NCBI GenBank assembly: GCA_015711795.1
Contig: JACVJC010000003.1
Location: 44,355-108,354, forward strand
Source: Candidatus Geothermocultor quzhuomuensis
GTDB taxonomy: Bacteria > Actinomycetota > Aquicultoria > Geothermocultorales > Geothermocultoraceae
Reading direction: 5' to 3'
DNA length: 64,000 nt
Shown here: piece by piece, positions 1-64,000 of the stretch
Numbering within the stretch: position 1 is the first letter of the stretch
Layout: every line of letters begins with the position of its first letter
Program-made: the position numbers and the translations under genes
The notes under the pieces: model-generated
What the model saw: the letters and a program-made list of their open reading frames with translations, nothing else
What the model was told of the DNA's origin: nothing
Databases searched by the model: none

Positions 1-428
1 ACTGTTGAAGGTGAGGCAACAGGCTTTTCAGCTTTCTTTTCAGGCAAAATTGCTTTTGCCTCTTCCTTAATTGACTCTTGAGAAATAGGTGGTACTTCCT
101 TACTTACTTCAACCGATGGTAAAACTTCTCTCTGCGCCTCCTGAGGAGCAAAGCTTTCTTCATGTGCCACTCTCCGAACCGGAGTGGGTTCACCAGTTGG
201 AATACCAGCCGAGACAACAGTTAATATATCAAGCGGCAAAATAATTTCCGAACCAAACAATGTCTCCTCTTTCTCAGCTATTGAAACATCTGAAAGAACC
301 AAGAAGTCCCCTGTTGGGTCAAACCCTTTAAAGGTTCCCTCATAACGCCGATTACCATCCCAAACAACAATTACCCTACCCTCATCAGCTGCTTTCTTTA
401 TGAAAGAGCGATAAAACTTTTTTGACAC
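1..428 (-). CDS. Sm-like (LSm fold) domain protein, partial; C-terminus runs off the window edge. Proposed GTG start at 428-426.
   Basis: Manual minus-strand translation gives VSKKFYRSFIKKAADEGRVIVVWDGNRRYEGTFKGFDPTGDFLVLSDVSIAEKEE..., which fits the Sm/LSm pattern (basic helix, then V.V.L.dG..y.G.L.gfD...nlvL.d). A GGGAGGGGAGAG Shine-Dalgarno-like run lies just upstream. Not in the ORF track because it has no in-window stop. Confidence 0.35.
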   Translation of the reverse strand, partial: MSKKFYRSFIKKAADEGRVIVVWDGNRRYEGTFKGFDPTGDFLVLSDVSIAEKEETLFGSEIILPLDILTVVSAGIPTGEPTPVRRVAHEESFAPQEAQREVLPSVEVSKEVPPISQESIKEEAKAILPEKKAEKPVASPST

Positions 429-585
429 TTTACTCTCCCCTCCCAAAATCATTCACTCCTATAATTTAATTTTTCAATAGCAACAATTATATCAAATCCC
501 TAATTAAATGCAAAAATATCCAAGTAGCAAGGGGATAATTTCATCTAAAATTTAAGCCACTTAGAAAAGAAAGACTTAGTAAAAA

Positions 586-1713
586 TTAAGAAAAAATCTT
601 GGATAAAATGGGTAAGTAAAGGTTGATAGCGGATTCGGGGCAAAGTTCTTGGCAACAATAACAACGAATACAAACATCATAATCAAAATGTGGAATATTT
701 TCTCTCATCTCAATAGCATTAGAAGGACAGTTTTCGTAACATGTTTTGCAGCCAGTACACTTTAGCGCATCAACTTGGGGTTTTGGTGTAACCTGATTGC
801 GAGCAAAACAGAAAATAAAGGAAGGAACCCGATCCATAACACTTCCAGAGGGTAAAACAAAATCTTTAACTAAAACTTCTTCAAGAGAAAGACCTAAAAT
901 CTCAATCAAGTCTGGTTTAATAAGCCCCATTTCTAGTGCTTTTTTAACCGTTGGAACAAGTGAGGGAGCAATATTGCAAACTTGAGCAACCACAAAATCG
1001 AGAGCAAATGGATCACGACTAGCCAAAATTAACCCCAAGTTTCGAGGATTACCACCTGAAGGACCTTCACCATCCATTGCTACCACAGCGTCCATCAGGC
1101 TAAGATGGGGTCTAATTAAAAGATTCAAATCAACAAGCATTTGAGCAAAATTCTCCCGCTGAGGAACTTTTAGGTGAAATTGAGCTTTCTTAACCCCAGG
1201 GATAAAACCAAAGATATTCTTAACTGCTCCTGTTAAAGTCATAAAGCCATGGGTCTTGAGTTTGGGCAAGTTGATAATAACATCAACTTCTTGATAAATC
1301 TTAGCGATTTCAAACCTTTTAAAAGTCTTGCCATCAGGATTCTTTGCCTCAATTACCTCTTGGTCAAAAATGATAATTTGAGTACCAGTCTCTTGGCAAA
1401 CTTTGCCAATTCCCGTTTCCCTAAAAATCTTATTGAGAGCTTTTTGAGTGTTGCGCCCACCTGGACTGTCACCAACCAAAGGAATAGCCTCAATTGATTT
1501 AATCTCTTCAATGAGGACTTTTAAAACTTGAGGGTGGGTAGTAACAGCTCCTTCAGGATTTCGAGCTAAAAGCAAATTGGGTTTAAGAAGAACCTTACTG
1601 GCTGGTTTAACAAAACTCTCTAGCCCACCGAGCAAATCTAGAGTTTTGCAAACTGCTTCCTTAACCTGGCTCTCCTCGTAACTTGAACATTGAACAACTG
1701 CTACTTTGTGCAT
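586..1713 (-). CDS. DUF362-domain protein with C-terminal 2x[4Fe-4S] ferredoxin domain
   Basis: N-terminal and central regions are typical of DUF362. The C-terminus carries two CxxCxxCxxxCP ferredoxin motifs (CTGCKTCYENCP, CIRCYCCQELCP). Confidence 0.7.
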   Translation of the reverse strand: MHKVAVVQCSSYEESQVKEAVCKTLDLLGGLESFVKPASKVLLKPNLLLARNPEGAVTTHPQVLKVLIEEIKSIEAIPLVGDSPGGRNTQKALNKIFRETGIGKVCQETGTQIIIFDQEVIEAKNPDGKTFKRFEIAKIYQEVDVIINLPKLKTHGFMTLTGAVKNIFGFIPGVKKAQFHLKVPQRENFAQMLVDLNLLIRPHLSLMDAVVAMDGEGPSGGNPRNLGLILASRDPFALDFVVAQVCNIAPSLVPTVKKALEMGLIKPDLIEILGLSLEEVLVKDFVLPSGSVMDRVPSFIFCFARNQVTPKPQVDALKCTGCKTCYENCPSNAIEMRENIPHFDYDVCIRCYCCQELCPESAINLYLPILSKIFS

Positions 1714-1892
1714 ATGATTCCTAAAATTAACTCCTATTAGGCTTAAGACCCTGCTTGCTTTTATTCTACATTAGGCTATGTTAGATATAACCCAGCAAAC
1801 AGTTTGTAGCTCCTCTGCTAAACTAAAGCCTTTTCTTACTGGCTCGTTCAATTTTAACATAGAAAAAACTTAACCAATGAAAATGAAAGTTT

Positions 1893-1928
1893 TGAGTTGA
1901 CTTAAATTGACAAAAATTTGATAATTTG
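1893..1928 (+). promoter_or_regulatory. Putative sigma70-like promoter (TTGACT-N17-GATAAT) for the downstream lipoprotein gene. AAGGAGG RBS lies before the ATG at 1967.
   Basis: ttgacttaaattgacaaaaatttgataat read directly. AT-rich context makes chance matches likely. Confidence 0.3.
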
Positions 1929-1966
1929 CCATACTTTTTAAAATGTCTTAAGAAGGAGGCTGAGGA

Positions 1967-2317
1967 ATGAAACCACTTGCAGCAATTTCCCTTATTTTAT
2001 TTCTTACACTAAGTCTTTTTCTTGGTTGTGGTGGCAAAGACAAATCTCAATTCGTCAAAATCACCGAGAAGGAACTGGCGTCTAATTCTTTTAACAAAGC
2101 GGTAATTAAAGGAAAACTCAAAAATAGCGGGAGCAGTGAAATTGGTAAAGTTGTTCTCAAGGCTCAAATTCTAGACGATAAAGGAAGTATTCTTGCGGAA
2201 CCTTTTGAGATGTTTGGTCCAATAAAAGCAGGTGAAGAAATTGAGTTTTCCTTAAAGACAGATGTGGATTACTACAAAGCTAAAGATTTTAAAGTCGAAA
2301 TTGATTCAGTCCAATAG
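1967..2317 (+). CDS. small lipoprotein (signal peptide + LGCGG lipobox)
   Basis: N-terminus MKPLAAISLILFLTLSLFLGCGG is a type II signal peptide with lipobox Cys. Confidence 0.5.
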   Translation: MKPLAAISLILFLTLSLFLGCGGKDKSQFVKITEKELASNSFNKAVIKGKLKNSGSSEIGKVVLKAQILDDKGSILAEPFEMFGPIKAGEEIEFSLKTDVDYYKAKDFKVEIDSVQ

Positions 2318-2719
2318 ACTTAACTAACCCAGGGGTTTGATACCGCAAAAATAGACCAAGTAACTACAATCACTAAGACAATCAAGAGAAAAAGAAGGAG
2401 AATTGACCTAAAAAAGACCTTTCGGCAGTTCTCCATTTCTTTTGAATTCATTTTTATCCCTACTTAAATTAAGATTACTAAGAATATCGGAAAATTTTAT
2501 TTAAAGATTTTTCCCGCTTTAAGTTGATAAATCATCAACCATTTGAGGGAACACAGACTGAAGGCGGAAGACAGTAGACTGAAGTAAAAAGCAGACTGAT
2601 GACTTAAAGCTAAAGTAAGAAATTAGCTTAGAATTTAAGAGAGTTCCCAACTTTAGTCTATAGTCTTGTTTCTTAAGTTCTTGTCTTGAACTTAATCTAG
2701 TAAGCTTCAGTCTTTAGGG

Positions 2720-3469
2720 TTAATAGTGAGCTATTATGGTTTTACCTCCATAAACCTGGTCACCAAACTTTACTCTCAACTCAATATCCCTTTTAAAGAT
2801 AACCAAATCAACTTGGGAGCCCCTCTCAATGAAGGAAATCTTCTGCCCCAAACTTAACTCTTCTCCCTCTTTTACAAAGCAACTTATCTTATTAACAAAT
2901 TTATCAGCAATTTCAACTAAGGCAACTGATAAGTCATCCCCCTTTAATATAATTGTGTTTCTCTCATTAGCTAAGTGAAATTTTTTGTCAAATAAATCAA
3001 CAGCTTTTCTTAAAAAGGTAAATTTAAAATACTCCCAAAGGTCAACCATAGGAAAGTTAACTTTCGCTTGATAATAAAAGACTTTCTCAACTCTCCCTTT
3101 AATTGGAGCATAGTTAAAATGAACATCAAGGGGGGACATATAGATCCCAACGAGCCATCCATCCTTGTCTTCTAAAGTTATCTTGGAAAGCTCGCTAATT
3201 GCTATTTCTTCACCCAATTTTTTCGAAATGACTTTGCCTTCTTTAACTTGCCTGATGTAAATAACCTTGCCATCAGCTGGCGAGGCAATAACTCTCCCCT
3301 TTTCATCAGGGGTTCTAATTGGGTCACGATAAAACCAAACCTTTCTTAAATAAAAATAAATACCCCCTATTAAAAAAAGGGCAAGGAATAACATTAAAGC
3401 TAAACTCTTGGGGGAAACTATAGGAAACCAAAAGCTCTCGATAAATCTCTGGCTCTTAAAAATAACCAT
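2720..3469 (-). CDS. psd: phosphatidylserine decarboxylase-like proenzyme (short membrane-anchored form)
   Basis: N-terminal TM helix. YMSPLDVHFNYAP resembles the PSD LSPxDYHR motif, and ERGSQV resembles the autocatalytic G-S-(T) cleavage site near the C-terminus. Start is trimmed to an internal Met to limit overlap with the upstream gene. Confidence 0.5.
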   Translation of the reverse strand: MVIFKSQRFIESFWFPIVSPKSLALMLFLALFLIGGIYFYLRKVWFYRDPIRTPDEKGRVIASPADGKVIYIRQVKEGKVISKKLGEEIAISELSKITLEDKDGWLVGIYMSPLDVHFNYAPIKGRVEKVFYYQAKVNFPMVDLWEYFKFTFLRKAVDLFDKKFHLANERNTIILKGDDLSVALVEIADKFVNKISCFVKEGEELSLGQKISFIERGSQVDLVIFKRDIELRVKFGDQVYGGKTIIAHY

Positions 3470-4451
3470 GCTCCCTCCCAAACTTGTAAGCAACATAAGG
3501 CAATTTAGGAAGGTAATAACCAGCTAGCCCTAGAGCAATCTTAGCCCAGCTTTTCTTAAAATTGGGGATTTTACGAGGACGAGGGGAAAAACTTCCGCTT
3601 CGATAAGCATTATCTAAAGCAGCATAAGTTTTAACTAAGCCATTTTTTTGGTAATAGCGCCAGACCCTGTCAGAAGGTGTCTCAAGGAAAATCTCTTTAG
3701 GTAAATAGTAAAATTTGCACAACTCTTGATAAAGAGGCTCTAACTCCTTACAGTAACCATGAAGAGCCACTTTCTTGCGAAGATAATTATAATTTTTAAG
3801 GTCAAATGGATATTGATAATCTAGTTGAATAATTACCTCGATAAGTTGAAGCAAGACTTTAATCCGCTCCAAGTCCCAAGTGGGGTCAAAGACCCTTAAC
3901 TCAATTGTCCCAAGCCGCTTTGAGATAATAATGTCCTGAAACCTTTCCTCTCTATCATTTTTTAAGGGACCAACAGCAAAAGAATGGAAAATACGATAGG
4001 ATTGACCAAAGTACTTTCCCCCAACAGCTGGTGCGTTGATGGTCAGTAAAGTAAGAAGAGGCAAAAAATAAACTAGATTTCGGTAAACTCTTTCCTTATT
4101 ATCAAGTTGACTAAGATGAATTTGGAAAGCACAAGTATTTGTGGGGCTAGAAAGATTGAGTAAAGACCCAAGGGGAACAATTAAAGCAAGAGAAACTTCA
4201 GTTAAATCTTTCCTTCTCAATTTAAGGTCATTTAAAAGGCTATCAATGTTATGATGAACCCCTGTTGCAATTTCCACCCCTCCCATTAAAGCTTCAAGGA
4301 TATCTTTTCCTCGAGCAAAATTGGAAGCAGAGTGAAAATAGTAAAATTTTGGGTTTTTCCTCAGCAACTGAGCTAAGTAATAAAGAGACTGAAGGGATGG
4401 TTTTTCTGGTTCTACTAAAAATACTTCTTCTTCAATTCCATAAAGGGGCAT
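3456..4451 (-). CDS. carboxylate-amine ligase, glutamate-cysteine ligase family 2 (YbdK-like)
   Basis: N-terminus PLYGIEEEVFLVEP matches the GCS2/YbdK (T)LGVEEEFxLVD signature. The length (331 aa) is typical. Confidence 0.5.
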   Translation of the reverse strand: MPLYGIEEEVFLVEPEKPSLQSLYYLAQLLRKNPKFYYFHSASNFARGKDILEALMGGVEIATGVHHNIDSLLNDLKLRRKDLTEVSLALIVPLGSLLNLSSPTNTCAFQIHLSQLDNKERVYRNLVYFLPLLTLLTINAPAVGGKYFGQSYRIFHSFAVGPLKNDREERFQDIIISKRLGTIELRVFDPTWDLERIKVLLQLIEVIIQLDYQYPFDLKNYNYLRKKVALHGYCKELEPLYQELCKFYYLPKEIFLETPSDRVWRYYQKNGLVKTYAALDNAYRSGSFSPRPRKIPNFKKSWAKIALGLAGYYLPKLPYVAYKFGREHGYF

Positions 4452-4574
4452 TGTTACCTCAAGTTTTTTAAATAAATTATACTTTTAAAGTATAATTTTA
4501 AAACACCCTCTTTAAAACCCCTTTATTATGAGGACTAGCCCAGCCTGTTAAATGTCCAGATGGTTAGTTAGCCG

Positions 4575-4934
4575 TTAGGATGTTTTTCTCTTAATCATAA
4601 AGAAATAAAGAATGGGGATAACAATGCCGAAAGGTAGGAATAAGCCAACAATTAACCCAATTAACCAGAGGGTTTTATTCTTTTCTTGACCAGGGGGGAA
4701 TTGTGATTCTTCTCTCTTAACGCAATCAACAATCATCATAATCCAGAAAACAAGCGCAACAATGGCAACAACCACAGCTATCCCCCAGCAACAAAGAAGA
4801 GCAGTCCCAATAGCTTTACCTGCTTGTTCCTCTGCATTTTGAGCAAATGCCATTGCTGGGGAAAGTAAAGATAAAATAATTCCTAAAAGTAGCGATTTTT
4901 TTGTCATCTCTGCCTCCTTTCTTAGAAAAACCAA
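4575..4934 (-). CDS. small membrane protein (signal peptide + 2 TM helices)
   Basis: Hydrophobic segments present. No recognisable domain. Confidence 0.35.
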   Translation of the reverse strand: MVFLRKEAEMTKKSLLLGIILSLLSPAMAFAQNAEEQAGKAIGTALLCCWGIAVVVAIVALVFWIMMIVDCVKREESQFPPGQEKNKTLWLIGLIVGLFLPFGIVIPILYFFMIKRKTS

Positions 4935-4938
4935 ATCA

Positions 4939-5577
4939 TCAAATATACTTTTCAGCTAAATCACCAACGATTGGGAACTTATATACCTCTCCACCATAAG
5001 CCTTAATCATTCCAACAATCCAAAAGATAAATCCAATAGGACCAAGAATCCAACCAACCATGCTGATTAAGGAGGGAATGAAAGGGATTCGAGCTACTCT
5101 CAAGAATATAGAGAAAATTGGAATAACAATTTGTAAAATTTGTAAAGCACCAAAAAAGATTAATGACTGAAAAGCATGAAAGCGAACAAACTTATTTTTA
5201 TGTTCAATTAAGACAAAAATAAGCCCAGTAAGCCAACCTAGAAGATAGCATAATAAGCCAGCAATGTTTGGGCTTAAACCAGTTGAGGATTCCATCTCAG
5301 GTTGTGTTACTTCTCCTTGGGCTGGAGGAGGTTGAGAAGAAACAGAAGGAGTTGGGACAGCCTGAAGGGGAACAGGTTGAGATAGTGCCTCGGGTTGAGT
5401 TGAAGAAGTAACAGGTGTTTGAGCTGTAACTAAGCTTTGAGCACAATTAGGGCAATAACTTTTCTCATCAACAAGGGTCCGACAATCAATGCAAATTTCA
5501 TTACCACATTTTACGCAAATAGCAACACTGTTTTTGTCAGGATGATTTACGCAGGCCAACATCTCACCCCCTTTCAA
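4939..5577 (-). CDS. zinc-ribbon / Pro-rich linker / DUF4870 (YteJ-like) membrane protein fusion
   Basis: N-terminal CxxC...CxxC pairs (CVNHP..CVKCGNEICIDC...CPNC). A Pro/Ser/Thr-rich linker follows. C-terminal AGLLCYLLGWLTGLIFVLIEHKNKFVRFHAFQS is the DUF4870 signature. Confidence 0.6.
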   Translation of the reverse strand: MKGGEMLACVNHPDKNSVAICVKCGNEICIDCRTLVDEKSYCPNCAQSLVTAQTPVTSSTQPEALSQPVPLQAVPTPSVSSQPPPAQGEVTQPEMESSTGLSPNIAGLLCYLLGWLTGLIFVLIEHKNKFVRFHAFQSLIFFGALQILQIVIPIFSIFLRVARIPFIPSLISMVGWILGPIGFIFWIVGMIKAYGGEVYKFPIVGDLAEKYI

Positions 5578-5672
5578 ACGATATAAGAAGAGAGTTCTTT
5601 GAAGCTTAAGGAAATAGAAATAATTTTAAATTTCTTTTATCAAATTTCTCTTAATAAGTAAAGATATATTCT

Positions 5673-6353
5673 TCAATAAATTTCAGTCTTACCAATCACC
5701 TTTCCATTTGAAGCATCAATAGAAATTGACATCTCCCTTTCCAAGCTCGAAAAAACAACTTGCCACGCCCAAGAAACTTTTTTCTGAGGAGTAAGAAAAA
5801 ACCTCAAAGACAAAAATATCCTACCCTGGGAGTCAAAAGCTATAACCTCTCTCCCACCATTTAGCAAGGCAATTTTTAAAGCTTCAGGACTGTCCAACCT
5901 CCAATCTGAGATGCTAGAATGAGAAAAAATATCAAAATATTCTTCCGGCGCTTGGTTACCCTTTTCCTTTCGAGTCACTCTTCTATCTTTTACTTCAATA
6001 TAATAAGTGTTCTCTTCCAATGATTTTTTTGAATAAAAAATAAAAGCCCATCCTTCTCCTGATACAGCTCTTCCCCCTTCGTCAACCCGAACTCCCTTTT
6101 CTCTCAAAGTACTATTTATCTCAACCAACTTAGCATCAGGCTGCCAGCTTTTCGCCTCTTTCAAGGCAATTTCAAAAGCTTCCTTAGCCGTGAGATGAAG
6201 AACTGACTTTCCTAAAGTTTTAGCTTCTTTCTTCTGCCGCAAAAAAAACGAATAAAATAATAAAAAAGAGAGAAGAAAATATAAAAGAAAAAAAATAAAA
6301 AGGAAAAGCTGATATCTTCTTCCTGTAGAAACTCCTAAGCTCATGGCTGCCAT
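5673..6353 (-). CDS. membrane-anchored exported protein, unknown function
   Basis: N-terminal hydrophobic anchor, then a soluble domain. Start placed at the internal Met just after the upstream stop. Confidence 0.35.
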   Translation of the reverse strand: MAAMSLGVSTGRRYQLFLFIFFLLYFLLSFLLFYSFFLRQKKEAKTLGKSVLHLTAKEAFEIALKEAKSWQPDAKLVEINSTLREKGVRVDEGGRAVSGEGWAFIFYSKKSLEENTYYIEVKDRRVTRKEKGNQAPEEYFDIFSHSSISDWRLDSPEALKIALLNGGREVIAFDSQGRIFLSLRFFLTPQKKVSWAWQVVFSSLEREMSISIDASNGKVIGKTEIY

Positions 6354-6357
6354 ACTT

Positions 6358-7074
6358 TTATTTATCCCCTTCATGAGAAATAAATTTGCCGTTTTTAGGA
6401 TTAAAATAAACACTCAAACTTCTCGAGGGATCTTCTTCCAAAAAAAATTTTACCCTCCAAACCCAAAACAAAGATTTATCCTTTTGGAAAGGAATTAATC
6501 CTGCTGTAGCCAATCGATTTAACAACTCACATTTAATTTTAGTTTTTAGCTTTCCTTGAGTAATATTTTCTTGAAAAAAGTCCCTCCCCTTCCTTCTCAG
6601 TCCTTCTTCAATTATCTGAGAAAGGTCTACTTTCCAATCAAGTCTTTCTGATGAAATTTTATCCATAATTTTTTGATATTCTTTCCCTTCCTTAGAAGAG
6701 CTAAATGTATGTTCAGAACCCTTTTCTACTCTCACCTTGCCATTCTTATCAACAAATGCCCAAACTTGAAAGAATTTATTTACTTGAGGAACTTCATAAT
6801 AAAATTGCCAGTCCCCTTGAGGGGTTTTTAAAAAACTTGAAAAATCCTTATTTGCTTGGTAAACGGGAGATTGTAATCGGATAAAAACTCCCCCACCCCA
6901 GCTTTTTCTAACCTTACCATCAGCTGCTTGATAAGCTTGCCGGGCTGTGATAAATTGACTTGACTTAGGCTTAATTCCCCCACATCCAACTAAAGAAAAA
7001 AGCAAAATTAAAAAGAATCCACCGAGAAAGAAAGACACTATCAAATTCTTCTTTTTAGTTAAAGCAACCATCAT
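6358..7074 (-). CDS. lipoprotein, unknown function
   Basis: Signal peptide with LVGCGG lipobox. Confidence 0.45.
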   Translation of the reverse strand: MMVALTKKKNLIVSFFLGGFFLILLFSLVGCGGIKPKSSQFITARQAYQAADGKVRKSWGGGVFIRLQSPVYQANKDFSSFLKTPQGDWQFYYEVPQVNKFFQVWAFVDKNGKVRVEKGSEHTFSSSKEGKEYQKIMDKISSERLDWKVDLSQIIEEGLRRKGRDFFQENITQGKLKTKIKCELLNRLATAGLIPFQKDKSLFWVWRVKFFLEEDPSRSLSVYFNPKNGKFISHEGDK

Positions 7075-7532
7075 GGCTTTAGTGGAGTCGGGATTGTAGG
7101 TACAGTTATTGAAGGAATAGTTAATGAAGGCACCTTTAATTTTCCTTCTTCTTTGGCTTTCTCAATTTCCTCTTGTATTTTTTGACAACCTGGTTGAGCT
7201 TGCTTGTATCCAAGATAGCCTAAACCCCCAATGATTAGGAATGATAAGATAAAAATTAAAAGCAAAATACCACAGCCAATAAGGAGACAAGAAGCTGTGC
7301 TTCTTTTTTGAACCGGTGGATATTGAGGGGGAGCTGAAGACGTAGGAGCTTGAGACGGTGGCGGAGGTGGGCTTGGTGGTTGTGGAGTTGCTTGGGTAGC
7401 AACAATTTTTCCTAAACATTTACTACAATAATATTTTCCTGCAATTTCTTTGCCACAATCTAAACAAAAGGCTGAGCCACACTCTGAGCAAGAACCAACA
7501 GCTTCACTCTCAGGATGATTAATGCACTTCAA
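7071..7532 (-). CDS. zinc-ribbon / proline-rich / single-TM protein
   Basis: CINHPESEAVGSCSECGSAFCLDCG...CSKC is paralogous to the N-terminus of 4939..5577. A PPSPPPPPSQAP linker follows, then a TM helix. Confidence 0.5.
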   Translation of the reverse strand: MKCINHPESEAVGSCSECGSAFCLDCGKEIAGKYYCSKCLGKIVATQATPQPPSPPPPPSQAPTSSAPPQYPPVQKRSTASCLLIGCGILLLIFILSFLIIGGLGYLGYKQAQPGCQKIQEEIEKAKEEGKLKVPSLTIPSITVPTIPTPLKP

Positions 7533-7572
7533 CTTTTTCCTCCTTTCCCCATCTTTTTTAGCAAGGGAATTT

Positions 7573-7929
7573 TTAAACTTTCACCTCAGCCGAATATTTC
7601 TCTGCTAACTCTCCAACAATGGGGAGCTTAAATTTCTCTCCTTGATAAGCTTTAACCAAGCAGTAAATCCATAAGATAAAGCTAACAGGGGCAGCTAAAA
7701 TAGAGATTATCCAACCTACAAGGGGAATAAAGCCGCCGACTAAGGAAATAACAAATAAACCGCCAAATGTTATGATTGATTGCATAGCATGAAATTTGAC
7801 AGTACTATCTTCCTTCTCAATTAGAAAAAAGATTAAACCAGTTAACCAGCCAGCCAAATAACAAAGAAGAGCAGCTATATTAGGAGCTAAGCCTGTAGAG
7901 CTTTTGGGAGACTCAGGAGCTTCAGCCAC
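7573..7929 (-). CDS. DUF4870 (YteJ-like) membrane protein
   Basis: GLAPNIAALLCYLAGWLTGLIFFLIEKEDSTVKFHAMQS matches the DUF4870 signature and is paralogous to 4939..5577 and 54038..54496. Confidence 0.55.
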   Translation of the reverse strand: MAEAPESPKSSTGLAPNIAALLCYLAGWLTGLIFFLIEKEDSTVKFHAMQSIITFGGLFVISLVGGFIPLVGWIISILAAPVSFILWIYCLVKAYQGEKFKLPIVGELAEKYSAEVKV

Positions 7930-8191
7930 TTTGCACCTCCTTTCAAAGAGCTAATTGCTAAATTCTAACATTCTCGAGGTCCATTTTATGGCTCAAAATT
8001 ATCACTTAAATCGTAAGGTTGTCAATAAAATTCTCGAAAAGGAGTAAGAAAGCAAGTAGTAAAAGAAAGGTAGCTTATATTTTAGCGGAGCTCACTCCAT
8101 AAATTTGTTTCCAGAAAAAAGAGAGTAGAAATTCAAGCTAGGCTACATTAGAAATTGCTATGACTTTTCTAAATAATTCTTAAGTTGCCTC

Positions 8192-8449
8192 TTAATAATT
8201 AATAACCCTCTTGCTCATACTAGTTTTAAGATACTTCTCACAAGCTCTTTCAACCTTTTCCAAAAGATAAGTTTCGTAATATAAAAGCTTAAAAGGTCTC
8301 CGATTCTTAGTGAAAGTGGTGCTTTTTCTATTATCCTTCTTAAGCCTGCGCCTTAAATTAACAGTAAAACCAGTATAGAGTTTTTTGCCCTTATTGCTTT
8401 CAAAAAGTAAAGATAATACACATCCAACCTTTAAGATCCATACCCTGAC
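8192..8449 (-). CDS. GIY-YIG nuclease family protein (UPF0213/YhbQ-like); start uncertain
   Basis: KKLYTGFTVNLRRRLKKDN...LLYYETY...EKYLK fits GIY-YIG. The track ORF (to 8533) overlaps tRNA-Arg, so the real start must lie downstream of 8471. No canonical ATG is available, which implies a non-ATG start or an N-terminally truncated gene. Confidence 0.35.
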   Translation of the reverse strand, partial: VRVWILKVGCVLSLLFESNKGKKLYTGFTVNLRRRLKKDNRKSTTFTKNRRPFKLLYYETYLLEKVERACEKYLKTSMSKRVINY

Positions 8450-8470
8450 ATCAATTGGAATAATAGAAGG

Positions 8471-8546
8471 TTGGTGCGCCTGGCGCGACTTGAACGCGCA
8501 ATCTTTGGCTCCGGAGGCCAACGCTCTATCCATTGAGCCACAGGCG
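8471..8546 (-). tRNA. tRNA-Arg (anticodon CCG)
   Basis: Manually folded cloverleaf: acceptor GCGCCTG/CAGGCGC, anticodon stem TTGGC/GCCAA, loop CTCCGGA, T-arm GCGCG-TTCAAGT-CGCGC, encoded CCA. Confidence 0.85.
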
Positions 8547-8644
8547 CAAGTTCAAATCCTAGCTCTCTTTTGACTCTTGGTTATAGTTTAGCAGGTAAAT
8601 AAAGAGAAGCAAATATTGTAAATGAGAGCCCCCTTTGGTATGGC

Positions 8645-8731
8645 TGGTGCCCGGGGGGGGAGTCGAACCCCCACACCCTCACGGATAGCGGATTTTAAGT
8701 CCGCTGCGTCTGCCTGTTCCGCCACCCGGGC
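8645..8731 (-). tRNA. tRNA-Leu (anticodon TAA), long variable arm
   Basis: Acceptor GCCCGGG, anticodon stem GCGGA with loop CTTAAAA, long variable arm, T-arm GGGGG-TTCGACT-CCCCC, CCA. Confidence 0.85.
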
Positions 8732-8789
8732 TTGAAAAGAACCAAATGAAATAAAGCAAAGAAAAATATATCAAAGGCAAACCAAAGGT

Positions 8790-9704
8790 TCAATAAGACA
8801 GAGCTAAGCCGTCAAGAAGGTCTTTTTCGCTTACAATTATTTTTTTTGCTTTAAGCGCTCTCATCACCTCAAGAAGAATTAAGGTACCAGCAATAATAAT
8901 GTCAGCTCGAGCAGGTTCGAGACCATCGATTTTTTTCCTTTCCTCTAATGGTACCCTTAGAAATTTCCTCAAAACTTTTTCAACATCACTTTGGGAAAGG
9001 CAAGAGTGATGAACTTTCTCTGGATTATATCTTTTTAATCCCTGATGGACTGCTGAAATGGTAGTAATTGTTCCAGCTACTCCCAATAAGATATACTGGC
9101 TTTTCTTCAGAATTGAAAGAGGTTCTTTGATAACATTTTGAACATACCATCTAGCTCTTTCCATCTCTGTAAAATCAGGCGGGTCTTTTTTTAAAAACAT
9201 CTCCATCAATCGAACAGAGCCAATCTTTAAACTATAAATAAATTCTACTTTCTTAGAACTCCCGGAAATTAGCTCAGTGCTTCCCCCACCAATGTCAATA
9301 ACAAGGAACTTCTCCTTTTCTGAAGCAATTGAACCCACATCGCTAATAGCTCCGAGAAAAGCTAAGCGTCCTTCCTCTCTGCCAGAAAGAATCTCCACAT
9401 CAAGTCCAGCTTCTTCCCTTACCTTTGAAATAAAATTAAAGCTGTTTTTTGCCTCCCTAACTGCGCTTGTTGCTGCAACTCTTACTTCCTCTACCTTATG
9501 CTCGTTCAACATCTTCTGATATTTTTTTATTATTTCGAGAGTTCTCGCCATTGCACTTTCTTTTAAAACCTTACTACGGTTAACTCCTTCCCCAAGACGA
9601 GTAATAACAGTTTTTCGCAAGAGCTCTTTCACCTTATGATTGTCAAAATCAAGGATGAGCAATCTGACTGTATTAGTTCCAATGTCAATTATTCCTCGCC
9701 TCAA
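8790..9704 (-). CDS. ppx: Ppx/GppA family exopolyphosphatase / guanosine pentaphosphate phosphohydrolase
   Basis: MRRGIIDIGTNTVRLLI N-terminus and the actin-like ATPase fold motifs of Ppx/GppA. Confidence 0.8.
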   Translation of the reverse strand: MRRGIIDIGTNTVRLLILDFDNHKVKELLRKTVITRLGEGVNRSKVLKESAMARTLEIIKKYQKMLNEHKVEEVRVAATSAVREAKNSFNFISKVREEAGLDVEILSGREEGRLAFLGAISDVGSIASEKEKFLVIDIGGGSTELISGSSKKVEFIYSLKIGSVRLMEMFLKKDPPDFTEMERARWYVQNVIKEPLSILKKSQYILLGVAGTITTISAVHQGLKRYNPEKVHHSCLSQSDVEKVLRKFLRVPLEERKKIDGLEPARADIIIAGTLILLEVMRALKAKKIIVSEKDLLDGLALSY

Positions 9705-9903
9705 GTATTTTCACACCTTAAAATTAAAATACTTTCTTTAATTTTATTTATCTGCTCAAACAACAGAAAGAAGAGAAAACCTTCCAACATTGGTTGATTT
9801 ATTGTAATAACCTTAACTAGCAAGAAGGTTAGTTTAATTTAAAAAGCAATTTTTGATAAATCTTGGGGGGTAAAAATTCTTGACATTCTTTTAATAAAAG
9901 AAG

Positions 9904-10266
9904 TTATAATTTTCTCGCTTCTCTTCGACGCTTGAGGTCACTTTGTTTTTCTTCACTTGCACGGAGATACTGCTTTAACATCCTCTCAAAAGAAGAATCT
10001 TCTTTCCCTTTCTCCATTTTTAATTGGGGTTTCTCTTCTAATTGCTTTAGAGATAAATCAATCCGCCCGTCTTTTTTAATACTTACTATTTTTGCTTTTA
10101 CAGATTCACCAACATTCAAATAATCGCTAACATTCTTAACATAGGAATTAGAAATCTCCGAGATGTGAATTAAACCATTTTTTCCCCCTTCGAGCTCGAT
10201 AAATGCCCCAAAATTAGTAATCTTAACAACTTTACCTTCTACTATTTGACCTACCTCAAATGCCAC
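9904..10266 (-). CDS. S1 RNA-binding domain protein (general stress protein 13 / YugI-like)
   Basis: GQIVEGKVVKITNFGAFIEL...GLIHISEIS is an S1 domain, followed by a basic C-terminal tail. Confidence 0.7.
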   Translation of the reverse strand: MAFEVGQIVEGKVVKITNFGAFIELEGGKNGLIHISEISNSYVKNVSDYLNVGESVKAKIVSIKKDGRIDLSLKQLEEKPQLKMEKGKEDSSFERMLKQYLRASEEKQSDLKRRREARKL

Positions 10267-10366
10267 TAAGCTAAAAACTCCTTTCTCCTAATTGATGAGT
10301 GTATTTTACTGATTAAGCCGAAACTATGTCAAGGATAACAGGGGTGATTGTCTTTAAGAAGAAACC

Positions 10367-10786
10367 CTAGAATAAATTTTTAAAAAAATCGACCACCCTT
10401 TGCCAAAATGATTTTTTCTTCACCTCTTTAGGCTTTTCTTCTCCACCCCCTAAAGTTTGATTAGCTTTCTCCGGAGGGACTACAATATAAGCTTTTTCTC
10501 CTGGTTTAATTAAACCTAAGTCTTTTCTTGCTAACTCCTCAATGGTGCTTGTGGTTTTTAAGCGAGCTAGCTCCTCTTCTAAAGCTTTATTTTCTCTTTT
10601 TAACTTGAGTAGCTTCTGTTTCATTTCATTAAGCACTTTCTTCTGCTCTAAGCTTTCTCGATAAGTTGGATAAATAAGAAATAACACTAAGAGAATAGCT
10701 AAAAAAGAAAGGAAGTTAGTAAAATTAAAAAAAGAAAAAAACTTAAACCACTTGGATTTCTCTGGCTTTCTTTTCATTACCTTCAA
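10367..10786 (-). CDS. septum formation initiator family protein (FtsB/DivIC-like)
   Basis: Single TM helix followed by a leucine-zipper coiled coil (LLKLKRENKALEEELARLK). Confidence 0.5.
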   Translation of the reverse strand: MKVMKRKPEKSKWFKFFSFFNFTNFLSFLAILLVLFLIYPTYRESLEQKKVLNEMKQKLLKLKRENKALEEELARLKTTSTIEELARKDLGLIKPGEKAYIVVPPEKANQTLGGGEEKPKEVKKKSFWQRVVDFFKNLF

Positions 10787-10827
10787 AAAGATTATAACAA
10801 ATTAAGAGGGATTGAAAAATAAAAGAA

Positions 10828-12952
<2,125 letters not shown>

Positions 12953-13283
12953 TATTCATCCTCATCTCAATAAGCTGCTTTATTCCACTTTTCTACCAGT
13001 GGAAATTATAACATAAAAAGCTGAAGACTATCGCTTGAAGATAGAATAAATAAAATAAAAGAGAATAGCTAAAAATCAAGTTGCTACAATTAAGTGGCAA
13101 ATGAAAGACAAAAGCTTTAATTAATCAAATAACAAGTTCTTCAAGCAAAACTACCTGACCATCAATATTCCAATATTCTTAAGAATTTGAGAATAAAATT
13201 TGAGCAAGATTAGAAGCTATTCTTAAAAAACTTAGCGGTTTAACTATTTTTAACACCTTCACAGCTTTAAAAAGTGCTAAAAA

Positions 13284-14228
13284 TTAAATGTAAATCTTAA
13301 TTTTGGATTTTTTCCGTTGGTTTTTAAGCCAGTCTTCTAAATATTTCTCCTGGTTCTCTTTTTTAATAGCGTTAACAATTTCTTTTTTTGCTTGTTCAAA
13401 AGATTTTTTCTTAACTTTTTTATCTACTAACTTAATAATGTACCAACCAGCACTAGTTTGAATTGGCTCACTCACTTCGCCTTCCTTAAGCAAAAAAACC
13501 TTATCAGCTAGCTCAGCAGGTAACTCCTCTTTCTTCTTCCAGCCCCAATCTCCACCTCTGTATTTTGTCTCTGAATCAATAGAATATCGGCGAGCTTGGG
13601 AAGAGAAACTTTTCCCTTCCTCTAAATTAGAGTAAACCTTTTTAGCTCCCTCTTCTTCTTTAACCAAAATTTCTTTCAATTTAGCTTCCTGAGAAATAAT
13701 GAATTTATCTTGGTTTTTTCCATAATAATCTCTTGCTTCTCGATCACTTACTTTCACAGAAGAGATAATCTTTTCTACTGCTCTCTCGATTGTAAGATTC
13801 CTTTTGATGTTCTCCTTCAAACTCTTTTCTGTCATTCCCTTACTCTTCAAAGTTTGCTTAAAAGCTTTCTCTCCACTAAACATCTTTCTTATCTTGTTAA
13901 GCTTCTCTTCAACTTCCTTTTCCCCTACCTTGACACCTAACTTAAGAGATTCTCCAATGATAAGTTCATCATTTATCATCGCGGTTAAAATTTTCTCTCG
14001 AAAATCTTTTTCAAGTTCTTTGCCTCTTTCCCCAGCTAAAAGACCCCCGTGACTCGCTTTTAAATCATTAATAATCTTATCGATCTCTTCTTGGTAAATT
14101 TTCTTTCCATTAACTTCAGCAACAACTCTTCTCCCCTCGCAGCTTGGAAGAACAATCACCCCTAAAAAAATAAAAAGACATGTTAAAATAAAAAAATATT
14201 TTTTCATCTCGCTTCTCCTTTCCATCAA
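13284..14228 (-). CDS. peptidyl-prolyl cis-trans isomerase, SurA/PrsA family (parvulin domain)
   Basis: Signal peptide, a SurA-N-like helical region and a C-terminal parvulin motif (VSEPIQTSAGWYIIKL). Confidence 0.65.
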   Translation of the reverse strand: MMERRSEMKKYFFILTCLFIFLGVIVLPSCEGRRVVAEVNGKKIYQEEIDKIINDLKASHGGLLAGERGKELEKDFREKILTAMINDELIIGESLKLGVKVGEKEVEEKLNKIRKMFSGEKAFKQTLKSKGMTEKSLKENIKRNLTIERAVEKIISSVKVSDREARDYYGKNQDKFIISQEAKLKEILVKEEEGAKKVYSNLEEGKSFSSQARRYSIDSETKYRGGDWGWKKKEELPAELADKVFLLKEGEVSEPIQTSAGWYIIKLVDKKVKKKSFEQAKKEIVNAIKKENQEKYLEDWLKNQRKKSKIKIYI

Positions 14229-17200
14229 TTTTGAAGTAAGCGTATTATATCACTTAAGAAAAGAGGCAAAAAAGATAAAATTTCTTTTTTATTAATACTA
14301 ATTGACCCTACTCCATAAACTAATTTAAACATAGGATATTTCTTCTTGAGTTCCTGGTAGACTTGGGGGATGCTCTTTCCCTTTAAGAGGAGTTGACCTT
14401 TACGGTAAGAAATCTCACTTAATTGAGCCTCTCGGGCTTGGGATTTTATTTCACATATTTTAATTAAATTTTCAGTTTCACAAGGGATTTCCCCAAACCT
14501 ATCCTCAAGTTCTTCTCTTAATTTTCTTGTATCTTTTAAATTTCTTAAAGAAGCCATCTTTTTGTAAATTTCAAGCCTCAAACTACCCTCAATGTAATCT
14601 TCAGAAATAAATGCACTTACCGGTAAATCAATCTTCACCTCTACCTCTTCTTTAACTAGCTTTCCCTTAATCTCCTCAACTGCTTTCTTAAGAAGGTCCA
14701 TGTAAAGCTCAAAGCCAAGTAAAGAGATATGGCCATGCTGTTCAGGACCGAGCAAGTTACCAGCTCCCCTAATCTCTAAATCTTTTAAAGCAATTTTGGC
14801 GCCCGAACCTAATTGGGTAAAATCAGATAAGGTTTTTAACCTTTCTAACGCTGCTTCTGTTAAGACGCTTTCAGGTTGGTAAAAAAAGTAAGCATAAGCT
14901 CTCTTGTCTGAGCGACCAACTCGCCCTCTCAGCTGATAACCCTGAGCTAACCCTAGTTTATCAGCTTCATCTACGATTAAAGTATTAACAGTTGGAATAT
15001 CAATGCCTGATTCAATAATGGTAGTGCAAACTAAAACATTATATTTCATTTTTAAAAAGTCAACCATCACTTTCTCTAGCTCTTCCTCATCCATTTGACC
15101 ATGAGCTACCGCTAATTTAACTTGAGGAACTAACTTCCTTACCTGCTCAGCTACCTGATAAACATCCTCAACTCGATTGTGAACAAAATAAACTTGACCT
15201 CCTCTTTCAATCTCCCTCAAAATTGCTCTTTTGACTAAACTCTTGTCGTATTCACCGACATAAGTTGAGATGGGGAACCTGTCTTCAGGAGGGGTTTCAA
15301 TAACACTCAAATCCCTAATTCCGCTTAAAGACATTTGCAAAGTTCGAGGAATAGGAGTTGCGGAAAGAGATAAAACATCGACTGTTTTTTTTATTGCTTT
15401 TAAGCGCTCCTTTTGGGAAACACCAAAGCGATGCTCCTCATCGATGATGAGAAGACCTAAATCTTTTGGTTTAAGGTCAGGTGAGAGAAGGCGATGAGTC
15501 CCAATTAAAATATCAATTTTGCCTTGGCTAAAATCTTCAATGATTTTCGCTTGCTCCTTTTGAGTCCGAAACCTAGAGAGAAATTCTATGAAGATCGGGA
15601 ATGGGGCTAACCTTTCTTTAAAGGTATTAAAGTGTTGCTGAACTAAAATAGTGGTGGGAGCTAAAAGTATAACTTGCTTTCCATCCATAACACACTTAAA
15701 AGCCGCCCTAATAGCTACCTCAGTTTTTCCATACCCAACATCACCTAATATTAGCCTTTCCATCGGCTTGGGCTTCTCCATATCTTTTTTAACCTCTTCA
15801 ATTGTCTTCAATTGGTCAATAGTCTCTTGATAAGGGAAGGATTCCTCAAGTTCAGCTTGCCAAGGAGTATCAGGAGAAAAGGCATGCCCTTGAAGACATT
15901 CCCTTTCTGCATAAAGCTTAATGAGGTCAATGGCGAGTTTTTTAATTCCCTTCTTTGCCCGAGCTTTGACTCTTGCCCATTCACTTGAGCTAAGACGATT
16001 TACTTTAGGTAGCTTGTTGTCCCCCCCAATATATTTAGAGACTCGGTCTAACTGGTAAGTAGGAACCTTTAAAAGTCCATCTAAGTATTCAAGAACAAGA
16101 TACTCTTTAGTAGCTCCATCAACCACTATTTTTTCTATTCCCTTGTAAATGGCTACTCCATGTCGTGAATGAACTACATAATCACCTGGTTCTAAATCAG
16201 GTGGAGAAAGAGCTGAAATCGATTGAGTAGAAATTCTTTCGCGTCGAGTTAAAGAAGGGAAAATTTCTTCCTGAGGAATCAAAGCTAAATTAATTTCAGG
16301 ACAAATAAATCCTTGCTTAATTTCACCCTCAAGTAAAATTAATCTGCCTAACAAGTCTTTTCCTCTCCCCTCTTCTAAAGAAAAAATAGGATTTAAACCC
16401 CAATCCCAGAGTATTTCTTTCATTCTTTGAAAGAAACCCTTTTCAAAAACGAGGAGCGTAAGGAATTTTTTTTCTTCTAACTCCCTAAGTAATCTCTCGA
16501 GTCTTTCAATTTTTCCCATCAAAGGGGGAAGATTATCCGACCTTATTTCAACAAGATCCTTCTTGCCCTTTTCATGAAAAGAAAGAAAATTCAGCCTTAA
16601 GAAAGGGGAAAAAGAAAGATCTTTTAAGGAAAATAAATAAGGTTGAGGAGGAAAGGGAATTTTTTTCTCAAAAGTTAAGTAATCTAAGGTTTCTTGATAA
16701 AGGTTAACTATCTTTTCCTCTTCCTTTTCAATTTTTTTAGGTTCATTTAAGACGAAAATGCTTTTTGGAGAGAGGTAATCAAGAAAACAATCAAGCTTAG
16801 GGTAAAGAAAGGGAAGATAAATTTCAGAACCTTCAAAGTACTGAAGTTCTTTTAATTTAGCTAAATCCTCTTGGGGAAAGAGGGAAGAGTCCAAATTCTT
16901 CTCAAGCCTCATCACATCTTCTTTTCTCAAAACGATTTCCCGACAAGGAAAAAGATAAAACTCATTAAGAGTAGAAAATGAGCGTTGATTTGCAACCATA
17001 AATTGGCGAATCGACTCAATCTCATCTCCAAAAAATTCAATCCTTAAAGGGTGAGATTGGTTTGGTGGAAAAATATCGATAATTCCTCCTCTTAAACTAA
17101 AATCTCCCCGCTCTTCCACCATCTTTCTTCTTTCATAACCAAAATTTTTTAAGCAATTGATTAAATTAGAGTGGTCAAATATTTTCCCAACTTGAAAATG

Positions 17201-17653
17201 AACAAAGCGAGGTGAATAATAAGATAAAGGAGTAAAGCCTGGCAAAAAACCTTTAAGTGAAGAAACAACAGTCATTTTTTTTCCATCTTCAAGAAAGTTT
17301 AAAATCTCTAACCGTTCTGAGACAACCTTTTTACTAGGAGCCATCCTTTCTAGTAACAACTCTTCCCGCTCCGGTAAAAACTTAACATTTTCCAAGAAAA
17401 AAGAGAGGTCTTGATAGTAAATCTTCTGCTCCTGAAGAGTGTCAGTTAAAATAAAAAAAGTCCTTTTAAAATAGTTCTCTAAATATGCAATTAAAAAGGG
17501 CCTTAAAGAAGAGGCAGCTAAAATAAAAACTTCTCCTTGATTTAGCCTTTTCTTAATCAATTTAAATTGGTTGCTTTCTTCAATTATTGGTTTTAAAAAC
17601 TTAAATTTTTTATTAATCATTTCCAACACCAAATGGGTCTGGTTAAAATTCAC
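14225..17653 (-). CDS. mfd: transcription-repair coupling factor Mfd
   Basis: 1142 aa. UvrB-like N-terminus, CarD/RNAP-interacting domain, DEAD/DEAH helicase motifs (GDVGYGKTEVA, DEEHRFG) and a TRCF C-terminal domain. Confidence 0.9.
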   Translation of the reverse strand: MNFNQTHLVLEMINKKFKFLKPIIEESNQFKLIKKRLNQGEVFILAASSLRPFLIAYLENYFKRTFFILTDTLQEQKIYYQDLSFFLENVKFLPEREELLLERMAPSKKVVSERLEILNFLEDGKKMTVVSSLKGFLPGFTPLSYYSPRFVHFQVGKIFDHSNLINCLKNFGYERRKMVEERGDFSLRGGIIDIFPPNQSHPLRIEFFGDEIESIRQFMVANQRSFSTLNEFYLFPCREIVLRKEDVMRLEKNLDSSLFPQEDLAKLKELQYFEGSEIYLPFLYPKLDCFLDYLSPKSIFVLNEPKKIEKEEEKIVNLYQETLDYLTFEKKIPFPPQPYLFSLKDLSFSPFLRLNFLSFHEKGKKDLVEIRSDNLPPLMGKIERLERLLRELEEKKFLTLLVFEKGFFQRMKEILWDWGLNPIFSLEEGRGKDLLGRLILLEGEIKQGFICPEINLALIPQEEIFPSLTRRERISTQSISALSPPDLEPGDYVVHSRHGVAIYKGIEKIVVDGATKEYLVLEYLDGLLKVPTYQLDRVSKYIGGDNKLPKVNRLSSSEWARVKARAKKGIKKLAIDLIKLYAERECLQGHAFSPDTPWQAELEESFPYQETIDQLKTIEEVKKDMEKPKPMERLILGDVGYGKTEVAIRAAFKCVMDGKQVILLAPTTILVQQHFNTFKERLAPFPIFIEFLSRFRTQKEQAKIIEDFSQGKIDILIGTHRLLSPDLKPKDLGLLIIDEEHRFGVSQKERLKAIKKTVDVLSLSATPIPRTLQMSLSGIRDLSVIETPPEDRFPISTYVGEYDKSLVKRAILREIERGGQVYFVHNRVEDVYQVAEQVRKLVPQVKLAVAHGQMDEEELEKVMVDFLKMKYNVLVCTTIIESGIDIPTVNTLIVDEADKLGLAQGYQLRGRVGRSDKRAYAYFFYQPESVLTEAALERLKTLSDFTQLGSGAKIALKDLEIRGAGNLLGPEQHGHISLLGFELYMDLLKKAVEEIKGKLVKEEVEVKIDLPVSAFISEDYIEGSLRLEIYKKMASLRNLKDTRKLREELEDRFGEIPCETENLIKICEIKSQAREAQLSEISYRKGQLLLKGKSIPQVYQELKKKYPMFKLVYGVGSISINKKEILSFLPLFLSDIIRLLQN

Positions 17654-17919
17654 CAGACCCCCAAAAGTTCACAAATCTAAAATTCCAAATTTTACATTCT
17701 AACCCATAAAACCAGACTGAAGCTAAAATTTCTTTTAAGAATATTTAATTTTTAGATGATTTTTTAGTCTTAAGCCTATTTTTAATGTACTTTATTCTTT
17801 TTCCCTTTGCTACTATATGTTGGTTCCTCATCTTTTTCCTTAGTCATTTACCCCGTCTTTGACGAGATGGTTCTTGATATTGCCTACCTTGTAAGAAATC
17901 TTTAATTTCCTTTCGGGGT

Positions 17920-18495
17920 TTAGAGCTTAGGATTTGAGCTAAAAGATTGGCTTATAGCTTTTTCAAAGCCATCTCCTACAATCAGCTTTATCACCTCAAC
18001 CGCTTGATTAAGAATAAATTCAATTTTAGCCCATTCACGACGAGTAAATGGTGAAAGAACAAAATTAGCTGGGCTTTGTTTGCCCCGAGGGCGACCAATA
18101 CCTATCCGAAGACGACAAAAATTTTCCGTGCCTAACTTCTCAATTATCGAATTTAGCCCATTATGACCACCACTTCCTCCCTTTTTTCTTAGCCTAATTT
18201 TCCCTAACGGTAAATCCAAATCGTCACAAATGACTAAAAGATTCTCCTCAGAAAGTTGAAAATGTTTAAGAATATTTCTTACTGCCCTCCCACTAGCATT
18301 AACATAAGTAAGAGGCTTAACTAAAACTATACCTTGCCCATTGAACTCTCCCGCCCCCCAAAGAGACTCAAAAGAATTAATTGAAAGAGGAATATTCAAC
18401 TCTTCTTCCAATCTATCAATTATCATATACCCCAAGTTATGACGGGTATTTTCATATCTTTTTTCGGGGTTTCCCAAACCAACGATAACTAACAT
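17920..18495 (-). CDS. pth: peptidyl-tRNA hydrolase
   Basis: MLVIVGLGNPEKRYENTRHNLGYM is a canonical Pth N-terminus. Confidence 0.9.
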   Translation of the reverse strand: MLVIVGLGNPEKRYENTRHNLGYMIIDRLEEELNIPLSINSFESLWGAGEFNGQGIVLVKPLTYVNASGRAVRNILKHFQLSEENLLVICDDLDLPLGKIRLRKKGGSGGHNGLNSIIEKLGTENFCRLRIGIGRPRGKQSPANFVLSPFTRREWAKIEFILNQAVEVIKLIVGDGFEKAISQSFSSNPKL

Positions 18496-18666
18496 TTTGC
18501 CTCAAAATCTCAATAAAAGGATAAAAGTTAAGAGATTAAAATAATTTTAGCAAATTTCCAAAGCCTGGTAAGGTAAACTATTAGTTTACAAATGTTGAAT
18601 TGGTGACCAGGAACTTAAAAGTTTGTCTCTGCCCAAACCCACAACTTTAATAGTTAGCTAAATTTT

Positions 18667-19338
18667 TTATTCTTTCGTCTCTTCTTCAGTTGGTTTTTCT
18701 TCTGTCTTAGCTTCAGTAGCAGCTACTTCCTCTTCTGGAGCTATTTCTTCCACCTCTTCGACTTTTTCCTCATAAACAGTGGGCGGAACAATTGTGAGAA
18801 CAATCTCGCTGGGGTCTGAAAGAGGGATAACTCCTTCAGGGAAGGGTAAATCTTCAACTCGCACCGCGTCACCAATCTCAAGGGAACTAATATCAACTTC
18901 TAGATGTTCAGGGAGATCTTTAGGTAAAGCTTCAACCTCAACTTCCCAAATGCCATGCTGGAGAACACCCCCGACCTCAATTCCTTTGCATTCCTCTTCA
19001 TTCTTAATTACAATTGGAACAAAAGCCGAGATTTTTTTATCCATTTGAATCTTTTGAAAATCAATATGAAGATAACCATCCCTAAGAGGATTTCTTTTTG
19101 CCTCCTTTATTATGGCAGTATGTGTTTCTCCATCATTCAAATTCAACTTAACAATGAAACTCGTTCCTTCGTGAGAATGAACAAGAGAATAAAAATCTTT
19201 TGCCTTAACCGATAATGGTAATGGCTTTATCTTATGACCATAAAGAATTGCTGGAATTTTCCCTTCACGCCTGAGTTTGCGAGCTATTCCCTTGCCCACT
19301 TTTTCTCTTTTGTCAGCCGTTAATTCCGATATTTTCAC
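18667..19338 (-). CDS. rplY: 50S ribosomal protein L25 / general stress protein Ctc, with acidic C-terminal extension
   Basis: REKVGKGIARKLRREGKIPAILYG is the L25/Ctc signature. Conserved position between prs and pth. Confidence 0.85.
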   Translation of the reverse strand: MKISELTADKREKVGKGIARKLRREGKIPAILYGHKIKPLPLSVKAKDFYSLVHSHEGTSFIVKLNLNDGETHTAIIKEAKRNPLRDGYLHIDFQKIQMDKKISAFVPIVIKNEEECKGIEVGGVLQHGIWEVEVEALPKDLPEHLEVDISSLEIGDAVRVEDLPFPEGVIPLSDPSEIVLTIVPPTVYEEKVEEVEEIAPEEEVAATEAKTEEKPTEEETKE

Positions 19339-19429
19339 CTTTCTTTAACCTCCACTATTCAGAATTGTTATATTAACAACTAAAAAAATTATTTTCAACC
19401 CTCCCAATCTCAAGAGAACCTTAAAAAAA

Positions 19430-20368
19430 TTAAGCATGCTCTAGCCCTTTAAAAAGCCGACTTACTGATTCGTCTTTATGAATGTAAAAAATGGCTCGAC
19501 CAAAAAGAGAAGCCACTGAAAGAACTTTTATCTTTTCGCTTTCCTTCCCTTCATCAATAGGAATGGTATTGGTAACAACCACTTCTTTAATAAGAGAATT
19601 TTGAAGTCTTTTAAGTGCAGGGGGAGAAAAAATGGGATGAGTAGCGCAAACATAAACCTCCTTAGCCCCTTCCCTTAATAAAGCCTCAGCACCATTAACT
19701 ACTGTCCCACCAGTATCAATCATATCATCAATGATTAAAGTTATTTTCCCCCTAACTTCACCCACAACATGGGTTACTTCAGCAACATTATGTTTAGGGC
19801 GACTTTTATGCAAAATAGCCAAACCTGCTTCTAAAAAGTCAGCACATTTTTTAGCTATTTTGACCCGACCAACATCAGGTGAAACAACGACTAATTCTTT
19901 AAATTTTTTCCCTTTTATGTAATTAACTAATAAAGGAACAGCGGTCAAATGGTCAACTGGAATATTAAAAAATCCTTGAATCTGGCCGGCATGAAGATCC
20001 ATTGTAATTAAGCGATTAATACCAGCTGTAGCTAACAAATCAGCAATTAATTTAGCACTAATTGGTTCCCTTGACTTTGCTTTTTTATCTTGGCGAGAAT
20101 AACCAAAGTAAGGAATAACTGCTGTGATGCGCTCAGCTGAAGCCCTCTTAAGCGCATCAACCATAATTAACAACTCCATAATATTTTGATTGACAGGATT
20201 ACTGATAGTTTGAATAACAAAAACATCAGCACCTCGAACACTTTCTAAAAAGCGAACATAAATTTCACCATTATCAAAATAAGATATGCTTACCTTTCCC
20301 AGTTTTACCTTCAAATAAGAGGCAATTTCCTTGCCTAGCTTTGGATGGGAATTACCAGAAAAAATCAT
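19430..20368 (-). CDS. prs: ribose-phosphate pyrophosphokinase (PRPP synthetase)
   Basis: MIFSGNSHPKLGKEIA...PRPP-binding motifs. Start moved to the internal Met because the track ORF start overlaps the glmU 3' end. Confidence 0.9.
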   Translation of the reverse strand: MIFSGNSHPKLGKEIASYLKVKLGKVSISYFDNGEIYVRFLESVRGADVFVIQTISNPVNQNIMELLIMVDALKRASAERITAVIPYFGYSRQDKKAKSREPISAKLIADLLATAGINRLITMDLHAGQIQGFFNIPVDHLTAVPLLVNYIKGKKFKELVVVSPDVGRVKIAKKCADFLEAGLAILHKSRPKHNVAEVTHVVGEVRGKITLIIDDMIDTGGTVVNGAEALLREGAKEVYVCATHPIFSPPALKRLQNSLIKEVVVTNTIPIDEGKESEKIKVLSVASLFGRAIFYIHKDESVSRLFKGLEHA

Positions 20369-20393
20369 AATCTTTCCCCGCCAAACAGGAGAA

Positions 20394-21812
20394 TTATCTC
20401 TTCTCAACTTCTTTTTTGCCCCCCTTCCTTCTTTTTCTTCTCTTCCAATCACCAATTATTATTTGCTCTGCCCTTTCCAAAGCTAAAGAATCTTCTGGAA
20501 CATCACGAGTAATAGTTGAACCGGCTCCAGTGACTGCTCTTTTCCCTATTTTAACTGGTGCTACTAACATGGTGTCGCTTCCAATAAAAGCTCCTTCCTC
20601 AATCAATGTCGGATGTTTTTCCACCCCATCAAAGTTACAAGTAATTGTTCCTGCCCCCACATTTACATCCTTGCCGATGGTAGCATCACCGATGTAGCTT
20701 AAATGAGGTACTTTACTTTTCTCCCCTAGCTCACTTTTTTTCATTTCGACAAATGTTCCAACTTTTGCTCCCTTTTTAATTACCGTCCCAGGTCTGATAT
20801 GAGCAAAGGGGCCAATTTCAACTTCATCCTCAATTGAAGCTTCATTAACCCTTGCCCAATAAATCCTGACCTTATCTCCAATTTGTGAATTAGTTATCTT
20901 AACCGAGGGACCCACTTCACACCTTTTACCAATCCTTGTCCGTCCTTCTAGAAAAGTTAAAGGGTAAATTACAGTATCTTCCCCCACTGAAGTCTCTGGC
21001 CCAATAAAAGTAAGTGAAGGTTCCAAAATAGTTACACCACCATCCATCAAGTAAGAGCAGATTCGCTCCCTCATTAACCTGTTAGCTAAAATTAAATCTT
21101 GACGAGAATTGACCCCAAGGATTTCTCTCTCGTCATTTATTTTAAAGGCATTAACCCTCAAGTTTCTTTTATTTAAAATTTCAATGACATCAGTTAAATA
21201 ATACTCTTTTTTTACATTAAGGGGTTTTACTTCAGCGACAGCTTCAAAAAGAGGTCCTGCTTTAAAAAGATAAACACCTGAGTTAACTTCCTTAATTTTT
21301 CTTGTCTCTTCTAGTGCATCTCTCTCTTCAACAATTCTTTGGACACTACCATCCGAATTATAAACTACCCGTCCATATCCAGATGGTTGAGATAATTCAC
21401 AGGTTAAAATAGTTGCTGCTGGTTTCTTCTTTTGATGAGCCATAATAAAACCCTTAAGCGTATTCAAGTTAATGAGTGGAGCATCACCAGGCATAACAAG
21501 AATTTCACTAGAAAAATCCTCAATTAAAGGTTGAGCTGATTTAATAGCATCGGCTGTCCCCTTTGGTTTTTCCTGAATAGCCCAACAAGCGTTGGCTGGC
21601 AAAACCTCTTTAACTTTCTCTGCTTGGTAGCCTAAAATAACAACTAATTTTTCAGGATTTAAACTTTGAGCTAACCTCAATGGATAATAAATTAAAGGTT
21701 CCCCACAAACAGGATGAAGCACTTTAGCTAAGGAAGACTTCATTCTTGTTCCTTCGCCAGCTGCCAAAATAACAACGACTAACTTCACACTAACTCCTTT
21801 AACTTTTTTCAA
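20394..21812 (-). CDS. glmU: bifunctional UDP-N-acetylglucosamine pyrophosphorylase / glucosamine-1-phosphate N-acetyltransferase GlmU
   Basis: N-terminal VVILAAGEGTRMKS nucleotidyltransferase motif and C-terminal left-handed beta-helix hexapeptide repeats. Confidence 0.9.
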   Translation of the reverse strand: MKKVKGVSVKLVVVILAAGEGTRMKSSLAKVLHPVCGEPLIYYPLRLAQSLNPEKLVVILGYQAEKVKEVLPANACWAIQEKPKGTADAIKSAQPLIEDFSSEILVMPGDAPLINLNTLKGFIMAHQKKKPAATILTCELSQPSGYGRVVYNSDGSVQRIVEERDALEETRKIKEVNSGVYLFKAGPLFEAVAEVKPLNVKKEYYLTDVIEILNKRNLRVNAFKINDEREILGVNSRQDLILANRLMRERICSYLMDGGVTILEPSLTFIGPETSVGEDTVIYPLTFLEGRTRIGKRCEVGPSVKITNSQIGDKVRIYWARVNEASIEDEVEIGPFAHIRPGTVIKKGAKVGTFVEMKKSELGEKSKVPHLSYIGDATIGKDVNVGAGTITCNFDGVEKHPTLIEEGAFIGSDTMLVAPVKIGKRAVTGAGSTITRDVPEDSLALERAEQIIIGDWKRRKRRKGGKKEVEKR

Positions 21813-22067
21813 AAAAGTAACTTCTCACTTGTAACCTGTCCATGAAATCAAAAATTAAAAAGTCTTGAAGGATAAAGTTCTGAAAATAAAACTAATAAGC
21901 AGTTAATAGCAAATTTAGTTTTCAATCCTCAATCCTTCAATCCTTCCTACTTCAGCTCTTCAAGCTCTTAACTTTCAGTTCCCTGTTTCCAGCCATAAAC
22001 AAAGAGCCAAAGCCAAGAACTAGAGCCATTTTATCTAAAACCTTATCTTATCTCAATGCTTATTAGA

Positions 22068-22141
22068 TGGCTGGGGCGGGAGGATTCGAACCTCCGCTGC
22101 GGGATCCAAAGTCCCGTGCCTTACCGCTTGGCGACGCCCCA
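22068..22141 (-). tRNA. tRNA-Gln (anticodon TTG)
   Basis: U1-A72 acceptor (TGGGGCG.../...CGCCCCA) as in bacterial tRNA-Gln. Anticodon stem CGGGA with loop CTTTGGA, T-arm GGAGG-TTCGAAT-CCTCC, CCA. Confidence 0.8.
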
Positions 22142-22354
22142 CCATTCCTATAAAACGATCCTTCAGACATAGCTCTCAAACGCAATTTACAAATCCTCTT
22201 GATAAATCCAGATGGTTCTCTTAAATTCGAATACCCAAATGATAAGGCTCAAAATCCCAAACAGTTTCGAGCTTCATATTTCGATTTCTCTCCAAAGATA
22301 CCACCCAGACTTCTCTATCTCTTAAGTGGTCTTATTTGCCAAAAGAGCTAAAAA

Positions 22355-22612
22355 TTATTTTTTTATCTTCTCATACTCTTCCAAAATAGCTTTTTGGATT
22401 ATCTCTCTGGTTTCTGTGTTTAATGGATGAGCAATATCACGGTATTCCCCATTGGGGAGCTTGCGACTAGGCATTGCTACAAAAAGACCTTTTTCTCCAT
22501 CAACAACCCTAATATCATGAACTACAAAATCATCATCAATTGTAATTGAAGCCATTGCTTTTACCCGATTCATTCTTTCAACGAGCCGAACAGCTACTTT
22601 GGTAATGTTCAT
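22355..22612 (-). CDS. spoVG: septation protein SpoVG
   Basis: [65 protein letters not shown] is a near-canonical SpoVG. Confidence 0.85.
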
Positions 22613-22634
22613 TTCTTTCCTCCTGTGAATTGAT

Positions 22635-23021
22635 TTAAGTCAAAGCGATTGCAGAAACTTCAATTTTCACGTCTTTTGGAAGGCGCGAAACTTGAACCAT
22701 TTCTCTGGCTGGATAGTCCTCCTCAAAAAATTCTTCGAAAACTTGATTGACCTGTGGGAATTCTTCAAGCTCAGTCAAGTAAACAGTCAATTTAACCACT
22801 TTTGAAAGAGAGCTATTGCCAGCCAATAAGATTGCCTGGAGGTTCTTTAAAACCTGCCTTGTTTGTTCTATTATTTCTCCTTTAATCACCTCCCCTGTCT
22901 TAGGATCGATTGGAATTTGACCAGAAACGAAAATTAAATTATCTAATTTGATAGCTTGGGAATAAGGACCAATTGGCTTGGGGGCATTTTCAGTTAAAAT
23001 CTTTACTTTCATTTTCCTCAC
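22635..23021 (-). CDS. ridA: RidA/YjgF/YabJ family reactive-intermediate deaminase
   Basis: [33 protein letters not shown] is the RidA signature. Occupies the yabJ position. Confidence 0.8.
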
Positions 23022-23775
23022 CCCAATTTGCCATTACATCCTGGACTAATTTTAAATCTTCTTCCTTATCAACGTCCAAACCTACTTCTGGATAAGGCGT
23101 AATAACAGCAATAATTTTAGCATTAACTAGTGAGGAAAGTCTCTCCTCAGCCTCGGTAATAGTTAATCTTTTAAAGAAGAACTTCAAGAGAAATTTAAAA
23201 CCTAAAACTTTAGCTAATCTCAAAGGACTCTTTCTAAGCGAGTAAAATTGATTGACCAATAACTCATTATTAAGTAAAATTTTGGGATTAACAAAAATTA
23301 AATTACCCCCTGTAAATGTTCCTTCTCTCACCGTAGCATAGGTTCTCTTGGCTAAAGGAAACCTTTTGTTCATTTCTTCTTTAGGAACAATTGGATAGTA
23401 ACCATCTGCTCTTTTTAGTTTACACCTTTCGAGAAAATCTTTTATCGCTTCTGAAGTTATTAGAGGAATGTCAGAAGATAAGATAAGGACTTTTTCGCTT
23501 TTAACTTCTCTCAAGCCTTTAAAAAGGTTTTCTAGCATTGTTCCATCTGTATAAATAACCTTATCTACCTTCTGAGCCCAAGAATCAACTGAAACTGAGG
23601 GGGGAATAGTGACAAAAATATGCTTAATAAAGGAACACATTCTGAGCTGGTCAACAACATATTCTATCATCAACTTTCCCCCTATTTTAATCTCACCCTT
23701 ACAGAGAGTTTTTTTGCCTTTCTTAAGGGTTCCTCCACCAAGAACAACTGCATCTAAAAGCAATTTTCCTCCCAT
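22990..23775 (-). CDS. MobA-like nucleotidyltransferase (NTP-transferase) domain protein; occupies the slot where purR sits in Bacillus
   Basis: [12 protein letters not shown]...[13 protein letters not shown] resembles the G-rich NTP-binding loop of MobA/CofC-like NTP transferases. Substrate unknown. Confidence 0.45.
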
Positions 23776-23796
23776 TTAAAAATTTAATTTGGTTAA

Positions 23797-24735
23797 CTAA
23801 TTCTCAGAAATTGAATAAAGTCCCGTTTGCTCACCAAACTCAACCCCTCTTCGAACTGGAAAAGTTAGATAAACTTCCGAAGATGTCTTTTGAGCCATTA
23901 GCTTGAGCTTTGTATTAACTTTTAAAGCCTTTTTCTTCAAATCAACTAGGGAAAAAACAGCTGGTCCACTTCCACTCATTAAAGAACCAAGTGCTCCCCA
24001 AGTTAACGCTTCTTTTTTTATCTTAAAAATAAGAGGATAAATTCTACCAGTAACTTCCTCTAAGTCATTCTCTAATCCCTGAGCAACTTCTTTAAGATTT
24101 TTTCTTTCAAGCCCTTTAAGAATAATGGAACTACTTTTCTTAGAAACCCTTTCTTTTTTCTCATCAAATTTCTCATAAATTTCCTTGGTCAGAGCTTGAA
24201 AAGGAGGCTTAAACAAGATTATCCAACACTCTGGAAGAGGAGAGAGAGAAGATACATTCTCGCCCTTTCCTTTAACGAGACAAGTTCCTCCTTTAATAAA
24301 AAAAGGGATATCAGAACCAATTTCTGAACCAATTTCTATTAATTCTTCATCCACTAAATTCAAATCAAAAAGATATCTCAACCCCACTAAAACTGCAGCT
24401 GCATCTGCACTTCCGCCCCCCAAACCAGCTGAAATTGGTATTTTTTTAATTAATTTAATAGAAATACACGGAATATTGAATTTTTTTTGTAATGATTGAG
24501 AAGCTTTTAAAACCAAATTATCCTTCCTCACTAAAAAGGGAAGATTGCACCAAAATTTGGTTTCTTTGGAAGGAGCGAGTTCTATTTCATCAGCGAGGGA
24601 AATATTTTGAATAATACTTTCAATCTCGTGATAGCCGTCTTTTCGCTTCCCAAAAACTCTGAGGTATAAATTTACCTTACCGTAAGCCAATAATTTAATT
24701 TTCACTTTTAAGCCTATTCTGAAAAGAAAAAACAA
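23797..24735 (-). CDS. ispE: 4-diphosphocytidyl-2-C-methyl-D-erythritol kinase
   Basis: KVNLYLRV...G.R.DGYHEIESI and the GHMP kinase glycine-rich loop (PISAGLGGGSADAAAVL). Confidence 0.8.
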   Translation of the reverse strand: MFFLFRIGLKVKIKLLAYGKVNLYLRVFGKRKDGYHEIESIIQNISLADEIELAPSKETKFWCNLPFLVRKDNLVLKASQSLQKKFNIPCISIKLIKKIPISAGLGGGSADAAAVLVGLRYLFDLNLVDEELIEIGSEIGSDIPFFIKGGTCLVKGKGENVSSLSPLPECWIILFKPPFQALTKEIYEKFDEKKERVSKKSSSIILKGLERKNLKEVAQGLENDLEEVTGRIYPLIFKIKKEALTWGALGSLMSGSGPAVFSLVDLKKKALKVNTKLKLMAQKTSSEVYLTFPVRRGVEFGEQTGLYSISEN

Positions 24736-24866
24736 AACTTATAACTCTACTTCTGCAGTAAACTAACTCCATTATAATACTTTTAAAGATGTTGCATCTC
24801 AAGAAAACTAAAAAGTAATTTAAGTCTTAACAGTACAAGTAAAATTATTTAAACACAAAGGAAGGT

Positions 24867-25154
24867 TCAATGCAACCAAGGAAAAAGATTTTCGCCACTT
24901 AGGGGATGAGAAAGCTCAACCGTTTTAATTAAAATATCGGCATAACTATAAGATATTCGCCGACTTTTTTCCAGAGGTTCCTCAAGTTTTATTACAAATA
25001 AATTGGGGTGAGTTTCTTCTAAAATTCCAATTCTCTCAACAATCCGACAACGACCTAAATTAGTTCGGAATTTCATCCTGGAGCCACGATAAGATTCCAA
25101 ATCTCTTCTTATTTTCTCGATTACCTCGTGTTGGAATGATTTAAATTCTGACAT
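24867..25154 (-). CDS. veg: Veg (biofilm/sporulation-associated small protein)
   Basis: RISYSYADILIKTVEL and GILEETHPNLFVIKLEE closely parallel B. subtilis Veg (RVSYSYADILTETVEL). Start set at the internal Met (MSEFKSF). Confidence 0.75.
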   Translation of the reverse strand: MSEFKSFQHEVIEKIRRDLESYRGSRMKFRTNLGRCRIVERIGILEETHPNLFVIKLEEPLEKSRRISYSYADILIKTVELSHPLSGENLFPWLH

Positions 25155-25229
25155 TTGCTCCCCTCGCAAAATGTAATTATACCTGATAAATTCAAAAAAA
25201 TCAAGATATTTGTAAGAAAAAAACATTTT

Positions 25230-26093
25230 TTAATTTAGTTTTGTTTTAATTGTTCTGTATAAATTGGTAAATTCTTCCAAATTTAATGCTTCTGCCCTTG
25301 TCTTTAAGTCTATTGACCCCTCCTTTAAACTTTCCGCTAACTCTTCTTGGCTTAAAAGGAAAAACTGAGAAGAAATCAAACTATTGAGAATCGTTTTTCT
25401 CGGGTAAGCAAAAGAAGCTGAGATTATCTTAAAGAACAAGTCAACATCTTCTACCGCTACCTTTGGAGAAGTTAATCTGACAATTTTCATCACTACCGAC
25501 TTTACTTTTGGTGGTGGTTTAAAAACATTTGGTGAAAGTTCCATTACAATTTGAGGGTCAGCAAAAAATTGCACCTTTAAGGAAAGAGCACTATAACTTT
25601 TACTCTTTGGTGTAGCAATCATTTTTTGAGCTAATTCCTTTTGAATCGTCACTACCATTTCTTTAATTTGAGGGTAAGTCTTCAAATAACTCACAATTAA
25701 AGGAGTAGCAATGTTATAAGGTAAATTAGAGACCAACTTATTAGGAAAATTTAACCCCTTAAACAACTCTTTTAAATTTAACCTTAAAGCATCTCCTTGG
25801 AATATTTTTACATTAGGCTGCCCTTGCAGAACTTCATTGAGAACTGGAAGGAGATTTTTATCAAATTCAATCCCCAAGACGAGCCTTGCTTTTTGAGAAA
25901 GGAGATAAGTTAAGTTTCCAACTCCAGATCCAACCTCTAAAACGACATCATCTGGGGAAATGTTGGCAATTTCAACAATCTTTCTCAAAATATTAAAGTT
26001 GACTAAGAAATGCTGACCAAACCTCTTTCGCGGAAAAACTTTAAAATTCTTTAAAATTTGTGAGGTCTTTAACCATCTTGAATTGTTCATCAA
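25230..26093 (-). CDS. rsmA: 16S rRNA (adenine1518/1519-N6)-dimethyltransferase RsmA/KsgA
   Basis: FGQHFLVN...VLEVGSGVGNLT SAM-binding motif. 287 aa. Confidence 0.9.
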   Translation of the reverse strand: MMNNSRWLKTSQILKNFKVFPRKRFGQHFLVNFNILRKIVEIANISPDDVVLEVGSGVGNLTYLLSQKARLVLGIEFDKNLLPVLNEVLQGQPNVKIFQGDALRLNLKELFKGLNFPNKLVSNLPYNIATPLIVSYLKTYPQIKEMVVTIQKELAQKMIATPKSKSYSALSLKVQFFADPQIVMELSPNVFKPPPKVKSVVMKIVRLTSPKVAVEDVDLFFKIISASFAYPRKTILNSLISSQFFLLSQEELAESLKEGSIDLKTRAEALNLEEFTNLYRTIKTKLN

Positions 26094-27094
26094 GGCAAGA
26101 TTTTAACGCTAAGAGACCTTCGGCCAAACTGTTGGGCTTCCTTAAGACTATCAAAGCAAAGGTCAATTCGCTTACCTTTAATTGCTCCCCCCGTGTCAGC
26201 AGCAATGGCAATACCATAACCAGGAATATAAAGCCTTGTCCCTAATGGAATAACTCTTGGATCGACTGCAACGATTCCTTTTCTTGCCCTTGCTCCTGTT
26301 GCGGTTCGGTAACCACAGCCATGACCAGGGGTATAAGCTGTAGCATTTAAAACAAGAGTTGAGTCTCCTCGTGAAACACTAATAGGAAAAATACGAGAAT
26401 AACTCCTTTGCCCTCTTGTTCCAACCGCAAGCACTGCATTAACAGGGGAAAGAGAAAGTTTCTCCGAGATTAAGGTTCGCTTAACTTCTTTACCACCCTT
26501 AATAAGTACCTTAAAAGTACGAACTAAAATACCTTCCTTCCCCCGTTGGATAACTTTTTTTTCTCCAAGAGGAAGTTTATTATCTCTTCTCTCGATTGTT
26601 TTATAGGGTATAGGTACCCTCACCGTCTTTTCTTGTTCAAAAACATGGGTAACATAGACTACTATCCCACGCTTAATTTTAGTAGAAAGCGAAGGAAAAA
26701 TAATATCTTGAGAAGTTATTTTCTCCCCTACTTCATTTAAAGCTTCTTTAACTGTTTTAGCTACTAATTTTTTAGCTTTCTTTTTACCGTCTATTACAAA
26801 ACTTACTGGTGTGGCTCTTTCTACGACTACTTTCATTCCCTCTTTAAGAGGGGTATTAAGATTTGGCTTTACTACATCCCCTGATTCGATTGTTACCCCG
26901 TTTTCTTCTAGTAAGTCACCAACCGTTTCTCCCATTGTCTTTTGATAAGTGACCCTTTCGCCAACTATCAGCTGGACATCTTTCTGAGCCCAGACATAGG
27001 CGCTTACTACCAGGAGAAAAACTAGAGCTAAAAAGGGTAAAATTACCTTCCTTCTTAGCCCTGGCGACTGAAGAAAACGTAAACTCAATCGCAC
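26090..27094 (-). CDS. YabE-like cell-wall binding protein (DUF348 - G5 - 3D domains)
   Basis: N-terminal TM helix. C-terminal 3D-domain motif ATAYTPGHGCG...GIVAVDPRVIPLGTRLYIPGYG...DTGGAIKGKRIDL. Same position as yabE in Bacillus. Confidence 0.7.
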   Translation of the reverse strand: MRLSLRFLQSPGLRRKVILPFLALVFLLVVSAYVWAQKDVQLIVGERVTYQKTMGETVGDLLEENGVTIESGDVVKPNLNTPLKEGMKVVVERATPVSFVIDGKKKAKKLVAKTVKEALNEVGEKITSQDIIFPSLSTKIKRGIVVYVTHVFEQEKTVRVPIPYKTIERRDNKLPLGEKKVIQRGKEGILVRTFKVLIKGGKEVKRTLISEKLSLSPVNAVLAVGTRGQRSYSRIFPISVSRGDSTLVLNATAYTPGHGCGYRTATGARARKGIVAVDPRVIPLGTRLYIPGYGIAIAADTGGAIKGKRIDLCFDSLKEAQQFGRRSLSVKILP

Positions 27095-27205
27095 CAGTCC
27101 TTTCAGTCTTTTCTTTATTCAGTTGTCAAGAGGGAAAAGCGGTTAAAAATTATAACACAAAAGATTTTCAAAAGCAAAACAATTTATTAATTGGGAGACA
27201 AAAAA

Positions 27206-27976
27206 TTAAGTGGCTAACTCTTCAGAAGATTGAGTTTCTCTTCTCCTCTTAATAATAAAAAGGGAAACTACTGCTCCAAAAAGAGCAAAAAGAATTACCA
27301 AAACTATTACAGCTATTAAAATAATTGCCCACCATCGAACATAAACAGAAGAAGCTTCAACCTTCCCCCCTTCAATGGGATTAATTCGCCAGGTTGCTGT
27401 TCCTTCCTTTACCTCTGAAGTATTAGCTTTAGTTAACTTCCCAGGTAAAGTAAGATTATAAACAACTGAAAAAACCTGAGCTAATCTTTTTTCCTCAGGG
27501 GTTGCCTTCTTAAGAGAAGGAAAGCTTTCCAAAAAGGTATAGTTAGAAAAGAAAAGAAAGTTTTTTTGAATTAACTTAATATTGCTTGATTTAGGCTGAG
27601 GACTTTTTTTGTCCTCCCCCATCTTTTCATTTATTTTCTTGAGCTCTTCAATATCAGAAAAGTTAAAACTCGATTCATAATGAACCTTTCCTTCTTGAGA
27701 ATATTTTTTAAAGTTGGCTTCCTGAGGCAAATCTTTTTTTAACTGCTCTTCAAGGGAAATTTGTCCTTCTTTCTTAGCTTGCGCTTCAAGGAGGGTAATA
27801 AGGTTTTCATCGATTGCAACATCAATAATCCTTTTCCCAGAACCATTAGGGTTAATTTTTGTAGTTACCGTAAAAGTGACGCAGCCTGATAAAAAGAGGG
27901 CAAAGATTAAAAGAATTGAAAAAAGAAGATAATATATTTTTTTCATCTTTGCCCCCTTATAAATTGAGTAAGTCAA
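27206..27976 (-). CDS. lipoprotein with C-terminal TM anchor, unknown function
   Basis: LSGC lipobox and a C-terminal hydrophobic helix. Confidence 0.4.
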   Translation of the reverse strand: MTYSIYKGAKMKKIYYLLFSILLIFALFLSGCVTFTVTTKINPNGSGKRIIDVAIDENLITLLEAQAKKEGQISLEEQLKKDLPQEANFKKYSQEGKVHYESSFNFSDIEELKKINEKMGEDKKSPQPKSSNIKLIQKNFLFFSNYTFLESFPSLKKATPEEKRLAQVFSVVYNLTLPGKLTKANTSEVKEGTATWRINPIEGGKVEASSVYVRWWAIILIAVIVLVILFALFGAVVSLFIIKRRRETQSSEELAT

Positions 27977-28016
27977 AAATAGCTTATTGGCTTCGGGGCG
28001 TCAAGAAAAATTTTTT

Positions 28017-28778
28017 TTAAAAAGAGAAAACTTCATAAGCATTATTGGTTGTAATCTTTGCAACCTCATTTAAAGTTACCTCTTTAAGAAAGGAAATTTT
28101 TTCAGCAATTAAGGTTAGAAGAGAAGGTTCATTAGTTTTTCCTCTAAAAGGGTGAGGAGTTAAATAAGGAGAATCAGTTTCAAGTAAAAGATGGGAAAGA
28201 GGAAGTTCCCGCACAACTTCACTTAATCTTCTAGCATTTTGGAAGGTAATTGGCCCGGCGATAGAAATTAAATACCCCATCTTTATTAGCTCTTTCCCCA
28301 TTTCCAGAGAACCTGAGAAACAATGAAAAACGACTTTTCTTTCTTTGGAACCTGCTTCCCTAATTATCTCTAAAGTATCTTGATAAGCTTCTCGATTGTG
28401 CACTATGAGGGGCAAGTTTAACTCTAAAGATAAATCAATCTGCCTTTTAAAAGCATCCTTTTGTTTCTTTCTCGGAGAAAAATTGTGATAGTAATCTAAA
28501 CCCGTTTCTCCAATAGCTACCACCTTAGAATTCATAGCTAATTTTTTTAGCTCAGCAATTGTCTTCTGGCTAACTTCATGGGCATCGTGAGGATGAATAC
28601 CAATAGCGGCATAAACACTTTCAAATTGATTAGAAATGGAAAGAGACTTGAGGCAGGAATCATAATCAGTTCCCACTGTTATTATCTTTTCAATCCCTTT
28701 AGTGAAAGCTCTCTTAATTAGAATTTTTACTTCCTCAGGCTGATAAAGGTCAAGATGAGTATGGGTATCAATGAGCAT
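28017..28778 (-). CDS. tatD: TatD family metal-dependent hydrolase/DNase
   Basis: MLIDTHTHLD start. TIM-barrel metal ligands. Confidence 0.85.
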   Translation of the reverse strand: MLIDTHTHLDLYQPEEVKILIKRAFTKGIEKIITVGTDYDSCLKSLSISNQFESVYAAIGIHPHDAHEVSQKTIAELKKLAMNSKVVAIGETGLDYYHNFSPRKKQKDAFKRQIDLSLELNLPLIVHNREAYQDTLEIIREAGSKERKVVFHCFSGSLEMGKELIKMGYLISIAGPITFQNARRLSEVVRELPLSHLLLETDSPYLTPHPFRGKTNEPSLLTLIAEKISFLKEVTLNEVAKITTNNAYEVFSF

Positions 28779-29184
28779 AACTCCCCCCCAAACTAGGCTG
28801 AAATTCTAAGGGCTTGAAATCTAATTTTAGTTTTATCGCCTACTTTTTTTCAATCCTTTTTGAGCTATGCTTTAAATTTTTTAGTTATCCTTTGTATTAG
28901 GTGGATGGATTATTCCCGCGATTTGGACAAACTTTTTATTGGATACATTTATACTTCTAGTTTTTCCCCTTCTCTTCGCTAATCACCTAGTGCAACGCGG
29001 TAAAAACAACTTACTAATTTTATCAATATCTAGTGACATTAAAAATGTGGTAAAAAGTTAGGTTCACTTTAGTTTTTAAATTTTTGTGAGAGCCTTGGGT
29101 TCATCCTGAACAAAGTTAAAGTCTTTTGCTTTCACTCTTTACTTCTCCAGCTTTTCAGCCTGCTTTTTGCTAATTGTTAGCTGG

Positions 29185-29694
29185 TTACTGATTAAAGAAA
29201 TCCTTAACTTCCTTATGGCACCTTTTACAATCTTTTTCTTTGGGCGCTTCTGTATCGGTGAACTTGGTTGCCCCATGAACAACTCGAGAATGACAATCAG
29301 TGCACTGAATTTCATTTTTAAGGTGAATGTGGTGCTCAACTTTCCTTTTCCCAACCCACTTTATTAAGGTAACTTCTTGGTGGCATTTTAAACAGTTTTC
29401 GTTTCCAACTCGACTTTTAATGGGTTTAGCAAATCCACCTGTGAAATGAAGAAAAACTCCCTTCACCCCTTTAAAGTAAGCAAGGGCTGAGCCAATTGCC
29501 CCTGGCTTAGTGTGGCAAAGTCGGCAGTCAAACCCGTGATGAGAAGAGTTTTCCCAAGAATTATAAGCTTCTTTCATCTCATGACAAAAACGACAAAAAG
29601 AAGGTTTAGAAGCATAATCCAAAGCAAAAATAAAAGCGACTAAAAATATAATGGAAAAGCCAATCCCTAGAATTCTTCGCTCATCAGGATTCAT
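29185..29694 (-). CDS. NapC/NirT/NrfH-family membrane-anchored multihaem cytochrome c (5 CxxCH)
   Basis: N-terminal TM helix followed by CRFCH, CRLCH, CLKCH, CTDCH, CKRCH. Architecture of quinol-oxidising NrfH/NapC. Confidence 0.7.
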   Translation of the reverse strand: MNPDERRILGIGFSIIFLVAFIFALDYASKPSFCRFCHEMKEAYNSWENSSHHGFDCRLCHTKPGAIGSALAYFKGVKGVFLHFTGGFAKPIKSRVGNENCLKCHQEVTLIKWVGKRKVEHHIHLKNEIQCTDCHSRVVHGATKFTDTEAPKEKDCKRCHKEVKDFFNQ

Positions 29695-30728
29695 TATTTG
29701 GCCTCCTTTTTCCTCAAAGCTTTAACCTTTTGGGCTTCCGATTTTAACTGAGCTAAGTGAGATTTAAGCCGAGCCGTTCCATACCAATGACCATAATCAG
29801 GGCTAATGTGGTAATAACCTTGAGTAATATTAGAAAAATCATATTTTAACATTTGGAAAAAGACTTGCTCAATGAAAGAAGTTTCTTCATAAGCTAAAGT
29901 CTTACCTGATAAAGGAGGAATGCCATGCTCTAACTTTGAGCCAGGAACTTCTTTTAAATACCCTTCTTTATATAAATCTTGAATGATTCTCCTTCCTTCT
30001 TCCAAAAGAGCAATTGACTCTCTTTTTATCTTGTCACATTTAAGAAGGTAATCTTGGGCAAACTTTCTAGTGTGGCATTCACTACAAGCCTTAATAATTT
30101 CGGAGCGCTTTTTAGTCACTTTGTGATTACCGTGACAATTTGAACAAGTAGGCTTGCCACTTTCTTGAGCAATCCGCCTATGAACTGAAGAGTCATATGC
30201 TTCTTTTTGAGGGTGGTCTTGACCCATATGGCAATTTTCACACCCACTCGTTACCGTTAAAGGTGGTTTAGGTTTCTTAAATTGATGGGCGGAGTGGCAA
30301 ACATCGCACCTTTCCTGAATTGAATGGCAAGCTTCGCAACCAAGCTTTTGAACCTCAAAACTTTGAAGCTTATACCTCAAATTAGCTCGAGCTAAATTAA
30401 GACCAAGAGAATGTCGGCTCCTCTGCCAATCAGCAAATTCCTTTTCGTGGCATCCAGCACATTTTTTTGGCAAGACCCGACCTTTCAACCTTTTCATTTC
30501 CCGATGGTTTATTCCGTGACAAGCAGTGCAACCAACTCCATTTTCTTTGTGTTTACTCTTCTCCCATAAGATAACTTGAAACTTAGAATATTTGCGGTGG
30601 CAAATGAGACACTTTTCATCTTTTTTGGTAGTTTCCCTCGTTTCTGAAGGAGAGCAGCCAAAAATGATAATTAAAAAAATAAATATCAAAAAAAGAACAA
30701 ATACTTTAATTCTTTTCAAAAAGTTCAC
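29694..30728 (-). CDS. periplasmic octahaem c-type cytochrome (8 CxxCH in 344 aa)
   Basis: Signal peptide. CLICH, CTACH, CAGCH, CEACH, CDVCH, CENCH, CSNCH, CSECH. Start codon overlaps the stop of the NrfH-like gene, which suggests translational coupling. Confidence 0.7.
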   Translation of the reverse strand: MNFLKRIKVFVLFLIFIFLIIIFGCSPSETRETTKKDEKCLICHRKYSKFQVILWEKSKHKENGVGCTACHGINHREMKRLKGRVLPKKCAGCHEKEFADWQRSRHSLGLNLARANLRYKLQSFEVQKLGCEACHSIQERCDVCHSAHQFKKPKPPLTVTSGCENCHMGQDHPQKEAYDSSVHRRIAQESGKPTCSNCHGNHKVTKKRSEIIKACSECHTRKFAQDYLLKCDKIKRESIALLEEGRRIIQDLYKEGYLKEVPGSKLEHGIPPLSGKTLAYEETSFIEQVFFQMLKYDFSNITQGYYHISPDYGHWYGTARLKSHLAQLKSEAQKVKALRKKEAK

Positions 30729-30810
30729 CTCTCAGGTTTACCTTTGAGGTATACCTTTTAGGTATTATTAACAAAATTTTTTTAAGGAGCAACCAAAAAT
30801 TAAAATAAAG

Positions 30811-32925
30811 TTAAAAAGGGCAAATAATAGCAGGACAACCACCTGCGTATTCAGAATCAGCACTAATGTGGTCTTCCTCTCCTGTCTCCTTAGCTAAAAG
30901 AGAGCCAATATAAAGAACCTGTTCTTTTCGGCTCCCATAACGATAGACAGTAATTCCCTTGCACTTTAAATCATAAGCTAATAAATAAACTCGGCGCACA
31001 TCTTCTGGAGAGGCATCGAAAGGTAAGTTAACCGTTTTTGAAACAGCATTATCAGTGTAACGCTGAAAGACAGCTTGCATCTTGACATGCCACTCAGGGC
31101 TAATGTCAAAAGCAGTAACAAAAATTCTCCTTATCTCCTTGGGAATCTTTTTTATCCCTCTTGCTGTTCCCTTCTTAGCTAATTCCATCATCAAGCCCTC
31201 ACTATAAAAACCACATCGAATAGCAACTTCCTCAAAGATGGGGTTGACCTCCAGTAACCTAGTTCCTTCCATTACATTTCGGATAAAGGAAAGAGCAAAC
31301 AAAGGTTCAATCCCACTACTTGCCCCAGCAATAATGCTAATTGTTCCAGTTGGAGCAATGGTGGTTAAGCTCGCGTTGCGCATTGCTCGATAACCTTTTT
31401 TCCTCCAAATACTCTTCTCAAAGTTAGGAAAAGAGCCTCGGCTTTCTCCTAACTCGATTGATTTCTTTCTTGCTTCCTCAGAAATGAATTTCATCACTTT
31501 TTGAGCAATCTTAAGTGCTTCCTTTGAATTGTAAGGAATGCCTAACTTAATAAGCATTTCAGCAAAGCCCATTACCCCTAAGCCAATTTTACGATTTCCT
31601 TTGGTCATTTCCTCCACTTCTTTCCGAGGAAATTGGTTAACATCAATGACATTGTCTAAAAAATGAACAGAACTTCTAACTATCATTCCTAATTTTTCCC
31701 AATTAATTTGATTATCTTTAACCATCTTAGCTAGGTTAATTGAGCCTAAATTACAACTTTCAAAAGGTAAAAGGGGTTGTTCGCCACAAGGATTAGTACT
31801 TTCAATTTGACCAAGAAAAGGGGTAGGATTATGACGATTAATTTCATCGATAAATATGAGTCCAGGGTCACCAGTTCGCCAAGCCATTGTAACAATTAAA
31901 TTAAAAACTTCTTTAGCTTTAAGTTTCTTTGTCTTTTTGCCTGTTCGCGGGTTAATAAGGTAATATTCTTGATCGTTCTTTAACTTATTAATAAACTCAT
32001 CGGTAACGGCAACTGAGAGATTAAAGTTGGTTAAAAATCCTTCTTTCTCTTTAGCAGCAATAAAATCTAAAATATCAGGATGGTCAATTCGCAAAATACC
32101 CATATTGGCTCCCCTTCTTCTTCCTCCTTGCCTTATCACACTGGTCGCAACATCGAAAACCTGCATAAAAGAAAGAGGGCCTGAGGCAATCCCCATAGTC
32201 GTTTTAACCACATCTCCCTTGGGACGAATTCGAGAAAATGAAAAGCCAACTCCCCCTCCTGACTTATGAATTAATGCCATATCCTTAACTGCATCGAAAA
32301 TTCCTTCAATCGAATCCTCAACTGGCAAAACATAGCAAGCTGATAGTTGCCCTATCTCTGTTCCAGCATTCATTAAAGTAGGTGAATTGGGTAAAAAATC
32401 AAGATTAACCATCATCTTGTAAAAGTCTTCTTCAGCTTGAGCAACACTTCTCCTTCCATAAATTTTTTCTGCTTGAGCAACTGCCCTGGCAACTCTCTCA
32501 AACATTTCTTTTGGTGTCTCAACCACCATCCCTTTCTCGTCTTTCAGCAAATATCTTCTTTTCAAAACCTTAATGGCGTTTACTGAAAGTTTTAAATCAT
32601 CTTTGACGCCAAAAAACTTCTTTGCTTCCCTCACCTCAAAGCGTTTTTGACGGTAAAGAATATAAGCCCGAGCAATATCAGCATATCCCTTCTTTATTAA
32701 AACCTCTTCGACTAAATCCTGAATATTTTCAACCGTCGGTATTTTCCCCTTATAATTCTTTTCTAATAAAGAAACAACTTCACTAGAAACCTGAGAAGCT
32801 AAATCTTTTTCCTGGTGACCAGTTGCTTGAGCAGCTCGGGCAATAGCAAAAGCTATCTTTCCTTGGTCAAAATTGGTGATAGTTCCGCTTCTTTTTCTTA
32901 CTTTTTTAATTTGAAAATTTCCCAT
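30811..32925 (-). CDS. nrdJ: adenosylcobalamin-dependent (class II) ribonucleoside-triphosphate/diphosphate reductase with N-terminal ATP-cone
   Basis: ATP-cone (KKVRKRSGTITNFDQGKI). Class II RNR core (LSACYVLPVEDSIEGIF..., SGGGVGFSFSRIRPKGD). C-terminal redox Cys pair (GGCPAIIC). Confidence 0.8.
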   Translation of the reverse strand: MGNFQIKKVRKRSGTITNFDQGKIAFAIARAAQATGHQEKDLASQVSSEVVSLLEKNYKGKIPTVENIQDLVEEVLIKKGYADIARAYILYRQKRFEVREAKKFFGVKDDLKLSVNAIKVLKRRYLLKDEKGMVVETPKEMFERVARAVAQAEKIYGRRSVAQAEEDFYKMMVNLDFLPNSPTLMNAGTEIGQLSACYVLPVEDSIEGIFDAVKDMALIHKSGGGVGFSFSRIRPKGDVVKTTMGIASGPLSFMQVFDVATSVIRQGGRRRGANMGILRIDHPDILDFIAAKEKEGFLTNFNLSVAVTDEFINKLKNDQEYYLINPRTGKKTKKLKAKEVFNLIVTMAWRTGDPGLIFIDEINRHNPTPFLGQIESTNPCGEQPLLPFESCNLGSINLAKMVKDNQINWEKLGMIVRSSVHFLDNVIDVNQFPRKEVEEMTKGNRKIGLGVMGFAEMLIKLGIPYNSKEALKIAQKVMKFISEEARKKSIELGESRGSFPNFEKSIWRKKGYRAMRNASLTTIAPTGTISIIAGASSGIEPLFALSFIRNVMEGTRLLEVNPIFEEVAIRCGFYSEGLMMELAKKGTARGIKKIPKEIRRIFVTAFDISPEWHVKMQAVFQRYTDNAVSKTVNLPFDASPEDVRRVYLLAYDLKCKGITVYRYGSRKEQVLYIGSLLAKETGEEDHISADSEYAGGCPAIICPF

Positions 32926-33121
32926 CTTTCCACTTTCACCTCATCATTAAGGAAATCCTGCTTCAAGTATTGCATGATTGAACATACTATATCAAATTTA
33001 TTTTTAAAATAACCCAATCTAATTAAAGCAAAAACAAAAAGCTGACAAGAATACCTGCCAGCAAAATTAAATAAAGAAAACTAGTTATAGAAAGTTAATT
33101 ACTTATGGTTGAAGGAGATAA

Positions 33122-33313
33122 TTAGGCTTCTTCGTTTAAAGCTTGAACTAATTCATCTGGGTCGATACCATGAGCTTGAGCTGCTTCCGCTAACGTCTCA
33201 CCACTCGCAATTAAACAGCCTAAACAGTGCATCCCATATTGAAGTAAAATCTCAGAGGCCTTTGGGTTAGCGTTAAGAACTTGAGAAATAGTAAAATCTT
33301 TTTCAATCTTCAT
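33122..33313 (-). CDS. DUF1858 (hybrid-cluster-protein-associated redox disulfide) domain protein
   Basis: MHCLGCLIASGETLAEAAQAHGID matches the DUF1858 signature, which is also the N-terminal domain of ScdA/RIC proteins. Confidence 0.6.
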   Translation of the reverse strand: MKIEKDFTISQVLNANPKASEILLQYGMHCLGCLIASGETLAEAAQAHGIDPDELVQALNEEA

Positions 33314-33367
33314 CTTGTTACTCCTTTATTTAAAATTATACCATAAATTGCTTACCTTTAACCAACT

Positions 33368-34066
33368 CTACTGGGCTCTCTTTTTCTTTTGGAGAAACCC
33401 TTCAGTATGGCAAATAATACAATCGTTCTTTAAAACCTTACCATTGTGACAACTAAAACAACTTTCTTCAGTAAGAAAATTCTCATAACCTTTAATCTCA
33501 TGAGCTACACGATTATGACACTTAGTACAATTCATTCCCAATTTTGAATGAGCCTCATGGTCAATTTTCAAACCTTGAGAAGGAGTAATGTTCTTTAAAG
33601 TATGACATTGGAGGCAAGATTCATCACTAATATCTTTAGCTAATTTACTCTCTTTGTTAATTGGCTTTTCGTAATTACCTGTTATCTTAAGAATAAGACT
33701 TTTAGGAGCAACCGTCATTTTGTCCTTAAGGAGAGCAATTAGCCCAGGTTCAACATGACAACTGATACAGTTAACATTGCGATGATTTGACTCTTTCCAG
33801 GCTCTAATATCAGCCTCCATTTCATGGCAGAAAGAACAAAATTGAGGTCGGCAAGTATAAGCAATTCCACCAACAAAACCTAAAACAAGAAAAAAAGCTA
33901 AAGCACTTAAAAGGAAAACGTTTCGGGAAATTACCAAAACAAAAGCTCTTCGAGAAAAACCAACCCCTTTGCGTGCTTCAGTCGTCGTGCATTTTCTAGG
34001 ATCTCTCCCTAAAATGCACTCTCCACTTCGAGTTTGATAATCACAATCTGCGCATTTACTTACCAC
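33368..34066 (-). CDS. NapC/NirT-family membrane multihaem cytochrome c (6 CxxCH) with cytoplasmic Cys-rich N-terminal extension
   Basis: N-terminal CADCDY...C..C zinc-ribbon-like segment, a TM helix, then CSFCH, CISCH, CLQCH, CTKCH, CFSCH, CIICH. Paralogous to 29185..29694 (both have C.FCHEM after the TM). Confidence 0.65.
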   Translation of the reverse strand: MVSKCADCDYQTRSGECILGRDPRKCTTTEARKGVGFSRRAFVLVISRNVFLLSALAFFLVLGFVGGIAYTCRPQFCSFCHEMEADIRAWKESNHRNVNCISCHVEPGLIALLKDKMTVAPKSLILKITGNYEKPINKESKLAKDISDESCLQCHTLKNITPSQGLKIDHEAHSKLGMNCTKCHNRVAHEIKGYENFLTEESCFSCHNGKVLKNDCIICHTEGFLQKKKRAQ

Positions 34067-34271
34067 TTTGCCCCTCTGAATTTTTTAAAATCCTATCACA
34101 AATATTTTTATTTTCCAACCACTTTCTTGATATTTTTTCCTTTCTCTTTAAAATTTAAAAGAAAAGGACACTACCTAGGTTCAAACACATAGTAGACACC
34201 TTGGTAGAATAGATGAGAAATAAAGGAGGTGTCCGTGAAAGGAAGGGTAGGAGTAGCTACAAGGTTATAAC

Positions 34272-34916
34272 TTGCTTTTGCCTCATCAAAGAAAGCTTAA
34301 AAGCCTTAATTTCCTCCCAAAAGAAGCTAAGAAAAGACTTAAATGGATTGACTACTACTTGAAACACAAAAATGGGAGGAAAACTTGCCATTATTTTGGA
34401 ATAAGTCAAACCACCTTCTACAAATGGCTTAATCGCTACGAAAAGATGGGACCCAAGGGCCTAGAGAACCGCTCAAAAAGACCAAAGACCTTCCGCTGGG
34501 ATCTCTTCTCTATCTTGACACTAAACATTTAACCTTTCCTGGAAAGACCTTTTATCAGTTTACAGCCATTGATTCAAAAACCAGAATCAAGTTCATCAAA
34601 GTCTATTCGGGAGCCTCTTCCAAGGCCGGAAAACTCTTTCTCCATAAGTTAATAAAGTTTATGCCTTTTCCTATCTCAAACATTCAAACCAATAATGGAG
34701 CTGAATTCTTAAAGTATTTCCATCAGGAACTTGAAAGGCGAAACATAGCTTACTACTTCTCTTTCCCTAACTGTCCTAAACAGAACTCACGAGTGGAATT
34801 ATACCTACAACTACGTGATACCCCATCAGTCTCTTGATTATTTAACTCCCATGAATTACTTGGAATCTCTAAAAAAGGAGGATAAAATTAACTCCCAAGT
34901 GTCTACGATGATATGA
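34272..34916 (+). pseudogene. IS481-family transposase remnant (frameshifted, internally shortened)
   Basis: Frame 1 gives the HTH region ...GISQTTFYKWLNRYEKMGPKGLENRSKRPKTF. After a frameshift it reads ...LDTKHLTFPGKTFYQFTAIDSKTRIKFIKVY...IQTNNGAEF...CPKQNSRVE (degenerate PQTNGKVE). A further shift gives HQSLDYLTPMNYLESL. Total coding potential is about 215 aa against about 350 aa for intact IS481. Confidence 0.6.
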
Positions 34917-35015
34917 ACCAGTGCACCAAATTGCACCTAAAAATTAATGATGTTATAATTTTTAAAAGAGTATTTATTGCTCAAAATTTAGCAAACTCTC
35001 CAAAATCTAGGGGTT

Positions 35016-37154
35016 ATGAATAAAGAATACGATCAAAGTAGTTCCATTGAAAATATTCTTAAACAAATGGCTTCTGCGCTTAAAACTCTAAGGATTTATC
35101 CAGCTCAAAATCCTATCCCAGCTCAAGCAATTAAAAAATTCTACCAAGCCTTAGAGCAATTCTTGGAAGGAGAAGGGGGCTTAAGAATCAAAGTAACCAA
35201 GGAATGCTTCATTTGTCACAACCTAACCATTGAGCCAACTGGTAATGAATTAATTAGTTCACTCCTCCAAGAGTTGTATACCCGAGGATTAAGTCAAATA
35301 ACTTTTTTCTCTAGTCTCACCGAAGAAGAACTTACCAATTTTTTATCTCTTCTCAATTTAGAACCACAAACTATTAGAGCAAAAGGTGGATTGAGCTCTC
35401 TTCTCTGGGAAAAAGAAATTGTCAATATAATTGTTCAAGAAGTATCCCCTAAAATTTTTCCACCAGCTCAATTAAGTGAAGTTGAAGCATTAGAGAAAGA
35501 GTTTCCTCATCAAAATCTTCTTGAATTAATGCTGGAAAAAATTTCACTCTCGCCGGAAGAAACAAAAATTATCCTAAATTTTCTCTCGCAAGCTGATAAT
35601 TTAACTGAAATCATAAAAGAGGCTCTCGAAAAGGGAGACCTTGAGACAATTTACCAATCAATTATTAAGATTGCCCAAGTTTTTAGACAAGAGTTACCTG
35701 ACATTGCCTCTCACTACTTCCGCAATCTTATTGAGGCTATTCTCTCTTTGGATGAAAAAACACGCAACGAACTTTTCTCTAAGAAACTCCTTCCCCACCT
35801 AGAAGAAGATGAACTTGCCCCGCTCTTCAGCCAACTTTCGGTTCCTGAGTTAGTTAATATTCTTTCAACCGCCATTAAAGATAAAGAAATTCCCATTCAA
35901 AAAATCCCTAAATTAATCGAAAAACTTAATTTAAGCGAAGAAGCTAATAAAGAAACTCTTATCCTTTTAGGGAAAAGAGTAGCTGGAATTGTTCCCTTGC
36001 TAAGAACTTTCGAGAATTCAATTAAAGAAAGAGAAGAAAAGCAAAGTCTCGAGGGTTTAACTTTAGAAGAAAAGCCTCTAGAGGACATTGAAACCACCCT
36101 CGCTATTGAAACGACCCTTGAGTTTACTGAAGAGGAAAAAGAGAAACTTCAAGAATTGATTAAAAGTGGGAATGAGCTTGAAACAGCTTTACCCGTAATC
36201 AATACTTTAATCGACATGCTTTCACTGGAAGATAAATTTGAAAATTTTTCTCAAATTTTAACTTCTTTAGAAAATCTTATGCCTTCATTAATTAGTGCTG
36301 GCGAATTTAATTTATCTGTTAAAATAGTCAACGCCTTCCGTGACCAATATTTAAGTAAAAGTAATTTTCCCCCAAAGTTTCGGGAAAGATTAAATCAATC
36401 AGTTAGAAAAGCAGCTTCACCAGATAAAATTAACCAGATTCTTAGCTCCCTCCAGTATTTAGAAAAAGAAAGTGAAGAGTTTAAAAGAGCTTATTCTTAC
36501 CTCCTCTTACTTGATCGGAGCTGGGTTGTTACCTCTTTGCTTGAACTCTTAGCTCAAGAAAAACAAATTTCAATGCGAAAATTAATTCTTAATTTGCTTG
36601 TCGACTTGGGGCAACATGAAATTCCAATTCTTGGAAATAAAGTTAATGACCCAAGATGGTACTTAGTTCGAAATGTTGTGACAGTTCTTGGATTAATTAG
36701 CCGAGAGGAAGCTCTCCCTTATCTTGCTAAAGTAATAAGCCATCCTGATTCTCGTGTTCGCCATGAAGTCATTAAAGCTCTTGGAGCAATTGGAGGAAAA
36801 AAAGCCTATGAGTTAATGGCTTCTGTTCTCGAGGGAAAAGATGCCGAGGACTCAAGCATTGTCATTAAGATTGCCGCCAAAACAAAAAATCCACAAATGG
36901 TTCCCCATCTAGCCAAAATAATTGAAGAAAGAGATTTCTTTGGGAAAAAAATTGATTTAAAGAAAATGGCAGTTGATGCTTTGAGTCAAGTTGCAACACC
37001 AGAAGTAATCCCAGTTCTTGAAAAATGTCTTCAGAAAAAGTCATTTCTCTTTCGGGCTAGAAATAAGGAAATTAAAAAAAGAGCAATAGAAGCTTTGAAG
37101 CAAATTGGAACACCTCAAGCTCTTGAAGTACTCCAAAAAGCTAAATTAGCTTAA
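35016..37154 (+). CDS. HEAT/PBS-lyase repeat protein (alpha-helical, C-terminal HEAT array)
   Basis: C-terminal repeats of the form ...VRNVVTVLGLISREEALPYLAKVISHPDSRVRHEVIKALGAIGGKKAYELM... 712 aa, predicted helical throughout. Confidence 0.6.
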   Translation: MNKEYDQSSSIENILKQMASALKTLRIYPAQNPIPAQAIKKFYQALEQFLEGEGGLRIKVTKECFICHNLTIEPTGNELISSLLQELYTRGLSQITFFSSLTEEELTNFLSLLNLEPQTIRAKGGLSSLLWEKEIVNIIVQEVSPKIFPPAQLSEVEALEKEFPHQNLLELMLEKISLSPEETKIILNFLSQADNLTEIIKEALEKGDLETIYQSIIKIAQVFRQELPDIASHYFRNLIEAILSLDEKTRNELFSKKLLPHLEEDELAPLFSQLSVPELVNILSTAIKDKEIPIQKIPKLIEKLNLSEEANKETLILLGKRVAGIVPLLRTFENSIKEREEKQSLEGLTLEEKPLEDIETTLAIETTLEFTEEEKEKLQELIKSGNELETALPVINTLIDMLSLEDKFENFSQILTSLENLMPSLISAGEFNLSVKIVNAFRDQYLSKSNFPPKFRERLNQSVRKAASPDKINQILSSLQYLEKESEEFKRAYSYLLLLDRSWVVTSLLELLAQEKQISMRKLILNLLVDLGQHEIPILGNKVNDPRWYLVRNVVTVLGLISREEALPYLAKVISHPDSRVRHEVIKALGAIGGKKAYELMASVLEGKDAEDSSIVIKIAAKTKNPQMVPHLAKIIEERDFFGKKIDLKKMAVDALSQVATPEVIPVLEKCLQKKSFLFRARNKEIKKRAIEALKQIGTPQALEVLQKAKLA

Positions 37155-37168
37155 CTAGGTGACTAAAG

Positions 37169-38632
37169 ATGGAAGATTCTGAAAACCCTTTAAAAAAAGA
37201 GATTAAGTTGCGAGAAGGGGATATCTCGCTTGCTCACTATAAAGCAGCAGTAGAAAAAGCCAGAAAGATTTTGCACTCTCTCGTCTCTGCCTTAAAAAAT
37301 GAAAGTTACTACCCACCCCATCACCCTTTTGTAGCTCAATCTCTATCTGCTCTTCATGAGATCCTTAAAAGCTACTTGCTTGAAGGCAAACCAATTATCC
37401 TTAATTTTTTTCAAGACGAACTTTACTATGAAGATGTTCCTTTACCTGAAGAAAGTCTTTCTCATGCTCAACTAATTAAGAACTTCTCAGAAAGAGATAT
37501 TGGGAGCATAACCTTCCAAACTGGAGTTACTTCTTCTGAACTAAGAATATTCATTCACCTCCTTAACAAAAATCCAGAAGAACTTTCGGAAAAAGGAGGA
37601 TTAATTCAAGCTCTTGCCCATGAAAATGTGGAACATATAATAGTAGGAAAACCTCAACCAACCCCTAGCCAAAAAATTGATACCAATGAAGGTTCAGTCG
37701 AAGAAAACTTAAGAAAGATAGCTAAAGAAACCTACCACTACGCACTAGGAACTATTCAGGAAATTACAGAAAATATTAAATCTGGTCAACCAATCAACGT
37801 TAAAAAGGCTAAATCAACTGTTCAGCTCATGGTAGATCATATTCTCCAAGACCCTTATGCCATGCTTGGCTTAGCCAACTTAAAAAACTATGACTATTAT
37901 ACTTTTTACCACTCAGTCAATGTGCTCATTCTCTCATTGACCCTAGGTGCTACCCTCCCCCTCAAGAGAGTTCCTCTAAGCATTCTCGGCATCTCTGCTC
38001 TCCTCCATGACGTGGGTAAAATTAAAATACCCTCTGAAATTATTAAAAAGCCAGGCCCTCTAACCTCAGAAGAGTGGAAAATCGTTGAAAGACACCCCCT
38101 TGATGGAGCTGAAATTTTAAGTGAAGTTAGAGGCTTAAACAAACTTTCAATTATTGTCGCTTTTGAACACCATATGAGCTTTAACCAAAGAGGATACCCT
38201 AGGTTACCTTCTCCCCGAACTCCCCATATCTTTAGCCAAATTGTAGGAATTGCTGATGCCTATGATGCAATGACTTCGCAGCGCTCCTATCGCCCTCCTG
38301 AACTGCCTGATAATGCTCTTAAAATAATCCTTCAATTGAGTAATGAAAGTTTTGACCCCATTTTAACGAAGTCTTTCGTCAAGTTAATGGGCATTTATCC
38401 TGTTGGTTCTCTTGTCAAATTAAACACAGGAGAGATAGGTGTTGTTTATCGCTCTAACCCTAACGATTTACTTCACCCAATTGTTAAAATAATTCTAGAT
38501 AAAAATGGTTATCTTATCGACCCTTATAAATTTGACTTATCCCAAAAAAAAGATGGAGAATTTGAAAAAACTATCACCAGAAGCTTAGATCCTGAAGCAT
38601 TTAAAATAAATGTAAATCAATATCTTTTATGA
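37169..38632 (+). CDS. HD-GYP domain c-di-GMP phosphodiesterase with N-terminal sensory region
   Basis: HD motif LLHDVGK. EHHMSFNQRGYPR is the HHExxDGxGYP-type HD-GYP motif. Translationally adjacent to the HEAT protein. Confidence 0.75.
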   Translation: MEDSENPLKKEIKLREGDISLAHYKAAVEKARKILHSLVSALKNESYYPPHHPFVAQSLSALHEILKSYLLEGKPIILNFFQDELYYEDVPLPEESLSHAQLIKNFSERDIGSITFQTGVTSSELRIFIHLLNKNPEELSEKGGLIQALAHENVEHIIVGKPQPTPSQKIDTNEGSVEENLRKIAKETYHYALGTIQEITENIKSGQPINVKKAKSTVQLMVDHILQDPYAMLGLANLKNYDYYTFYHSVNVLILSLTLGATLPLKRVPLSILGISALLHDVGKIKIPSEIIKKPGPLTSEEWKIVERHPLDGAEILSEVRGLNKLSIIVAFEHHMSFNQRGYPRLPSPRTPHIFSQIVGIADAYDAMTSQRSYRPPELPDNALKIILQLSNESFDPILTKSFVKLMGIYPVGSLVKLNTGEIGVVYRSNPNDLLHPIVKIILDKNGYLIDPYKFDLSQKKDGEFEKTITRSLDPEAFKINVNQYLL

Positions 38633-38947
38633 AAAACTAAAACTTCTTTACTGATTCGAATCCTGTCCCCATTGACAAGAATTTTTTTTCTTGGGTATTT
38701 TACATGTTAAGATATGTCCCCTTGGTACTATCAAGATTAATGAGGCAATAGTTGTTATCTCTTAGTTCAATTTTCGCCTTTTCCGTAAAACCTTTTCATC
38801 CCGTAAGAAAATGCTGCTTTTTTCATCTTGAGCCTTCCTAATTTTTAGTAAATTTTACTCCTTTTAAAATGAGGAGACTTGACAAAAAGAGTAATTAAGT
38901 TTTAAAATATGACTAATTTAATTAAAAAAGTCATAAAAGGAGAATGG

Positions 38948-39391
38948 ATGAGACTAACTAAAAGAGCTGAATATGCTTTAAGGGCAATGCTGGAGCTTGC
39001 CTTTCAACCTGAGGAGAAATATATTTTATCGAAGGAAATCTCTGAAAAGCAGAGCATTCCTCTAAAATTTCTCGCCCATATTTTTTTAGATTTAAGCCGA
39101 GGAGGTTTAATTCAAACAAATCGGGGTATTGGTGGTGGAATCAAAATAACTAAGCCTCCTTCCCAAATAAACTTAAAGGAAATTATTGAATTAATTGAGG
39201 GCCCAATTGCTCTTAATGATTGCTTAACGACCCCTTCTCAATGCCAAAGAGATAAGTTTTGCTCTCTTTATGATGTTTGGGCTGAAGCTCAGAAAAAGTT
39301 CCTTGAAGTGCTTGAACAAACAACGTTAGAGGATTTAGTTACTAAAGGTTCTAAAAAAAGCCAAAGCTTGAGCGGGAAAAGAAAGCTATAA
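38948..39391 (+). CDS. iscR: Rrf2-family transcriptional regulator, IscR-like
   Basis: MRLTKRAEYALRAMLELA winged-helix N-terminus. Three-Cys cluster ligand motif C-x6-C-x5-C (CLTTPSQCQRDKFC). Start placed at the internal Met. Confidence 0.75.
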   Translation: MRLTKRAEYALRAMLELAFQPEEKYILSKEISEKQSIPLKFLAHIFLDLSRGGLIQTNRGIGGGIKITKPPSQINLKEIIELIEGPIALNDCLTTPSQCQRDKFCSLYDVWAEAQKKFLEVLEQTTLEDLVTKGSKKSQSLSGKRKL

Positions 39392-39412
39392 TAGCTAAAG
39401 GAGAGATAAAAA

Positions 39413-40597
39413 ATGAGAAAAGTTTATCTAGATAATGCTGCCACAACCCCAATTCACCCCGAAGTATTAAAAGTAATGCTTCCTTACCTTAAAGAGATAT
39501 ATGGTAACCCTTTGAGTCTTCACGATTTTGGTGAAGAAGCTAAGAAGGGAATTGAAAAGGCAAGAAGCCAAGTAGCTAATTTAATTGGAGCTAGCCCGGA
39601 AGAAATCATTTTTACTTCTAGTGGCACTGAATCAAACAATTTGGCTTTAAAAGGTATTGCTCAAGCTAATTCTAAAAAAGGCAATCATATAATTGTCTCC
39701 CAAATTGAACACTTCTCAGTTCTTTACCCTGCCAAGGCTTTGGAAAAAGCAGGATTCGAGGTTACTTACATTCCAGTAGATCAATATGGTCTTGTTGACC
39801 CCACCGATATTGAAAAAAAGATAAAAAAAGAAACGATTTTAATTTCAGTTATGTTTGCTAATGGAGAAATTGGTACAATTGAACCAATTAAAGAAATTGG
39901 CAAAATAGCTCGTGAGAAAGGTGTTTGCTTTCATACCGATGCGGTTCAAGCTGCTGGTATTATTCCAATAGATGTTAATGAGACCCAAGTTGACCTGCTT
40001 AGCTTATCAAGTCACCAATTTTATGGGCCAAAGGGTGTTGGTGCTCTCTTTGTAAGAAAAGGGATAAGAATCTTACCTTTTATTGAAGGAGGAATCCAGG
40101 AAGATGGAAAAAGACCAGGTACTGAAAATGTGGCAGGAATAGTTGGTTTAGGAAGAGCAGCTGAACTTGCAAGACAAGAACTTCCAGAGAGAATTACCTA
40201 CTTAGCTCCTCTTCGAGATAAACTCATTGAAGGGCTTTTGGGAAAAATTGACCGCATTATCTTAACTGGCCATCCAACTAAACGACTCCCTGGACATGTA
40301 AGCATCTGCATTGAGTTTATTGAAGGAGAATCGATGCTGATGTTTTTAAATATGGAAGGAATTGCTGCTTCTAGTGGCTCTGCTTGCACTTCTCGTGCTT
40401 TAAAGGCTTCTCATGTTCTTTTAGCCACTGGCATCTCGCACGAAACTGCTCATGGTTCTTTAGTCTTTTCAATAGGAATGAAAAACACCAAGGAAGACAT
40501 TGACTATGTTTTAGAGGTTCTTCCGCCGATTGTAGAGCGCTTAAGAAAGATGTCTCCTCTTTATGCTAAATACTTAAAAGTGAAGGGAGGAATTTAA
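39413..40597 (+). CDS. iscS: cysteine desulfurase (NifS/IscS class)
   Basis: MRKVYLDNAATTP..., PLP-binding region and the SGSACTS active-site loop. Confidence 0.9.
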   Translation: MRKVYLDNAATTPIHPEVLKVMLPYLKEIYGNPLSLHDFGEEAKKGIEKARSQVANLIGASPEEIIFTSSGTESNNLALKGIAQANSKKGNHIIVSQIEHFSVLYPAKALEKAGFEVTYIPVDQYGLVDPTDIEKKIKKETILISVMFANGEIGTIEPIKEIGKIAREKGVCFHTDAVQAAGIIPIDVNETQVDLLSLSSHQFYGPKGVGALFVRKGIRILPFIEGGIQEDGKRPGTENVAGIVGLGRAAELARQELPERITYLAPLRDKLIEGLLGKIDRIILTGHPTKRLPGHVSICIEFIEGESMLMFLNMEGIAASSGSACTSRALKASHVLLATGISHETAHGSLVFSIGMKNTKEDIDYVLEVLPPIVERLRKMSPLYAKYLKVKGGI

Positions 40598-40598
40598 A

Positions 40599-41168
40599 AT
40601 GCCTCTTTATAGTGAAAAAGTGATGGAACATTTTAAAAATCCAAGAAATGTTGGTGAAATTGAAAACGCAGATGGAATAGGTGAAGTTGGCAACCCTGTT
40701 TGTGGGGATATGATGACCTTTTATATCAAAGTCAAAGATAACCATTTAGAGGATGTTAAGTTCCAAACCTTTGGATGTGGAGCAGCCATTGCTGTTTCAA
40801 GCATGGTCAGTGAGATGGCTAAAGGTAAAACCATTGAAGAAGCTCTCAAAATCACCAACAAAATGGTAGCTGAAAAACTTGAGGGTTTACCCTCTAACAA
40901 GATGCATTGTTCCAATCTAGGAGCCTCGGCTCTCCACAAAGCAATTGAGAATTATCTGGAAAAGAAAAAGGTCAAGCTGAAAGTAAAAGAAATGCCCAAG
41001 CCCAGCGAAGAAAAAGTGTGTTGCTGCCCGTATTGCAAATCCTCTATCACCATGCCCTATCCTTATTGTCAATCCTGTGGTAAAGAATATGTGTTCTGCC
41101 CCACATGTAAAAAACCATATCCTAAAGGAACGAGAACCTGTTCTCAATGTGGGAAAAAGCTTGAATAA
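40599..41168 (+). CDS. iscU: Fe-S cluster assembly scaffold IscU/NifU with C-terminal multi-Cys zinc-ribbon extension
   Basis: YSEKVMEHFKNPRNVG...GNPVCGDMM...FGCGAAIA...MHCSNL is the IscU core. An extra 50-aa tail follows: CCCPYCKSS...CQSCGK...CPTCKK...CSQCGKKLE. Confidence 0.8.
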   Translation: MPLYSEKVMEHFKNPRNVGEIENADGIGEVGNPVCGDMMTFYIKVKDNHLEDVKFQTFGCGAAIAVSSMVSEMAKGKTIEEALKITNKMVAEKLEGLPSNKMHCSNLGASALHKAIENYLEKKKVKLKVKEMPKPSEEKVCCCPYCKSSITMPYPYCQSCGKEYVFCPTCKKPYPKGTRTCSQCGKKLE

Positions 41169-41189
41169 ACTCGCGCACAGGAGATTTAA

Positions 41190-41429
41190 ATGAAAGCTAA
41201 TGCTACTTTAGATACCTTTGGGCTTCTCTGCCCCATGCCCATCATTAAAACTGCTCAAAAAATTAAAGAATTAAAAGAGGGAGAAATCCTGGAAGTAATT
41301 TCCACTGATGAGGGGATAAAGGAAGATATGCCTGCTTGGTGTAAAAGCACCGGCAACGAGTTCTTGGGAATTGAGGAAGAAAAAAATGACCCTATTATTT
41401 ACAAAGTTTATCTCAGGAAAAAGGGGTAA
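41190..41429 (+). CDS. tusA: TusA-like sulfurtransferase
   Basis: LDTFGLLCPMPIIKTAQKIKELKEGEILEV carries the CPxP motif. Confidence 0.75.
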   Translation: MKANATLDTFGLLCPMPIIKTAQKIKELKEGEILEVISTDEGIKEDMPAWCKSTGNEFLGIEEEKNDPIIYKVYLRKKG

Positions 41430-41430
41430 T

Positions 41431-41622
41431 TTAAATTTTTTCTCTCAAAATTACCTGGTGTTCAAGAAGCTTTATTTCTTTAACCTCAGCATCAACAAAT
41501 TTCTGTTCGCCAAAAAGGTCAACTAAAAGTAGTTTATCTCCTTCAGGCTTTATGGTAACAACATTTTCCATAAAATCCTCCAGCTTTCCTTCTTTTTCAA
41601 TAAAAACCTTTGCTTCACACAT
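41431..41622 (-). CDS. CooT-like small nickel-binding protein
   Basis: 63 aa beginning MCEAKVF, with the overall length and pattern of Rhodospirillum CooT (MCMAKVVL..., about 66 aa). Confidence 0.45.
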   Translation of the reverse strand: MCEAKVFIEKEGKLEDFMENVVTIKPEGDKLLLVDLFGEQKFVDAEVKEIKLLEHQVILREKI

Positions 41623-41637
41623 AATAGGTCCTCCTCG

Positions 41638-42048
41638 TTATTCTAAAATTTTTTTCTTGACTATTTCTATTGCTTCTTCCATTAAATGAGGTAAAGGGAG
41701 CTCAGATGTACCGACAATCTTTAACTTTGGGTAACTTAAAGGAAGCAAAACTTTTTCCCCGGCTGCCAGAGAAATTGCTTCAGCAATACCAGGAGTCACT
41801 TCGCCCATCATTGAATTGGGAATAACAACAGCAATTGGAGCAATAATTAAATCGGCTTCTTTAATCGAAACTTTAATTGCATTTTCACCACTTGCTCCAC
41901 GATTGGCTCCAGCCTTCATCATTTGACTGACTGCCACAGCATTAGTTGCTAAGGCAACAATCTCAACCTCTGGGAAGTTCTCACGAAGACGAGAAATTAT
42001 TTCTTTGCCAATACTGCCACCAAGCCCATCAATGACAGCAATCTTCAT
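41638..42048 (-). CDS. DUF3842-like protein
   Basis: MKIAVIDGLGGSIGKEII... Small Rossmann-like protein. Family assignment is from memory only. Confidence 0.35.
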   Translation of the reverse strand: MKIAVIDGLGGSIGKEIISRLRENFPEVEIVALATNAVAVSQMMKAGANRGASGENAIKVSIKEADLIIAPIAVVIPNSMMGEVTPGIAEAISLAAGEKVLLPLSYPKLKIVGTSELPLPHLMEEAIEIVKKKILE

Positions 42049-42054
42049 TTTGCA

Positions 42055-42372
42055 CTATATCCCTAGCTCTTCAATTAGTTTTTCGGTGTTCATTGCTCCA
42101 ACAACTGTTTTTTTAACCTCGCCTTTCTCAAAAAGAATAAAAGTAGGAATACTCCTTACCTCATAGCGAGAAGCAACTGCTGGATTATCATCGACATTAA
42201 TCTTAGCAACTTTAATTTTTTTTTGAAATTTTTGGGCAATTTCTTCCATCACTGGCGCCATTATTCGACATGGACCACACCAAGGTGCCCAAAAGTCAAC
42301 TAAAACAGGAGCTTCAAAACTTTTAATAACTTCTTCAAAGTTAGCGTCAGTTAATTCGATTATCTGAGCCAT
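42055..42372 (-). CDS. trxA: thioredoxin
   Basis: WAPWCGPCR active site. 105 aa. Confidence 0.9.
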   Translation of the reverse strand: MAQIIELTDANFEEVIKSFEAPVLVDFWAPWCGPCRIMAPVMEEIAQKFQKKIKVAKINVDDNPAVASRYEVRSIPTFILFEKGEVKKTVVGAMNTEKLIEELGI

Positions 42373-42418
42373 TCACATCCCTCCTTCAAGTGCGGTTTAA
42401 TCTTAACATAATGCTAAA

Positions 42419-43363
42419 TTATTGACGATAAGTTTTTCGTCTCTTCCTTTCAAGATATCTCTCAGCCATGATAGAAGCTAAAGCCCCTTCGCCAACAGCA
42501 ACAGCCACTTGTTTTAACTGACTATGACGAACATCACCAGCCGCAAAGACTCCCTTAACAGAAGTTTCTAGGTCTTGGTTAGTTAAGATGTAACCTTCTT
42601 CATCCAGCTCAAGAGTATCCCCCAGCCATCTAGTATTAGGGATGTTACCAACATAAATAAAAACGCCATCAATTGGTTCCTCAATAATTTCATTGGTCAA
42701 TTTATTTTTGATAACACCTTTCTCAACTTTACTTTCGCCCTTAATTTCAATAAGGTGTGAGTTCCAGATAAATTTAACCTTAGGATTGGCAAAGGCTTCC
42801 TCTTGAAGAATTTTAGTAGCTCTTAGCTCATCTCGACGGTGAACAACTAAAACTTCTGAAGCAAACTTGGTCAAAAATAAAGCTTCACTAATTGCTGAAT
42901 CCCCACCCCCAACTACAATTACCCTCTTATCTTTGAAAAAAGCTCCGTCACAAGTAGCACAGTAGGAAACTCCTCGTCCTGTAAGCCTATCCTCGCCCGA
43001 TATTTCAAGCTTAGCTGGATTTGTACCAGTAGCAATAATAACTGCTTGAGACAGGAAATTTCCTTGAGCCGATAAAATTTTTTTAAAATCATCTTCCAGC
43101 TCAAGCCCTGTAACCTCAGTGAGATTTTTAATTTCCAGTCCAAATCTCTTAGCTTGTTCCTCCATCTTTTGGGCTAAATCGAGACCAGAAATCCCTTGAG
43201 GGAAACCAGGATAATTTTCAATCCTTTCAGAGAGAGTGATTTGTCCACCAGTAACACCTTTGTCAAGCAAAAGAGTTTTTAATCGGGCTCGGGAAGCATA
43301 AATGCCAGCTGTAAGCCCTGCTGGCCCACCACCAACGATAATGAGGTCATAAATTTCTTTCAA
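42419..43363 (-). CDS. trxB: thioredoxin-disulfide reductase
   Basis: GGGPAG FAD motif, CATCDG redox-active disulfide, second NADPH Rossmann fold. Confidence 0.9.
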   Translation of the reverse strand: MKEIYDLIIVGGGPAGLTAGIYASRARLKTLLLDKGVTGGQITLSERIENYPGFPQGISGLDLAQKMEEQAKRFGLEIKNLTEVTGLELEDDFKKILSAQGNFLSQAVIIATGTNPAKLEISGEDRLTGRGVSYCATCDGAFFKDKRVIVVGGGDSAISEALFLTKFASEVLVVHRRDELRATKILQEEAFANPKVKFIWNSHLIEIKGESKVEKGVIKNKLTNEIIEEPIDGVFIYVGNIPNTRWLGDTLELDEEGYILTNQDLETSVKGVFAAGDVRHSQLKQVAVAVGEGALASIMAERYLERKRRKTYRQ

Positions 43364-43364
43364 T

Positions 43365-44435
43365 CTAGCTCCTTTGAGATTTTAAGATAGCTTTTATTTT
43401 CTTGAGATTGCTTTGAGCAGCCTGGGAAAGAGTACCATTAGGCTCAAGCTCAAGATATTTTCTAAATTCTTTTTCCGCTCCTTTTAAATCATTTCGCCCT
43501 CGCCACAAGACAACACCAAGGTTATAGTGAGCATATGCATGTTTTGGGTCAATTTTGATAACCTTATTGAGTTCAGCTAAAGCAAGGTCAATTATGCCTA
43601 AATTAAAGTAAGCAATAGCTAAGTCAGTTCTGACATCGGTATTAGCTGGGTCTAGCTTAATAGCTTTGCGATATATCTCGATTGCATTTTGATACTTATG
43701 GGAGTCAAAATAAAAATTACCTAAAGCAATTAATGTTTGGAGGTCGTTAGGATTTTCTCGAAGAATTCTCAAGTATTCTTGTTCTTGAACTTTATAGGCT
43801 TCAAATTCAGCCCTAATCTCTGGTGGCAATTCCACCTTGGATTTGTTTCCACCCAAAACGCCGAATTGGATAATTAAAACAAGAGCGATAAATAAAACAA
43901 GGCCAGTGGCAATTGGAAGCAAACTTCTCTTTTTTGTTTTCAATAACCGACTGATTGACTCTCTTCGGCTTTCTCTTTCTCTAAACTGTTGCACTTTAAT
44001 TCCAAAAAGTTGAGCCTTCAGAAGCATGTTTAAATCGTTAGTAACAATAGTAACTTCAGCCTGAGGATTATCAGTAGCAATTTGATAAACTGTAGCCAGA
44101 ATTTGGTCATCTGAACTTTTGATATTTAGTGAGGAAGGATAAGGCTTGTTTGGGTCAAAAGAAACCACCCTCAAAGTAGAGCTGTTTTCTAAGCTAATAC
44201 CTTCTACCAGTTTGCCCTTCTCTGAAATATCAAAGAGAAGGCGAGAAACTTTTCTCCCTCGAAAGCGCAAGTCTTTATCTAAGGAAGTCATTTTAAGCTT
44301 ATCTAATTCAACAAAAACAGTTTGAGGAATAATCACTTCACTTTGAGGAAAAGCAAAAATTATTTGAGAATCATATAAAAGAGCATTAGTATCAAGAATT
44401 ATTATTTTCTTTTTTTTATTAAATTCTTTTTTCAT
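43365..44435 (-). CDS. PIN-domain / TM / TPR-repeat protein
   Basis: N-terminal IIILDTNALLYD...VFVELDKLK is a PIN domain. A central hydrophobic helix follows, then C-terminal TPR repeats (ALGNFYFDSHKYQNAIEIYRKAIKLDPAN...). Confidence 0.55.
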   Translation of the reverse strand: MKKEFNKKKKIIILDTNALLYDSQIIFAFPQSEVIIPQTVFVELDKLKMTSLDKDLRFRGRKVSRLLFDISEKGKLVEGISLENSSTLRVVSFDPNKPYPSSLNIKSSDDQILATVYQIATDNPQAEVTIVTNDLNMLLKAQLFGIKVQQFRERESRRESISRLLKTKKRSLLPIATGLVLFIALVLIIQFGVLGGNKSKVELPPEIRAEFEAYKVQEQEYLRILRENPNDLQTLIALGNFYFDSHKYQNAIEIYRKAIKLDPANTDVRTDLAIAYFNLGIIDLALAELNKVIKIDPKHAYAHYNLGVVLWRGRNDLKGAEKEFRKYLELEPNGTLSQAAQSNLKKIKAILKSQRS

Positions 44436-44504
44436 CTTTTAGAAATTATTTTTTATGTCCTTTAGTTTCCTAACTCCTCTTAGAAGCTTACCAGCTAAAA
44501 GTGG

Positions 44505-44771
44505 TTACTTGACATATCGAGCATACTTAAGAAAGACCTCTAAAGCTAATTCTACCGCACTTTCGGTATCGAGTTCGTTTTCTTTCAGGCATTCTCGCAT
44601 TCTCTGGCTGATTATCTGAATTCCTACTTCATCAAGAGCACTTCTCACAGCAGCTAACTGAGTTAAAACCTCTTCACACGAGCGATTTTCCATAATCATA
44701 CTTTGGAGACCTTTAACTTGCCCCTCGATTCTTTTCAACCTATTTAAGATTTTTTTGTCTTGATTATCCAT
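44505..44771 (-). CDS. CsoR/RcnR/FrmR-family metal-sensing transcriptional repressor
   Basis: LNRLKRIEGQVKGLQSMIMENRSCEEVLTQLAAVRSAL is the DUF156/CsoR signature with the conserved Cys. Confidence 0.75.
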   Translation of the reverse strand: MDNQDKKILNRLKRIEGQVKGLQSMIMENRSCEEVLTQLAAVRSALDEVGIQIISQRMRECLKENELDTESAVELALEVFLKYARYVK

Positions 44772-44933
44772 AATACCCTCAAGGGTATTCTAAAAGAGCC
44801 CAATAATATCTGTCAAACTAATTCCAATAAGGAGAAGACTATATAAAGTTACTTATGATTGAAATAAAAATTGGTTTAAAAAAGTTTCTAACTTCAGTCC
44901 TTAGCTCAAGTTAATCTTGCCTCAAGTAGCTGC

Positions 44934-45296
44934 TTATTCATATGAGGGGGTAGCACTTCCAGTAACGGAAACTTTCAGGTACGGTTGGAAGTAACCAATT
45001 CGGTGAACGATAAAGGTATCTCGAACAGGGATAATAACTTCTACTGTAATTTTCTCAGGTGAGAAATTAAATTTGTTTAAAGTAACCCCCATTTCTTTAG
45101 CTTTGCTTTGACTAGTATACTCGGCAGCACTTGGAGAATGAGTTGAGAGGTAATTTTTCATACCTTCTTGAGCAATCTCATCAGCTAAACTTGTTTGAAA
45201 GCGTGGCATTGCAACTCTTATGGCGTCATTAATAATGACAATACTGATAGCGATGATAATAAAAAATTTAATAACTATACTAAATGAGTTTCTCAT
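44934..45296 (-). CDS. small membrane-anchored protein
   Basis: N-terminal TM helix. Translationally coupled to the upstream large gene by a 4-nt overlap. Confidence 0.35.
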   Translation of the reverse strand: MRNSFSIVIKFFIIIAISIVIINDAIRVAMPRFQTSLADEIAQEGMKNYLSTHSPSAAEYTSQSKAKEMGVTLNKFNFSPEKITVEVIIPVRDTFIVHRIGYFQPYLKVSVTGSATPSYE

Positions 45297-47239
45297 TTGA
45301 ATCTTTCACCTTTCTTAAGTTGATAGCGCAAAATAAGCAACAAAATTGCTAGTAATATTAAAGTGAAGAATATTTGAGAAATCAAGCGAGAAAGATAAGT
45401 GCTAGCAATGGGAATGGCTGAAGTCTTGATTAATTTTCCATTAAGGCTTTCAAGTCTTACCGATAGTTTAAGTTGACCATACTTCTCAGCAACTACAGGA
45501 AAAGAAAGGATATTTTCCTTTGGATTAAGGGTGTATTCTCTCGCCCCTCCTTTGGGGAAAGAGAGACCAGCACAAGAAACTTTTACTCTTATTTTCAAAG
45601 GATAGTTATTTTGATTAAGAATTGAAATAGGAATTTTCCCTGATTTACTTGCTAAAGTAATTTTTGTCTCACTTACTTTAATTTTTTTTAAATCTTCTTC
45701 AACTGAATTTTGGATTGCTTGAAGAAATTCCATCCCCTTATTTTGAAAATCTTTTGCCTGGCTAAAGCTTCTATTTTCAGCAATCAAAAGAAATCTTTTG
45801 AGCTTTTCTCTTAAGGGATTTTCTTCCATTGTTAGGTCAAGAAAGAGATTGAAAAGTTCCCGAGTTTTTTTAACTTTTTCATAATATGACTTTTCAACTG
45901 AAGATTCACTTTGAGGGTTAAGAACAAATTTAATCTTTTGAGGAAGGAAATTTGTAAATTCTCGCAAAAATCTCGCTTTGACCCAGGGAACTTTCTCCAA
46001 GCTAAAAAGGAGAACCTCGAGTCGGCCTGGTTTAATATCAGAGAAGTCAACTACAACTAGGGAGTTAATTTGATTTGAAAGATAAATTTTGGCAAGGTAA
46101 GCTAAAAAATCCTGAACAGCTAATTGATGAGAAGTATCCTGAGAAAGAATACTTGACGCCTCTAGGTCAATGGGGAAAAAGAGTAAATTATTTTTTTTAA
46201 CTGGTTGATAAGGAAAAAGATTTTTACTCCTACCTACAACATACTTGACTTTTCCTGATAGAAGCGAAAATGATTTTGAATCCAAATTAAGGTTAGGAGG
46301 ATAAACTCCTTCAATCTTATTTGGAAGTTCCAAAATTTTTCTGGCAACTTTTTCTCCCTCTTTAATTTGCTGGTTAAAATCTTCATGCCAACCCCTCTTA
46401 ACTAGCGAGGGGAGTGAAGGAGAAGCATAGGGCAGAAAAAGTACCTCAACTTTTTGATTAGTAATTAAACTTTTAAGCAATTGGAGAAGTTTCTTGGTGT
46501 TAGATGGCCCCCTCAAAGCTGAAGGGATACTTTTAACTCTTTCTCCATCTAAGATCTTGTAACCATCTGAGAGATCTTTTAATTGTTCGAGAAGGATAGG
46601 GGAAAAAACTAGGTTAACCCGAGAATTGTGAAGACTAATGATTTGAGCAATGAGAAAATAAATACCTGGAAGCTGAGGGTTATTATCGCATCCCTGAACT
46701 AGTTCATCATCGAGATATATCCCCTCAGAGTTAAAGTGAACATTTTCTTCTAGGGGAAGAACCAAAGCAAAGTTTAAAGGAGGAGTGAGCCGATTAACAA
46801 TGATTAAAGAGGAATTTATCTCCTCAACTATCTTTCCCCTTTGCTTGAGGATGAACTTAATAGGATAAACGCCTTCCCTTAACTTTAATTGGGAAATTTT
46901 CTCTCGAACTTCAAAAGCCGTAAAACCGGGAGAGAGCTTGTTTTTGTAAAGGGAACGGCTTAAAATTACTTTTTTAATCTTTTTTTCTTCAGGTTTTTTG
47001 GGCTCAGTTATAGAAAAATAAACCCGGATATTCTTTACTGATTGAGTAGTGTTGTTAGCTACCCTGATAGACAAGATGAATTCGTCAGAAGTAGAGTAAT
47101 AAATCTTATCAAAGTTAAAATTTAATGAAACTGAAGGCTGCGGGAGATTCTGTGAAAAAGCGAGAGAAATTTTTAAATTAACTAAGAGAAAAATAACTGA
47201 TAAAATAGTTAAAGAGTGACGAATTAATAATCTTTTCAT
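45293..47239 (-). CDS. large exported protein with C-terminal TM anchor, unknown function
   Basis: Signal peptide, 648 aa, C-terminal hydrophobic helix followed by a basic tail (RYQLKKGERFK). No domain recognised. Confidence 0.4.
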   Translation of the reverse strand: MKRLLIRHSLTILSVIFLLVNLKISLAFSQNLPQPSVSLNFNFDKIYYSTSDEFILSIRVANNTTQSVKNIRVYFSITEPKKPEEKKIKKVILSRSLYKNKLSPGFTAFEVREKISQLKLREGVYPIKFILKQRGKIVEEINSSLIIVNRLTPPLNFALVLPLEENVHFNSEGIYLDDELVQGCDNNPQLPGIYFLIAQIISLHNSRVNLVFSPILLEQLKDLSDGYKILDGERVKSIPSALRGPSNTKKLLQLLKSLITNQKVEVLFLPYASPSLPSLVKRGWHEDFNQQIKEGEKVARKILELPNKIEGVYPPNLNLDSKSFSLLSGKVKYVVGRSKNLFPYQPVKKNNLLFFPIDLEASSILSQDTSHQLAVQDFLAYLAKIYLSNQINSLVVVDFSDIKPGRLEVLLFSLEKVPWVKARFLREFTNFLPQKIKFVLNPQSESSVEKSYYEKVKKTRELFNLFLDLTMEENPLREKLKRFLLIAENRSFSQAKDFQNKGMEFLQAIQNSVEEDLKKIKVSETKITLASKSGKIPISILNQNNYPLKIRVKVSCAGLSFPKGGAREYTLNPKENILSFPVVAEKYGQLKLSVRLESLNGKLIKTSAIPIASTYLSRLISQIFFTLILLAILLLILRYQLKKGERFK

Positions 47240-47298
47240 CGTTTAATTTCAAATGTTAACATGATTTACAAGTGAGGTAAAATAGAATAAAAGGAAAG

Positions 47299-49686
47299 GT
47301 GAGAAAAATGGCTAAAATTTTTGGAAATTTTAAAATTCCGAAGGAGTTGCCCTTAATTCCTTTAAGAGATTTGGTTGTTTTTCCTAATTTGGTGGTCCCC
47401 CTTTTTGTTGGAAGACAAAGATCGATGAACGCTCTTGAAAAAGCAATGCAAAAAGACCACTTAGTTCTACTTGTTTCTCAAAAGAAAGCTGAAATTCAAG
47501 AACCTTCTCCTGAAGAACTTTATGAGATTGGTTGCGTCGCTACAATTATGCAAGAGTTAAAATTGCCAGACGGAACAGCTAAAGCACTAGTTGAAGGAAT
47601 AAGAAGGGTTAGAATTCTTGAGATTGTTCAGGAAGAACCTTACTTTAAAGCAAGGGTTGAAGAACTTCCAGAGATAGACCATAAGGATTTGGGAGCCGAA
47701 GCTCTAATGAGGAATGTCGTCAGTCAATTTGAAAAAGCAGCTCAATTGGGAAAACCAATTCCTCGAGAAGTGATTTTAGCTGCTTTAAACATTGAAAGCC
47801 CAGGCAGGCTAGCTGATTTTATCGCATTTCATCTTAGTTTAAAGACCGAAGAGAGACAAGAAATTCTTGAAGCGGTTGACTCTGTTAAAAGACTTGAAAA
47901 AGTTAACCTCCTTTTAAGTAAAGAATTAGAGATTCTTGAAATTGGAAGCAAGATTCAGTCAAGAGTTAGAGAACAAGTAAATAAAGCCCAAAAAGAATAT
48001 TTCTTAAAAGAGCAGTTAAAAGCAATTCAGAAAGAGCTGGGGGGGCTTGATGAACAGCAAGCTGAGATTGAAGAGCTAAAGGCAAAGATAAAAGAGGCAA
48101 AAATGCCACCTGATGTTGAGGAAAAAGCAATGAAGGAAGTGGAGCGGTTTTCGAAAATGCCACCTGGCTCGGCTGAACTTTCGGTTGTTCGCACTTACCT
48201 TGATTGGTTAATTTCTCTTCCCTGGGCGATTAAAACAACTAAAAAATTAAATTTAAAAGAAGCAGCTAAAATTTTAGATGAGGACCATTATGGTTTGGAG
48301 AAAGTGAAAGAGCGAGTAATTGAGTTTTTGGCTGTTCACAAGCTGACTAAAGGTAAAGCTAAAGGTTCCATCCTATGTTTTGTTGGACCTCCCGGAACCG
48401 GAAAGACATCGATTGGTAAATCAATTGCTCGAGCCCTAGGAAGAAAGTTTGCTCGAATTTCCCTAGGTGGAGTTAGAGATGAAGCCGAGATTAGAGGTCA
48501 TCGAAGAACTTATGTGGGAGCACTTCCGGGGAGAATAATCCAAACATTGGCTCATGTTAAGTCAAAAAATCCTGTTTTTATGCTCGACGAGGTAGACAAG
48601 ATAGGGGTTGACTTTAGAGGTGACCCTTCCTCAGCTTTGCTTGAAGTTCTTGACCCAGAACAAAATTATTCATTTTCTGACCATTATCTTGAGGTTCCCT
48701 TCGACCTTTCTGAAGTAATGTTTATTACCACAGCCAATATTCTCGATACTATTCCACCCGCCTTAAGAGATAGAATGGAGGTCATTCATTTCCCTGGATA
48801 TACTGAGGAAGAAAAATTAAAGATAGCTCAAAACTTTCTTATTCCGAAACAAGTTAAGGGTCACGGCTTAACCAAAAACAACTTAGAAATAAAAGAAGAT
48901 TCACTTCGAAAATTAATTAGAGAATACACGCGAGAAGCTGGTGTCCGAAATTTGGAGAGGGAAATATCCTCCATTTGCCGTCAAGTTGCCAGGAAAGTAG
49001 TTGAAGGACGCAAAAAGAAAATTAAAGTTAAATCAAATAATTTAGCTGATTTTCTTGGACCAACCCGATTTAGATATGGGATGGCTGAAGAGAAAGATGA
49101 AATTGGAACAGCCACTGGATTAGTCTGGACTGAAGTCGGAGGAGACATAATTTCAGTTGAAGCAACTTTAATGAAGGGGAAAGGAAACTTAATTTTAACT
49201 GGCTATTTGGGAGATGTCATGAAAGAATCAGCTCAAGCAGCAGTGAGCTATATTAGGTCGAGAGCGAGTGAGCTCGGAATTGATGAAGATTTTTATAAAA
49301 AATATGATATTCACATCCACGTTCCGGCTGGAGCAATTCCCAAAGATGGCCCTTCAGCTGGAATTACTATGGCAACTTCACTAGTTTCCGCTTTAACCAA
49401 GAGAAAAGTTAAGAAAGATATTGCCATGACGGGGGAAATAACTTTGCGTGGGCATGTTCTTCCAGTTGGAGGAATTAAAGAAAAAATTTTAGCTGCTCAT
49501 CGTGCTGGTATTAAACAAGTTATAATTCCAGAAGAAAATGAGAAAGACCTAATTCTTGTTCCCAAGCATGTTCAAAAAGAACTCAAATTTATTAAAGCTA
49601 AAAATGTTGATGAAGTTTTTAAAGCTGCTTTAGAGCCTAACCGAGGCAAAAAAGCTACTCATATCCGTGAGGTGGTTAAGGCTTGA
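47299..49686 (+). CDS. lon: ATP-dependent protease Lon
   Basis: LON N-domain, Walker [10 protein letters not shown], and the protease Ser-Lys dyad region ([17 protein letters not shown]). Confidence 0.95.
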
Positions 49687-50177
49687 AAATTGGGGTAATT
49701 TCCGATACCCACCTCAGAGAGTCAAATTCACCATCAGTTCAGCCTTTAAAAGAAATTCTTAAAAAACACTTCCATGGCGTTGATATGATTCTTCATGCTG
49801 GTGATGTTGGAGATTTAAAGTTTCTTAACTGGCTCAGCTCCATTGCTCCTACTTATGCTGTCTGGGGCAATATGGATTCGTTTGAAGTTAAGCAAGCTTT
49901 ACCTGATAAAAGGGTAATAGAATTAAAAGAGTTTAAAGTTGGTTTGACTCATGGTTGGGGTCCTCCTTGGGGTTTAGCTGAAAGAGTCAGGAGCAAATTT
50001 GATGAAAATATCAATTGTCTGGTCTTTGGCCATTCTCACCAGCCTTTTAATGAGTTTGAAAGGGGGGTTCTCTACTTTAATCCTGGTACTCCTACTGATA
50101 GGCAATTTGCAACAGTTAACACCATTGGTATTTTAACCGTTGAGGAAGGGATTAAGGGAGAAATTATTTACCTATAA
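49683..50177 (+). CDS. YfcE/Vps29-like metallophosphoesterase
   Basis: [11 protein letters not shown]...HAGD...GNMD...GHSH metallophosphatase motifs. 164 aa. Confidence 0.75.
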
Positions 50178-50441
50178 AAGTATAAAAGCAGTAGCGAGAA
50201 TATAGCCTGCCTGTTGCCTTCCTGTCGGCAGACAGGGCGGACAGGTAGCGAGTAGCGAGAGAAGAGTCCCCTTCCCTCTCCCCTGAGAGAGGGCTGAGGT
50301 GAGCAGATATAGAATTTCATACTTTTTCCTCTCCCTGTCTGCGGTAGGCAGGCTTCTGGGTACTTGACAAGGTGAAGCAAATATGAAATCTTGCACTCTT
50401 CCCCTTTTTAGGGGGAAGAACAAGATGGGGGTAAGTAACCC

Positions 50442-50473
50442 CCATTGTCACTTTCTCGAGAAAGTGACAATGG
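50442..50473. repeat. perfect 32-bp palindrome CCATTGTCACTTTCTC|GAGAAAGTGACAATGG. A related imperfect copy TCACTTTTGCGAGAAAGTGA lies at 50528-50547.
   Basis: Read directly. The reverse complement of the first 16 nt equals the last 16 nt exactly. Sits inside a locally GC-rich structured island in a 670-bp convergent intergenic region. Confidence 0.8.
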
Positions 50474-50848
50474 TTAGAAATTGGTTTGAGGTGTGTTATT
50501 GAAAAACCAAAGCTCAAACCTTCTTTTTCACTTTTGCGAGAAAGTGAGAAAGGGGAAAGTTGGTAATTTTCTGTTTTGGGACATTTTGGGACAAGATTTT
50601 GTGAAAAAAGTAAAAAATTTATTGACAAGGAAGAAAATTGGGGTCAAACCTCGCATCTAATCTGAACAACTCAAATGAAATCTTACTTTCAAATTCACTA
50701 GATTTCTCCCTCAAGGAAGAGGAAAGGTTAGGGGATTGGGTGATTGGAAAGTTAAAATATGAAGAAAAGAAAACAAAAGAGTGAATGTCTTTATTTTGCC
50801 TTGACCTGTTTTGCCTGGAGCTTGCTGGCTTGTAAGCTAATTTGTTGG

Positions 50849-51331
50849 TTAGTTTTCCTGGTCTAGGTAGACTTCCTCGGAGTCAGAGTTGTAGCCAATA
50901 AGCTCAGCGTATCTCCCCCAGTCAATGGTTGTATGGACCAACTCTTCAGCTTCTTCTTCAGGAAGATGGGTTGAGAAAATTTCAACAAAGTACTCTCTGT
51001 CCATTTGTTTATCCTTTTGAGACTTGAGGATGTTAATAATTTCCTTAAAAACTTTTAGCTTTTTAAGCTGCTTCTTAAACAACTTTTTTCTCTGGTTAAC
51101 ATCACTGGCTAAGAAATCTTGGCCAATTTTAGTTAATCTTATGTCACCAGTTGAAACTTCAGTTAGGTTAAGTATTTCAGAAGCGTCAACAATAGGCATA
51201 AAGTCTTCGAGGTCGTATTGGAGTTTCTGAGCTAAATTAGGGAGGTCTTCCTTCCCCTCAGCGTCTTCAAGGAACTCTAAAAGACCAATAATTTCACTTA
51301 CACTAGCCCGCGGTAGCGGTTCAACTTTCAT
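50849..51331 (-). CDS. stand-alone AAA-associated-domain protein (the type of domain usually fused to the C-terminus of NitT/TauT-family ABC ATPases)
   Basis: 160 aa, acidic. Family recalled from memory. Position immediately downstream of the ABC ATPase supports the assignment. Confidence 0.45.
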   Translation of the reverse strand: MKVEPLPRASVSEIIGLLEFLEDAEGKEDLPNLAQKLQYDLEDFMPIVDASEILNLTEVSTGDIRLTKIGQDFLASDVNQRKKLFKKQLKKLKVFKEIINILKSQKDKQMDREYFVEIFSTHLPEEEAEELVHTTIDWGRYAELIGYNSDSEEVYLDQEN

Positions 51332-51351
51332 TCCTTTCTCCCTCCTTAATT

Positions 51352-52113
51352 TTACAATATCATTGAATAAATTTCATCGGTTATTTTCAGGAGCTCTTTG
51401 TCTCTTTTTTCTCTAGGTCTTTTAACCTTTACTGGCACCTCAGCGATAACCTTGCCTGGTCGTTCTGAGATAACCACTATTTTGTCAGCCATATAAACAG
51501 CTTCTTCAATTGAGTGAGTAACCATAACAATACTTTTTAAAGGTAAACTTTTGTCTTGCCATAAATCAATAATTTCCTCCCTTAGGTTTTCAGCTGTTAA
51601 AACATCCAGAGCAGCAAAAGGCTCATCCATGAGTAAAAGCTCAGGCTCAACCACTAAGGCTCTAGCCAAGCCAACCCTTTGTTTTGTTCCTCGGGAAAGC
51701 TCACGGGGATAAGCTTCTTCAAATCCTTCTAAACCCACTTTGTCAATATACTTTTCTGCTTTGGTAATTGCTTCTTCATATGGAACACCTCTAGCTTCTA
51801 GGCCAACGCAAATGTTTTGAAGGACTGTTAGCCAAGGTAATAGGGCAAAAGTTTGAAAAATAAGGGCAGTTTTGAGGTTTATCCCTTTAACTTCTTCACC
51901 TCTATAAAGAATCTTTCCACTGGTTGACGCATCTATCCCAGCAATTATTCTTAGGAGAGTGCTTTTTCCACAATCAGTTGGACCTACTAAGCAGACAAAC
52001 TCACCTTCTTTTACTTCAAATGTAATGTCTTTAATAACAATGATTTTTTTAAACTCTTCCATATACCATTTACCAACATGCTTGACTTCAAGCAAAGGCT
52101 TTTTCCTCTTCAT
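51352..52113 (-). CDS. ABC transporter ATP-binding protein (NitT/TauT/SsuB-like)
   Basis: Walker A GPTDCGKST, signature LSRGTKQRV, Walker B LLLMDEPF. Confidence 0.85.
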   Translation of the reverse strand: MKRKKPLLEVKHVGKWYMEEFKKIIVIKDITFEVKEGEFVCLVGPTDCGKSTLLRIIAGIDASTSGKILYRGEEVKGINLKTALIFQTFALLPWLTVLQNICVGLEARGVPYEEAITKAEKYIDKVGLEGFEEAYPRELSRGTKQRVGLARALVVEPELLLMDEPFAALDVLTAENLREEIIDLWQDKSLPLKSIVMVTHSIEEAVYMADKIVVISERPGKVIAEVPVKVKRPREKRDKELLKITDEIYSMIL

Positions 52114-52115
52114 CT

Positions 52116-53756
52116 TTAAGCTAGAACCTCCAGGGAAAATCGATTAGCCCCTAAGTTGTAAAGTTTTTGCCAAACTAGCTTGTTAAGCAAGATAATCGTT
52201 AAGATAAGAGAAGCCAAACAAAGAAAAATCATCAAAGAATTCCCCTTTTCATAAGTAGCAATATCCAGAAAAGGACCAATTCCGAAGACTGAATGAACTT
52301 TATCATTAAAAACAACATATTCTGAAACTACTAAGGCATTCCAAGCACCGCCCCATCCGCTCAAGCTTCCTGTGATTAAAGAAAGGAAAGAAGCAGGTAA
52401 AATCACTTTTCTAATGTAAAACCACTTGGAAGCCCCAAAAGCTAGGACAGATTCCTTTAATTCCTCAGGGATAGTTCTAACCCCAACGATAAGGTTAAAA
52501 AGGACATACCACTGCATCCCAGTAAAGACTATGAGAAAAGAAGCTAAGTTCATCCCCCCAATCAAGTAGCGATTGACTAAAACAACAATGAAAGGAAAAA
52601 GAGCAGTGGCTGGAATAGCAGCTAGGATTTGAATTAAAGGCACTGTCCAAGCAAGACAAATCAGATAGGCGATTAAGAGGCGGAGAAAAGAGACTAAGAT
52701 ACTAAAAGGAATAAGTTTAGCCTCTCGAGGAATGGGATGAGAAAGGAGCTTAATCAAACTTTCCAGTGACCACCAAACTAAATAAATCCCTAAAAAAATA
52801 AGGGAAATGTATAACCCATAAAGAGCTACATTGCTTACCGTGATGACTATTTTACTTTCTTTTAAGTTAGAAAAGGCCTTTCGAAATGGCTTACTTTTTT
52901 TTTCAAGTAGTTTTAAGGTTTTAATCCAAAGGATGTTAACCTTTAAGGAAAATAAAAGATCTTTTAAAGAAGAGAGCCAAAAACTTTTGGGAGTGGTTTC
53001 GCCCTGGGGTATCATTTGATAAGTAAATTTATTTGCCCAAACTGAGAGAGGATGCCAAAGAAATATATCCATCAAGACAATGATAAAAACGAGAATACTA
53101 AAGGCAAGGAGAGTAAGGTCATAACGCCCCTTATCGGAGCTGTAAAACAAAAAGCTTCCAATACCAGGAAGGTAATACCTTTTGGCACCAATAGCAATAA
53201 TCTCACAAGCCATAAGGAAGTACCAACCGGTAGCCCATGAAACCATAGAATTATAAATTAATTTGGGGATACAGGCAGGGAAAAGAATCCTTTTAAACTT
53301 GAGCCACTTATTAATGTTGTAAGCAGCTGCTGCTCGCTGAATATCTTTAGGAATAGTGATGAGCGATTCGTAGATTCCAAAAGCCATGTTCCAAGCTTGA
53401 GAAGTAAAGATGAGAAAAATAGAGGCCAATTCAATTCTAATACGCTCCCCTTGAAAGAGAGAGATGAAAAAGAGCAAAGCGACTGGGAAAAACCCAACTA
53501 CAGGAACGGATTGAAGGATATCAATCGTCGGCAAGAGGAGCTTTTCTGCCCATTTCCTGGAAGCAGCAGTAAAACCGCAAACAATAGCAAAAGCTAAAGA
53601 AAAAAAATAAGCTATGCTCATTCGGAAAAAAGAAAAAAGGGTATCACGAGGCAGAGTCTTTCCTTCAATTGAGAGAAGGGAGACAAGCTCTTTAACTAAA
53701 ATGGCAATAAGCCCAAAGAATATAATTAACCCAACCCACTTTACAAGCGTTTTCAT
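52116..53756 (-). CDS. ABC transporter permease, duplicated (two fused NitT/TauT-type transmembrane domains)
   Basis: 546 aa with two blocks of about 6 TM helices. The second half contains the EAA-like loop region. Confidence 0.7.
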   Translation of the reverse strand: MKTLVKWVGLIIFFGLIAILVKELVSLLSIEGKTLPRDTLFSFFRMSIAYFFSLAFAIVCGFTAASRKWAEKLLLPTIDILQSVPVVGFFPVALLFFISLFQGERIRIELASIFLIFTSQAWNMAFGIYESLITIPKDIQRAAAAYNINKWLKFKRILFPACIPKLIYNSMVSWATGWYFLMACEIIAIGAKRYYLPGIGSFLFYSSDKGRYDLTLLAFSILVFIIVLMDIFLWHPLSVWANKFTYQMIPQGETTPKSFWLSSLKDLLFSLKVNILWIKTLKLLEKKSKPFRKAFSNLKESKIVITVSNVALYGLYISLIFLGIYLVWWSLESLIKLLSHPIPREAKLIPFSILVSFLRLLIAYLICLAWTVPLIQILAAIPATALFPFIVVLVNRYLIGGMNLASFLIVFTGMQWYVLFNLIVGVRTIPEELKESVLAFGASKWFYIRKVILPASFLSLITGSLSGWGGAWNALVVSEYVVFNDKVHSVFGIGPFLDIATYEKGNSLMIFLCLASLILTIILLNKLVWQKLYNLGANRFSLEVLA

Positions 53757-54037
53757 TTTTTACCTGAAAAAGACTTTACTTTAAAACTTTTATTATTTTA
53801 CCTTTTGGTAGAGGGGGAGAAAAGAAAAATTTATTTTTCTCAGGCTTGACAAAGGTATTAAAACTCATCAAGAAGTGAAATGTAAAAACGACTGTCAAAT
53901 TGCGAAGTTAAAAGTTTTGAAAGCCAGGATGATACTGTTTTATACCATATTATAACTTTCAATCAGTGAAAAATTAAACTTTTCTTTTAGTAGTTTAAAG
54001 ATTATAATGTTTTCAGATAATATAATTTAAAAAGTAA

Positions 54038-54496
54038 ATGGAGGTGGAAAAATTGGACGAGCCCCGAGAACCTTCTGAAGGTAAGGAAGGAAAGGAACTA
54101 GAAGAAGGGGAGGCAAGGGTATATGCGAGGGAAGCATCAACACTCGAACCACATATGGCAGCTGCTTTGTGCTACTCTTTAGGTTGGTTAAGTGCTTTAA
54201 TTATCTTCTTTGTTGAAAAAAGAAGCCGCTATGTGAAATTTCATGCAATCCAAGCTCTTCTCTGGAGTGTAGGAGCTTTAATTGTCTGGTTAATCTTAGG
54301 AATTTTGTGGGTTGTCCTTGTTCCCCTTGGAGTCGCCAATTTTTTCTTTAAGATAATTGGAATGATTATAATGGTAACTTTTTTTGGTTGGGGCATAGGC
54401 AATGTTTATATGTGGTTAATTTTAATGTTCAAGGCTTATAAGGGAGAATGGCATAAGATTCCTATTTTAGGTGACAAGGCAGAAGAAATTGCTTAG
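54038..54496 (+). CDS. DUF4870 (YteJ-like) membrane protein with acidic N-terminal extension
   Basis: HMAAALCYSLGWLSALIIFFVEKRSRYVKFHAIQAL is the DUF4870 signature. Third paralogue in the window. Confidence 0.55.
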   Translation: MEVEKLDEPREPSEGKEGKELEEGEARVYAREASTLEPHMAAALCYSLGWLSALIIFFVEKRSRYVKFHAIQALLWSVGALIVWLILGILWVVLVPLGVANFFFKIIGMIIMVTFFGWGIGNVYMWLILMFKAYKGEWHKIPILGDKAEEIA

Positions 54497-55542
54497 ATAT
54501 TTTGTTTGATTTCCCCCTTATTTTCAAGACCATTAACGGCGAAGATTTCCCCCTTAGAGTTAACAACAAGAGCTTTAATTTTATTTTCTTTTAAAAATTT
54601 CATCCCCTGATGATATCCTTGGGCAAAAACAGCGGTTGAGAGAATATCGGATAAAGCACATGAATCTTTAGTCAAAATTGAAACACTCATAAAGCCCTTG
54701 GATGGTTTGCCTTCTTTGGGATTTAAAATATGGTGATAGCGCTTCCCCCCTTTAATAAAAAATTTTTGATAGTCACCAGAGGTGGAAATACAATCCCCGT
54801 CAGAAAGGTTTAAGGTAGCGATAATTCCTCCTTTCTCTCGAGGATTTTCTATTCCTACACGCCAAGGCAACCCATTGGGCTTTTTACCAATAACTTTAGT
54901 GGAACTCCCCGCAGTTACAAGGGCGTTTTTAATTCCATTCTTTTTTAAAGCTTCAATAGCTAAGTCAACAGCATATCCTTTAGCTACTCCTCCTAAATCA
55001 ACTTTTACCATACCGTTTAATTTGATAATCTTTCCTTTCTTTTCGAGCAAAATTTTTTCGAAGCCAATTGAATGAAGAGCAGTCAATAACTCTCGAGAGC
55101 TTGGTATTCGTCCCTGATGAGCAAAGCCCCACAAATCCATTAACTTCCCAATACTAATGTCAAAATAACCATTGGTTTTTTTAGCATATTTTTGAGAAAG
55201 AGAAACTATTTCCCAAAGTTCCTTTGAAGCTTTGATTTTTCTCGTTCGATTAAGTTTGGAGAGCTCGCTTTGAGCATCAAAATAATTTAGTTTTTTCTCA
55301 ACCTCTTTCATCCTTAAAAAAGCTTTCTCAATAGACTCTTCTGCCTCTTTCCTATCACGATCAAAGACTTTAATAGTTACCAAAGTATCCAAAAGGAATC
55401 TCTCTTTAGTAACCGGTCTCCTTGAAATTGAGAGTTGATTGGAGAAATAAAAAAGAAAGGTCAAAAAGAGAAAAAAGCAAATTCCTACCAAAGTATTTCT
55501 GATTTTTTTCATAAGTTTTTTCATAAGATTTCTCGAAGCCAA
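54493..55542 (-). CDS. apbE: FAD:protein FMN transferase (ApbE family), lipoprotein/secreted
   Basis: DLGGVAKGYAVD ApbE motif. N-terminal hydrophobic anchor. Confidence 0.8.
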   Translation of the reverse strand: MASRNLMKKLMKKIRNTLVGICFFLFLTFLFYFSNQLSISRRPVTKERFLLDTLVTIKVFDRDRKEAEESIEKAFLRMKEVEKKLNYFDAQSELSKLNRTRKIKASKELWEIVSLSQKYAKKTNGYFDISIGKLMDLWGFAHQGRIPSSRELLTALHSIGFEKILLEKKGKIIKLNGMVKVDLGGVAKGYAVDLAIEALKKNGIKNALVTAGSSTKVIGKKPNGLPWRVGIENPREKGGIIATLNLSDGDCISTSGDYQKFFIKGGKRYHHILNPKEGKPSKGFMSVSILTKDSCALSDILSTAVFAQGYHQGMKFLKENKIKALVVNSKGEIFAVNGLENKGEIKQNI

Positions 55543-55611
55543 CTTTCATAGTATAATAGCATTTGTCAAAGTAAGAAGGTAGTTAGATTCTTTAAGTCAC
55601 TTGGGGGGGAA

Positions 55612-56574
55612 ATGACAACAGTAGGAATTCCTCGAGGTCTTTTATATTACAAATACTATCCCCTTTGGAGCACCTTTTTAGAAAACCTCGGCATTCAAGT
55701 GGTTACTTCCCCTTCAACAAACAAAAAAATTTTCTTAAGGGGATTGAATACAGCTGAATCGGAAGTCTGCTTACCAGTTAAAGTTTTCTATGGTCATGTT
55801 CTAGAGTTAAAAGATCAAGTTGACTTCCTTTTTATTCCGCGGATTGTAAGTGTTGAAGGGAAGGCTTATACTTGCCCTAAATTCTTAGGCCTACCCGATA
55901 TGATTAAAGCAGTAGAAAATACTCTCCCCCCCATTTTAAATCCTACCTTTAATGCCAAGAAAGGCATAAGGGAATATTACCTGACCTTTTACAATTTGGG
56001 TCGAAAATTTACTCAAAATTCAATTAAGATTGCTCAAGCTTTTCTGAAAGCAAGGAAAGCTCAGAGTACATTTAATAGGAACCTTCTAAAAGGGGAACTT
56101 CTTTCAGATATTTTAGAGGGGGGGAAAGCCCCAAATCAAGATAACTGGAGTGGTTTGCGAGTTGGCTTAGCTGGGCACCCTTATAACATTTTTGATTCTT
56201 ATGTTAGTTTAAATTTAATAAAAAAACTAAAGGAGAAAGAGGTCAAGATAGTTACAGGAGAATCAGTACCTCACCGAAGGATTGAGAAGGAAACCAAGCA
56301 CTTACCCAAAAAACTTTTTTGGACCTACGAAAAAGAGGTTGTTGGGTCTATTCTTTACTGGTTAAAAGAAAAGGTAGTTGACGGGATAGTTTATTTACTT
56401 TCTTTTGCCTGTGGCCCTGACTCACTAATTCAAGTTTTAATTGAAGATGAAAGTAAAAAGTTTGGTATGCCCTTAATGCCTTTGACAATAGATGAGCACA
56501 GTGGAGAAGCAGGCCTGGTAACTCGTCTTGAAGCCTTTTTAGATATGCTAGCAAGGAGAAAGAGGAGAAAGTGA
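55612..56574 (+). CDS. CoA-enzyme-activase-associated protein, DUF2229-like (first of two)
   Basis: VGIPRGLLYYKYYPLWSTFLENLGIQVVTSP...SEVCLPVKVFYGHV...VDFLFIPRIV matches the remembered DUF2229 N-terminal pattern. Confidence 0.5.
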   Translation: MTTVGIPRGLLYYKYYPLWSTFLENLGIQVVTSPSTNKKIFLRGLNTAESEVCLPVKVFYGHVLELKDQVDFLFIPRIVSVEGKAYTCPKFLGLPDMIKAVENTLPPILNPTFNAKKGIREYYLTFYNLGRKFTQNSIKIAQAFLKARKAQSTFNRNLLKGELLSDILEGGKAPNQDNWSGLRVGLAGHPYNIFDSYVSLNLIKKLKEKEVKIVTGESVPHRRIEKETKHLPKKLFWTYEKEVVGSILYWLKEKVVDGIVYLLSFACGPDSLIQVLIEDESKKFGMPLMPLTIDEHSGEAGLVTRLEAFLDMLARRKRRK

Positions 56575-57722
56575 AAATAACCTTTCCTCATATGGGGCAT
56601 ATTGAATTTCTCTTAAAAGATTTATTTACCCGCCTTGATGTTGATTTTATCATTCCTCCTCCAAATTCAACTGAGACAATAAAGCTGGGAGTAAGACACG
56701 CTCCTGAACTTGCCTGCTATCCCTTGAAAGTCACTCTTGGTAATTTCATTGAAGGACTTGAAAAAGGTGCAGATACCTTAATTATGGCTGGCGGAGTTGG
56801 GCCTTGTCGCTTTGGTTATTACGCTGAGACTCAAAGGAGAATTCTTAAACAATTAGGGTATAGTTTTGAAATGATACGAGTTGAACCTCCAGCTGCTCAC
56901 CCTATTCAGTTTATTAAATCATTTAAAAGAGTTGCTCCGAAGAAAAAAATTCGGGAAATCTGGAAGGCAATTAAGGTTTCTTTTTCCAAAGCTCAAGTAA
57001 TGGACTTTATTGAAAAAAAAGTTTTAGCTATTAGACCCTTTGAAGTAAATAAAGGCGAGACAACAAAAACCAAGAAGAAAGCAATTAAACTTCTTGATCA
57101 AGCTTTCTTAGAAAGTGAGATTGAAAAAGCAAAGGAAGAAGCGCTTAATCTTTTAGATTCAATCCCTCAAGATAAAGAAAAACCATTTTTAAAAATAGGG
57201 CTAGTTGGAGAATTCTATCTCTTGCTTGAACCCTTTGTTAACTTCGATCTAGAAGAACTCCTTGGCAATATGGATATCTATCTTGAGCGAGGAGTATATT
57301 TAACCGATTGGATTGGCCCCTCCAGTAAAAATCCAGTTATGGGAGTGAGTAATGAAGAAATAGCCCAAGCAGCTTTCCCTTACCTTTCTCACTTCGTAGG
57401 AGGGGAGGGTAGACAAACAGTTGGCCATACCATAATCTTTGCTTACCAAGGTTTTGATGGAGTCATTCACTTGATGCCCTTTACTTGTATGCCCGAACTC
57501 ATCGCCAAGAGTATCTTACCTAAGATAAGTCAAGATTTAGATTTTCCCATTTTAACTTTAGTTTTTGATGAGCAAACGGGTAAAGCTGGTTTAATAACGC
57601 GAATTGAAGCCTTTGTTGAACTTTTAATAAGCCGTCGCCGTAAGGGGCTTTCTCCGAAAAGACTTATCAAAATAGCTTATCGGGGAGATTCACTTGAACT
57701 TACAGGATGGAAAAGAAGATGA
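56571..57722 (+). CDS. CoA-enzyme-activase-associated protein, second DUF2229-like / dehydratase-like subunit
   Basis: ITFPHMGHIEFLLKDLF...APELACYPLKVTLGNF...GGVGPCRFGYYAE parallels the preceding gene. 4-nt overlaps on both sides indicate translational coupling. Confidence 0.45.
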   Translation: MKITFPHMGHIEFLLKDLFTRLDVDFIIPPPNSTETIKLGVRHAPELACYPLKVTLGNFIEGLEKGADTLIMAGGVGPCRFGYYAETQRRILKQLGYSFEMIRVEPPAAHPIQFIKSFKRVAPKKKIREIWKAIKVSFSKAQVMDFIEKKVLAIRPFEVNKGETTKTKKKAIKLLDQAFLESEIEKAKEEALNLLDSIPQDKEKPFLKIGLVGEFYLLLEPFVNFDLEELLGNMDIYLERGVYLTDWIGPSSKNPVMGVSNEEIAQAAFPYLSHFVGGEGRQTVGHTIIFAYQGFDGVIHLMPFTCMPELIAKSILPKISQDLDFPILTLVFDEQTGKAGLITRIEAFVELLISRRRKGLSPKRLIKIAYRGDSLELTGWKRR

Positions 57723-58711
57723 AAAGACTAAAGGGTTATCTTGGAGTTGATGTTGGCTCAGTCAGCACTAATTTAGTCGCTTTATCCGAGGAAGGGGAGG
57801 TAATTTCCTATGTTTATCGCCGAACTCAAGGTCAACCTATTCAAGCAGTTCAAGACGGTTTAGCTGAGCTAAGAGCTCAATTACCTTGCGAAATAGAAGT
57901 TAAAGGGGTAGGAACAACTGGAAGTGCTCGTTATTTAAGTGGTGTCATTGTTGGTGCCGATATTGTTAAGAATGAAATTACAGCCCATGCAGTTGCTGCT
58001 ATGCATGTGATTCCCGAGGTAAGAACTGTTTTTGAAATTGGAGGGCAGGATTCCAAAATAATAATAATAAGAGATGGCATTGTGGTCGATTTTGCTATGA
58101 ATACTGTTTGTGCGGCTGGTACTGGTTCCTTCTTAGACCATCAAGCAACTCGTTTGGGAATTCCAATTGAAAAATTTGGGGAAATAGCCTTAAGAGCAAA
58201 GAAAGGAGCTCAAATAGCTGGTCGTTGCACTGTGTTTGCTGAATCAGATATGATTCATAAGCAACAAATTGGTTATCCAGTCGAAGAAATTGTCTATGGC
58301 TTGTGTGAAGCTCTAGTTCGGAATTACCTTAATAATTTAGGTAAGGGTAAAGACCTTTTACCTCCCATTGTTTTTCAGGGAGGGGTAGCAGCTAATGAGG
58401 GAATTAAGCGAGCCTTTGAAGAAGCTTTAAACGGGGAGGTAATTGTTCCAAAATATCATCATGTTATGGGAGCAATTGGAGCGGCTCTTTTAGCTCAAGA
58501 AGCAACTGATGATGGAGAAATCTCCAATTTTAAGGGCTTTGAAGTATCTCAAATTGATTACGAAACATCTAGCTTTTTCTGTGGTGGCTGTGCTAACAAT
58601 TGTGAAATTGTCAAGATACAAGTGGACGGAGAAGTTTTAGCCCGTTGGGGAGGAAGATGCGGAAAGTGGGAAGTTGATGGTATTGGTAAGCGAAAGGCTC
58701 TTCTCTTCTAA
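57707..58711 (+). CDS. BadF/BadG/BcrA/BcrD-type ATPase (CoA-substrate-specific enzyme activase, HgdC-like)
   Basis: LGVDVGSVSTNLVAL... acetate/sugar-kinase fold. Cluster-bridging Cys (AAGTGSF, ...TVCAAG). C-terminal FFCGGCANNCE tail. Confidence 0.75.
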   Translation: MEKKMKRLKGYLGVDVGSVSTNLVALSEEGEVISYVYRRTQGQPIQAVQDGLAELRAQLPCEIEVKGVGTTGSARYLSGVIVGADIVKNEITAHAVAAMHVIPEVRTVFEIGGQDSKIIIIRDGIVVDFAMNTVCAAGTGSFLDHQATRLGIPIEKFGEIALRAKKGAQIAGRCTVFAESDMIHKQQIGYPVEEIVYGLCEALVRNYLNNLGKGKDLLPPIVFQGGVAANEGIKRAFEEALNGEVIVPKYHHVMGAIGAALLAQEATDDGEISNFKGFEVSQIDYETSSFFCGGCANNCEIVKIQVDGEVLARWGGRCGKWEVDGIGKRKALLF

Positions 58712-58719
58712 ATTCCCAA

Positions 58720-60120
58720 CTATTTTGAGAGATATTCATCGATGGCTCGAGCGGCAGTTCTTCCCGCCCCCATCGCTGAGATTACTGTAGCTGAACCAGT
58801 AACAATGTCTCCGCCAGCAAAAACTCCTTTTTTGCTTGTTCTCCCAATTTCATTGATTTTTATATAGCCTTTCTCATTTAATCTCAAGCCAGGAGTGGTC
58901 GAAGGGAGAAGTGGATTAGCTCGTGTCCCGATAGCAACAACGACAACATCGACATCGAGAATAAATTCTGAACCAGATACTGGAACGGGGCGGCGTCTGC
59001 CCGTTTCATCAGGTTCACCAAGAATCATTTTAATACATTCAATCGCACCTACCCAACCATTTCCTCGCGAAAGAATTCGCTTGGGTAAAGTAAGAAAAAT
59101 AAACTCAACTCCCTCTTCTTTAGCATGTTCAAACTCCTCATGCCGGCAAGGCATCTCCTTTTCAGATCTTCGGTAGACAAGATAAACTTTCTTAGCCCCG
59201 AGGCGGAGAGCTGTTCGAGCTGAGTCAAGAGCAACATTGCCCCCTCCTACCACTGCTACTTTTTCTCCCCTCTTAATAGGTGTATCATATTCAGGGAAAA
59301 GATAGGCTTTCATTAAATTAACACGAGTTAAGAATTCATTTGCAGAGTAAACTCCATTTAAATTTTCTCCTTCAATTCCCATAAAAAGGGGTAATCCCGC
59401 TCCAATACCAATGAAAACAGCTTGATATTCTTGATTAAGAAGTTCGTCAATGGTAACTGTCTTTCCAACTACCACATCAGTTTGAATTTTAACCCCCATC
59501 TTTTGAAGAAATTCTATCTCTGCCTGAACAACTTTTTTGGGTAATCTAAATTCAGGGATACCATAAACTAAAACGCCACCTGGCTTGTGTAAAGCTTCAA
59601 AAATAGTTATATCGTAACCCAATTTGACTAAATCACCAGCCACTGTTAGACCAGATGGTCCCGAACCAATAACCGCTACTTTTTTCCCATTGGGTTTTGG
59701 CACTTCAAACCCTTCAACCAGACCTTTTTCTCTCTCAAAATCAGCCACAAACCTTTCTAATCTCCCAATAGCAATTGGTTCATATTTTTTCCCCAAAGTA
59801 CAATACTTTTCACACTGGTCTTCTTGAGGACAAACGCGTCCACAAATAGCTGGGAGAATATTTTTCTCTTTGATTTTCTTTACCGCTTTTAAGAAATCTC
59901 CTTCTTTTACAAACTGGATAAAGGCTGGTATGTCTACCTCAACTGGACAGCCCCCTACACAAGGAGCTTTCTTACAAGAAAGGCATCTTTCTGCTTCCGC
60001 AATAGCGTTTTTCACACTATAACCTAAAGCCACTTCGTTAAAATTCTCTATTCTTACCAGAGGTTCTTGCTCCGGCATAGGAGTTTTTTTAGGATTAATT
60101 TCTTTCTTTTTCTCTGCCAT
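58720..60120 (-). CDS. nfnB: NADPH-dependent glutamate-synthase-small-subunit-like oxidoreductase (NfnB/SudA/GltD family)
   Basis: N-terminal Fe-S Cys clusters (CLSCKKAPCVGGCP, CGRVCPQEDQCEKYC). FAD and NAD(P) Rossmann motifs (VAVIGSGPSGL, VAVVGGGNVALD). Confidence 0.8.
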   Translation of the reverse strand: MAEKKKEINPKKTPMPEQEPLVRIENFNEVALGYSVKNAIAEAERCLSCKKAPCVGGCPVEVDIPAFIQFVKEGDFLKAVKKIKEKNILPAICGRVCPQEDQCEKYCTLGKKYEPIAIGRLERFVADFEREKGLVEGFEVPKPNGKKVAVIGSGPSGLTVAGDLVKLGYDITIFEALHKPGGVLVYGIPEFRLPKKVVQAEIEFLQKMGVKIQTDVVVGKTVTIDELLNQEYQAVFIGIGAGLPLFMGIEGENLNGVYSANEFLTRVNLMKAYLFPEYDTPIKRGEKVAVVGGGNVALDSARTALRLGAKKVYLVYRRSEKEMPCRHEEFEHAKEEGVEFIFLTLPKRILSRGNGWVGAIECIKMILGEPDETGRRRPVPVSGSEFILDVDVVVVAIGTRANPLLPSTTPGLRLNEKGYIKINEIGRTSKKGVFAGGDIVTGSATVISAMGAGRTAARAIDEYLSK

Positions 60121-60179
60121 CTAACTTTTCTAAAGTTACTCCTTTCCCACTAATGAAAATTTTAAAATGCTTTATAAAA

Positions 60180-61007
60180 TTAGCTTGCTTTTTCACTTAA
60201 GGATTCTAAAGCTATTTTTTCCTCTTCAAGGTACACCTTTTGCCGAGATAAAAGGAGGTTCCAATCAACAAGGTGTCCATCAAAGTCAGGACCATCAACA
60301 CAACAAAATTTTGTCTTTTCTCCAACCTCAACTCGGCAAGCACCACACATTCCAGTTCCATCAACCATAATTGGGTTCAAACTAACGATTGTTTTTATCT
60401 TTTCTGGCTTTGTCACTTCTGAGACAAACTTCATCATAATAGCTGGACCAATAGCAATAACTAAATCGACCTTATTTTCTTTGATTAGTTCCTTTAAAGC
60501 ATCAGTTACTAATCCATGGCGACCTTTAGAACCATCGTCTGTTGTAATATGAAGCTCATGAGAGACAGCAAGTAAATTACCTTCTAATATTAGTAGTTCT
60601 TTGCTTCTTGCCCCCAAAATAGTGATGACATAGTTTTTAGCTCTTTTTAGTTCTCGAGCTATAGGGAAAATCGGGGCTGCTCCAATTCCTCCAGCTACAC
60701 AAATAACCTTTCCATATTTTTTAATCTCTGTTGGCTTTCCTAAAGGTCCCACTAAATCAACAATTTTATCTCCAACTTTTAATGAGGCTAGTTTCTTGGT
60801 CGTTTTCCCCACCGCTTGGAAAACTAAGGTGATGCTTTTATTTTGGCTTTTAAAGTCGACAATAGTCAAAGGGATTCTTTCACCAACCTCATCAACTCGA
60901 ATAATGACAAATTGACCAGGCAAAGCTTTCTTTGCCACTTCTTCAGCTTTAACTTCAATTAAGTAAATCTCAGGAGCCAACTCTTCTTTTTTTAAAATTT
61001 CAAACAT
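60180..61007 (-). CDS. nfnA: ferredoxin-NADP reductase-like subunit with [2Fe-2S] (NfnA/SudB/PyrK-like)
   Basis: FAD-binding barrel N-terminus (RIPLTIVD), NAD loop (VAGGIGAAPI), C-terminal CGACRVE...CCVDGP cluster motif. Confidence 0.75.
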   Translation of the reverse strand: MFEILKKEELAPEIYLIEVKAEEVAKKALPGQFVIIRVDEVGERIPLTIVDFKSQNKSITLVFQAVGKTTKKLASLKVGDKIVDLVGPLGKPTEIKKYGKVICVAGGIGAAPIFPIARELKRAKNYVITILGARSKELLILEGNLLAVSHELHITTDDGSKGRHGLVTDALKELIKENKVDLVIAIGPAIMMKFVSEVTKPEKIKTIVSLNPIMVDGTGMCGACRVEVGEKTKFCCVDGPDFDGHLVDWNLLLSRQKVYLEEEKIALESLSEKAS

Positions 61008-61196
61008 CCCTTGCCACCCTCGTTTATAAAAATAGTGAAAGCTAATCGTTGACTAAATTAAACAACATGATATTATTATCGCTAATCAGAGTTATGTCTA
61101 AACTAGTATAATTTAACAAAAAGATTAGAGGCAAGAAAAAATTACAAATAGTTTTACTCAAAAAGGAAAATAAAAAAGTTTGAGCAAGGAGGGGCA

Positions 61197-63212
61197 TTGA
61201 GTTATAATCAGGAAAAGCTCCAGAATCAATTTGTTATTCTCCGGTGGATTGTTCTTTTTGCTTTAACCTTTTATTTTCTTCAATCTTTTCCAGAAGCAAG
61301 ATTTTATACACTTCTTTTATTTTCTTTAGGTTTACTTTACCTCCTTGCATACCATCTTCTCCGTCCTTATTCCCGATTTAGTTCAAGAAAAATTGATGGG
61401 CTAATTTTATTAATCGATACCTTTTTTGTTGTTATGATAAGTCCTTTCTTTGGCGGTTTGGCAGGAAACGCTTACCTTCTTTACCTCGCAGTTATTTTAG
61501 AATCAGTTTATGAGTTTAGTCTTCTCGGTGCTTTTTTTGTGATAGGAGGAATACTTCTTTTAAATGCTTCTATCTATACCCTCACTCATAGTCCTTTCTG
61601 GTCTCCTTCAAGCTTTCTTAAAGAGCCGTTGCGAATATTAGCTACTATCCTGATAGTCCTTGCGGGAAGCATATTTTGTCAAGTTCAAAAAGAAGAAATC
61701 CTTAAACAAAAAGAAACCTTAAAAAACCTCCAAGAAAGGATAAAACAACTCTCTGTTTTGGGGAAAATAGTTGGGACAGAAAGGTTTTTATTTGACTTTT
61801 ATGCTCTTTTAAATTTTATTCTTTCACCAGTGAAAGAGGCTCTTCGAGCTGAAACTTTGATTATTAGCCTAAGGGAAGGTGATACTTTAGTTCACCAAGT
61901 AGTTATCGGAAAGGGAAAGGAAACTTTGGAAAGAAAAAGAATGAAAATAAACCACAACTTGCCAAGCTTGACTATTAAGAAAGAAAAAACTCTCCGAGTA
62001 GAACCGAAAAACCTGACCCAGTTTTCAAGAGAGTTAAAATGCTTCAGCTTTTTGAATCCTAATACAGTTATTTCAGCTCCGATAAAAAGTGAAGAGGGAA
62101 TTATTGGGGTAGTTACTGCCATCAATAAGGAAGAGAGAAAAATTTTTTCACCTGACGACGCAGAATTTTTAGGAATTGCAACTCACCACTTTCGAGCAAT
62201 GATTAAAGAATCCATCTTGCGTCAAGAACTCCACCAAAAAATTAACGAACTTACAGCCATGTCCCAAATCGCTCAAGTGACCACTTCTACACTTAAACTG
62301 GTTGACTTACTTAATCAAGTGCTTCAAGTTCTCATCAAGTTATTTGATGCCTCTTCAGGTTCAATCATGCTAGTCGAGAAGGGCCTTTTGAAAATTAGAG
62401 CAGCTCATGGCCTTCATCCATCAATAGTTAAAAGGGCCCGAAGAAAGCTTGGAGAAGGCATTAGTGGTTATGTAGCTCAAGAGAGAAAAAGCCTCCTCTT
62501 AACCAATCCCCTTGAAGAATCAAAGCTTAAAGGAGTTAAAGAGTCAATTCGTGATTCAGTAATTGCTCCTTTAGAAGCAAGAGAAAATGTTGTAGGTGTT
62601 GTATGTTTAAACAATGAAAACGGAAAAAACCGTTTTACCTCAGAGCACCTTAGACTTTTAGAAGCTCTCTCGAACCAAATCGCTATTGCGGTAGAAAATG
62701 CTCGAATTTACGAATTAACTCAACGAAAATCCGTTACCGATCAGCTTACTGAACTATATAACCACGCTTACTTCTGGGAAAGACTGAATGAAGAGATTGA
62801 GAGAGCAAAAAGGCACTCTCATCATCTTTCTTTAATTATGATAGACATTGATGATTTTAAAAAATATAATGATTTATTTGGTCATCTCAAAGGGGATGAT
62901 TCTTTAAGAACTCTAAGCCAAATATTAAAAACTCAAATTCGCAAATCTGATATTGCTGCTCGATATGGTGGAGAAGAGTTCGCCATTATCCTCCCTGAAA
63001 CTAGCATGAAAAAAGCTTTTGTTTTAGCTGAAAGGGTCAGAAAAGCGGTGGAGGAAAACAAAGATAAATTTCTTTCACCATTAACTATTAGTTTAGGAGT
63101 AGCTACCTTTCCCACCTCAGCACAAGATGCTAAATCTCTTCTTCAACAATCCGATTTTGCCCTTTATGATGCCAAGAAGTCCGGGAAAAATAAGGTTTGT
63201 TCCAAAAAGTAA
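61197..63212 (+). CDS. membrane-anchored GAF-domain diguanylate cyclase (GGDEF)
   Basis: About 5 N-terminal TM helices, two GAF-like regions, RYGGEEFAIILP GGDEF active site. Confidence 0.8.
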   Translation: MSYNQEKLQNQFVILRWIVLFALTFYFLQSFPEARFYTLLLFSLGLLYLLAYHLLRPYSRFSSRKIDGLILLIDTFFVVMISPFFGGLAGNAYLLYLAVILESVYEFSLLGAFFVIGGILLLNASIYTLTHSPFWSPSSFLKEPLRILATILIVLAGSIFCQVQKEEILKQKETLKNLQERIKQLSVLGKIVGTERFLFDFYALLNFILSPVKEALRAETLIISLREGDTLVHQVVIGKGKETLERKRMKINHNLPSLTIKKEKTLRVEPKNLTQFSRELKCFSFLNPNTVISAPIKSEEGIIGVVTAINKEERKIFSPDDAEFLGIATHHFRAMIKESILRQELHQKINELTAMSQIAQVTTSTLKLVDLLNQVLQVLIKLFDASSGSIMLVEKGLLKIRAAHGLHPSIVKRARRKLGEGISGYVAQERKSLLLTNPLEESKLKGVKESIRDSVIAPLEARENVVGVVCLNNENGKNRFTSEHLRLLEALSNQIAIAVENARIYELTQRKSVTDQLTELYNHAYFWERLNEEIERAKRHSHHLSLIMIDIDDFKKYNDLFGHLKGDDSLRTLSQILKTQIRKSDIAARYGGEEFAIILPETSMKKAFVLAERVRKAVEENKDKFLSPLTISLGVATFPTSAQDAKSLLQQSDFALYDAKKSGKNKVCSKK

Positions 63213-63240
63213 GCAGACAATCTAGCAAGGCTATAAGCGA

Positions 63241-63627
63241 TTAAAAGTCTCGCTCTTTATCTCTCAATTTCAGAAGAGACTTTACTTTCTTTGCTAATTC
63301 AATTGGGTGAAATGGTTTAGTGATGTAATCACTTACCCCCAATTCTTTCCCCTGCTTAATATCGGCTTCTTGAGCTTTAGCCGTAAGGATAATGACCGGA
63401 ATGGATGTAGTTAAAGGATTATAGCGAAGGGAATTATAAATTTGCCAGCCATCAATATCAGGCATCATAATGTCAAGAATAATTAGGTCAGGTTGTTCAA
63501 CCAAAGCTTTTTGAAAGGCTTCTTTTGCTTTTAGAACTTTAATAACTTTAAAGCCTTCCAACTCAAGGCTTATTTGAATTAGTTGAGCTACATCAGGGTC
63601 ATCATCAACAACTAAAACTTTTTCCAT
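63241..63627 (-). CDS. single-domain response regulator (CheY-like receiver)
   Basis: MEKVLVVDDDPD...ILDIMMPDIDGW...TAKA are receiver motifs. Confidence 0.8.
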   Translation of the reverse strand: MEKVLVVDDDPDVAQLIQISLELEGFKVIKVLKAKEAFQKALVEQPDLIILDIMMPDIDGWQIYNSLRYNPLTTSIPVIILTAKAQEADIKQGKELGVSDYITKPFHPIELAKKVKSLLKLRDKERDF

Positions 63628-63636
63628 TTCTAACCT

Positions 63637-64000
63637 CTATAAAAACTTATGATTAGTGTTTTCGTGTTTTCGCAATGAAATCGGAAGGATAAAAGTAAAT
63701 TTACTTCCCTTTCCAACTTCACTTTCGCACCAAATTTTTCCTCCATGCAACTCGATGAGGCTTTTAGCGATAAAAAGCCCTATACCTACCCCCCCTGTTT
63801 TCCTGGTAAGAGCTGTATCAACCCGATGAAATTTCTCAAACAAGTAAGGTAGGTGTTTTTCAGGAATACCAATACCTTCATCCTTAACGCTAATTTCCAC
63901 TTGGCCATTTACTTCCTTTCCCAAGATTTCAATGACCCCACCATCAGGGGAATATTTTATAGCATTGTCAATAAGGTTAGTTAAGACTTGCTCAATTCGG
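63637..64000 (-). CDS. sensor histidine kinase, C-terminal HATPase_c part; N-terminus lies beyond the window
   Basis: Manual extension of the track ORF upstream (it starts at a TTG) reads ...[21 protein letters not shown] (N-box), continuous with DEGIGIPEK (G1) and GGVGIGL (G2). Confidence 0.75.

Follow-up and report, generated by a model that had tools for sequence, protein, structure and literature searches.

Six adjacent, co-directional genes on the minus strand at positions 4575-7929 of the window (the whole stretch of DNA analysed, 64,000 nucleotides from Candidatus Geothermocultor quzhuomuensis) form a cluster that is real and lineage-specific, is built of known uncharacterised families, and is probably co-transcribed. 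Three domain types, a DUF4870 (HOTT) membrane domain, a zinc finger and an exported PepSY-like domain, are present in two copies each across these six genes within 3.3 kb. Our preferred reading, held tentatively and with rather less than even confidence, is a lineage-specific operon read from one promoter, in which a HOTT scaffold would be encoded with zinc-finger and PepSY-like partners and which would have been built by accretion. The genes in transcription order, followed by the promoter-like site and a further DUF4870 gene, are:

7573..7929, minus strand: gene 1, stand-alone DUF4870/HOTT membrane protein, 118 aa (PF09685, 36.3 bits)
7071..7532, minus strand: gene 2, B-box-like zinc finger, Pro-rich linker, one TM helix and tail, 153 aa (match to gene 5 N-terminus, hydropathy)
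6358..7074, minus strand: gene 3, lipoprotein with tandem PepSY-like ectodomain, 238 aa (lipobox L-V-G-C at Cys31)
5673..6353, minus strand: gene 4, N-terminal TM anchor and tandem PepSY-like ectodomain, 226 aa (family profile, AlphaFold model)
4939..5562, minus strand: gene 5, B-box-like zinc finger, Pro-rich linker and DUF4870/HOTT, 207 aa (PF09685, 30.3 bits)
4575..4907, minus strand: gene 6, small membrane protein, 110 aa (DUF2516-like, sub-threshold; hydropathy)
7998..8025, minus strand: promoter-like site TTGACA-16 nt-GATAAT, 11/12 matches, about 70 nt upstream of gene 1
54038..54496, plus strand: third DUF4870/HOTT paralogue, 152 aa (PF09685, 34.1 bits)

An earlier note on this DNA had described the six genes as tightly packed, and the ORFs bear this out with short gaps or overlaps. 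In transcription order (DUF4870, ZnF-TM, PepSY-lipoprotein, PepSY-TM, ZnF-DUF4870, small TM protein) the intergenic distances are 40, -4, 4, 110 and 31 nt, the second being an ATGA overlap of the gene 3 start with the gene 2 stop, and the third becoming a 17-nt overlap if the deposited start of gene 4, 7 codons earlier at 6374, is used. Read from the sequence, these overlapping stop and start codons suggest translational coupling. The promoter-like site is the sole strong match on the minus strand in the region, and no terminator-like site was found on that strand from 8025 to 4575; against a single-promoter operon, there could be a second promoter in the 110-nt gap that precedes gene 5. The GTG start of gene 1, whose ORF is identical in the NCBI deposit, is preceded by a GGAGGT ribosome-binding site; gene 5, first read as 4939-5577, has its likely start at ATG 5562 in agreement with the deposit, with the ribosome-binding site GGGGGTGAG; and AAGGAGG lies ahead of the likely start of gene 6, ATG 4907.

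Pfam scans covering the regions beside the cluster and almost every window ORF of 110 aa or more returned housekeeping and redox genes only, and no kinase, sigma factor or regulator was detected in or beside the cluster when it was scanned with its flanks. The genes flanking the cluster are ppx, tRNA genes and psd, and the gene order around the cluster is of a housekeeping, Bacillus-like type, which the cluster interrupts.

Immediately upstream of the cluster are tRNA-Leu and tRNA-Arg, separated from it by a GIY-YIG-domain ORF, and this position would suit a small integrated mobile element or a defence island that had entered at the tRNA-Arg gene and carried the cluster as cargo. We find this scarcely credible, however, given that no integrase or recombinase and no direct repeat of the tRNA 3' end flanking the cluster were found, that the G+C content of the cluster (0.34-0.40) is similar to its surroundings, and that the Pfam and NCBIfam results for the six proteins show no defence function.

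The three DUF4870 assignments made in the earlier note were upheld by HMM search, all scores lying above the PF09685 gathering cut-off of 25 bits. Hydropathy gives each protein three hydrophobic segments with a charged loop of 9-21 residues between them (EKEDSTVKFHAMQS in gene 1), and the loop motif F-H-A-x-Q is retained together with invariant Y, W, P and G residues; the published HOTT layout consists of a first re-entrant-like hydrophobic helix, a charged loop and two more membrane helices (PMC11628618). The 54-kb paralogue stands by itself outside the operon, with an ABC permease gene on one side and ApbE on the other; it shares 33-35% identity with genes 1 and 5, and the acidic stretch for which it had been called acidic-tailed is an N-terminal extension of 40 aa.

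The C-terminal half of gene 5 is 51% identical to gene 1 (E 1e-37), and the two DUF4870 copies compared as such are 53% identical. Genes 1 and 5 are each 57-65% identical to proteins of other phyla, the homologues of gene 1 from Dehalococcoidia, Omnitrophica and archaeal MAGs reaching 60-63%, and in each other's ranking of 116 relatives the two come 54th and 36th. In the tree the sister of gene 5 is P0002, its closest full-length relative and the only one sharing its architecture (45% identity, 97% coverage), whose neighbouring genes are unrelated to the cluster. The two halves of the cluster are mirrored on one strand (D–Z–P / P'–Z'D'–S), and this order, together with the distant mutual ranks of the DUF4870 copies, contradicts the tandem duplication that had been proposed.

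An N-terminal zinc finger is common to genes 2 and 5 (36% identity over 44 aa, E 8e-11), and that of gene 2 also matches P0002 (E 2.1e-12). The eight-ligand pattern C-x2-H-x8-C-x2-C-x4-C-x2-C-x9-C-x2-C/H is kept in all three, P0002 being the one protein outside this genome in which this version was found. The zinc-ribbon call made previously does not stand as a family assignment: the domain, with its eight Cys/His ligands, reaches no Pfam cut-off in either gene, with Zn_Ribbon_1 (PF13240) giving 13.8 bits against 25 for gene 5 and no match for gene 2, and zf-B_box (PF00643) giving 15.4 and 17.2 bits, the latter for gene 2, under its cut-off of 24.1. A zinc-finger profile found weak LIM, DksA and RING matches in the PDB. 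The domain looks B-box-like, and since the fingers of genes 2 and 5 come without a signal peptide they lie in the cytoplasm.

In gene 2 the finger occupies residues 3-39, the TM helix about 83-108, and a charged/Pro-rich tail the last 45-52 aa; no homologue other than itself was found among 5.8 billion proteins searched. The claim that the fusion in gene 5 equals the two separate genes is right in that both halves match, but gene 2 has its own TM helix and tail, and it stands after the DUF4870 gene 1, which reverses the fusion order and rules out a fusion simply cut in two. The broader association of the two domains fared better. Pfam zinc-ribbon and DUF4870 fusions make up 38 of the 120 best homologues, and a separate zinc-ribbon membrane gene lies directly upstream of DUF4870 at two of 80 other loci (L012, L072), so that as far as sequence comparison goes the zinc finger/DUF4870 link in general holds.

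Genes 3 and 4 are divergent paralogues, gene 3 lipid-anchored and gene 4 TM-anchored, which answers a question the earlier note had raised about these soluble partners. They match each other in BLASTP (E 5e-4), and a gene 4 profile of 62 homologues aligns with gene 3 over 163 columns (hhalign probability 96.4%, E 1e-9; hmmsearch E 4.4e-9). The AlphaFold models of both have 4exr as best PDB match, that of gene 3 leaning to the gene-4 fold because it was built on the gene-4 family alignment. Gene 3, a sequence orphan among 5.8 billion proteins, has a K-rich N-terminus, a hydrophobic core (11-29) and L-V-G-C31, which, read by eye, agrees with the lipobox [LVI][ASTVI][GAS]C. Two to four stretches of P0126, P0127, P0136, P0142, P0149 and P0176 match the gene 4 query, the sequence of P0127 comprising two full PepSY-like units. 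The remaining protein, gene 6, has a signal-peptide-like N-terminus and two TM helices, and scores 27.1 bits for DUF2516 against a cut-off of 30.6.

Inhibition or chaperoning of peptidases is the presumed role of PepSY propeptide domains, and the gene-4 family profile matches PDB chain 9vy3 ('Propeptide, PepSY and peptidase M4') with E 0.0013. The cluster could accordingly serve envelope protease control, genes 3 and 4 inhibiting or chaperoning an extracellular peptidase while the membrane proteins position them. We consider this improbable: the PepSY Pfam model (PF03413) gives 12 bits against a cut-off of 24, the best structural match is to a protein without known function, neither the cluster nor its immediate surroundings contain a peptidase gene (the only protease found in the window being cytoplasmic Lon, 40 kb away), and members of the gene-4 family elsewhere adjoin TadE-like genes, not peptidases.

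A survey of gene neighbourhoods does not support the conserved module that had been envisaged. Homologues of gene 2, 3, 4 or 6 were present at none of 80 DUF4870 loci of other species, the present lineage having no sampled close relatives, and no family recurred more than four times among 150 immediate neighbours of DUF4870 loci. A second DUF4870 copy lay within 5 kb at two of the 80 loci; the genes elsewhere are almost always lone and encode 107-125 aa. The neighbours of the gene-4 family elsewhere (L002, L085, L086, L003) are mutually homologous TadE-domain and BNR-like proteins, which have no homologues in the window; no DUF4870 gene was present at these gene-4 family loci, and no DUF4870/PepSY-like fusion was seen. 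Since the six-gene grouping was met nowhere else, it should be regarded as a local curiosity, and a new system is not demonstrated.

This rarity gives some weight to the possibility that the cluster is an incidental pile-up of promiscuous small membrane-protein genes in a variable spot after two tRNA genes, co-transcribed and not cooperating. We see this as possible, if clearly short of probable. The lack of partner co-conservation would agree with it, as would the solitary habit of DUF4870 genes elsewhere, the two orphans among the six genes (genes 2 and 3), the interruption of a housekeeping order beside tRNA-Leu, tRNA-Arg and the GIY-YIG ORF, and the mirrored order with DUF4870 copies that are old paralogues. 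On the other hand, three domain types each occurring exactly twice in 3.3 kb are unlikely by chance, zinc finger/DUF4870 fusions occur in many lineages, the stop/start overlaps point to coupled translation, and a composition anomaly, an integrase and an att-like repeat are all absent at the cluster.

The model put forward in the earlier note, a duplicated three-gene module in which a zinc ribbon senses and gates or anchors a DUF4870 channel of YteJ type, with SppA swapped for exported partners, appears to us quite improbable. The domain pairs are indeed present, many proteins join a zinc finger to DUF4870, and the distant relative Tic20 is a component of a translocation channel (PMC11628618). 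However, the two units are neither collinear nor recent duplicates, co-conservation is lacking at the 80 loci, and we found no evidence for either sensing or a channel: the sequences carry no sign of sensing, and no kinase, sigma factor or regulator accompanies them. YteJ/SppI, moreover, has been placed in the RDD superfamily (PMC7568657), and none of the three DUF4870 proteins matches RDD (PF06271) at E<=1. DUF4870 is thus not the YteJ family, and the contrast drawn from the absence of SppA has no bearing; correcting this mix-up matters, as follow-up would otherwise be misdirected.

Under the preferred reading of an operon built by accretion, six small cytoplasmic-membrane and envelope proteins would be produced, namely three pairs of paralogous domains and an extra small membrane protein. 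The two HOTT proteins could form an oligomeric scaffold inside the membrane, which is plausible because single polypeptides with two HOTT domains exist (P0003 and P0004, with two DUF4870 domains apiece). The zinc fingers may act as cytoplasmic protein-protein interaction modules that link gene 2 to this scaffold in trans, as the gene 5 fusion would in cis. By analogy with the recruitment or insertion of helix-anchored clients by MamF-like proteins, HOTT would recruit or stabilise the helix-anchored products of genes 2 and 4, and perhaps 6, while genes 3 and 4 would pair on the external side of the membrane, a pairing made plausible by homologues in which two or four units are fused. Should the first HOTT helix be re-entrant, as the published layout has it, hardly anything of HOTT would lie outside the cell, and contact with the ectodomains would run solely through the gene 4 TM helix. 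The cluster would have arisen by accretion of already divergent paralogues rather than by recent tandem duplication, because genes 1 and 5 are only 53% identical and closer to proteins of other phyla, and gene 5 groups with P0002. A bolder version, which we hold to be unlikely, is a HOTT (Tic20-like) device encoded with its own clients, in which the hetero-oligomer would recruit helix-anchored proteins or insert them into the cytoplasmic membrane, notably gene 2, which has no signal peptide, with the paired zinc fingers as a docking handle.

The family concerned is very large, spans bacteria and archaea, and has been studied only in its magnetosome members; the role of plastid Tic20, a HOTT relative, is still debated. 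Most HOTT genes are solitary, so that gene context offers no functional hints, and an operon with two HOTT genes beside possible partners could be an experimental starting point, its value limited by an arrangement seen in one genome, two orphan partners and inferred interactions. Should a HOTT device with clients prove true, it would be the first operon-level clue to the role of HOTT outside magnetotactic bacteria and would explain the frequent fusion of zinc fingers to HOTT.

Compared with known systems, the nearest is the HOTT family itself (PF09685, DUF4870 renamed MamF_MmsF), which includes magnetosome MamF/MmsF/MmxF, is distantly related to plastid Tic20, and outside magnetotactic bacteria has been described as completely uncharacterised (PMC11628618). 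Like its members, genes 1, 5 and the 54-kb gene have a first helix broken by G-W, a loop E-K-x-x-x-F-V-R-F-H-A-x-Q-S and two further TM helices. MamF-like proteins bind particular integral-helix proteins and are required for their membrane localisation (PMC11628618); unlike at loci of that subfamily, no magnetosome genes were found in the window (Pfam scans of nearly all ORFs of at least 110 aa), and unlike at other HOTT loci two copies stand here with zinc-finger and PepSY-like partners, a combination found at none of the 80.

The likeness to SppA-SppI, a membrane protease with its inhibitor in B. subtilis, is a general analogy only, of a small multi-pass protein forming an oligomer with a membrane-anchored extracytoplasmic operon partner; no S49 peptidase (sppA) was found in the cluster, its flanks or the scanned window ORFs of at least 110 aa. 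Zinc-ribbon/DUF4870 fusions (PF13240 or PF12773 with PF09685) are widespread in bacteria and archaea, and gene 5 follows their order of N-terminal Cys-rich zinc domain, Pro-rich linker and DUF4870. The common fusions, however, carry a four-Cys Zn_Ribbon_1 (C-x2-C...C-x2-C), whereas genes 5, 2 and P0002 have the eight-ligand finger, which scores higher against B-box than zinc-ribbon models, both below cut-off.

For the exported proteins, 4exr is the tandem PepSY-like lipoprotein CD1622 of Clostridioides difficile, with a sequence identity of 10-15%, and more distant relations are YpeB, YpmB, the PepSY domains of FoxB and the propeptides of M4/M36 proteases. The wider gene-4 family consists of TM-anchored proteins of about 200 aa with a pair of PepSY-like repeats, met on metagenomic contigs. 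In the family alignment gene 4 matches them end to end at 20-26% identity, the closest reaching 31-32% within the stretch that matches, and it keeps the family's invariant Trp residues as well as its W-x-x-D-S and G-G motifs.

The six cluster genes (g1 to g6) are tightly packed, and a seventh gene (g7) lies apart from them:

7929-7573, minus strand: g1, DUF4870 protein (118-aa ORF)
7532-7071, minus strand: g2, predicted zinc-finger and transmembrane protein (153-aa ORF)
7074-6358, minus strand: g3, predicted lipoprotein (238-aa ORF)
6353-5673, minus strand: g4, membrane-anchored PepSY-like protein (226-aa ORF; the deposited call begins at 6374)
5562-4939, minus strand: g5, predicted zinc finger-DUF4870 fusion (207 aa; start as in the deposited protein P0001)
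4907-4575, minus strand: g6, small transmembrane protein (110-aa ORF)
54038-54496, plus strand: g7, separate DUF4870 gene, its DUF4870 match above the Pfam cut-off

Neighboring genes are separated by 40 nt (g1/g2), 4 nt (g3/g4; a 17-nt overlap with the deposited start of g4), 110 nt (g4/g5) and 31 nt (g5/g6), g2 and g3 overlap by 4 nt at an ATGA, and g1, g2, g5 and g6 are each preceded by a Shine-Dalgarno-like sequence. A single strong promoter-like site (TTGACA-16-GATAAT, 11/12 matches) precedes g1 by about 70 nt, and no terminator-like site was found on the cluster strand within the cluster. An RNA element in the 110-nt gap before g5 was considered and rejected, the only Rfam matches in the window being three tRNAs. 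We suggest that g1 to g6 are probably co-transcribed and may together encode a small assembly associated with the membrane. NCBI records contain identical sequences for all but two of the seven ORFs; one of these two, the fusion g5, is deposited with the shorter ATG start. The six deposited proteins are all singleton clusters.

The DUF4870 assignments of g1, g5 and g7 were borne out, with PF09685 scores of 36.3, 30.3 and 34.1 bits, respectively, against a Pfam cut-off of 25 bits. g1 shares 51% identity with the DUF4870 half of g5 (E 1e-37) and 33% with g7. DUF4870 corresponds to the HOTT family (“homologs of Tic twenty”), distant kin of plastid Tic20, to which the magnetosome proteins MamF, MmsF and MmxF belong (PMC11628618); PF09685 is named “MamF_MmsF” in a newer Pfam release, and alignment and hydropathy show the HOTT layout and invariant residues to be retained in the DUF4870 proteins of the window. 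The earlier note had equated DUF4870 with the YteJ family, and much of the appeal of the cluster came from that analogy, which is wrong: SppI/YteJ is a member of the RDD superfamily (PMC7568657), and none of g1, g5 and g7 has an RDD match in Pfam at E<=1, so that the comparison with a missing SppA falls as well. Pfam annotation, which covered nearly all ORFs of at least 110 aa in the window, revealed no S49 peptidase, RDD protein, sigma factor or magnetosome gene. Two g5 homologs, P0003 (216 aa) and P0004 (215 aa), each align as two complete HOTT domains in one polypeptide, which suggests that HOTT domains act in pairs or larger oligomers. A DUF4870/PepSY fusion was also sought as a Rosetta stone and rejected, since long DUF4870 proteins bear extra transmembrane regions and not PepSY-like domains.

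The N-termini of g5 and g2 share 36% identity over 44 residues (E 8e-11), and an eight-ligand pattern, C-x2-H-x8-C-x2-C-x4-C-x2-C-x9-C-x2-C/H, is kept in g2, g5 and the g5 homolog P0002. A zinc domain common to g2 and g5 stands, but its assignment as a zinc ribbon is not supported; every Pfam cut-off is missed (Zn_Ribbon_1 13.8 vs. 25; B-box 15-17 bits vs. 24.1), and we refer to it as a putative B-box-like zinc finger. Sequence searches of the PDB gave only weak, mixed LIM, RING and DksA-type matches, and an identification by this route was rejected. The finger should be cytoplasmic, because no signal peptide precedes it. g2 continues with a single strongly hydrophobic helix (about residues 83-108) and a tail of 45-52 residues by hydropathy, and a word-indexed search of 5.8 billion proteins returned no homolog besides itself; its reading as an anti-sigma factor was rejected, with no sigma factor gene nearby and no zf-HC2 match. 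The proposed link between zinc finger and DUF4870 recurs more widely: in 38 of the 120 best g5 matches, zinc-ribbon domains recognized by Pfam are joined to DUF4870, and because such fusions are numerous the two domains are likely to belong together. P0002 is the sole other protein found with the g5 architecture.

Among the remaining products, a lipobox (L-V-G-C31) is present in g3. Hydropathy places an anchor helix at the N-terminus of g4 and shows a signal-like segment and two helices in g6, which also has a sub-threshold match to DUF2516 (27.1 vs. 30.6). The possibility that the soluble partners g3 and g4 are themselves paralogs was marginal by BLASTP (E 5e-4) and is confirmed by profile methods: a 62-member g4-family profile aligns with g3 over both halves (hhalign 96.4%, E 1e-9) and matches it within the window by hmmsearch (E 4.4e-9). 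An exhaustive HMMER search returned 84 relatives of g4, most of them about 200 aa long and laid out like g4, and some relatives consist of two to four fused units; g3 has no homolog besides itself among 5.8 billion proteins in a word-indexed search. Good AlphaFold models (pLDDT 82.8 for g4; 81.2 for g3, which was built on the g4-family alignment and is thus biased towards the g4-family fold) predict for both a membrane anchor and then two units, each of a helix and four strands.

Elsewhere, the g4 family occurs in a different setting. Of five individually inspected contigs, four share neighbors, TadE-domain proteins and a BNR-like protein of about 435 aa, that are homologous between contigs, and homologs of these neighbors are absent from the window:

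L002: 945-6756
L085: 2-3189
L086: 3-1495
L003: 2-1149

The fifth (L004) encodes a double-length member and no DUF4870. The TadE, BNR-like and g4-family genes may make up an undescribed set associated with pili or the cell surface.

In the direction of transcription the domains run DUF4870, zinc finger, PepSY-like, PepSY-like, zinc finger-DUF4870, small membrane protein, with the halves mirrored on one strand, an order that follows from neither tandem nor inverted duplication. Across 117 aligned DUF4870 domains, g1 shares 60-63% identity with proteins of Dehalococcoidia, Omnitrophica and archaeal MAGs and 53% with g5; g1 and g5 stand 54th and 36th in each other's lists of relatives, P0002 is grouped with g5, and the node at which g1 and g5 join takes in 90 of the 117 sequences. 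The “tandem duplication” is thus not one: judged from these comparisons, g1 and g5 are old paralogs that came to share one cluster. Nor are g1 and g2 the fusion g5 in two pieces, as had been proposed, since g2 is placed after g1 and possesses a separate anchor and tail.

A functional module had been proposed, with lack of co-conservation named beforehand as an argument against it, and no conserved module was recovered. A GTDB scan with the DUF4870 alignment (one genome per species) gave 586 confirmed matches, and in the best 80 of these loci no homolog of g2, g3, g4 or g6 was found. DUF4870 is there mostly a lone ORF of 107-125 aa; a second DUF4870 is present in two of these 80 loci, a CxxC...CxxC domain is fused to it in five, and a separate zinc-ribbon membrane gene lies directly upstream in two (L012, L072). 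Among 150 immediate neighbors from 75 DUF4870 loci no Pfam family exceeds four occurrences (GreA and DUF4870, four each), and neither S49 peptidase nor PepSY domain is among the 25 most recurrent neighbor families. P0002 is flanked by purine-synthesis, DUF72, LigD_N and CutA1 genes. However, the source lineage is essentially unsampled and has no sampled close relatives: all nine housekeeping proteins found in a collection of about 15 billion sequences are singletons at 90% identity, each of them on the same 108,758-bp NCBI contig, and a metagenome scan with the flanking Ppx gave only relatives of 31-35% identity and no usable synteny. Example regions of the window are:

10828-12105
30811-32925
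45293-47239

“Unique to this genome” should therefore be read as not found in other lineages, and it is in this sense that the grouping is without support outside the source genome. The main rival explanation is that the grouping is incidental; the lone DUF4870 loci speak for it and the overlapping stop and start codons against it, and we rate it as slightly less probable than cooperation of the products. The cluster itself is real and no chance pattern, and that its six products truly cooperate is a reading we hold tentatively.

By Pfam content the window holds pth, L25/Ctc, prs, glmU, tRNA-Gln, RidA, an ispE-like kinase, veg, ksgA, a G5/DUF348/3D protein, tatD, mfd, a PrsA/SurA-like isomerase, mazG and enolase, continuing with divIC and an S1-domain protein and then ppx, tRNA-Leu, tRNA-Arg, a GIY-YIG ORF and the cluster, which starts past the tRNA genes, where the conserved order breaks. 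The order S1 protein, divIC, enolase, mazG, PrsA-like, mfd, pth, ctc, prs, glmU, tRNA-Gln, ridA, ispE-like, veg, ksgA, G5/3D protein, tatD (9904-28778, minus strand) is one we take to be that of the origin-proximal yab region (yabD...yabR) of B. subtilis. By this analogy the host is probably a Bacillota-like monoderm, and partners described as “periplasmic” would better be placed on the outer face of the cytoplasmic membrane. A mobile element at the tRNA was rejected, with no att-like repeat, integrase or G+C shift. The GIY-YIG ORF (8192-8533, minus strand; 34 bits vs. 22.6, residues 44-105), between the tRNA genes and the cluster, has a listed 5' part that overlaps tRNA-Arg (8472-8547) and no ordinary start codon evident just upstream of its domain; the gene may be short or decayed. 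NapC/NirT-type and multi-heme c-type cytochromes adjoin ribonucleotide reductase (29185-30728, 33368-34066, minus strand), notable in a Bacillota-like genome and hinting at extracellular or anaerobic respiration. The gene adjoining g7 is ApbE, and immediately beyond it two DUF2229 “CoA enzyme activase” proteins and then a BadF/BcrA-type ATPase (55612-58711, plus strand) resemble activators of benzoyl-CoA reductase/2-hydroxyacyl-CoA dehydratase. No Pfam match (1e-5 or 1e-7) was obtained for ORFs of 331, 256, 120 and 648 aa, the first lying directly downstream of the cluster and overlapping the psd gene by 41 nt; their regions are:

3456-4451, minus strand
27206-27976, minus strand
44934-47239, minus strand

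From the domain identities, paralogies and gene packing observed, we infer how the products could interact. A HOTT scaffold would be a hetero-oligomer of g1 and g5, for which the two-domain polypeptides P0003 and P0004 offer a precedent; the zinc fingers of g2 and g5 would serve as cytoplasmic interaction modules tying g2 to this scaffold; and g3 and g4 would pair outside the membrane, in line with the relatives that have two to four fused units. Should the first HOTT helix be re-entrant, both ends of the domain would be cytoplasmic and contact with g3/g4 could be made only through the g4 anchor helix, which weakens the link between HOTT and the exported proteins. The significance of the cluster would grow if relatives within the lineage carry it, or if multimer modeling shows a HOTT/zinc-finger complex.

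What is new is the arrangement, together with the rare B-box-like fusion variant; the families are already known, though uncharacterized, and the HOTT family beyond its magnetosome members has been described as completely uncharacterized (PMC11628618). MamF-like proteins bind particular integral-membrane-helix proteins and are required for their membrane localization (PMC11628618); by analogy, the HOTT scaffold could recruit or stabilize the helix-anchored clients g2, g4 and perhaps g6.

Follow-up and report, generated by a model that had tools for sequence, protein, structure and literature searches.

The DNA analyzed here, a stretch of 64 kb referred to below as the window, carries a pair of overlapping minus-strand genes for multihaem cytochromes, and both open reading frames lie where the first-pass annotation had placed them. 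The upstream gene (29694 to 30728; GTG at 30728, stop codon TAA at 29696-29694) encodes an octahaem cytochrome c assigned to the HAO family, and the downstream gene (29185 to 29694; 169 aa) encodes a pentahaem NrfH/NapC-type membrane cytochrome whose ATG overlaps the stop codon of its neighbor. Translation from the GTG gives an octahaem protein of 344 aa and translation from a TTG at 30719 one of 341 aa. The TTG is the more likely start codon judging from the sequence, because the SD-like GAGAGGTG (30733-30726) lies 6 nt 5' of it but overlaps the GTG, and because the public gene call begins there (P0001, the sole public copy of the protein, 100% identical). Residue numbers follow the 344-aa version throughout. 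The two stretches of coding sequence share one base, at 29694, in a TAATG in which TAA is the octahaem stop codon. This overlap is consistent with the translational coupling proposed earlier, although it is not the four-base ATGA then described; an AGGAGG lies 7 nt 5' of the ATG.

The haem-binding motifs are not a product of chance. Six-frame translation of the 64-kb window yielded 22 CxxCH motifs, of which 13 belong to this pair (eight in the octahaem protein), 6 to a second NrfH-like gene, and 3 lie elsewhere; the shuffled segment had a mean of 0.013. The octahaem protein begins with what reads as a signal peptide with a lipobox (...IIIFG-C25; 30654 to 30719, minus strand, with the Cys codon at 30656-30654). 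Its N-terminus is hydrophobic up to the lipobox residues IFG-C25, and residues 2 to 24 form an N-terminal helix in the predicted structure. Processing, judged from this motif only, would leave the protein lipid-anchored outside the cytoplasmic membrane.

On the minus strand, the pair is preceded by the second NrfH-like gene (six haems), a DUF1858 gene, a terminator-like hairpin (33062-33041), a class II ribonucleotide reductase gene, and an 82-bp gap, and is followed by a 406-bp gap and tatD. The housekeeping block of tatD, yabE-like, ksgA, ispE, glmU, prs, ctc, pth, mfd, prsA-like, and mazG through to divIC and yabR-like mirrors the order seen in Bacillus subtilis; judged by gene order, the host would be Bacillota-like, with which a lipid-anchored octahaem protein would agree. 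Apart from a degraded rve-type transposase lying 3.5 kb upstream, there is no trace of a mobile element. The DUF1858 gene, 2.4 kb upstream of the pair, matches TIGR03980 (hybrid-cluster-protein-associated redox disulfide domain) at 87.8 bits and lends faint contextual support to the N-oxide role proposed below. Genes for nap, nar, nrfA, nir, nor, and hcp are absent from the window itself, as are other nitrogen-cycle genes.

The pair probably has its own regulated promoter, since the 82-bp gap contains two abutting perfect 13-bp palindromes (TACCT-N3-AGGTA; 30739 to 30764, 20 to 45 nt upstream of the TTG) adjoined by a -10-like AATAAT. No second perfect copy occurs in the 64 kb, in which matches with at most one mismatch number 6 against 1.5 expected; we regard the tandem as a candidate operator. 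The gap on the other side (28779 to 29184) separates the 3' end of the nrfH-like gene from the start of tatD, holds a promoter-like site for tatD, and is the tatD upstream region. The pair had earlier been described as following tatD, which is a misreading, and the gap as a sign of insertion. An insertion or mobile-element origin was considered and rejected: no direct or inverted repeats flanking the pair were found, the GC content is flat across it (0.35 to 0.41), and the gap has neither a stable structure (z = +1.0) nor an Rfam family, the only Rfam matches in the window being tRNAs elsewhere.

Family, fold, and size of the octahaem protein

The octahaem protein almost certainly belongs to the HAO family. 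It matched Pfam PF13447 (Multi-haem_cyto) at 63.7 bits, against a curated cut-off of 21.9, and its best relatives in the PDB by single-sequence phmmer were all HAO-family proteins, led by KsHOX (4n4j; 2e-22) and followed by Brocadia HOX, KsHAOr, HDH, and NeHAO. A profile of its clade matched the HAO-family chains in the PDB at 1e-61 to 3e-71. When the protein is aligned with epsilon-Hao-like sequences and with the members of its own clade, each of the eight haem motifs forms invariant columns in the register and order of HAO haems 1 to 8, a register that it also shares with anammox HAOs. The family comparisons proposed in the first-pass annotation thus singled out HAO; Otr, MtrC-OmcA, and cytochrome c554 gave no full-length profile or fold match. 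Nor did the protein match a noncatalytic c3/c7 carrier over its full length, the outcome named beforehand as speaking against an enzyme. Its score against the HDH equivalog of NCBIfam was 69.7 bits, with a cut-off of 900.

Structure prediction pointed the same way. An AlphaFold model of the monomer, made from 96 sequences (pLDDT 89, pTM 0.82), has the HAO fold, with the haem-binding core and three long C-terminal helices that correspond to the trimer interface. The presence of these helices in the predicted monomer is compatible with a homotrimer, the form in which we would expect the protein to occur.

The protein is an HAO-family member cut down to the common core. As had been noted earlier, it is far shorter than the characterized HAO, NrfA, and Otr enzymes, and it is HAO to which it is related. 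The roughly 100 to 200 residues that it lacks are loops (after haem 2 and between haems 4 and 5, 6 and 7, and 7 and 8) together with a C-terminal tail. A word-indexed search returned 7 matches, and an exhaustive HMMER search of 1.84 billion cluster representatives returned 818 with E <= 1e-3, of which 31 reached E <= 1e-30. The protein forms an isolated lineage, because its best non-self matches are 34 to 41% identical, with none above 41% among the 1.84 billion representatives. Among matches with at least eight haems, the only shorter ones are P0085, P0114, and P0060 (265 to 329 aa), all of which may be fragments; P0060 lacks the C-terminal PDY...G motif in the alignment. The next complete relatives with at least eight haems have 353, 358, 370, 378, and 383 aa. 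Since relatives of 353 to 390 aa exist, the size is extreme but not unique, and the earlier description of the protein as unusually compact is fair.

The predicted catalytic site

The haem 4 motif (C131-E-A-C-H135; 30324 to 30338, minus strand) consists of invariant columns and aligns with GCAHCH of KsHOX and GCTMCH of NeHAO, the catalytic five-coordinate haem of HAO. Haem 4 would likewise be five-coordinate here, because the eight haems have seven conserved non-motif His residues to draw on as distal ligands (H60, H74, H106, H148, H183, H202, and H307, with H74 conserved only partly across the family). Seven bis-His haems and one open haem are the family pattern. Downstream, D171-H172 in the sequence CHMGQDHPQ (30213 to 30218, minus strand) aligns with CHMGIDH of KsHOX and with D267-H268 of NeHAO, whose numbering was checked against the chain coordinates in the alignment. 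We take these two residues, kept in most relatives, to be the acid-base pair that HAO-family enzymes use in catalysis. A check of the catalytic haem ligands had been suggested, and at the predicted site the Asp-His pair is kept; the CxxCK motif with its Lys ligand, as in NrfA and ONR, is absent from the octahaem protein, and so is the cross-linking Tyr.

The feature described as diagnostic of oxidizing or reducing enzymes is a Tyr cross-linked to haem 4 of the neighboring subunit (PMC8042395, PMC12758564). In the octahaem protein, the corresponding position lies in the motif P310-D-Y-G-H314-W-Y316, followed by G317 (29781 to 29798, minus strand), and is occupied by His314. A MAFFT L-INS-i alignment with PDB fragments places in the His314 column Tyr467 of NeHAO (GGWTYTEGW), the Tyr of KsHDH (NDATYSDGS), that of KsHOX (NQTYGNGS), and a Trp of KsHAOr (VSWWWGQ). 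NeHAO, KsHDH, and KsHOX have T-Y-x-x-G in common, and the Gly of this motif begins a C-terminal helix that aligns well (...EIK/Q.EA...). With this helix as the anchor, independently of MAFFT, the cross-link Tyr again falls at His314, and His is the majority residue in this column among non-anammox relatives. Tyr316 was also tried as the cross-link residue, as suggested by a pairwise phmmer alignment with KsHOX, and was dropped after NeHAO, HDH, and KsHOX had been aligned on the C-terminal helix.

As aligned, the octahaem protein lacks the cross-link Tyr and so falls outside the oxidizing P460 (HAO/HOX/HDH) subgroup. One caveat is that a Tyr lies two residues from the cross-link position on either side (Tyr312 and Tyr316); a cross-link through one of them is conceivable. 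Absence of the cross-link Tyr has been tied to reductive catalysis (PMC8042395), and reductive HAOs have been described as having "His at the key site" (PMC12758564). Because His314 matches this description, we consider it likely that the octahaem protein works in the reductive direction.

The linker between haems 7 and 8 (G200 to A214; 30084 to 30128, minus strand) has 15 residues, compared with 45 in NeHAO, and by this alignment the loss of the loop is the main structural departure from characterized HAOs. With the linker so shortened, Tyr334, the third pocket residue of NeHAO, has no counterpart. This could set the active site apart from those of characterized HAOs.

The NrfH-like protein and its probable partnership with the octahaem protein

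The first-pass annotation described the second protein as a membrane cytochrome of the NapC/NrfH type with five haems, and the analysis agrees: it has one N-terminal transmembrane helix and five CxxCH motifs and matched the NapC/NirT profile PF03264 at 51 bits (cut-off 24.1). Profile match, N-terminal helix, and four-haem core together are features of the NapC/NirT/NrfH superfamily, to which the protein belongs. It is not NrfH proper, given its score against the NrfH equivalog TIGR03153 (60.4 bits, under the cut-off of 134.2), its five haems, and its HAO-type partner. It has the NrfH fold, residues 10 to 145 aligning with Desulfovibrio vulgaris NrfH. The haem 1 motif C34-R-F-C-H-E-M40 (29575 to 29595, minus strand) aligns with CTSCHIM of the D. 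vulgaris protein; we take CxxCHxM to mark the quinol-site haem as in NrfH, the role of the Met being established from the NrfH structure 2J7A.

Past the NrfH core, residues 146 to 169 extend the protein at its C-terminus and add the fifth haem (C156-K-R-C-H160; 29215 to 29229, minus strand), and Pfam Cytochrome_C7 matches residues 119 to 166. A word-indexed search with the NrfH-like protein found only the protein itself and no relative, and a profile search gave 105 matches, 53 of them tetrahaem. The fifth haem recurs at the same spacing in four short proteins (P0244, P0246, P0251, and P0262; 193 to 210 aa) and aligns with haem 5 of NrfH-headed cytochromes with 10 to 15 haems; the last of the six haems encoded by the second NrfH-like gene in the window (33368 to 34066) also aligns with it. 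A pentahaem NrfH is thus uncommon but not unique.

Several observations support the view that the two proteins are partners. Besides the gene overlap, a rough NJ tree places the octahaem protein as sister to a 7-haem type from Anaerolineae, near NrfH::HAO fusions and a 9-haem group, and a tetrahaem NrfH-like gene lies directly upstream of the 7-haem gene at all three loci (L001, L002, and L081). The fusions P0017 and P0041 are single polypeptides in which an NrfH-like tetrahaem N-terminus is joined to an octahaem core of the HAO-like kind. A third fusion, P0152, is the only one that we counted as independently detected, as a small NrfH HMM run against the HAO matches gave many spurious cross-matches between haem motifs. 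Among epsilon-Hao-like loci, 22 of 80 encode a membrane protein of about 498 aa with an NrfH-related pentahaem core 0 to 13 nt downstream of hao. A 9-haem HAO beside a NapC/NrfH gene has also been reported from a Parcubacterium (PMC5220378); our guess is that it belongs in the 9-haem group of the tree. The partnership is clade-specific and not a rule for the family, since most metagenomic HAO-like proteins of the HWYG type lack an NrfH neighbor (one was present within 4 kb in 7 of 80). The octahaem and NrfH-like proteins of this locus would presumably form a complex.

A proposed quinol:N-oxide reductase and its relation to known systems

The interpretation that we favor, with a probability of roughly 0.55, N-oxide substrate included, is that the pair forms a membrane-bound quinol:N-oxide reductase with two subunits, of the type known as reverse-HURM or epsilon-Hao-NrfH. 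The 169-aa protein would be anchored in the cytoplasmic membrane by its single N-terminal helix and would oxidize (mena)quinol at the CxxCHxM haem 1. Electrons would then pass along the four haems of the NrfH core and the fifth, C-terminal haem, and would cross to the octahaem protein, held by its lipid anchor at the outer face of this membrane, where seven bis-His haems would deliver them to the open site at haem 4. With Asp171-His172 as proton source, nitrite, hydroxylamine, and/or NO would be reduced there, by an enzyme presumably tuned for reduction because the cross-linking Tyr is replaced by His. The direction of electron flow, the substrate, and a respiratory as opposed to a detoxifying role are all deduced from these comparisons. 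Precedent exists in HaoA with NapC/NrfH/cM552 as a quinol:nitrite reductase (PMC3701875).

The pair matches the organization of NrfHA and epsilon-Hao modules that the first-pass annotation had recognized. Like epsilon-Hao with its NapC/NrfH partner in Campylobacterota (Nautilia, Campylobacter), it combines an HAO-family octahaem protein lacking the cross-link Tyr with a membrane quinol dehydrogenase, and the predicted flow, from quinol to nitrite or hydroxylamine, is the same. However, the octahaem protein is only 22 to 26% identical to epsilon-Hao, is placed outside the epsilon-Hao clade by the NJ tree, is shorter by about 100 aa, has neither the WPNSGIGRxNPDGS insert that follows haem 4 and precedes haem 5 nor several other loops, and is lipid-anchored by prediction, and its partner has five haems and is encoded by the downstream gene, apparently in translational coupling. 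With D. vulgaris NrfHA (2j7a) it shares an NrfH-fold small subunit with a CxxCHxM haem 1 and the logic of a membrane quinol dehydrogenase serving a multihaem catalytic subunit. The NO-forming nitrite reductase HAOr of Kuenenia stuttgartiensis (Kustc0458/0457; PDB 6h5l) differs in being a 517-aa soluble protein of the anammoxosome, in having a dihaem cytochrome and not an NrfH-type protein as partner, and in carrying Trp at the cross-link position, where the octahaem protein has His. In the NJ tree, the closest clade is that of the paired 7-haem HAO-like and tetrahaem NrfH-like proteins in Anaerolineae MAGs (L001, L002, and L081; P0012 type), which has in common with our pair a short connection between haems 7 and 8, a lipobox, and an immediately adjacent NrfH-like gene. 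In these pairs, the counterparts of the octahaem protein are 33 to 36% identical to it and lack haem 1, the nrfH-like gene comes first, and the partner has four haems and CxxCHEL in place of CxxCHEM.

In the forward HURM model, HAO, c554, and cM552 of ammonia oxidizers form the chain; by this analogy the octahaem protein would oxidize hydroxylamine (or hydrazine) and pass electrons via the NrfH-like protein to the quinone pool. KsHOX, the closest solved structure by both sequence and fold, is an oxidizing enzyme, the pairwise phmmer alignment sets Tyr316 opposite its cross-link Tyr, 29 of 96 relatives conserve an HWYG motif that includes Tyr316, and NrfH/cM552-type proteins can work in either direction (PMC3701875). 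With His314 in the cross-link column by both helix anchoring and MAFFT L-INS-i, we nevertheless find oxidation quite improbable. The enzymes known to oxidize NH2OH or N2H4, namely KsHOX (4n4j), Nitrosomonas europaea HAO (1fgj/4fas), and HDH (6hif), have the cross-linking Tyr (P460 cofactor), 500 to 580 aa, and long loops, and the NeHAO pocket additionally has Tyr334.

Other readings retain the reductive direction and change the acceptor. Haem-wire chains have been proposed for multihaem cytochromes of Gram-positive bacteria, and the octahaem protein could be part of a surface conduit, or a terminal reductase, fed by an NrfH-type quinol dehydrogenase and serving acceptors that lie outside the cell or are not nitrogen compounds, for example Fe(III), humics, or an electrode. 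This is unlikely: the HAO core is intact down to the three trimer-forming helices, the retained Asp-His pair and the pattern of seven His residues for eight haems point to a substrate-binding haem, and the locus is otherwise free of multihaem, cell-wall, or outer cytochromes. If MccA and Otr are taken as the analogy, the pair might instead reduce sulfite, tetrathionate, or another small oxyanion of sulfur or other elements, as sulfite and tetrathionate reductases belong to the superfamily and a distal pocket remodeled by deletion of the haem 7-8 loop could shift specificity. We hold this to be very unlikely, in that the octahaem protein has neither CxxCK nor the CX15CH motif or Cu-site signature, its NCBIfam matches do not include TIGR04315 (Otr), and its matches to MccA are weak and local. 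The active haem of MccA and Otr, moreover, lies in the N-terminal module (PMC9250108), whereas the HAO-type haem 4 and Asp-His site are conserved here.

In sum, the quinol:N-oxide reductase that we propose is a pared-down form of a known combination, a reductive HAO with an NrfH-type quinol dehydrogenase, and does not establish a new category. The first-pass suggestion of a streamlined or novel quinol oxidoreductase is thus retained as to streamlining and set aside as to a new kind of system. There is a small chance that so minimal an HAO (about 320 mature residues and eight haems, without the 7-8 loop and served by an NrfH with a bridging fifth haem) does different chemistry, in its product spectrum or on a non-nitrogen substrate, or approximates, in a Gram-positive-type cell, the ancestral octahaem nitrite-reducing core of the NrfA/ONR/HAO superfamily. 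Metagenomic "hao" matches usually do not signify nitrification. If the favored interpretation is correct, the octahaem protein would be among the smallest complete HAO-family enzymes, with a self-contained two-gene link to the quinone pool, in a seemingly anaerobic host of Bacillota type, and at about 40 residues per haem it would offer a compact scaffold for structural and electrochemical study of how HAOs are tuned for reduction versus oxidation. The reductive HAO/NrfH (reverse-HURM) design would then reach beyond Campylobacterota and anammox bacteria.

Genomic setting of the octahaem gene

A housekeeping block occupies window positions 8790-28778 on the minus strand and matches the gene order of Bacillus subtilis, running through tatD, a gene for a yabE-like G5/3D protein, ksgA, ispE, glmU, prs, ctc, pth, mfd and a prsA-like gene, followed by mazG, eno, divIC and a yabR-like gene encoding an S1 domain. 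This arrangement suggests a Bacillota-like host with a GC content of about 36%. The two cytochrome gene sets flank a gene for an ATP-cone-containing ribonucleotide reductase of class II type (30811-32925, minus strand), upstream of which no cobalamin riboswitch was found with Rfam at the gathering threshold. The sole trace of a mobile element close to the cytochrome genes consists of several short plus-strand open reading frames at 34272-34916 that resemble pieces of a degraded transposase, comprising a helix-turn-helix part and an integrase-core-like part (…NGAEFL…, …HQSLDYLTPMNYLE…).

Gene start, upstream palindromes and the second NrfH-like gene

The longest open reading frame of the octahaem gene begins with GTG at 30728 (344 aa), and the public protein record begins with TTG at 30719 (341 aa), preceded by a well-spaced Shine-Dalgarno sequence; the GTG start is probably wrong. 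Two perfect, directly abutting 13-bp palindromes, TACCT-N3-AGGTA, lie at 30739-30764, 20-45 nt upstream of the TTG start. No third perfect copy occurs elsewhere in the 64 kb, and the pair may be an operator for a dimeric regulator.

The second NrfH-like gene of the window and its DUF1858 neighbor span 33122-34066 on the minus strand, with no catalytic partner gene adjoining the former. The 232-aa NrfH-like product has six CxxCH motifs, with haem 1 bound by CxxCHxM, and possibly a Cys-rich cytoplasmic N-terminal extension, which may itself be a start-codon artefact. The 63-aa DUF1858 gene that comes next is described as encoding a "hybrid-cluster-protein-associated redox disulfide," and a terminator-like hairpin (33062-33041) follows both genes.

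Membrane partners of HAO-family proteins

In the Anaerolineae-type HAO-like loci (L001:5269-7149, L002:5411-7233, and L081:876-2126), the protein has lost haem 1 and retains seven CxxCH motifs, the region around the tyrosine cross-link position reads THWHG, and a tetrahaem NrfH-like gene always precedes the HAO-like gene. A LuxR-type response regulator is encoded just upstream in L001 and L002. In the metagenomic proteins P0017, P0041, and P0152, the two parts are naturally fused: an NrfH-like membrane domain of the tetrahaem type is joined to an octahaem HAO-like domain, placing 11-12 haems on a single chain.

Among the epsilon-Hao-like loci, 22 of 80 carry a gene for a polytopic membrane protein of ~498 aa located 0-13 nt downstream of hao (e.g., L023:7345-8841, L029:7336-8847, and L047:6200-7699, plus 19 other loci). 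This protein combines an NrfH-related core, five copies of CxxCH, and a single CX3CH motif (FCGTACH). The 22 loci span diverse phyla, including Ignavibacteria, Zixibacteria, Calditrichota, and Acidobacteriota. The protein seems to represent a conserved partner class that, to our knowledge, has not been described.

Follow-up and report, generated by a model that had tools for sequence, protein, structure and literature searches.

A conserved gene pair encoding a HEAT-repeat protein and a predicted HD-GYP phosphodiesterase with a common N-terminal domain

Does the close spacing of a gene for a HEAT-repeat protein and a gene for an HD-GYP protein reflect a functional relationship, or are the two merely neighbours? 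Of the two classes of c-di-GMP phosphodiesterases, the HD-GYP class is less well understood, and it is largely the input domains and partners of its members that set when and where c-di-GMP is removed. The window, that is, the whole stretch of 64,000 nucleotides analysed here, had previously been interpreted from its letters alone. This sequence-only reading described two co-oriented ORFs 14 bp apart, the upstream one coding for a HEAT/PBS-type protein (ORF1) and the downstream one for an HD-GYP protein (ORF2). The boundaries 35016..37154 and 37169..38632 proved to be exact, and both class assignments were confirmed by Pfam and by a match to PDB entry 4MCW. Full-length homologues exist for both proteins, and in DNA of 36% GC their length excludes chance ORFs. 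The statement that a HEAT protein paired with a phosphodiesterase is not a described system also held, as a full-text literature search retrieved neither a published description of the pair nor an experimental study of any member of the ORF1 or ORF2 family. Features of the locus are listed in Table 1.

Table 1. Coordinates of the gene pair, its protein domains and a candidate promoter element in the window
Feature	Position	Strand	Remarks
Candidate extended -10 element TGTTATAAT	34951..34959	+	57 nt 5' of ORF1 start; read by eye
ORF1	35016..37154	+	712 aa, ATG start; cytoplasmic HEAT-partner protein
ORF1 N-terminal shared domain	35028..35453	+	aa ~5-146; pLDDT 93-98
ORF1 middle helical-repeat region	35463..36050	+	aa ~150-345; AF2 model
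ORF1 acidic disordered linker	36048..36128	+	aa ~345-371; pI 4.05; pLDDT 39-51
ORF1 C-terminal HEAT/PBS-type alpha-solenoid	36129..37151	+	aa 372-712
Intergenic spacer, 14 nt	37155..37168	+	Shine-Dalgarno AGGTGA, 6 nt 5' of ORF2 ATG
ORF2	37169..38632	+	487 aa, ATG start; cytoplasmic HD-GYP phosphodiesterase (predicted)
ORF2 N-terminal shared domain	37241..37663	+	aa ~25-165; paralogue of ORF1 N-domain
ORF2 flexible linker (aa ~161-175) and long helices (aa 176-239)	37664..37888	+	leads into catalytic domain
ORF2 HD-GYP catalytic domain	37889..38389	+	aa ~241-407; phmmer vs 4MCW
ORF2 C-terminal extension	38390..38629	+	aa 408-487; conserved GxYPxGSLVxLxTGE motif (family consensus)

The junction between the two genes reads TAA-CT-AGGTGA-CTAAAG-ATG and thus offers ORF2 a good Shine-Dalgarno site. 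This 14-nt gap differs from the situation in most relatives, where the closest start codon and the stop codon of the upstream gene overlap (77 of 82 junctions, among them 33 at -4 nt and 13 at -1 nt), an arrangement that suggests translational coupling. Upstream of ORF1, TGTTATAAT is suggested at the sequence level as an extended -10 element; it was absent from the consensus promoter scan because it lacks a -35 match. An IS481-like transposase remnant ends just before it. An RNA scan of the window yielded only three tRNAs and no c-di-GMP riboswitch.

ORF1 (pI 5.5) is modelled by AlphaFold (AF2, pLDDT 90) as an N-terminal domain followed by helical repeats, an acidic disordered linker and a PBS-type HEAT solenoid; neither this protein nor ORF2 has a predicted transmembrane segment. 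Its assignment to the HEAT_2/PBS type is based on Pfam matches above the gathering score (HEAT_2, 6.7e-25; HEAT_PBS, 1.8e-13; both at aa ~530–710) and on the alpha-solenoid fold. The HEAT array had been placed in the C-terminal third of the protein, yet the solenoid (aa 372–712) makes up about half of it, and aa 150–345 also form helical repeats in the AlphaFold model. Full-length family members comprise ~690–750 aa; the middle helical region is variable across the family and shortened in a subfamily of 510–610 aa. A family signature, D545-x-R547-W548-x-x-V551-R552-N553, and further invariant arginines are located in the solenoid, the conserved VR and Asp being ordinary PBS-HEAT consensus residues. 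A search for anti-phage defence systems with PADLOC produced only generic HEAT-ARM matches at 17 bits for ORF1 and none for ORF2.

Contrary to the earlier view that the first ~450 aa of ORF1 match nothing, a paralogous alpha/beta domain of ~140 aa opens both proteins. Residues 14–145 of ORF1 are homologous to residues 34–164 of ORF2 (32% identity; BLASTP, E 5e-12). At the family level the relationship is evident from the comparison of the two N-domain profiles (hhalign, 99.6%, E 2.8e-24) and from the match of the ORF1-family N-domain HMM to ORF2 (9e-31). The two copies cluster with their respective families, pointing to an ancient duplication of the domain. In ORF1 the topology is alpha1-alpha2-beta-beta-alpha-beta-alpha-alpha-alpha-beta, with Tyr28-Pro29 near-invariant and Glu105 and Gly124-Gly125 conserved in the family alignment; the ORF2 family has an invariant Y48 and conserved P49, H52, E124 and G143-G144. 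Both paralogues have in common a Tyr-Pro at the tip of a hairpin, a conserved Glu and a loop with Gly-Gly. Neither a Pfam model nor a solved structural counterpart was found for this domain, and the HD-GYP census by Galperin & Chou (10.1101/2021.11.05.467447) does not include it among the domains described. The N-terminal ~250 aa of ORF2, previously listed as a region of unknown function, are indeed without a Pfam model, but they resolve into the alpha/beta domain (aa ~25–165), a linker and long helices.

The catalytic part of ORF2 is recognized by Pfam models HD_5 (4.1e-21) and HD (4.8e-15) at aa 245–397 and aligns with 4MCW, the GAF-HD-GYP protein PmGH of Persephonella marina, with an E value of 4.2e-22 as a single sequence (phmmer) and of 8.3e-42 with the family profile; the C-terminal extension (aa 408–487) has no Pfam match. 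Motifs HDVGK and HHMSFNQRGYP are present, and residues H248, H280-D281, H309, H334-H335 and D363 correspond to H189, H221-D222, H250, H276-H277 and D305 of PmGH. These metal-binding His and Asp residues are invariant across the family alignments. Also kept are the substrate motifs KKPG (K294-P-G), G342-Y343-P344 and R371-S-Y-R374; the roles of the HD-GYP residues and of the KPG and RxY[K/R] motifs are taken from the census (10.1101/2021.11.05.467447). Relative to the consensus HHExh[D/N]GxGYP, ORF2 has the HH and GYP elements, with Met replacing Glu and the first Gly absent, and its family reads HH[M/L/A/Q]...GYP at this motif. Activity of ORF2 should thus not be taken for granted. At the site equivalent to PmGH E185, which precedes the first His by four residues, ORF2 has Y244, as do most family members (Tyr in 106 of 117, Asp in eight); the acidic residue that marks the trinuclear PmGH-like subclass is therefore missing from ORF2. 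According to the census, Tyr at this site is typical of binuclear HD-GYP enzymes that stop at pGpG, and Gln or Asn at the Lys/Arg position of RxY[K/R] has been reported to shift specificity to cGAMP. Y244 together with RSYR predicts that ORF2 is a binuclear, c-di-GMP-specific enzyme, and cGAMP is a less likely substrate because RSYR fits RxY[K/R]. The residue at the fourth position of this motif is not fixed within the family (S 43, R 20, Q 14, H 7, K 5), and the substrate may therefore differ between members.

Whether the two genes belong together was addressed from both sides. Relatives of ORF1 were recovered by an exhaustive phmmer and pattern scan; word-indexed searches with ORF1 or with a six-sequence alignment gave almost nothing. 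At least 419 species-representative genomes encode such a relative. With E <= 1e-30 and clustering at 50% identity, the ORF1 search yielded 314 clusters, a few unrelated giant HEAT-repeat proteins among them. Adjacency was scored in the best 80 of the 419 genomes, picked solely by the presence of an ORF1 relative. Two loci end before a downstream gene is visible; in all of the 78 evaluable ones an ORF2-type HD-GYP gene follows directly (full-length in 73, cut by the contig end in five). Each of 86 complete loci contains exactly two ORFs with the N-domain, the HEAT type upstream and the phosphodiesterase type downstream. From the side of ORF2, homologues at 35–54% identity had the partner in six of six genomic contexts with unrelated flanking genes. 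Among metagenomic HD-GYP genes, those with an ORF2-type N-domain had the HEAT partner upstream in 18 of 19 evaluable cases and downstream in the remaining one (L094), and those without this domain in none of 51. No evaluable HD-GYP locus with the N-domain but without the HEAT partner was found in the genome and metagenome samples. Even the remote ORF1-like proteins P0125 and P0002 are each encoded directly 5' of an overlapping HD-GYP gene, and tandem arrays in L109 and L100 indicate that the pair duplicates as a unit. The genes flanking it differ between phyla, and flanking-gene clustering, affected by shadow ORFs, did not reveal a third gene conserved across phyla. The pair in the window shows both defining traits, namely an N-domain in the HEAT protein and, next to its gene on the same strand, an HD-GYP gene whose product has a paralogous N-domain. 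The HEAT gene and the HD-GYP gene are an ancient unit in which the two are almost invariably neighbours and the order, HEAT gene first, is fixed. The sequence-only reading had held that the pairing would be incidental if orthologues were rarely adjacent; the opposite applies from the ORF1 side, and from the HD-GYP side adjacency depends on the N-domain. A soft hint that the two proteins are subunits of one module, the main reading given below, comes from distance-matrix partial correlations, which were highest for the HEAT C-terminus against HD-GYP (0.55) and for the two N-domains against each other (0.40), although they are not an independent statistical test.

Since the two proteins have the same N-domain and are encoded side by side in hundreds of species, the pair probably constitutes a single signalling unit not yet characterised. 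This unit may couple a protein-interaction platform to c-di-GMP turnover. Our main reading, to which we assign a probability of roughly 0.55, is that a single cytoplasmic c-di-GMP phosphodiesterase module may have ORF1 and ORF2 as its two subunits. According to this model, both proteins would be produced in roughly equal amounts and would assemble via their paralogous N-domains into a pseudo-homodimer. The HEAT solenoid would serve as regulatory or targeting subunit that either gates the HD-GYP site or tethers the HD-GYP protein to a partner, which would render c-di-GMP hydrolysis local or signal-dependent. ORF2, with a binuclear Fe/Mn centre, would convert c-di-GMP mainly to pGpG. A bolder version, which we put forward tentatively and with the odds somewhat against it, regards the N-domain as a new hetero- (or ligand-gated) dimerisation module that gives rise to a PP2A-like, HEAT-scaffolded phosphodiesterase holoenzyme and whose combination with HEAT repeats can equally be connected to a diguanylate cyclase. 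Such a connection is seen in the metagenomic protein P0126 (GGDEF-AAA_16-[N-domain ... HEAT]), in which the complete ORF1 module is fused to a GGDEF cyclase; aa 604–1242 of P0126 match the full length of the ORF1 profile (99.3%, E 4e-20). No HD-GYP gene was seen near P0126. The GAF-GGDEF gene of the window itself (61197..63212; GGDEF 2.1e-48, GAF 4e-21), to which attention had been drawn earlier, is real but irrelevant to the pairing, and a functional link to ORF1 or ORF2 was rejected given its distance of 22 kb.

A conserved operon may also specify proteins that function one after the other and never form a complex. It is conceivable, if on balance unlikely, that the N-domain binds the same small ligand or partner in both proteins and that ORF1 and ORF2 are parallel sensors which respond independently to one signal, the HEAT protein being an adaptor that has an output of its own and makes no contact with the enzyme. 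The conserved Tyr-Pro, Glu and Gly-Gly would fit a shared ligand site as well as an interface, and P0126 documents that the N-domain–HEAT module can serve a GGDEF cyclase. However, strict one-to-one adjacency, fixed order and start/stop overlaps are more typical of stoichiometric complexes, and the consistent presence of the partner at N-domain HD-GYP loci likewise argues against independent action. We consider it very improbable that ORF1 is instead a c-di-GMP receptor or effector, possibly via R547-W548, with the HD-GYP protein as its dedicated local off switch. In favour of such a role are the DxRWxxVRN signature and the other invariant arginines of the solenoid, and the phosphodiesterase pairing together with the one cyclase fusion ties the module to c-di-GMP on both sides. 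Yet Pfam and NCBIfam detected no c-di-GMP-binding motif or domain (PilZ, MshEN, I-site) in ORF1, the VR and Asp of the signature belong to the general repeat consensus, and the proposal is pure inference.

Loss of the Glu in HHE and of the first Gly in GxGYP, and the Ser, Gln or His found in many members at the Lys/Arg position of RxY[K/R], could mean that the HD-GYP protein is inert and acts by protein contacts, or that it prefers another nucleotide such as 3'3'-cGAMP or pGpG, which would make the module non-enzymatic or differently specific. We regard this as quite improbable, because the metal ligands, KPG, the GYP Tyr and RSYR are all intact in ORF2. Moreover, in the census (10.1101/2021.11.05.467447), the inactive HD-GYP proteins known so far have lost HD or HH residues, and HdgA, an RxxS variant, is cited from a personal communication as still hydrolysing c-di-GMP. 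Kinship of ORF2 with Streptomyces HdgA was considered and dropped, as the latter is a 6TM-HD-GYP protein. The chance that the adjacency is incidental, or that ORF1 is a bilin-lyase- or NblB-type HEAT enzyme unconnected to the phosphodiesterase, is negligible. Adjacency in both search directions excludes a chance pairing, and the weak NCBIfam similarity of ORF1 to NblB (36.1 bits), CpcE (22.6 bits) and CpcF (14.1 bits) is far below the respective cut-offs of 300, 330 and 220 bits.

Our study delineates a large HD-GYP subfamily whose members are always accompanied by a HEAT-repeat partner of their own, and a new domain common to both partners that has neither a Pfam model nor a solved structure. 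If the two-subunit complex exists, it would clearly exemplify a cyclic-dinucleotide phosphodiesterase with an obligate accessory subunit and would open a way into the c-di-GMP signalling of little-studied phyla (Coriobacteriia and other Actinomycetota, Nitrospirota, Elusimicrobiota, Omnitrophota, Syntrophaceae). If the bolder version holds, the N-domain–HEAT module would be a widespread device, overlooked so far, that provides input to local c-di-GMP signalling or targets it in Actinomycetota, Nitrospirota and other anaerobes, most of them from uncultured lineages.

Several known systems resemble parts of this module. The PP2A core enzyme consists of a HEAT-repeat A subunit and a metallophosphoesterase C subunit; the likeness to ORF1/ORF2 is one of analogy only, as the catalytic subunits have unrelated folds and different substrates, no evolutionary relationship exists and the complex proposed here is inferred. 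The PBS-lyase-type HEAT proteins CpcE/CpcF, NblB, YibA, deoxyhypusine hydroxylase and the synthetic alphaRep proteins share the repeat type with ORF1, which reaches only about one tenth of the NCBIfam equivalog cut-offs and, unlike them, also comprises an N-domain and a middle region and is paired with a phosphodiesterase. PmGH (PDB 4MCW/4MDZ) is the best solved match to the catalytic domain of ORF2, with HD, HH and Asp metal ligands and KPG, GYP and RxY[K/R] motifs in register; it differs by a GAF N-domain in place of the new domain and by Glu185 for a third metal where ORF2 has Tyr, and the available text of the census (10.1101/2021.11.05.467447) mentions no partner gene for it. The Bd1817/PA4108/VC2497 family (DUF3391-HD-GYP, COG2206) is, like ORF2, cytoplasmic and not of the response regulator type, with an N-terminal domain of unknown function of ~120–140 aa, a long helix and HD-GYP. 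ORF2 was not assigned to this family, as DUF3391 (PF11871) is not found at its N terminus. The authors of the census propose that the N-domain of the Bd1817 family may promote dimerisation, and they describe RpfG-type HD-GYP proteins as acting via protein–protein contacts (10.1101/2021.11.05.467447). RpfG-type proteins, unlike ORF2, are REC-HD-GYP response regulators with neither a co-encoded HEAT partner nor a shared N-domain, but on this account they set a precedent for HD-GYP proteins that work inside protein complexes.

ORF1, the gene for a HEAT-repeat protein, and ORF2, the HD-GYP phosphodiesterase gene directly downstream, form a genetic unit. Their placement 14 bp apart on the same strand, claimed in the sequence-only reading, was reproduced with the same coordinates by ORF calls; the 14-nt spacer contains AGGTGA 6 nt 5' of the ORF2 ATG. 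Both genes (GC 0.355 and 0.373, respectively) are in line with the window (0.368), and no transmembrane segments were found in either protein. Pfam matches bear out the HEAT/PBS repeats noticed earlier in the C-terminal part of ORF1 (HEAT_2, 6.7e-25; HEAT_PBS, 1.8e-13) and the HD-GYP assignment of ORF2 (HD_5 and HD at aa 245-397). ORF2 starts with an N-terminal domain (N-domain), continues through a flexible linker and long helices into the HD-GYP domain, and ends in a conserved C-terminal extension of about 80 aa.

Features of the gene pair, its surroundings and its relatives
Feature	Location	Strand	Remark
Opposite-strand genes upstream of the pair	29694-34066	-	
Decayed IS481-like transposase	34270-34915	+	internal stops, frames broken
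ORF1	35016..37154	+	712 aa
ORF1 N-domain	aa ~5-146		
ORF1 helical repeats	aa 150-345		
ORF1 acidic disordered linker	aa 345-371		
ORF1 PBS-type HEAT solenoid	aa 372-712		
ORF2	37169..38632	+	487 aa
Rrf2(IscR)-IscS-IscU cluster	38909-41168	+	directly downstream of pair
PIN_4 domain-TPR repeat fusion	43365-44435	-	356 aa
648-aa protein	45293-47239	-	marginal GH57 match only, E 9e-06
GAF-GGDEF protein	61197-63212	+	
Metagenome locus L109	1729-8945		HEAT-PDE-HEAT-PDE tandem array
Metagenome locus L100	2-6431		HEAT-PDE, then start of another HEAT gene
Locus L094	3953-7739		inverted order: 474-aa phosphodiesterase, then ~773-aa HEAT partner immediately downstream
P0126 (locus L173)	6001-9735		1244-aa metagenomic protein

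The IS481-like remnant carries an HTH_28 ORF (34272..34532) in one frame and an rve-type core (TNNGAEF) in another, and its C-terminal end is back in the HTH_28 frame. Because it stops about 100 nt 5' of ORF1, the native upstream region of the pair is probably disrupted. HD-GYP enzymes typically need Fe2+; the Rrf2(IscR)-IscS-IscU neighbourhood is not conserved in the pair's relatives. The NifU_N-type IscU of this cluster has a C-terminal double zinc-ribbon (DZR) extension. The opposite-strand genes encode a multi-haem cytochrome c (344 aa), a NapC/NirT-type tetrahaem cytochrome (232 aa) and a ribonucleotide reductase large subunit with ATP cone (704 aa), which together with a GC content of 36-37% suggest an anaerobic respiratory lifestyle. 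The GAF-GGDEF gene pointed out earlier does exist, but it lies 22 kb away and is unlinked to the pair; the 367-aa N-terminal region of its product has no Pfam match at E <= 1e-5.

The first ~450 aa of ORF1 had been said to match nothing recognisable, yet aa 14-145 are homologous to aa 34-164 of ORF2 (32% identity, E 5e-12). The two family profiles align with 99.6% probability (E 2.8e-24, 143 columns), and an HMM made solely from ORF1-family N-termini matches ORF2 at 9e-31 while detecting no further copies among the other ORFs of the window. In the AlphaFold models (pLDDT 90 for full-length ORF1, 86 for aa 1-240 of ORF2 and >92 for its aa 21-160) the order of elements is identical: two long helices, beta-hairpin, helix, strand, three short helices, strand. 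A Tyr-Pro at the turn past helix 1 (its Tyr, Y28 in ORF1 and Y48 in ORF2, at 99-100%) is conserved in both families, which also share F97/F116, G100/G119, E105/E124, F109/F128, I138/I157 (ORF1/ORF2) and a Gly-Gly loop; H52 of ORF2 is conserved mainly within the phosphodiesterase family. The N-domain is distinct from DUF3391, and it is absent from the HD-GYP-associated domains catalogued in the passages searched of the Galperin and Chou census (10.1101/2021.11.05.467447).

Rare adjacency of orthologues would have marked the pairing as incidental, an explanation rejected by both genome and metagenome loci. The best 120 ORF2 homologues are all full-length. Six lineages sampled at 35-54% identity to ORF2 have a 615-755-aa HEAT_2 gene, a full-length ORF1 homologue, immediately upstream on the same strand, with an overlap or short gap at the junction and unrelated flanking genes. 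From the ORF1 side, a family-specific peptide pattern retrieved 419 species-representative genomes, and the best 80 (chiefly Coriobacteriia, further Actinomycetota and Nitrospirota, with Elusimicrobiota, Deltaproteobacteria/Syntrophaceae and a few others) were checked for the downstream gene. A full-length ORF2-type gene follows directly in 73 of these 80; it is truncated by the contig end in five, and in two the contig ends too early to tell. All complete loci (86/86) have exactly two N-domain ORFs, HEAT then phosphodiesterase. Even the remote ORF1-like proteins P0125 (Omnitrophica) and P0002 each precede an overlapping HD-GYP gene. Metagenome loci were also collected with HD-GYP motifs as seeds; there, the HEAT partner lies upstream of 18 of 19 N-domain HD-GYP genes with enough upstream sequence and directly downstream of the last (L094, the only inverted locus seen), compared with 0 of 51 HD-GYP genes without N-domain, the built-in control. 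At 77 of 82 junctions there is an overlap between the upstream stop and the in-frame start closest to it, most commonly of 4 nt or 1 nt, a pattern that normally points to translational coupling.

An exhaustive search with ORF1 gave 314 clusters (50% identity, E <= 1e-30), a few top matches being large HEAT-repeat proteins without N-domain. A word-indexed search gave 3-5 matches as against these hundreds, and a missing match there is not evidence of an orphan protein. The pair duplicates as a unit, as seen in tandem arrays on two metagenome contigs. The Coriobacteriia MAG JAFGAG01 has two separate pair loci (L030 and L056). The clusters also include an ORF1 subfamily reduced to 510-610 aa (P0188-P0275), and 45 of its listed members retain the N-domain plus the last ~340 aa but are missing much of the middle helical region.

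The ORF2 catalytic domain aligns (E 4.2e-22) to PmGH, the GAF-HD-GYP c-di-GMP phosphodiesterase of Persephonella marina (PDB 4MCW), with its catalytic residues intact: H248, H280-D281, H309, H334-H335 and D363 are conserved, as are KPG and G342-Y343-P344. It counts as an ordinary, non-trinuclear HD-GYP domain. Whereas E185 of PmGH binds a third metal, ORF2 has Tyr244 at this position, where 106 of 117 relatives also have Tyr, and RSYR as its version of the RxY[K/R] specificity motif. Since passages of the census associate this combination with binuclear, c-di-GMP-specific enzymes yielding mainly pGpG (10.1101/2021.11.05.467447), the same is predicted for ORF2. The rival view of an inactive domain, or one of other specificity, could draw on the change of HHE to HHM in ORF2 (HH[M/L/A/Q] across the family), on the missing first Gly of GxGYP and on the final RxY[K/R] position, which differs among ORF2 relatives; the intact catalytic residues speak for activity.

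The reading with the best support makes the pair a two-subunit phosphodiesterase in which ORF1 and ORF2 would be made stoichiometrically and joined via their paralogous N-domains, the HEAT subunit regulating or localising the HD-GYP subunit. Distance matrices of four regions from 80 pairs all correlate (r = 0.93-0.97), and the highest partial correlations, HEAT C-terminus with HD-GYP (0.55) and the ORF1 with the ORF2 copy of the N-domain (0.40), give only a hint. Alternatively, both N-domains might independently sense one ligand, a model compatible with their common conserved positions. The HEAT protein might also be a c-di-GMP receptor and the HD-GYP protein its dedicated eraser. The metagenomic protein P0126 adds a further connection to c-di-GMP: in it, GGDEF and AAA_16 (STAND-like) domains precede a complete ORF1-type module (N-domain at aa 602-734, HEAT repeats C-terminal; aa 604-1242 match the whole ORF1-family profile at 99.3%, E 4e-20). 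No HD-GYP gene adjoins it at its locus; its upstream neighbour encodes an MshEN-T2SSE ATPase, and its cluster was seen on just two contigs. Through this fusion and the HD-GYP pairing, the N-domain-HEAT module is tied to c-di-GMP enzymes of both directions. A bilin-lyase function of ORF1 and a defence role of the pair were rejected.

The pair, proposed here as a two-subunit phosphodiesterase, is directly testable and would be of real interest for the c-di-GMP field, although the view of HD-GYP enzymes would change only if a complex and its regulation were proven. Full-text searches combining HD-GYP with HEAT-related terms yielded nothing relevant, in agreement with the earlier statement that HEAT proteins paired with second-messenger phosphodiesterases are not a described system, and the searched passages of the census mention neither the N-domain nor a HEAT partner. 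ORF2 belongs to a new and widespread HD-GYP subfamily, whose defining marks are a new domain common to both proteins and an obligate partnership with a HEAT protein; its architecture is unrelated to that of Streptomyces HdgA, a 6TM-HD-GYP protein.

Follow-up and report, generated by a model that had tools for sequence, protein, structure and literature searches.

Candidatus Geothermocultor quzhuomuensis carries a locus at which two operons, one ending in a metallophosphoesterase (MPP) gene on the plus strand and the other in an AAA_assoc_C gene of an ABC transporter on the minus strand, run toward each other and stop 671 bp apart, and the question is what this non-coding DNA is and how it came to lie there. 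We analyzed it within the whole 64,000-nucleotide stretch of DNA in which it lies (hereafter the window). The first-pass annotation of the locus had described the convergent ends of the lon-MPP and ABC-transporter operons, which open reading frames and Pfam domains confirmed, and had proposed a structured sRNA, a MITE-like element or a regulatory hub for the gap. As detailed below, the MITE-like candidate gains support, a structured sRNA is unlikely, and the regulatory hub finds no support. The explanation we favor, with a probability of roughly 0.55, is that the gap is a lineage-specific, non-coding composite of REP/REPIN/MITE-like palindromic modules, probably with a side effect as a bidirectional terminator or a barrier at 3' ends.

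Layout and folding of the convergent spacer

The GC content of the window is 36.8%, and the only stretches in it that reach at least 58% GC are three tRNA genes and an island within the gap that peaks at 64%. The gap can be divided into two parts, this island, named module A, and five abutting hairpins, H1 to H5, at 50388-50554, the last three of which make up module B together with a few adjoining bases. The coordinates of these and neighboring features are collected in Table 1. When the sequence was inspected with a repeat finder, every motif listed by the first-pass annotation was present within a few bases of where it had been placed.

Table 1. Features of the convergent gap and its surroundings (coordinates are those of the window)
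Feature	Position	Strand	Description
csoR	44505-44771		PF02583; about 6 kb from the gap
lon	47299-49686	+	Upstream of the metallophosphoesterase gene
Metallophosphoesterase (MPP) gene	49683-50177	+	Directly 5' of the gap
Non-coding gap, 671 bp	50178-50848	.	From metallophosphoesterase stop (+) to AAA_assoc_C stop (-); ORFs, Pfam
Third GTAGCGAGA copy	50191-50199		Repeat search
Module A, GC-rich island	50204-50355	.	20-nt GC-rich palindromic unit as an inverted doublet around about 90 nt of unique sequence
Outer inverted repeat	AGCCTGCCT 50204-50212; AGGCAGGCT 50347-50355		Perfect, 9 bp
Inner inverted repeat	GCAGACAGGG 50228-50237; CCCTGTCTGC 50333-50342		10/10 complementary
Left arm, expanded unit	50204-50245	+	Both halves tandemly duplicated: GCCTGCCTGTT/GCCTTCCTGTC and GGCAGACAG/GGCGGACAG-G
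Left-arm core CCTTCCTGTCGGCAGACAGG	50217-50236	+	19/20 positions identical to the dispersed 20-mer
GTAGCGA x2.1 micro-tandem repeat	50245-50259	+	Adjoins the left arm
Central island hairpin	50275-50294	.	CCCTCTC-CCCTGA-GAGAGGG; sequence, folds
Right arm, single inverted unit CCTGTCTGCGGTAGGCAGG	50334-50352	-	Loop shorter by one base than in the common form; 3 edits from family variants
Hairpin H1	50388-50426	.	ATCTTG…CTCTTCCCC-loop-GGGGGAAGA…CAAGAT; fold
CTTCCCC-TTTTTA-GGGGGAAG hairpin	Within 50388-50426		Part of the longer H1 stem
Hairpin H2	50427-50443	.	GGGGG-TAAGTAA-CCCCC; terminator-like score on the minus strand
Module B	50437-50555		Doublet of a palindrome of about 37 nt, 80 bp apart, with a hairpin between; two more hairpins upstream
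Module B unit 1 (H3)	50442-50473	.	Perfect 32-bp palindrome, 16/16
Hairpin H4, module B spacer	50483-50520	.	GGTTTGAG…CTCAAACC; TTCTTTTT next on the plus strand
Module B unit 2 (H5)	50517-50553	.	Degenerate copy; core TCACTTTTGCGAGAAAGTGA at 50528-50547
TTTTGGGACA x2 exact tandem repeat	50574-50593	+	Repeat search
TTGACA	50622-50627
Short hairpin AGCTT-N10-AAGCT	50819-50838	.	11-30 nt past the AAA_assoc_C stop; terminator-like on the plus strand
AAA_assoc_C gene	50849-51331	-	Last gene of the ABC-transporter operon; faces the metallophosphoesterase gene

The arms of module A differ in build, the left one being enlarged by tandem duplication with periods of 11 and 9 and the right one consisting of a single inverted unit. 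The left arm contains, at 50217-50237, a dispersed 21-mer with 1 mismatch, a match for which 0.00 occurrences are expected in shuffled sequences. Small and exact tandem duplications are spread across the gap, with GCCTGCCTGTT present 1.9 times, GGCAGACAG and GTAGCGA each 2.1 times, and TTTTGGGACA twice. Neither the whole island, its central hairpin nor the right-arm variant matched anything elsewhere in the window, in the relatives' loci or in viral and metagenome contigs.

Module B is built around the perfect 32-bp palindrome reported by the first-pass annotation, a structure with a chance of about 1e-5 of arising in 64 kb (64000 x 4^-16, by our own arithmetic). The degenerate second copy was likewise borne out: as a direct repeat, unit 2 matches unit 1 at 78% over 37 nt at a distance of 80 bp, and when the two are read as an inverted repeat, 84% of the 31 nt in the arms 50440-50470 and 50525-50555 are complementary. 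The suggestion that this palindrome might be a dispersed repeat found no backing, as no second copy was detected in the window and its 24-base core was found in neither viral nor metagenome contigs. The 18-base degenerate core gave 33 single matches in 185,579 genomes (596 Gb), where about 17 are expected by chance by our own arithmetic, and none of the 33 represents a related locus. Longer matches to this core were discarded as a hairpin of 23S rRNA, a gene-end hairpin in an unrelated genome of 52% GC, and a series of hairpins in an archaeal contig.

Folding was compared with chance in two ways. Against dinucleotide shuffles, the whole gap has a z-score of -4.8 on the plus strand and -8.0 on the minus strand, and the hairpin run (50385-50565) has z-scores of -6.3 and -8.7, respectively. 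When every 180-nt window of the 64 kb was folded on both strands with correction for GC content, the best seven plus-strand windows and 5 of the top 6 minus-strand windows fell in 50191-50610, which is the strongest-folding stretch of the window on both strands. Altogether, the folding scores and the GC peak agree with the first-pass description of the gap as unusually structured and GC-rich; a top outlier on both strands is what DNA palindromes would be expected to give.

The spacer in relatives and its likeness to known palindromic repeats

We compared the locus with nine syntenic loci from relatives, each read as far as its contig extends. The organism has no close sequenced relative; the best identity of its metallophosphoesterase to any other protein is 56%, Lon matches its counterparts in relatives at 76-78% identity, and the Lon homologues lower in the list (76% and below) carry source labels of Actinomycetota metagenome-assembled genomes. 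The order of genes, i.e., CsoR, unknown, DUF6049, Lon, AAA_assoc_C, ABC ATPase and permease, is kept in all nine loci, one of which (L040) also has the metallophosphoesterase gene. Measured from the end of Lon, or in L040 from the end of the phosphoesterase gene, to the end of the AAA_assoc_C gene, the junction is 8, 8, 8, 16, 20, 21, 21, 22 and 22 bp long in the relatives and 671 bp here. The alignment of each flanking protein with its L040 orthologue runs to the final residue, and no part of the gap recurs in the relatives' loci or elsewhere in the window. The structure is thus not conserved in any of the nine; the first-pass annotation had named a lack of conservation in related genomes and of additional copies among the outcomes that would count against its reading. 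Because the relatives have only 8-22 bp at this point and the flanking genes are intact, the 671 bp are extra DNA gained in this lineage, a lineage-specific insertion between two intact genes. Misassembly is unlikely since the contig matches the relatives in order both to the left and to the right of the gap. As the relatives do without it, the gap would be dispensable extra DNA.

Passages of PMC3733652 and PMC3337134 describe REPs and REPINs as short (20-40 bp), imperfect extragenic palindromes whose inverted pairs can fold into a larger hairpin, and passages of PMC3733652 place REPs chiefly after genes, in the spacers of convergent or unidirectional ORFs and often as inverted dimers. The gap resembles these elements in its short palindromes, a 20-nt unit in module A and a 32-37-nt unit in module B, in its extragenic position between two converging stop codons, and in the inverted doublets of both modules, with arms at 50204-50245 and 50333-50355 in module A and at 50440-50470 and 50525-50555 in module B. 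It differs from them in that the units of module A lack the GTAG/CGTC tag; GTAG occurs here at 50245 and in the right-arm loop, with no fixed 5' tag, and no constant tetranucleotide of this kind was present in the flanks of at least 30 units in other loci. In addition, a REP family is usually confined to one species or genus, whereas the unit of module A is identical across contigs of 33-70% GC, phage included.

The REP/REPIN doublets of E. coli and Pseudomonas are mobilized by RAYT/TnpA-REP tyrosine transposases, and REP families normally have many copies per genome; against a repeat reading, the modules here are single-copy within the 64-kb window. Among the 18 neighboring genes scanned, no transposase and no RAYT gene were detected, and no direct repeat indicative of a target-site duplication abuts either 50204/50355 or 50178/50848. 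Because of the lack of a target-site duplication, a transposase and a GTAG/CGTC tag, and because module B is unique so far, we call the modules REP-like and do not file them as RAYT-mobilized REPs.

The likeness to MITEs such as Correia elements of Neisseria, ERIC/IRU, RUP and BOX applies to module A, which is similarly about 150 bp long, non-coding, bounded by inverted repeats (9 bp outer, 10 bp inner), able to form a long stem-loop, and inserted between genes, where such elements may end in 3' untranslated regions. The whole gap, unlike module A, has no significant terminal inverted repeat, and the best local alignment of its two ends scored no higher than the top one among 300 shuffles. Neither the module nor the gap shows the target-site duplication of a MITE, and the interior of module A is unrelated to the interiors of other inverted pairs. 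The first-pass proposal of a MITE-like or dispersed repeat is therefore upheld in part: the insertion and the dispersal of the 20-nt unit speak for it, and the missing target-site duplication and the lack of a second full-length copy speak against it, as across the window, the relatives and the viral and metagenome contigs the 20-nt unit alone recurs.

Two further comparisons concern GC-rich palindromic elements of AT-rich genomes and intrinsic terminators. The GC clusters of yeast mitochondria and the palindromic elements of Rickettsia are also GC-rich hairpins that stand out as GC spikes in an AT-rich background, although they have no sequence relationship to the units here. Those of Rickettsia are often found inside genes, inserted in frame, while the dispersed 20-nt units lie between genes or at gene ends. 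Bidirectional intrinsic terminators share with the gap stable stem-loops between convergent operons; the gap is far longer and more elaborate than termination would require, most of its stems have no U-tract, and the relatives manage with 8-22 bp. In a scan for terminators, only H2 (on the minus strand) and the hairpin at 50819-50838 passed.

These comparisons suggest a course of events for the composite of palindromic modules that we favor. The modules may have arrived by insertion as non-autonomous hairpin elements, which an enzyme encoded at another site would have copied by way of a single-stranded hairpin intermediate, and local slippage, which is suggested by the micro-duplications of 7, 9, 10 and 11 nt, may then have enlarged them. 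Transcripts from both convergent operons would run into the stacked stem-loops, and the most likely present-day effect on both strands would hence be the termination of transcription and the protection of 3' ends by stopping 3' exonucleases, as an incidental property rather than a conserved function. The locus itself looks like selfish hairpin-repeat DNA, an ordinary kind of palindromic repeat in a convergent spacer of an unusual lineage, and only transcript or binding data would justify annotating the gap as an RNA gene or as a metal-regulator site.

Genes, RNAs, element remnants and regulator sites as alternatives

A protein-coding gene or pseudogene was rejected, as none of seven ORFs in the gap matched Pfam, an 83-aa ORF over the island had no homologue among 5.8 billion proteins, and a 103-aa ORF over the hairpins had none among 1.84 billion representatives in a full HMMER search. 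The same searches agree with the first-pass view that the minus-strand ORFs are artefacts.

Of the alternatives, the one that survives best, although we consider it unlikely, is that the gap holds one or two structured sRNA genes restricted to this lineage, the island encoding a Y-shaped RNA of about 150 nt and H1-H5 a multi-hairpin RNA of about 170 nt. It draws on the resemblance of the GC spike to tRNAs, the sole other stretches of at least 58% GC, and on the rank of the gap as the strongest folding outlier of the window; in addition, the most frequent of the asymmetric 20-mer variants can pair into a clean stem of 8 bp, including a single G-U pair, on just one of the two strands, a hint at a role at the RNA level. 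A known RNA family was rejected, as a search with Rfam covariance models, a check that the first-pass annotation had suggested, returned tRNAs alone for the whole window at gathering thresholds. With lax filters and E-values up to 10, neither the region nor a 191-nt slice of the island gave a credible match, the best one being a meaningless hit to a plant microRNA hairpin model at 30.8 bits against a threshold of 100. Moreover, no consensus promoter site that could drive a transcript through the hairpin array was detected by the promoter scan, the gap is absent from all nine syntenic relatives, and both strands fold about equally well, as expected of DNA palindromes and not of a strand-specific RNA.

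It is less probable still that the gap is a scar left by the decay of a larger integrated element whose genes have been lost, for example an origin of replication or transfer, an attachment site or the end of an insertion sequence. Single-strand origins and the ends of elements typically have contiguous hairpins and perfect long palindromes, and both are present in this gap, which is an insertion; the 20-mer unit is also frequent in viral contigs. Against the scar, neither the gap nor the DNA beside it contains an integrase, a transposase, a replication gene or a fragment of any gene, no tRNA lies at the junction, and similarity to phage and plasmid records is at chance level only. The gap contains no DnaA box resembling TTATCCACA, and the number of such sites in the window is below the chance expectation; a chromosomal replication origin was rejected on the absence of these boxes from the gap. 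A CRISPR array or remnant was rejected as well, given that there are only two copies, 78% identical, whose spacer is itself a hairpin; no cas domains were found among the 18 neighboring genes scanned.

The first-pass annotation had compared H2 (G5-N7-C5) with CsoR/RcnR-type operators and had pointed to a csoR gene nearby, whose identity was confirmed by Pfam. In the resulting scheme, which we regard as highly improbable, the gap is a transcription factor hub, with H2 as the operator and two TCAC-N12-GTGA palindromes as a site pair for a dimeric regulator. Its attractions are the length of the palindromes, their pairing 80 bp apart, and the csoR gene at a distance of 6 kb. H2 does resemble CsoR/RcnR operators in its dyad of a G-tract and a C-tract; it differs from them in sitting at converging gene ends and in lacking ATAC/GTAT flanks. 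These flanks are present in a better candidate, the palindrome AATACCCTCAAGGGTATT of the ATACCC…GGGTAT type, which abuts the csoR start codon and has equivalent dyads at the csoR start in two relatives (L036 and L040). Elsewhere in the window, G5-N7-C5 matches only a tRNA T-arm. Since H2 lies between two gene ends and not in a promoter, and is not conserved with csoR, its assignment as a CsoR/RcnR operator was rejected. The hub is not supported either: both adjoining operons end at the gap, which leaves no promoter to control, and the relatives keep csoR and its proximal palindrome without having the gap.

Least probable of all is a locus like those of type I toxin-antitoxin systems, in which a 35-aa hydrophobic ORF (50759-50866, plus strand), which begins MKKRKQKSE, continues with 26 hydrophobic residues and has GGAAAG 7 nt upstream of its ATG, would follow a long, extremely structured leader, as the ORF has no family match in Pfam, T-rich sequence gives hydrophobic residues by default, no promoter was found, and the locus is absent from relatives.

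The dispersed 20-nt hairpin unit

The palindromic modules of the preferred reading were traced beyond the locus through the 20-nt unit of module A, CCTGYCTG-N4-CAGRCAGG. A gapped pattern of the island's inner inverted repeat retrieved 47 loci from metagenomes, most of them unrelated long hairpins. At six distinct metagenome loci the match extends outward into the common sequence CCTGCCTGTCGGCAGACAGG(G), and in two of the metagenome loci (L068 and L073) it is present as perfect inverted pairs that enclose about 100 nt of unrelated sequence. A viral match to the gapped arm pattern (L041) was set aside as chance, being located within coding sequence and having nothing else in common.

In viral contigs, the exact 20-mer was found in 23 loci, with up to 4 copies per locus, and a scrambled hairpin of equal composition and geometry, used as a control, was found in none. 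The degenerate pattern gave 85 unique sites in 69 viral-contig loci with GC contents of 33-70%. Three of the 32 possible variants account for 79 of the 85 sites, namely, CCTGCCTGCCGGCAGGCAGG (39 sites), CCTGCCTGTCGGCAGACAGG (26 sites) and CCTGCCTACCGGCAGGCAGG (14 sites). CCTGCCTGTCGGCAGACAGG and CCTGCCTGCCGGCAGGCAGG differ at two positions that almost always change together, as predicted if units are copied and not if they mutate independently. Judged by these matches, the 20-nt unit of module A belongs to a real dispersed family. In cultured phage and plasmid records, partial matches to the unit occur at chance level only, and a literature search with six substrings of the unit or its variants as strings found no paper containing any of them.

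Units elsewhere are placed between genes or at gene ends, beside genes of every kind, and no Pfam family occurs in more than 2 of 55 flanking ORFs. A candidate association with GIY-YIG or other homing genes therefore found no support.

We tentatively raise the possibility, in which we place less confidence than in the reading of the gap itself, that the 20-nt hairpin is an undescribed REP-like mobile unit that may pass across phyla, between uncultured phages and their hosts, as discrete variants that build doublets and arrays. Because REP families are normally lineage-specific, such a unit would need either an unusually promiscuous mobilizing enzyme or a conserved host factor that selects exactly this sequence. 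Should the unit be REP-like and mobile, the GC island would be a REPIN-like doublet in an otherwise repeat-free, AT-rich, actinobacterial-like genome, the unit would offer a handle on the spread of short palindromic DNA between phages and hosts, and its movement would account for peaks of GC in AT-rich metagenome-assembled genomes, along with some of their spurious ORFs. A 20-nt hairpin found again and again in uncultured phages and bacteria, in dozens of contigs that differ widely in base composition, is, as a by-product of this analysis, of more interest than the locus from which it was traced.

The units cluster in adjacent pairs, in doublets 50-110 nt apart and, at one locus (L165), in a 21-nt tandem array. 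A sequence fetched for an unrelated purpose (L001) also contains one intergenic copy of the unit, flanked by short oligomer repeats.

Dispersed 20-nt palindromes

The 20-nt GC-rich palindrome whose inverted copies bound the GC-rich island of the intergenic gap at 50178-50848 was found to form a family with three main variants, scattered through contigs of uncultured phages and bacteria that range from 33 to 70% GC, where its units lie at gene ends as singletons, doublets, or arrays. In contig L165, this hairpin family takes the form of a tandem array, in which a 21-nt unit that includes CATGCCTACCGGCAGGCAGG is repeated ten times head to tail. When cultured phage and plasmid records were compared with the 20-nt unit, only partial matches at chance level were obtained, and the unit was not found in the literature searched by sequence string.

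Features by locus; window positions refer to the 64,000-nt stretch from Candidatus Geothermocultor quzhuomuensis
Feature	Locus	Position	Strand	Remark
20-nt palindrome family	L093-L168			viral contigs
20-nt palindrome family	L001	3257-3276
20-nt palindrome family	L053, L056, L066, L068, L073, L090
21-nt tandem array	L165	3916-4105
Abutting hairpins	L028	2868-3000		Methanomicrobiales contig
Hairpin between convergent genes	L025	4975-5015
ATACC…GGGTAT-type dyad AATACCCTCAAGGGTATT	window	44773-44790		adjoins csoR start codon
Dyad at csoR start	L036	about 5634-5650
Dyad at csoR start	L040	about 5588-5604
Metallophosphoesterase gene	window	49683-50177		4-nt overlap with lon stop
35-aa ORF MKKRKQKSECLYFALTCFAWSLLACKLICWLVFLV	window	50759-50866	+	GGAAAG 7 nt before ATG
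Folding outlier	window	21841-22020	-	z = -4.0
Folding outlier	window	19711-19890	-	z = -3.0
AGGATTGA, three copies	window	21925-21955		3' of tRNA-Gln
CACGA-type oligomer repeats	L001	3190-3345
GATTCAT and TGTTCTA oligomer repeats	L092	1-240
GTTGA(C/A)AA oligomer repeats	L073	322-470

Look-alike hairpins

The L028 contig, recovered solely through a match to the 18-base core pattern of the perfect 32-bp palindrome, carries five or six abutting hairpins of ~22 nt with TTCGC(G/A)AGAA centers, for example, CTCACTTTCGCGAGAAAGTGAG. This run resembles the perfect palindrome and its degenerate second copy in style and partly in sequence. When the hairpin of L025, a locus from an unrelated genome of 52% GC, is aligned with the reverse complement of the degenerate copy, 34 of 37 positions agree; because the remainder of that locus is without similarity, we judge this likeness to be convergent or due to chance.

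Genes around the gap

The metallophosphoesterase gene 3' of lon is itself variable across the relatives' syntenic loci, being present in the window and L040 and missing from L036, L038, L042, L044, and L045; at these loci of other lineages, lon faces the AAA_assoc_C gene directly. At the opposite edge of the gap, the last 18 nt of AAA_assoc_C, a minus-strand gene, are overlapped by a 35-aa ORF of the plus strand. A family search with this ORF returned no match, and the shape of its predicted product is like that of a small membrane toxin. Farther away, the AATACCCTCAAGGGTATT dyad beside csoR, with a dyad of this type at the equivalent position in two relatives, is probably the autoregulatory CsoR operator.

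Other folding outliers and oligomer repeats

Ranking directly behind the studied gap among GC-corrected folding outliers are two regions of the minus strand, the stronger inside a 542-bp gap beside tRNA-Gln and the other inside a gap of 1055 bp in which no ORF reaches 80 aa; neither region had an Rfam match at E ≤ 0.1. Short, AT-richer oligomer repeats flank the GC-rich units, as they do certain intergenic regions in the window genome, and the repeats of L001, L092, L073, and the window represent a recurrent style of intergenic filler.
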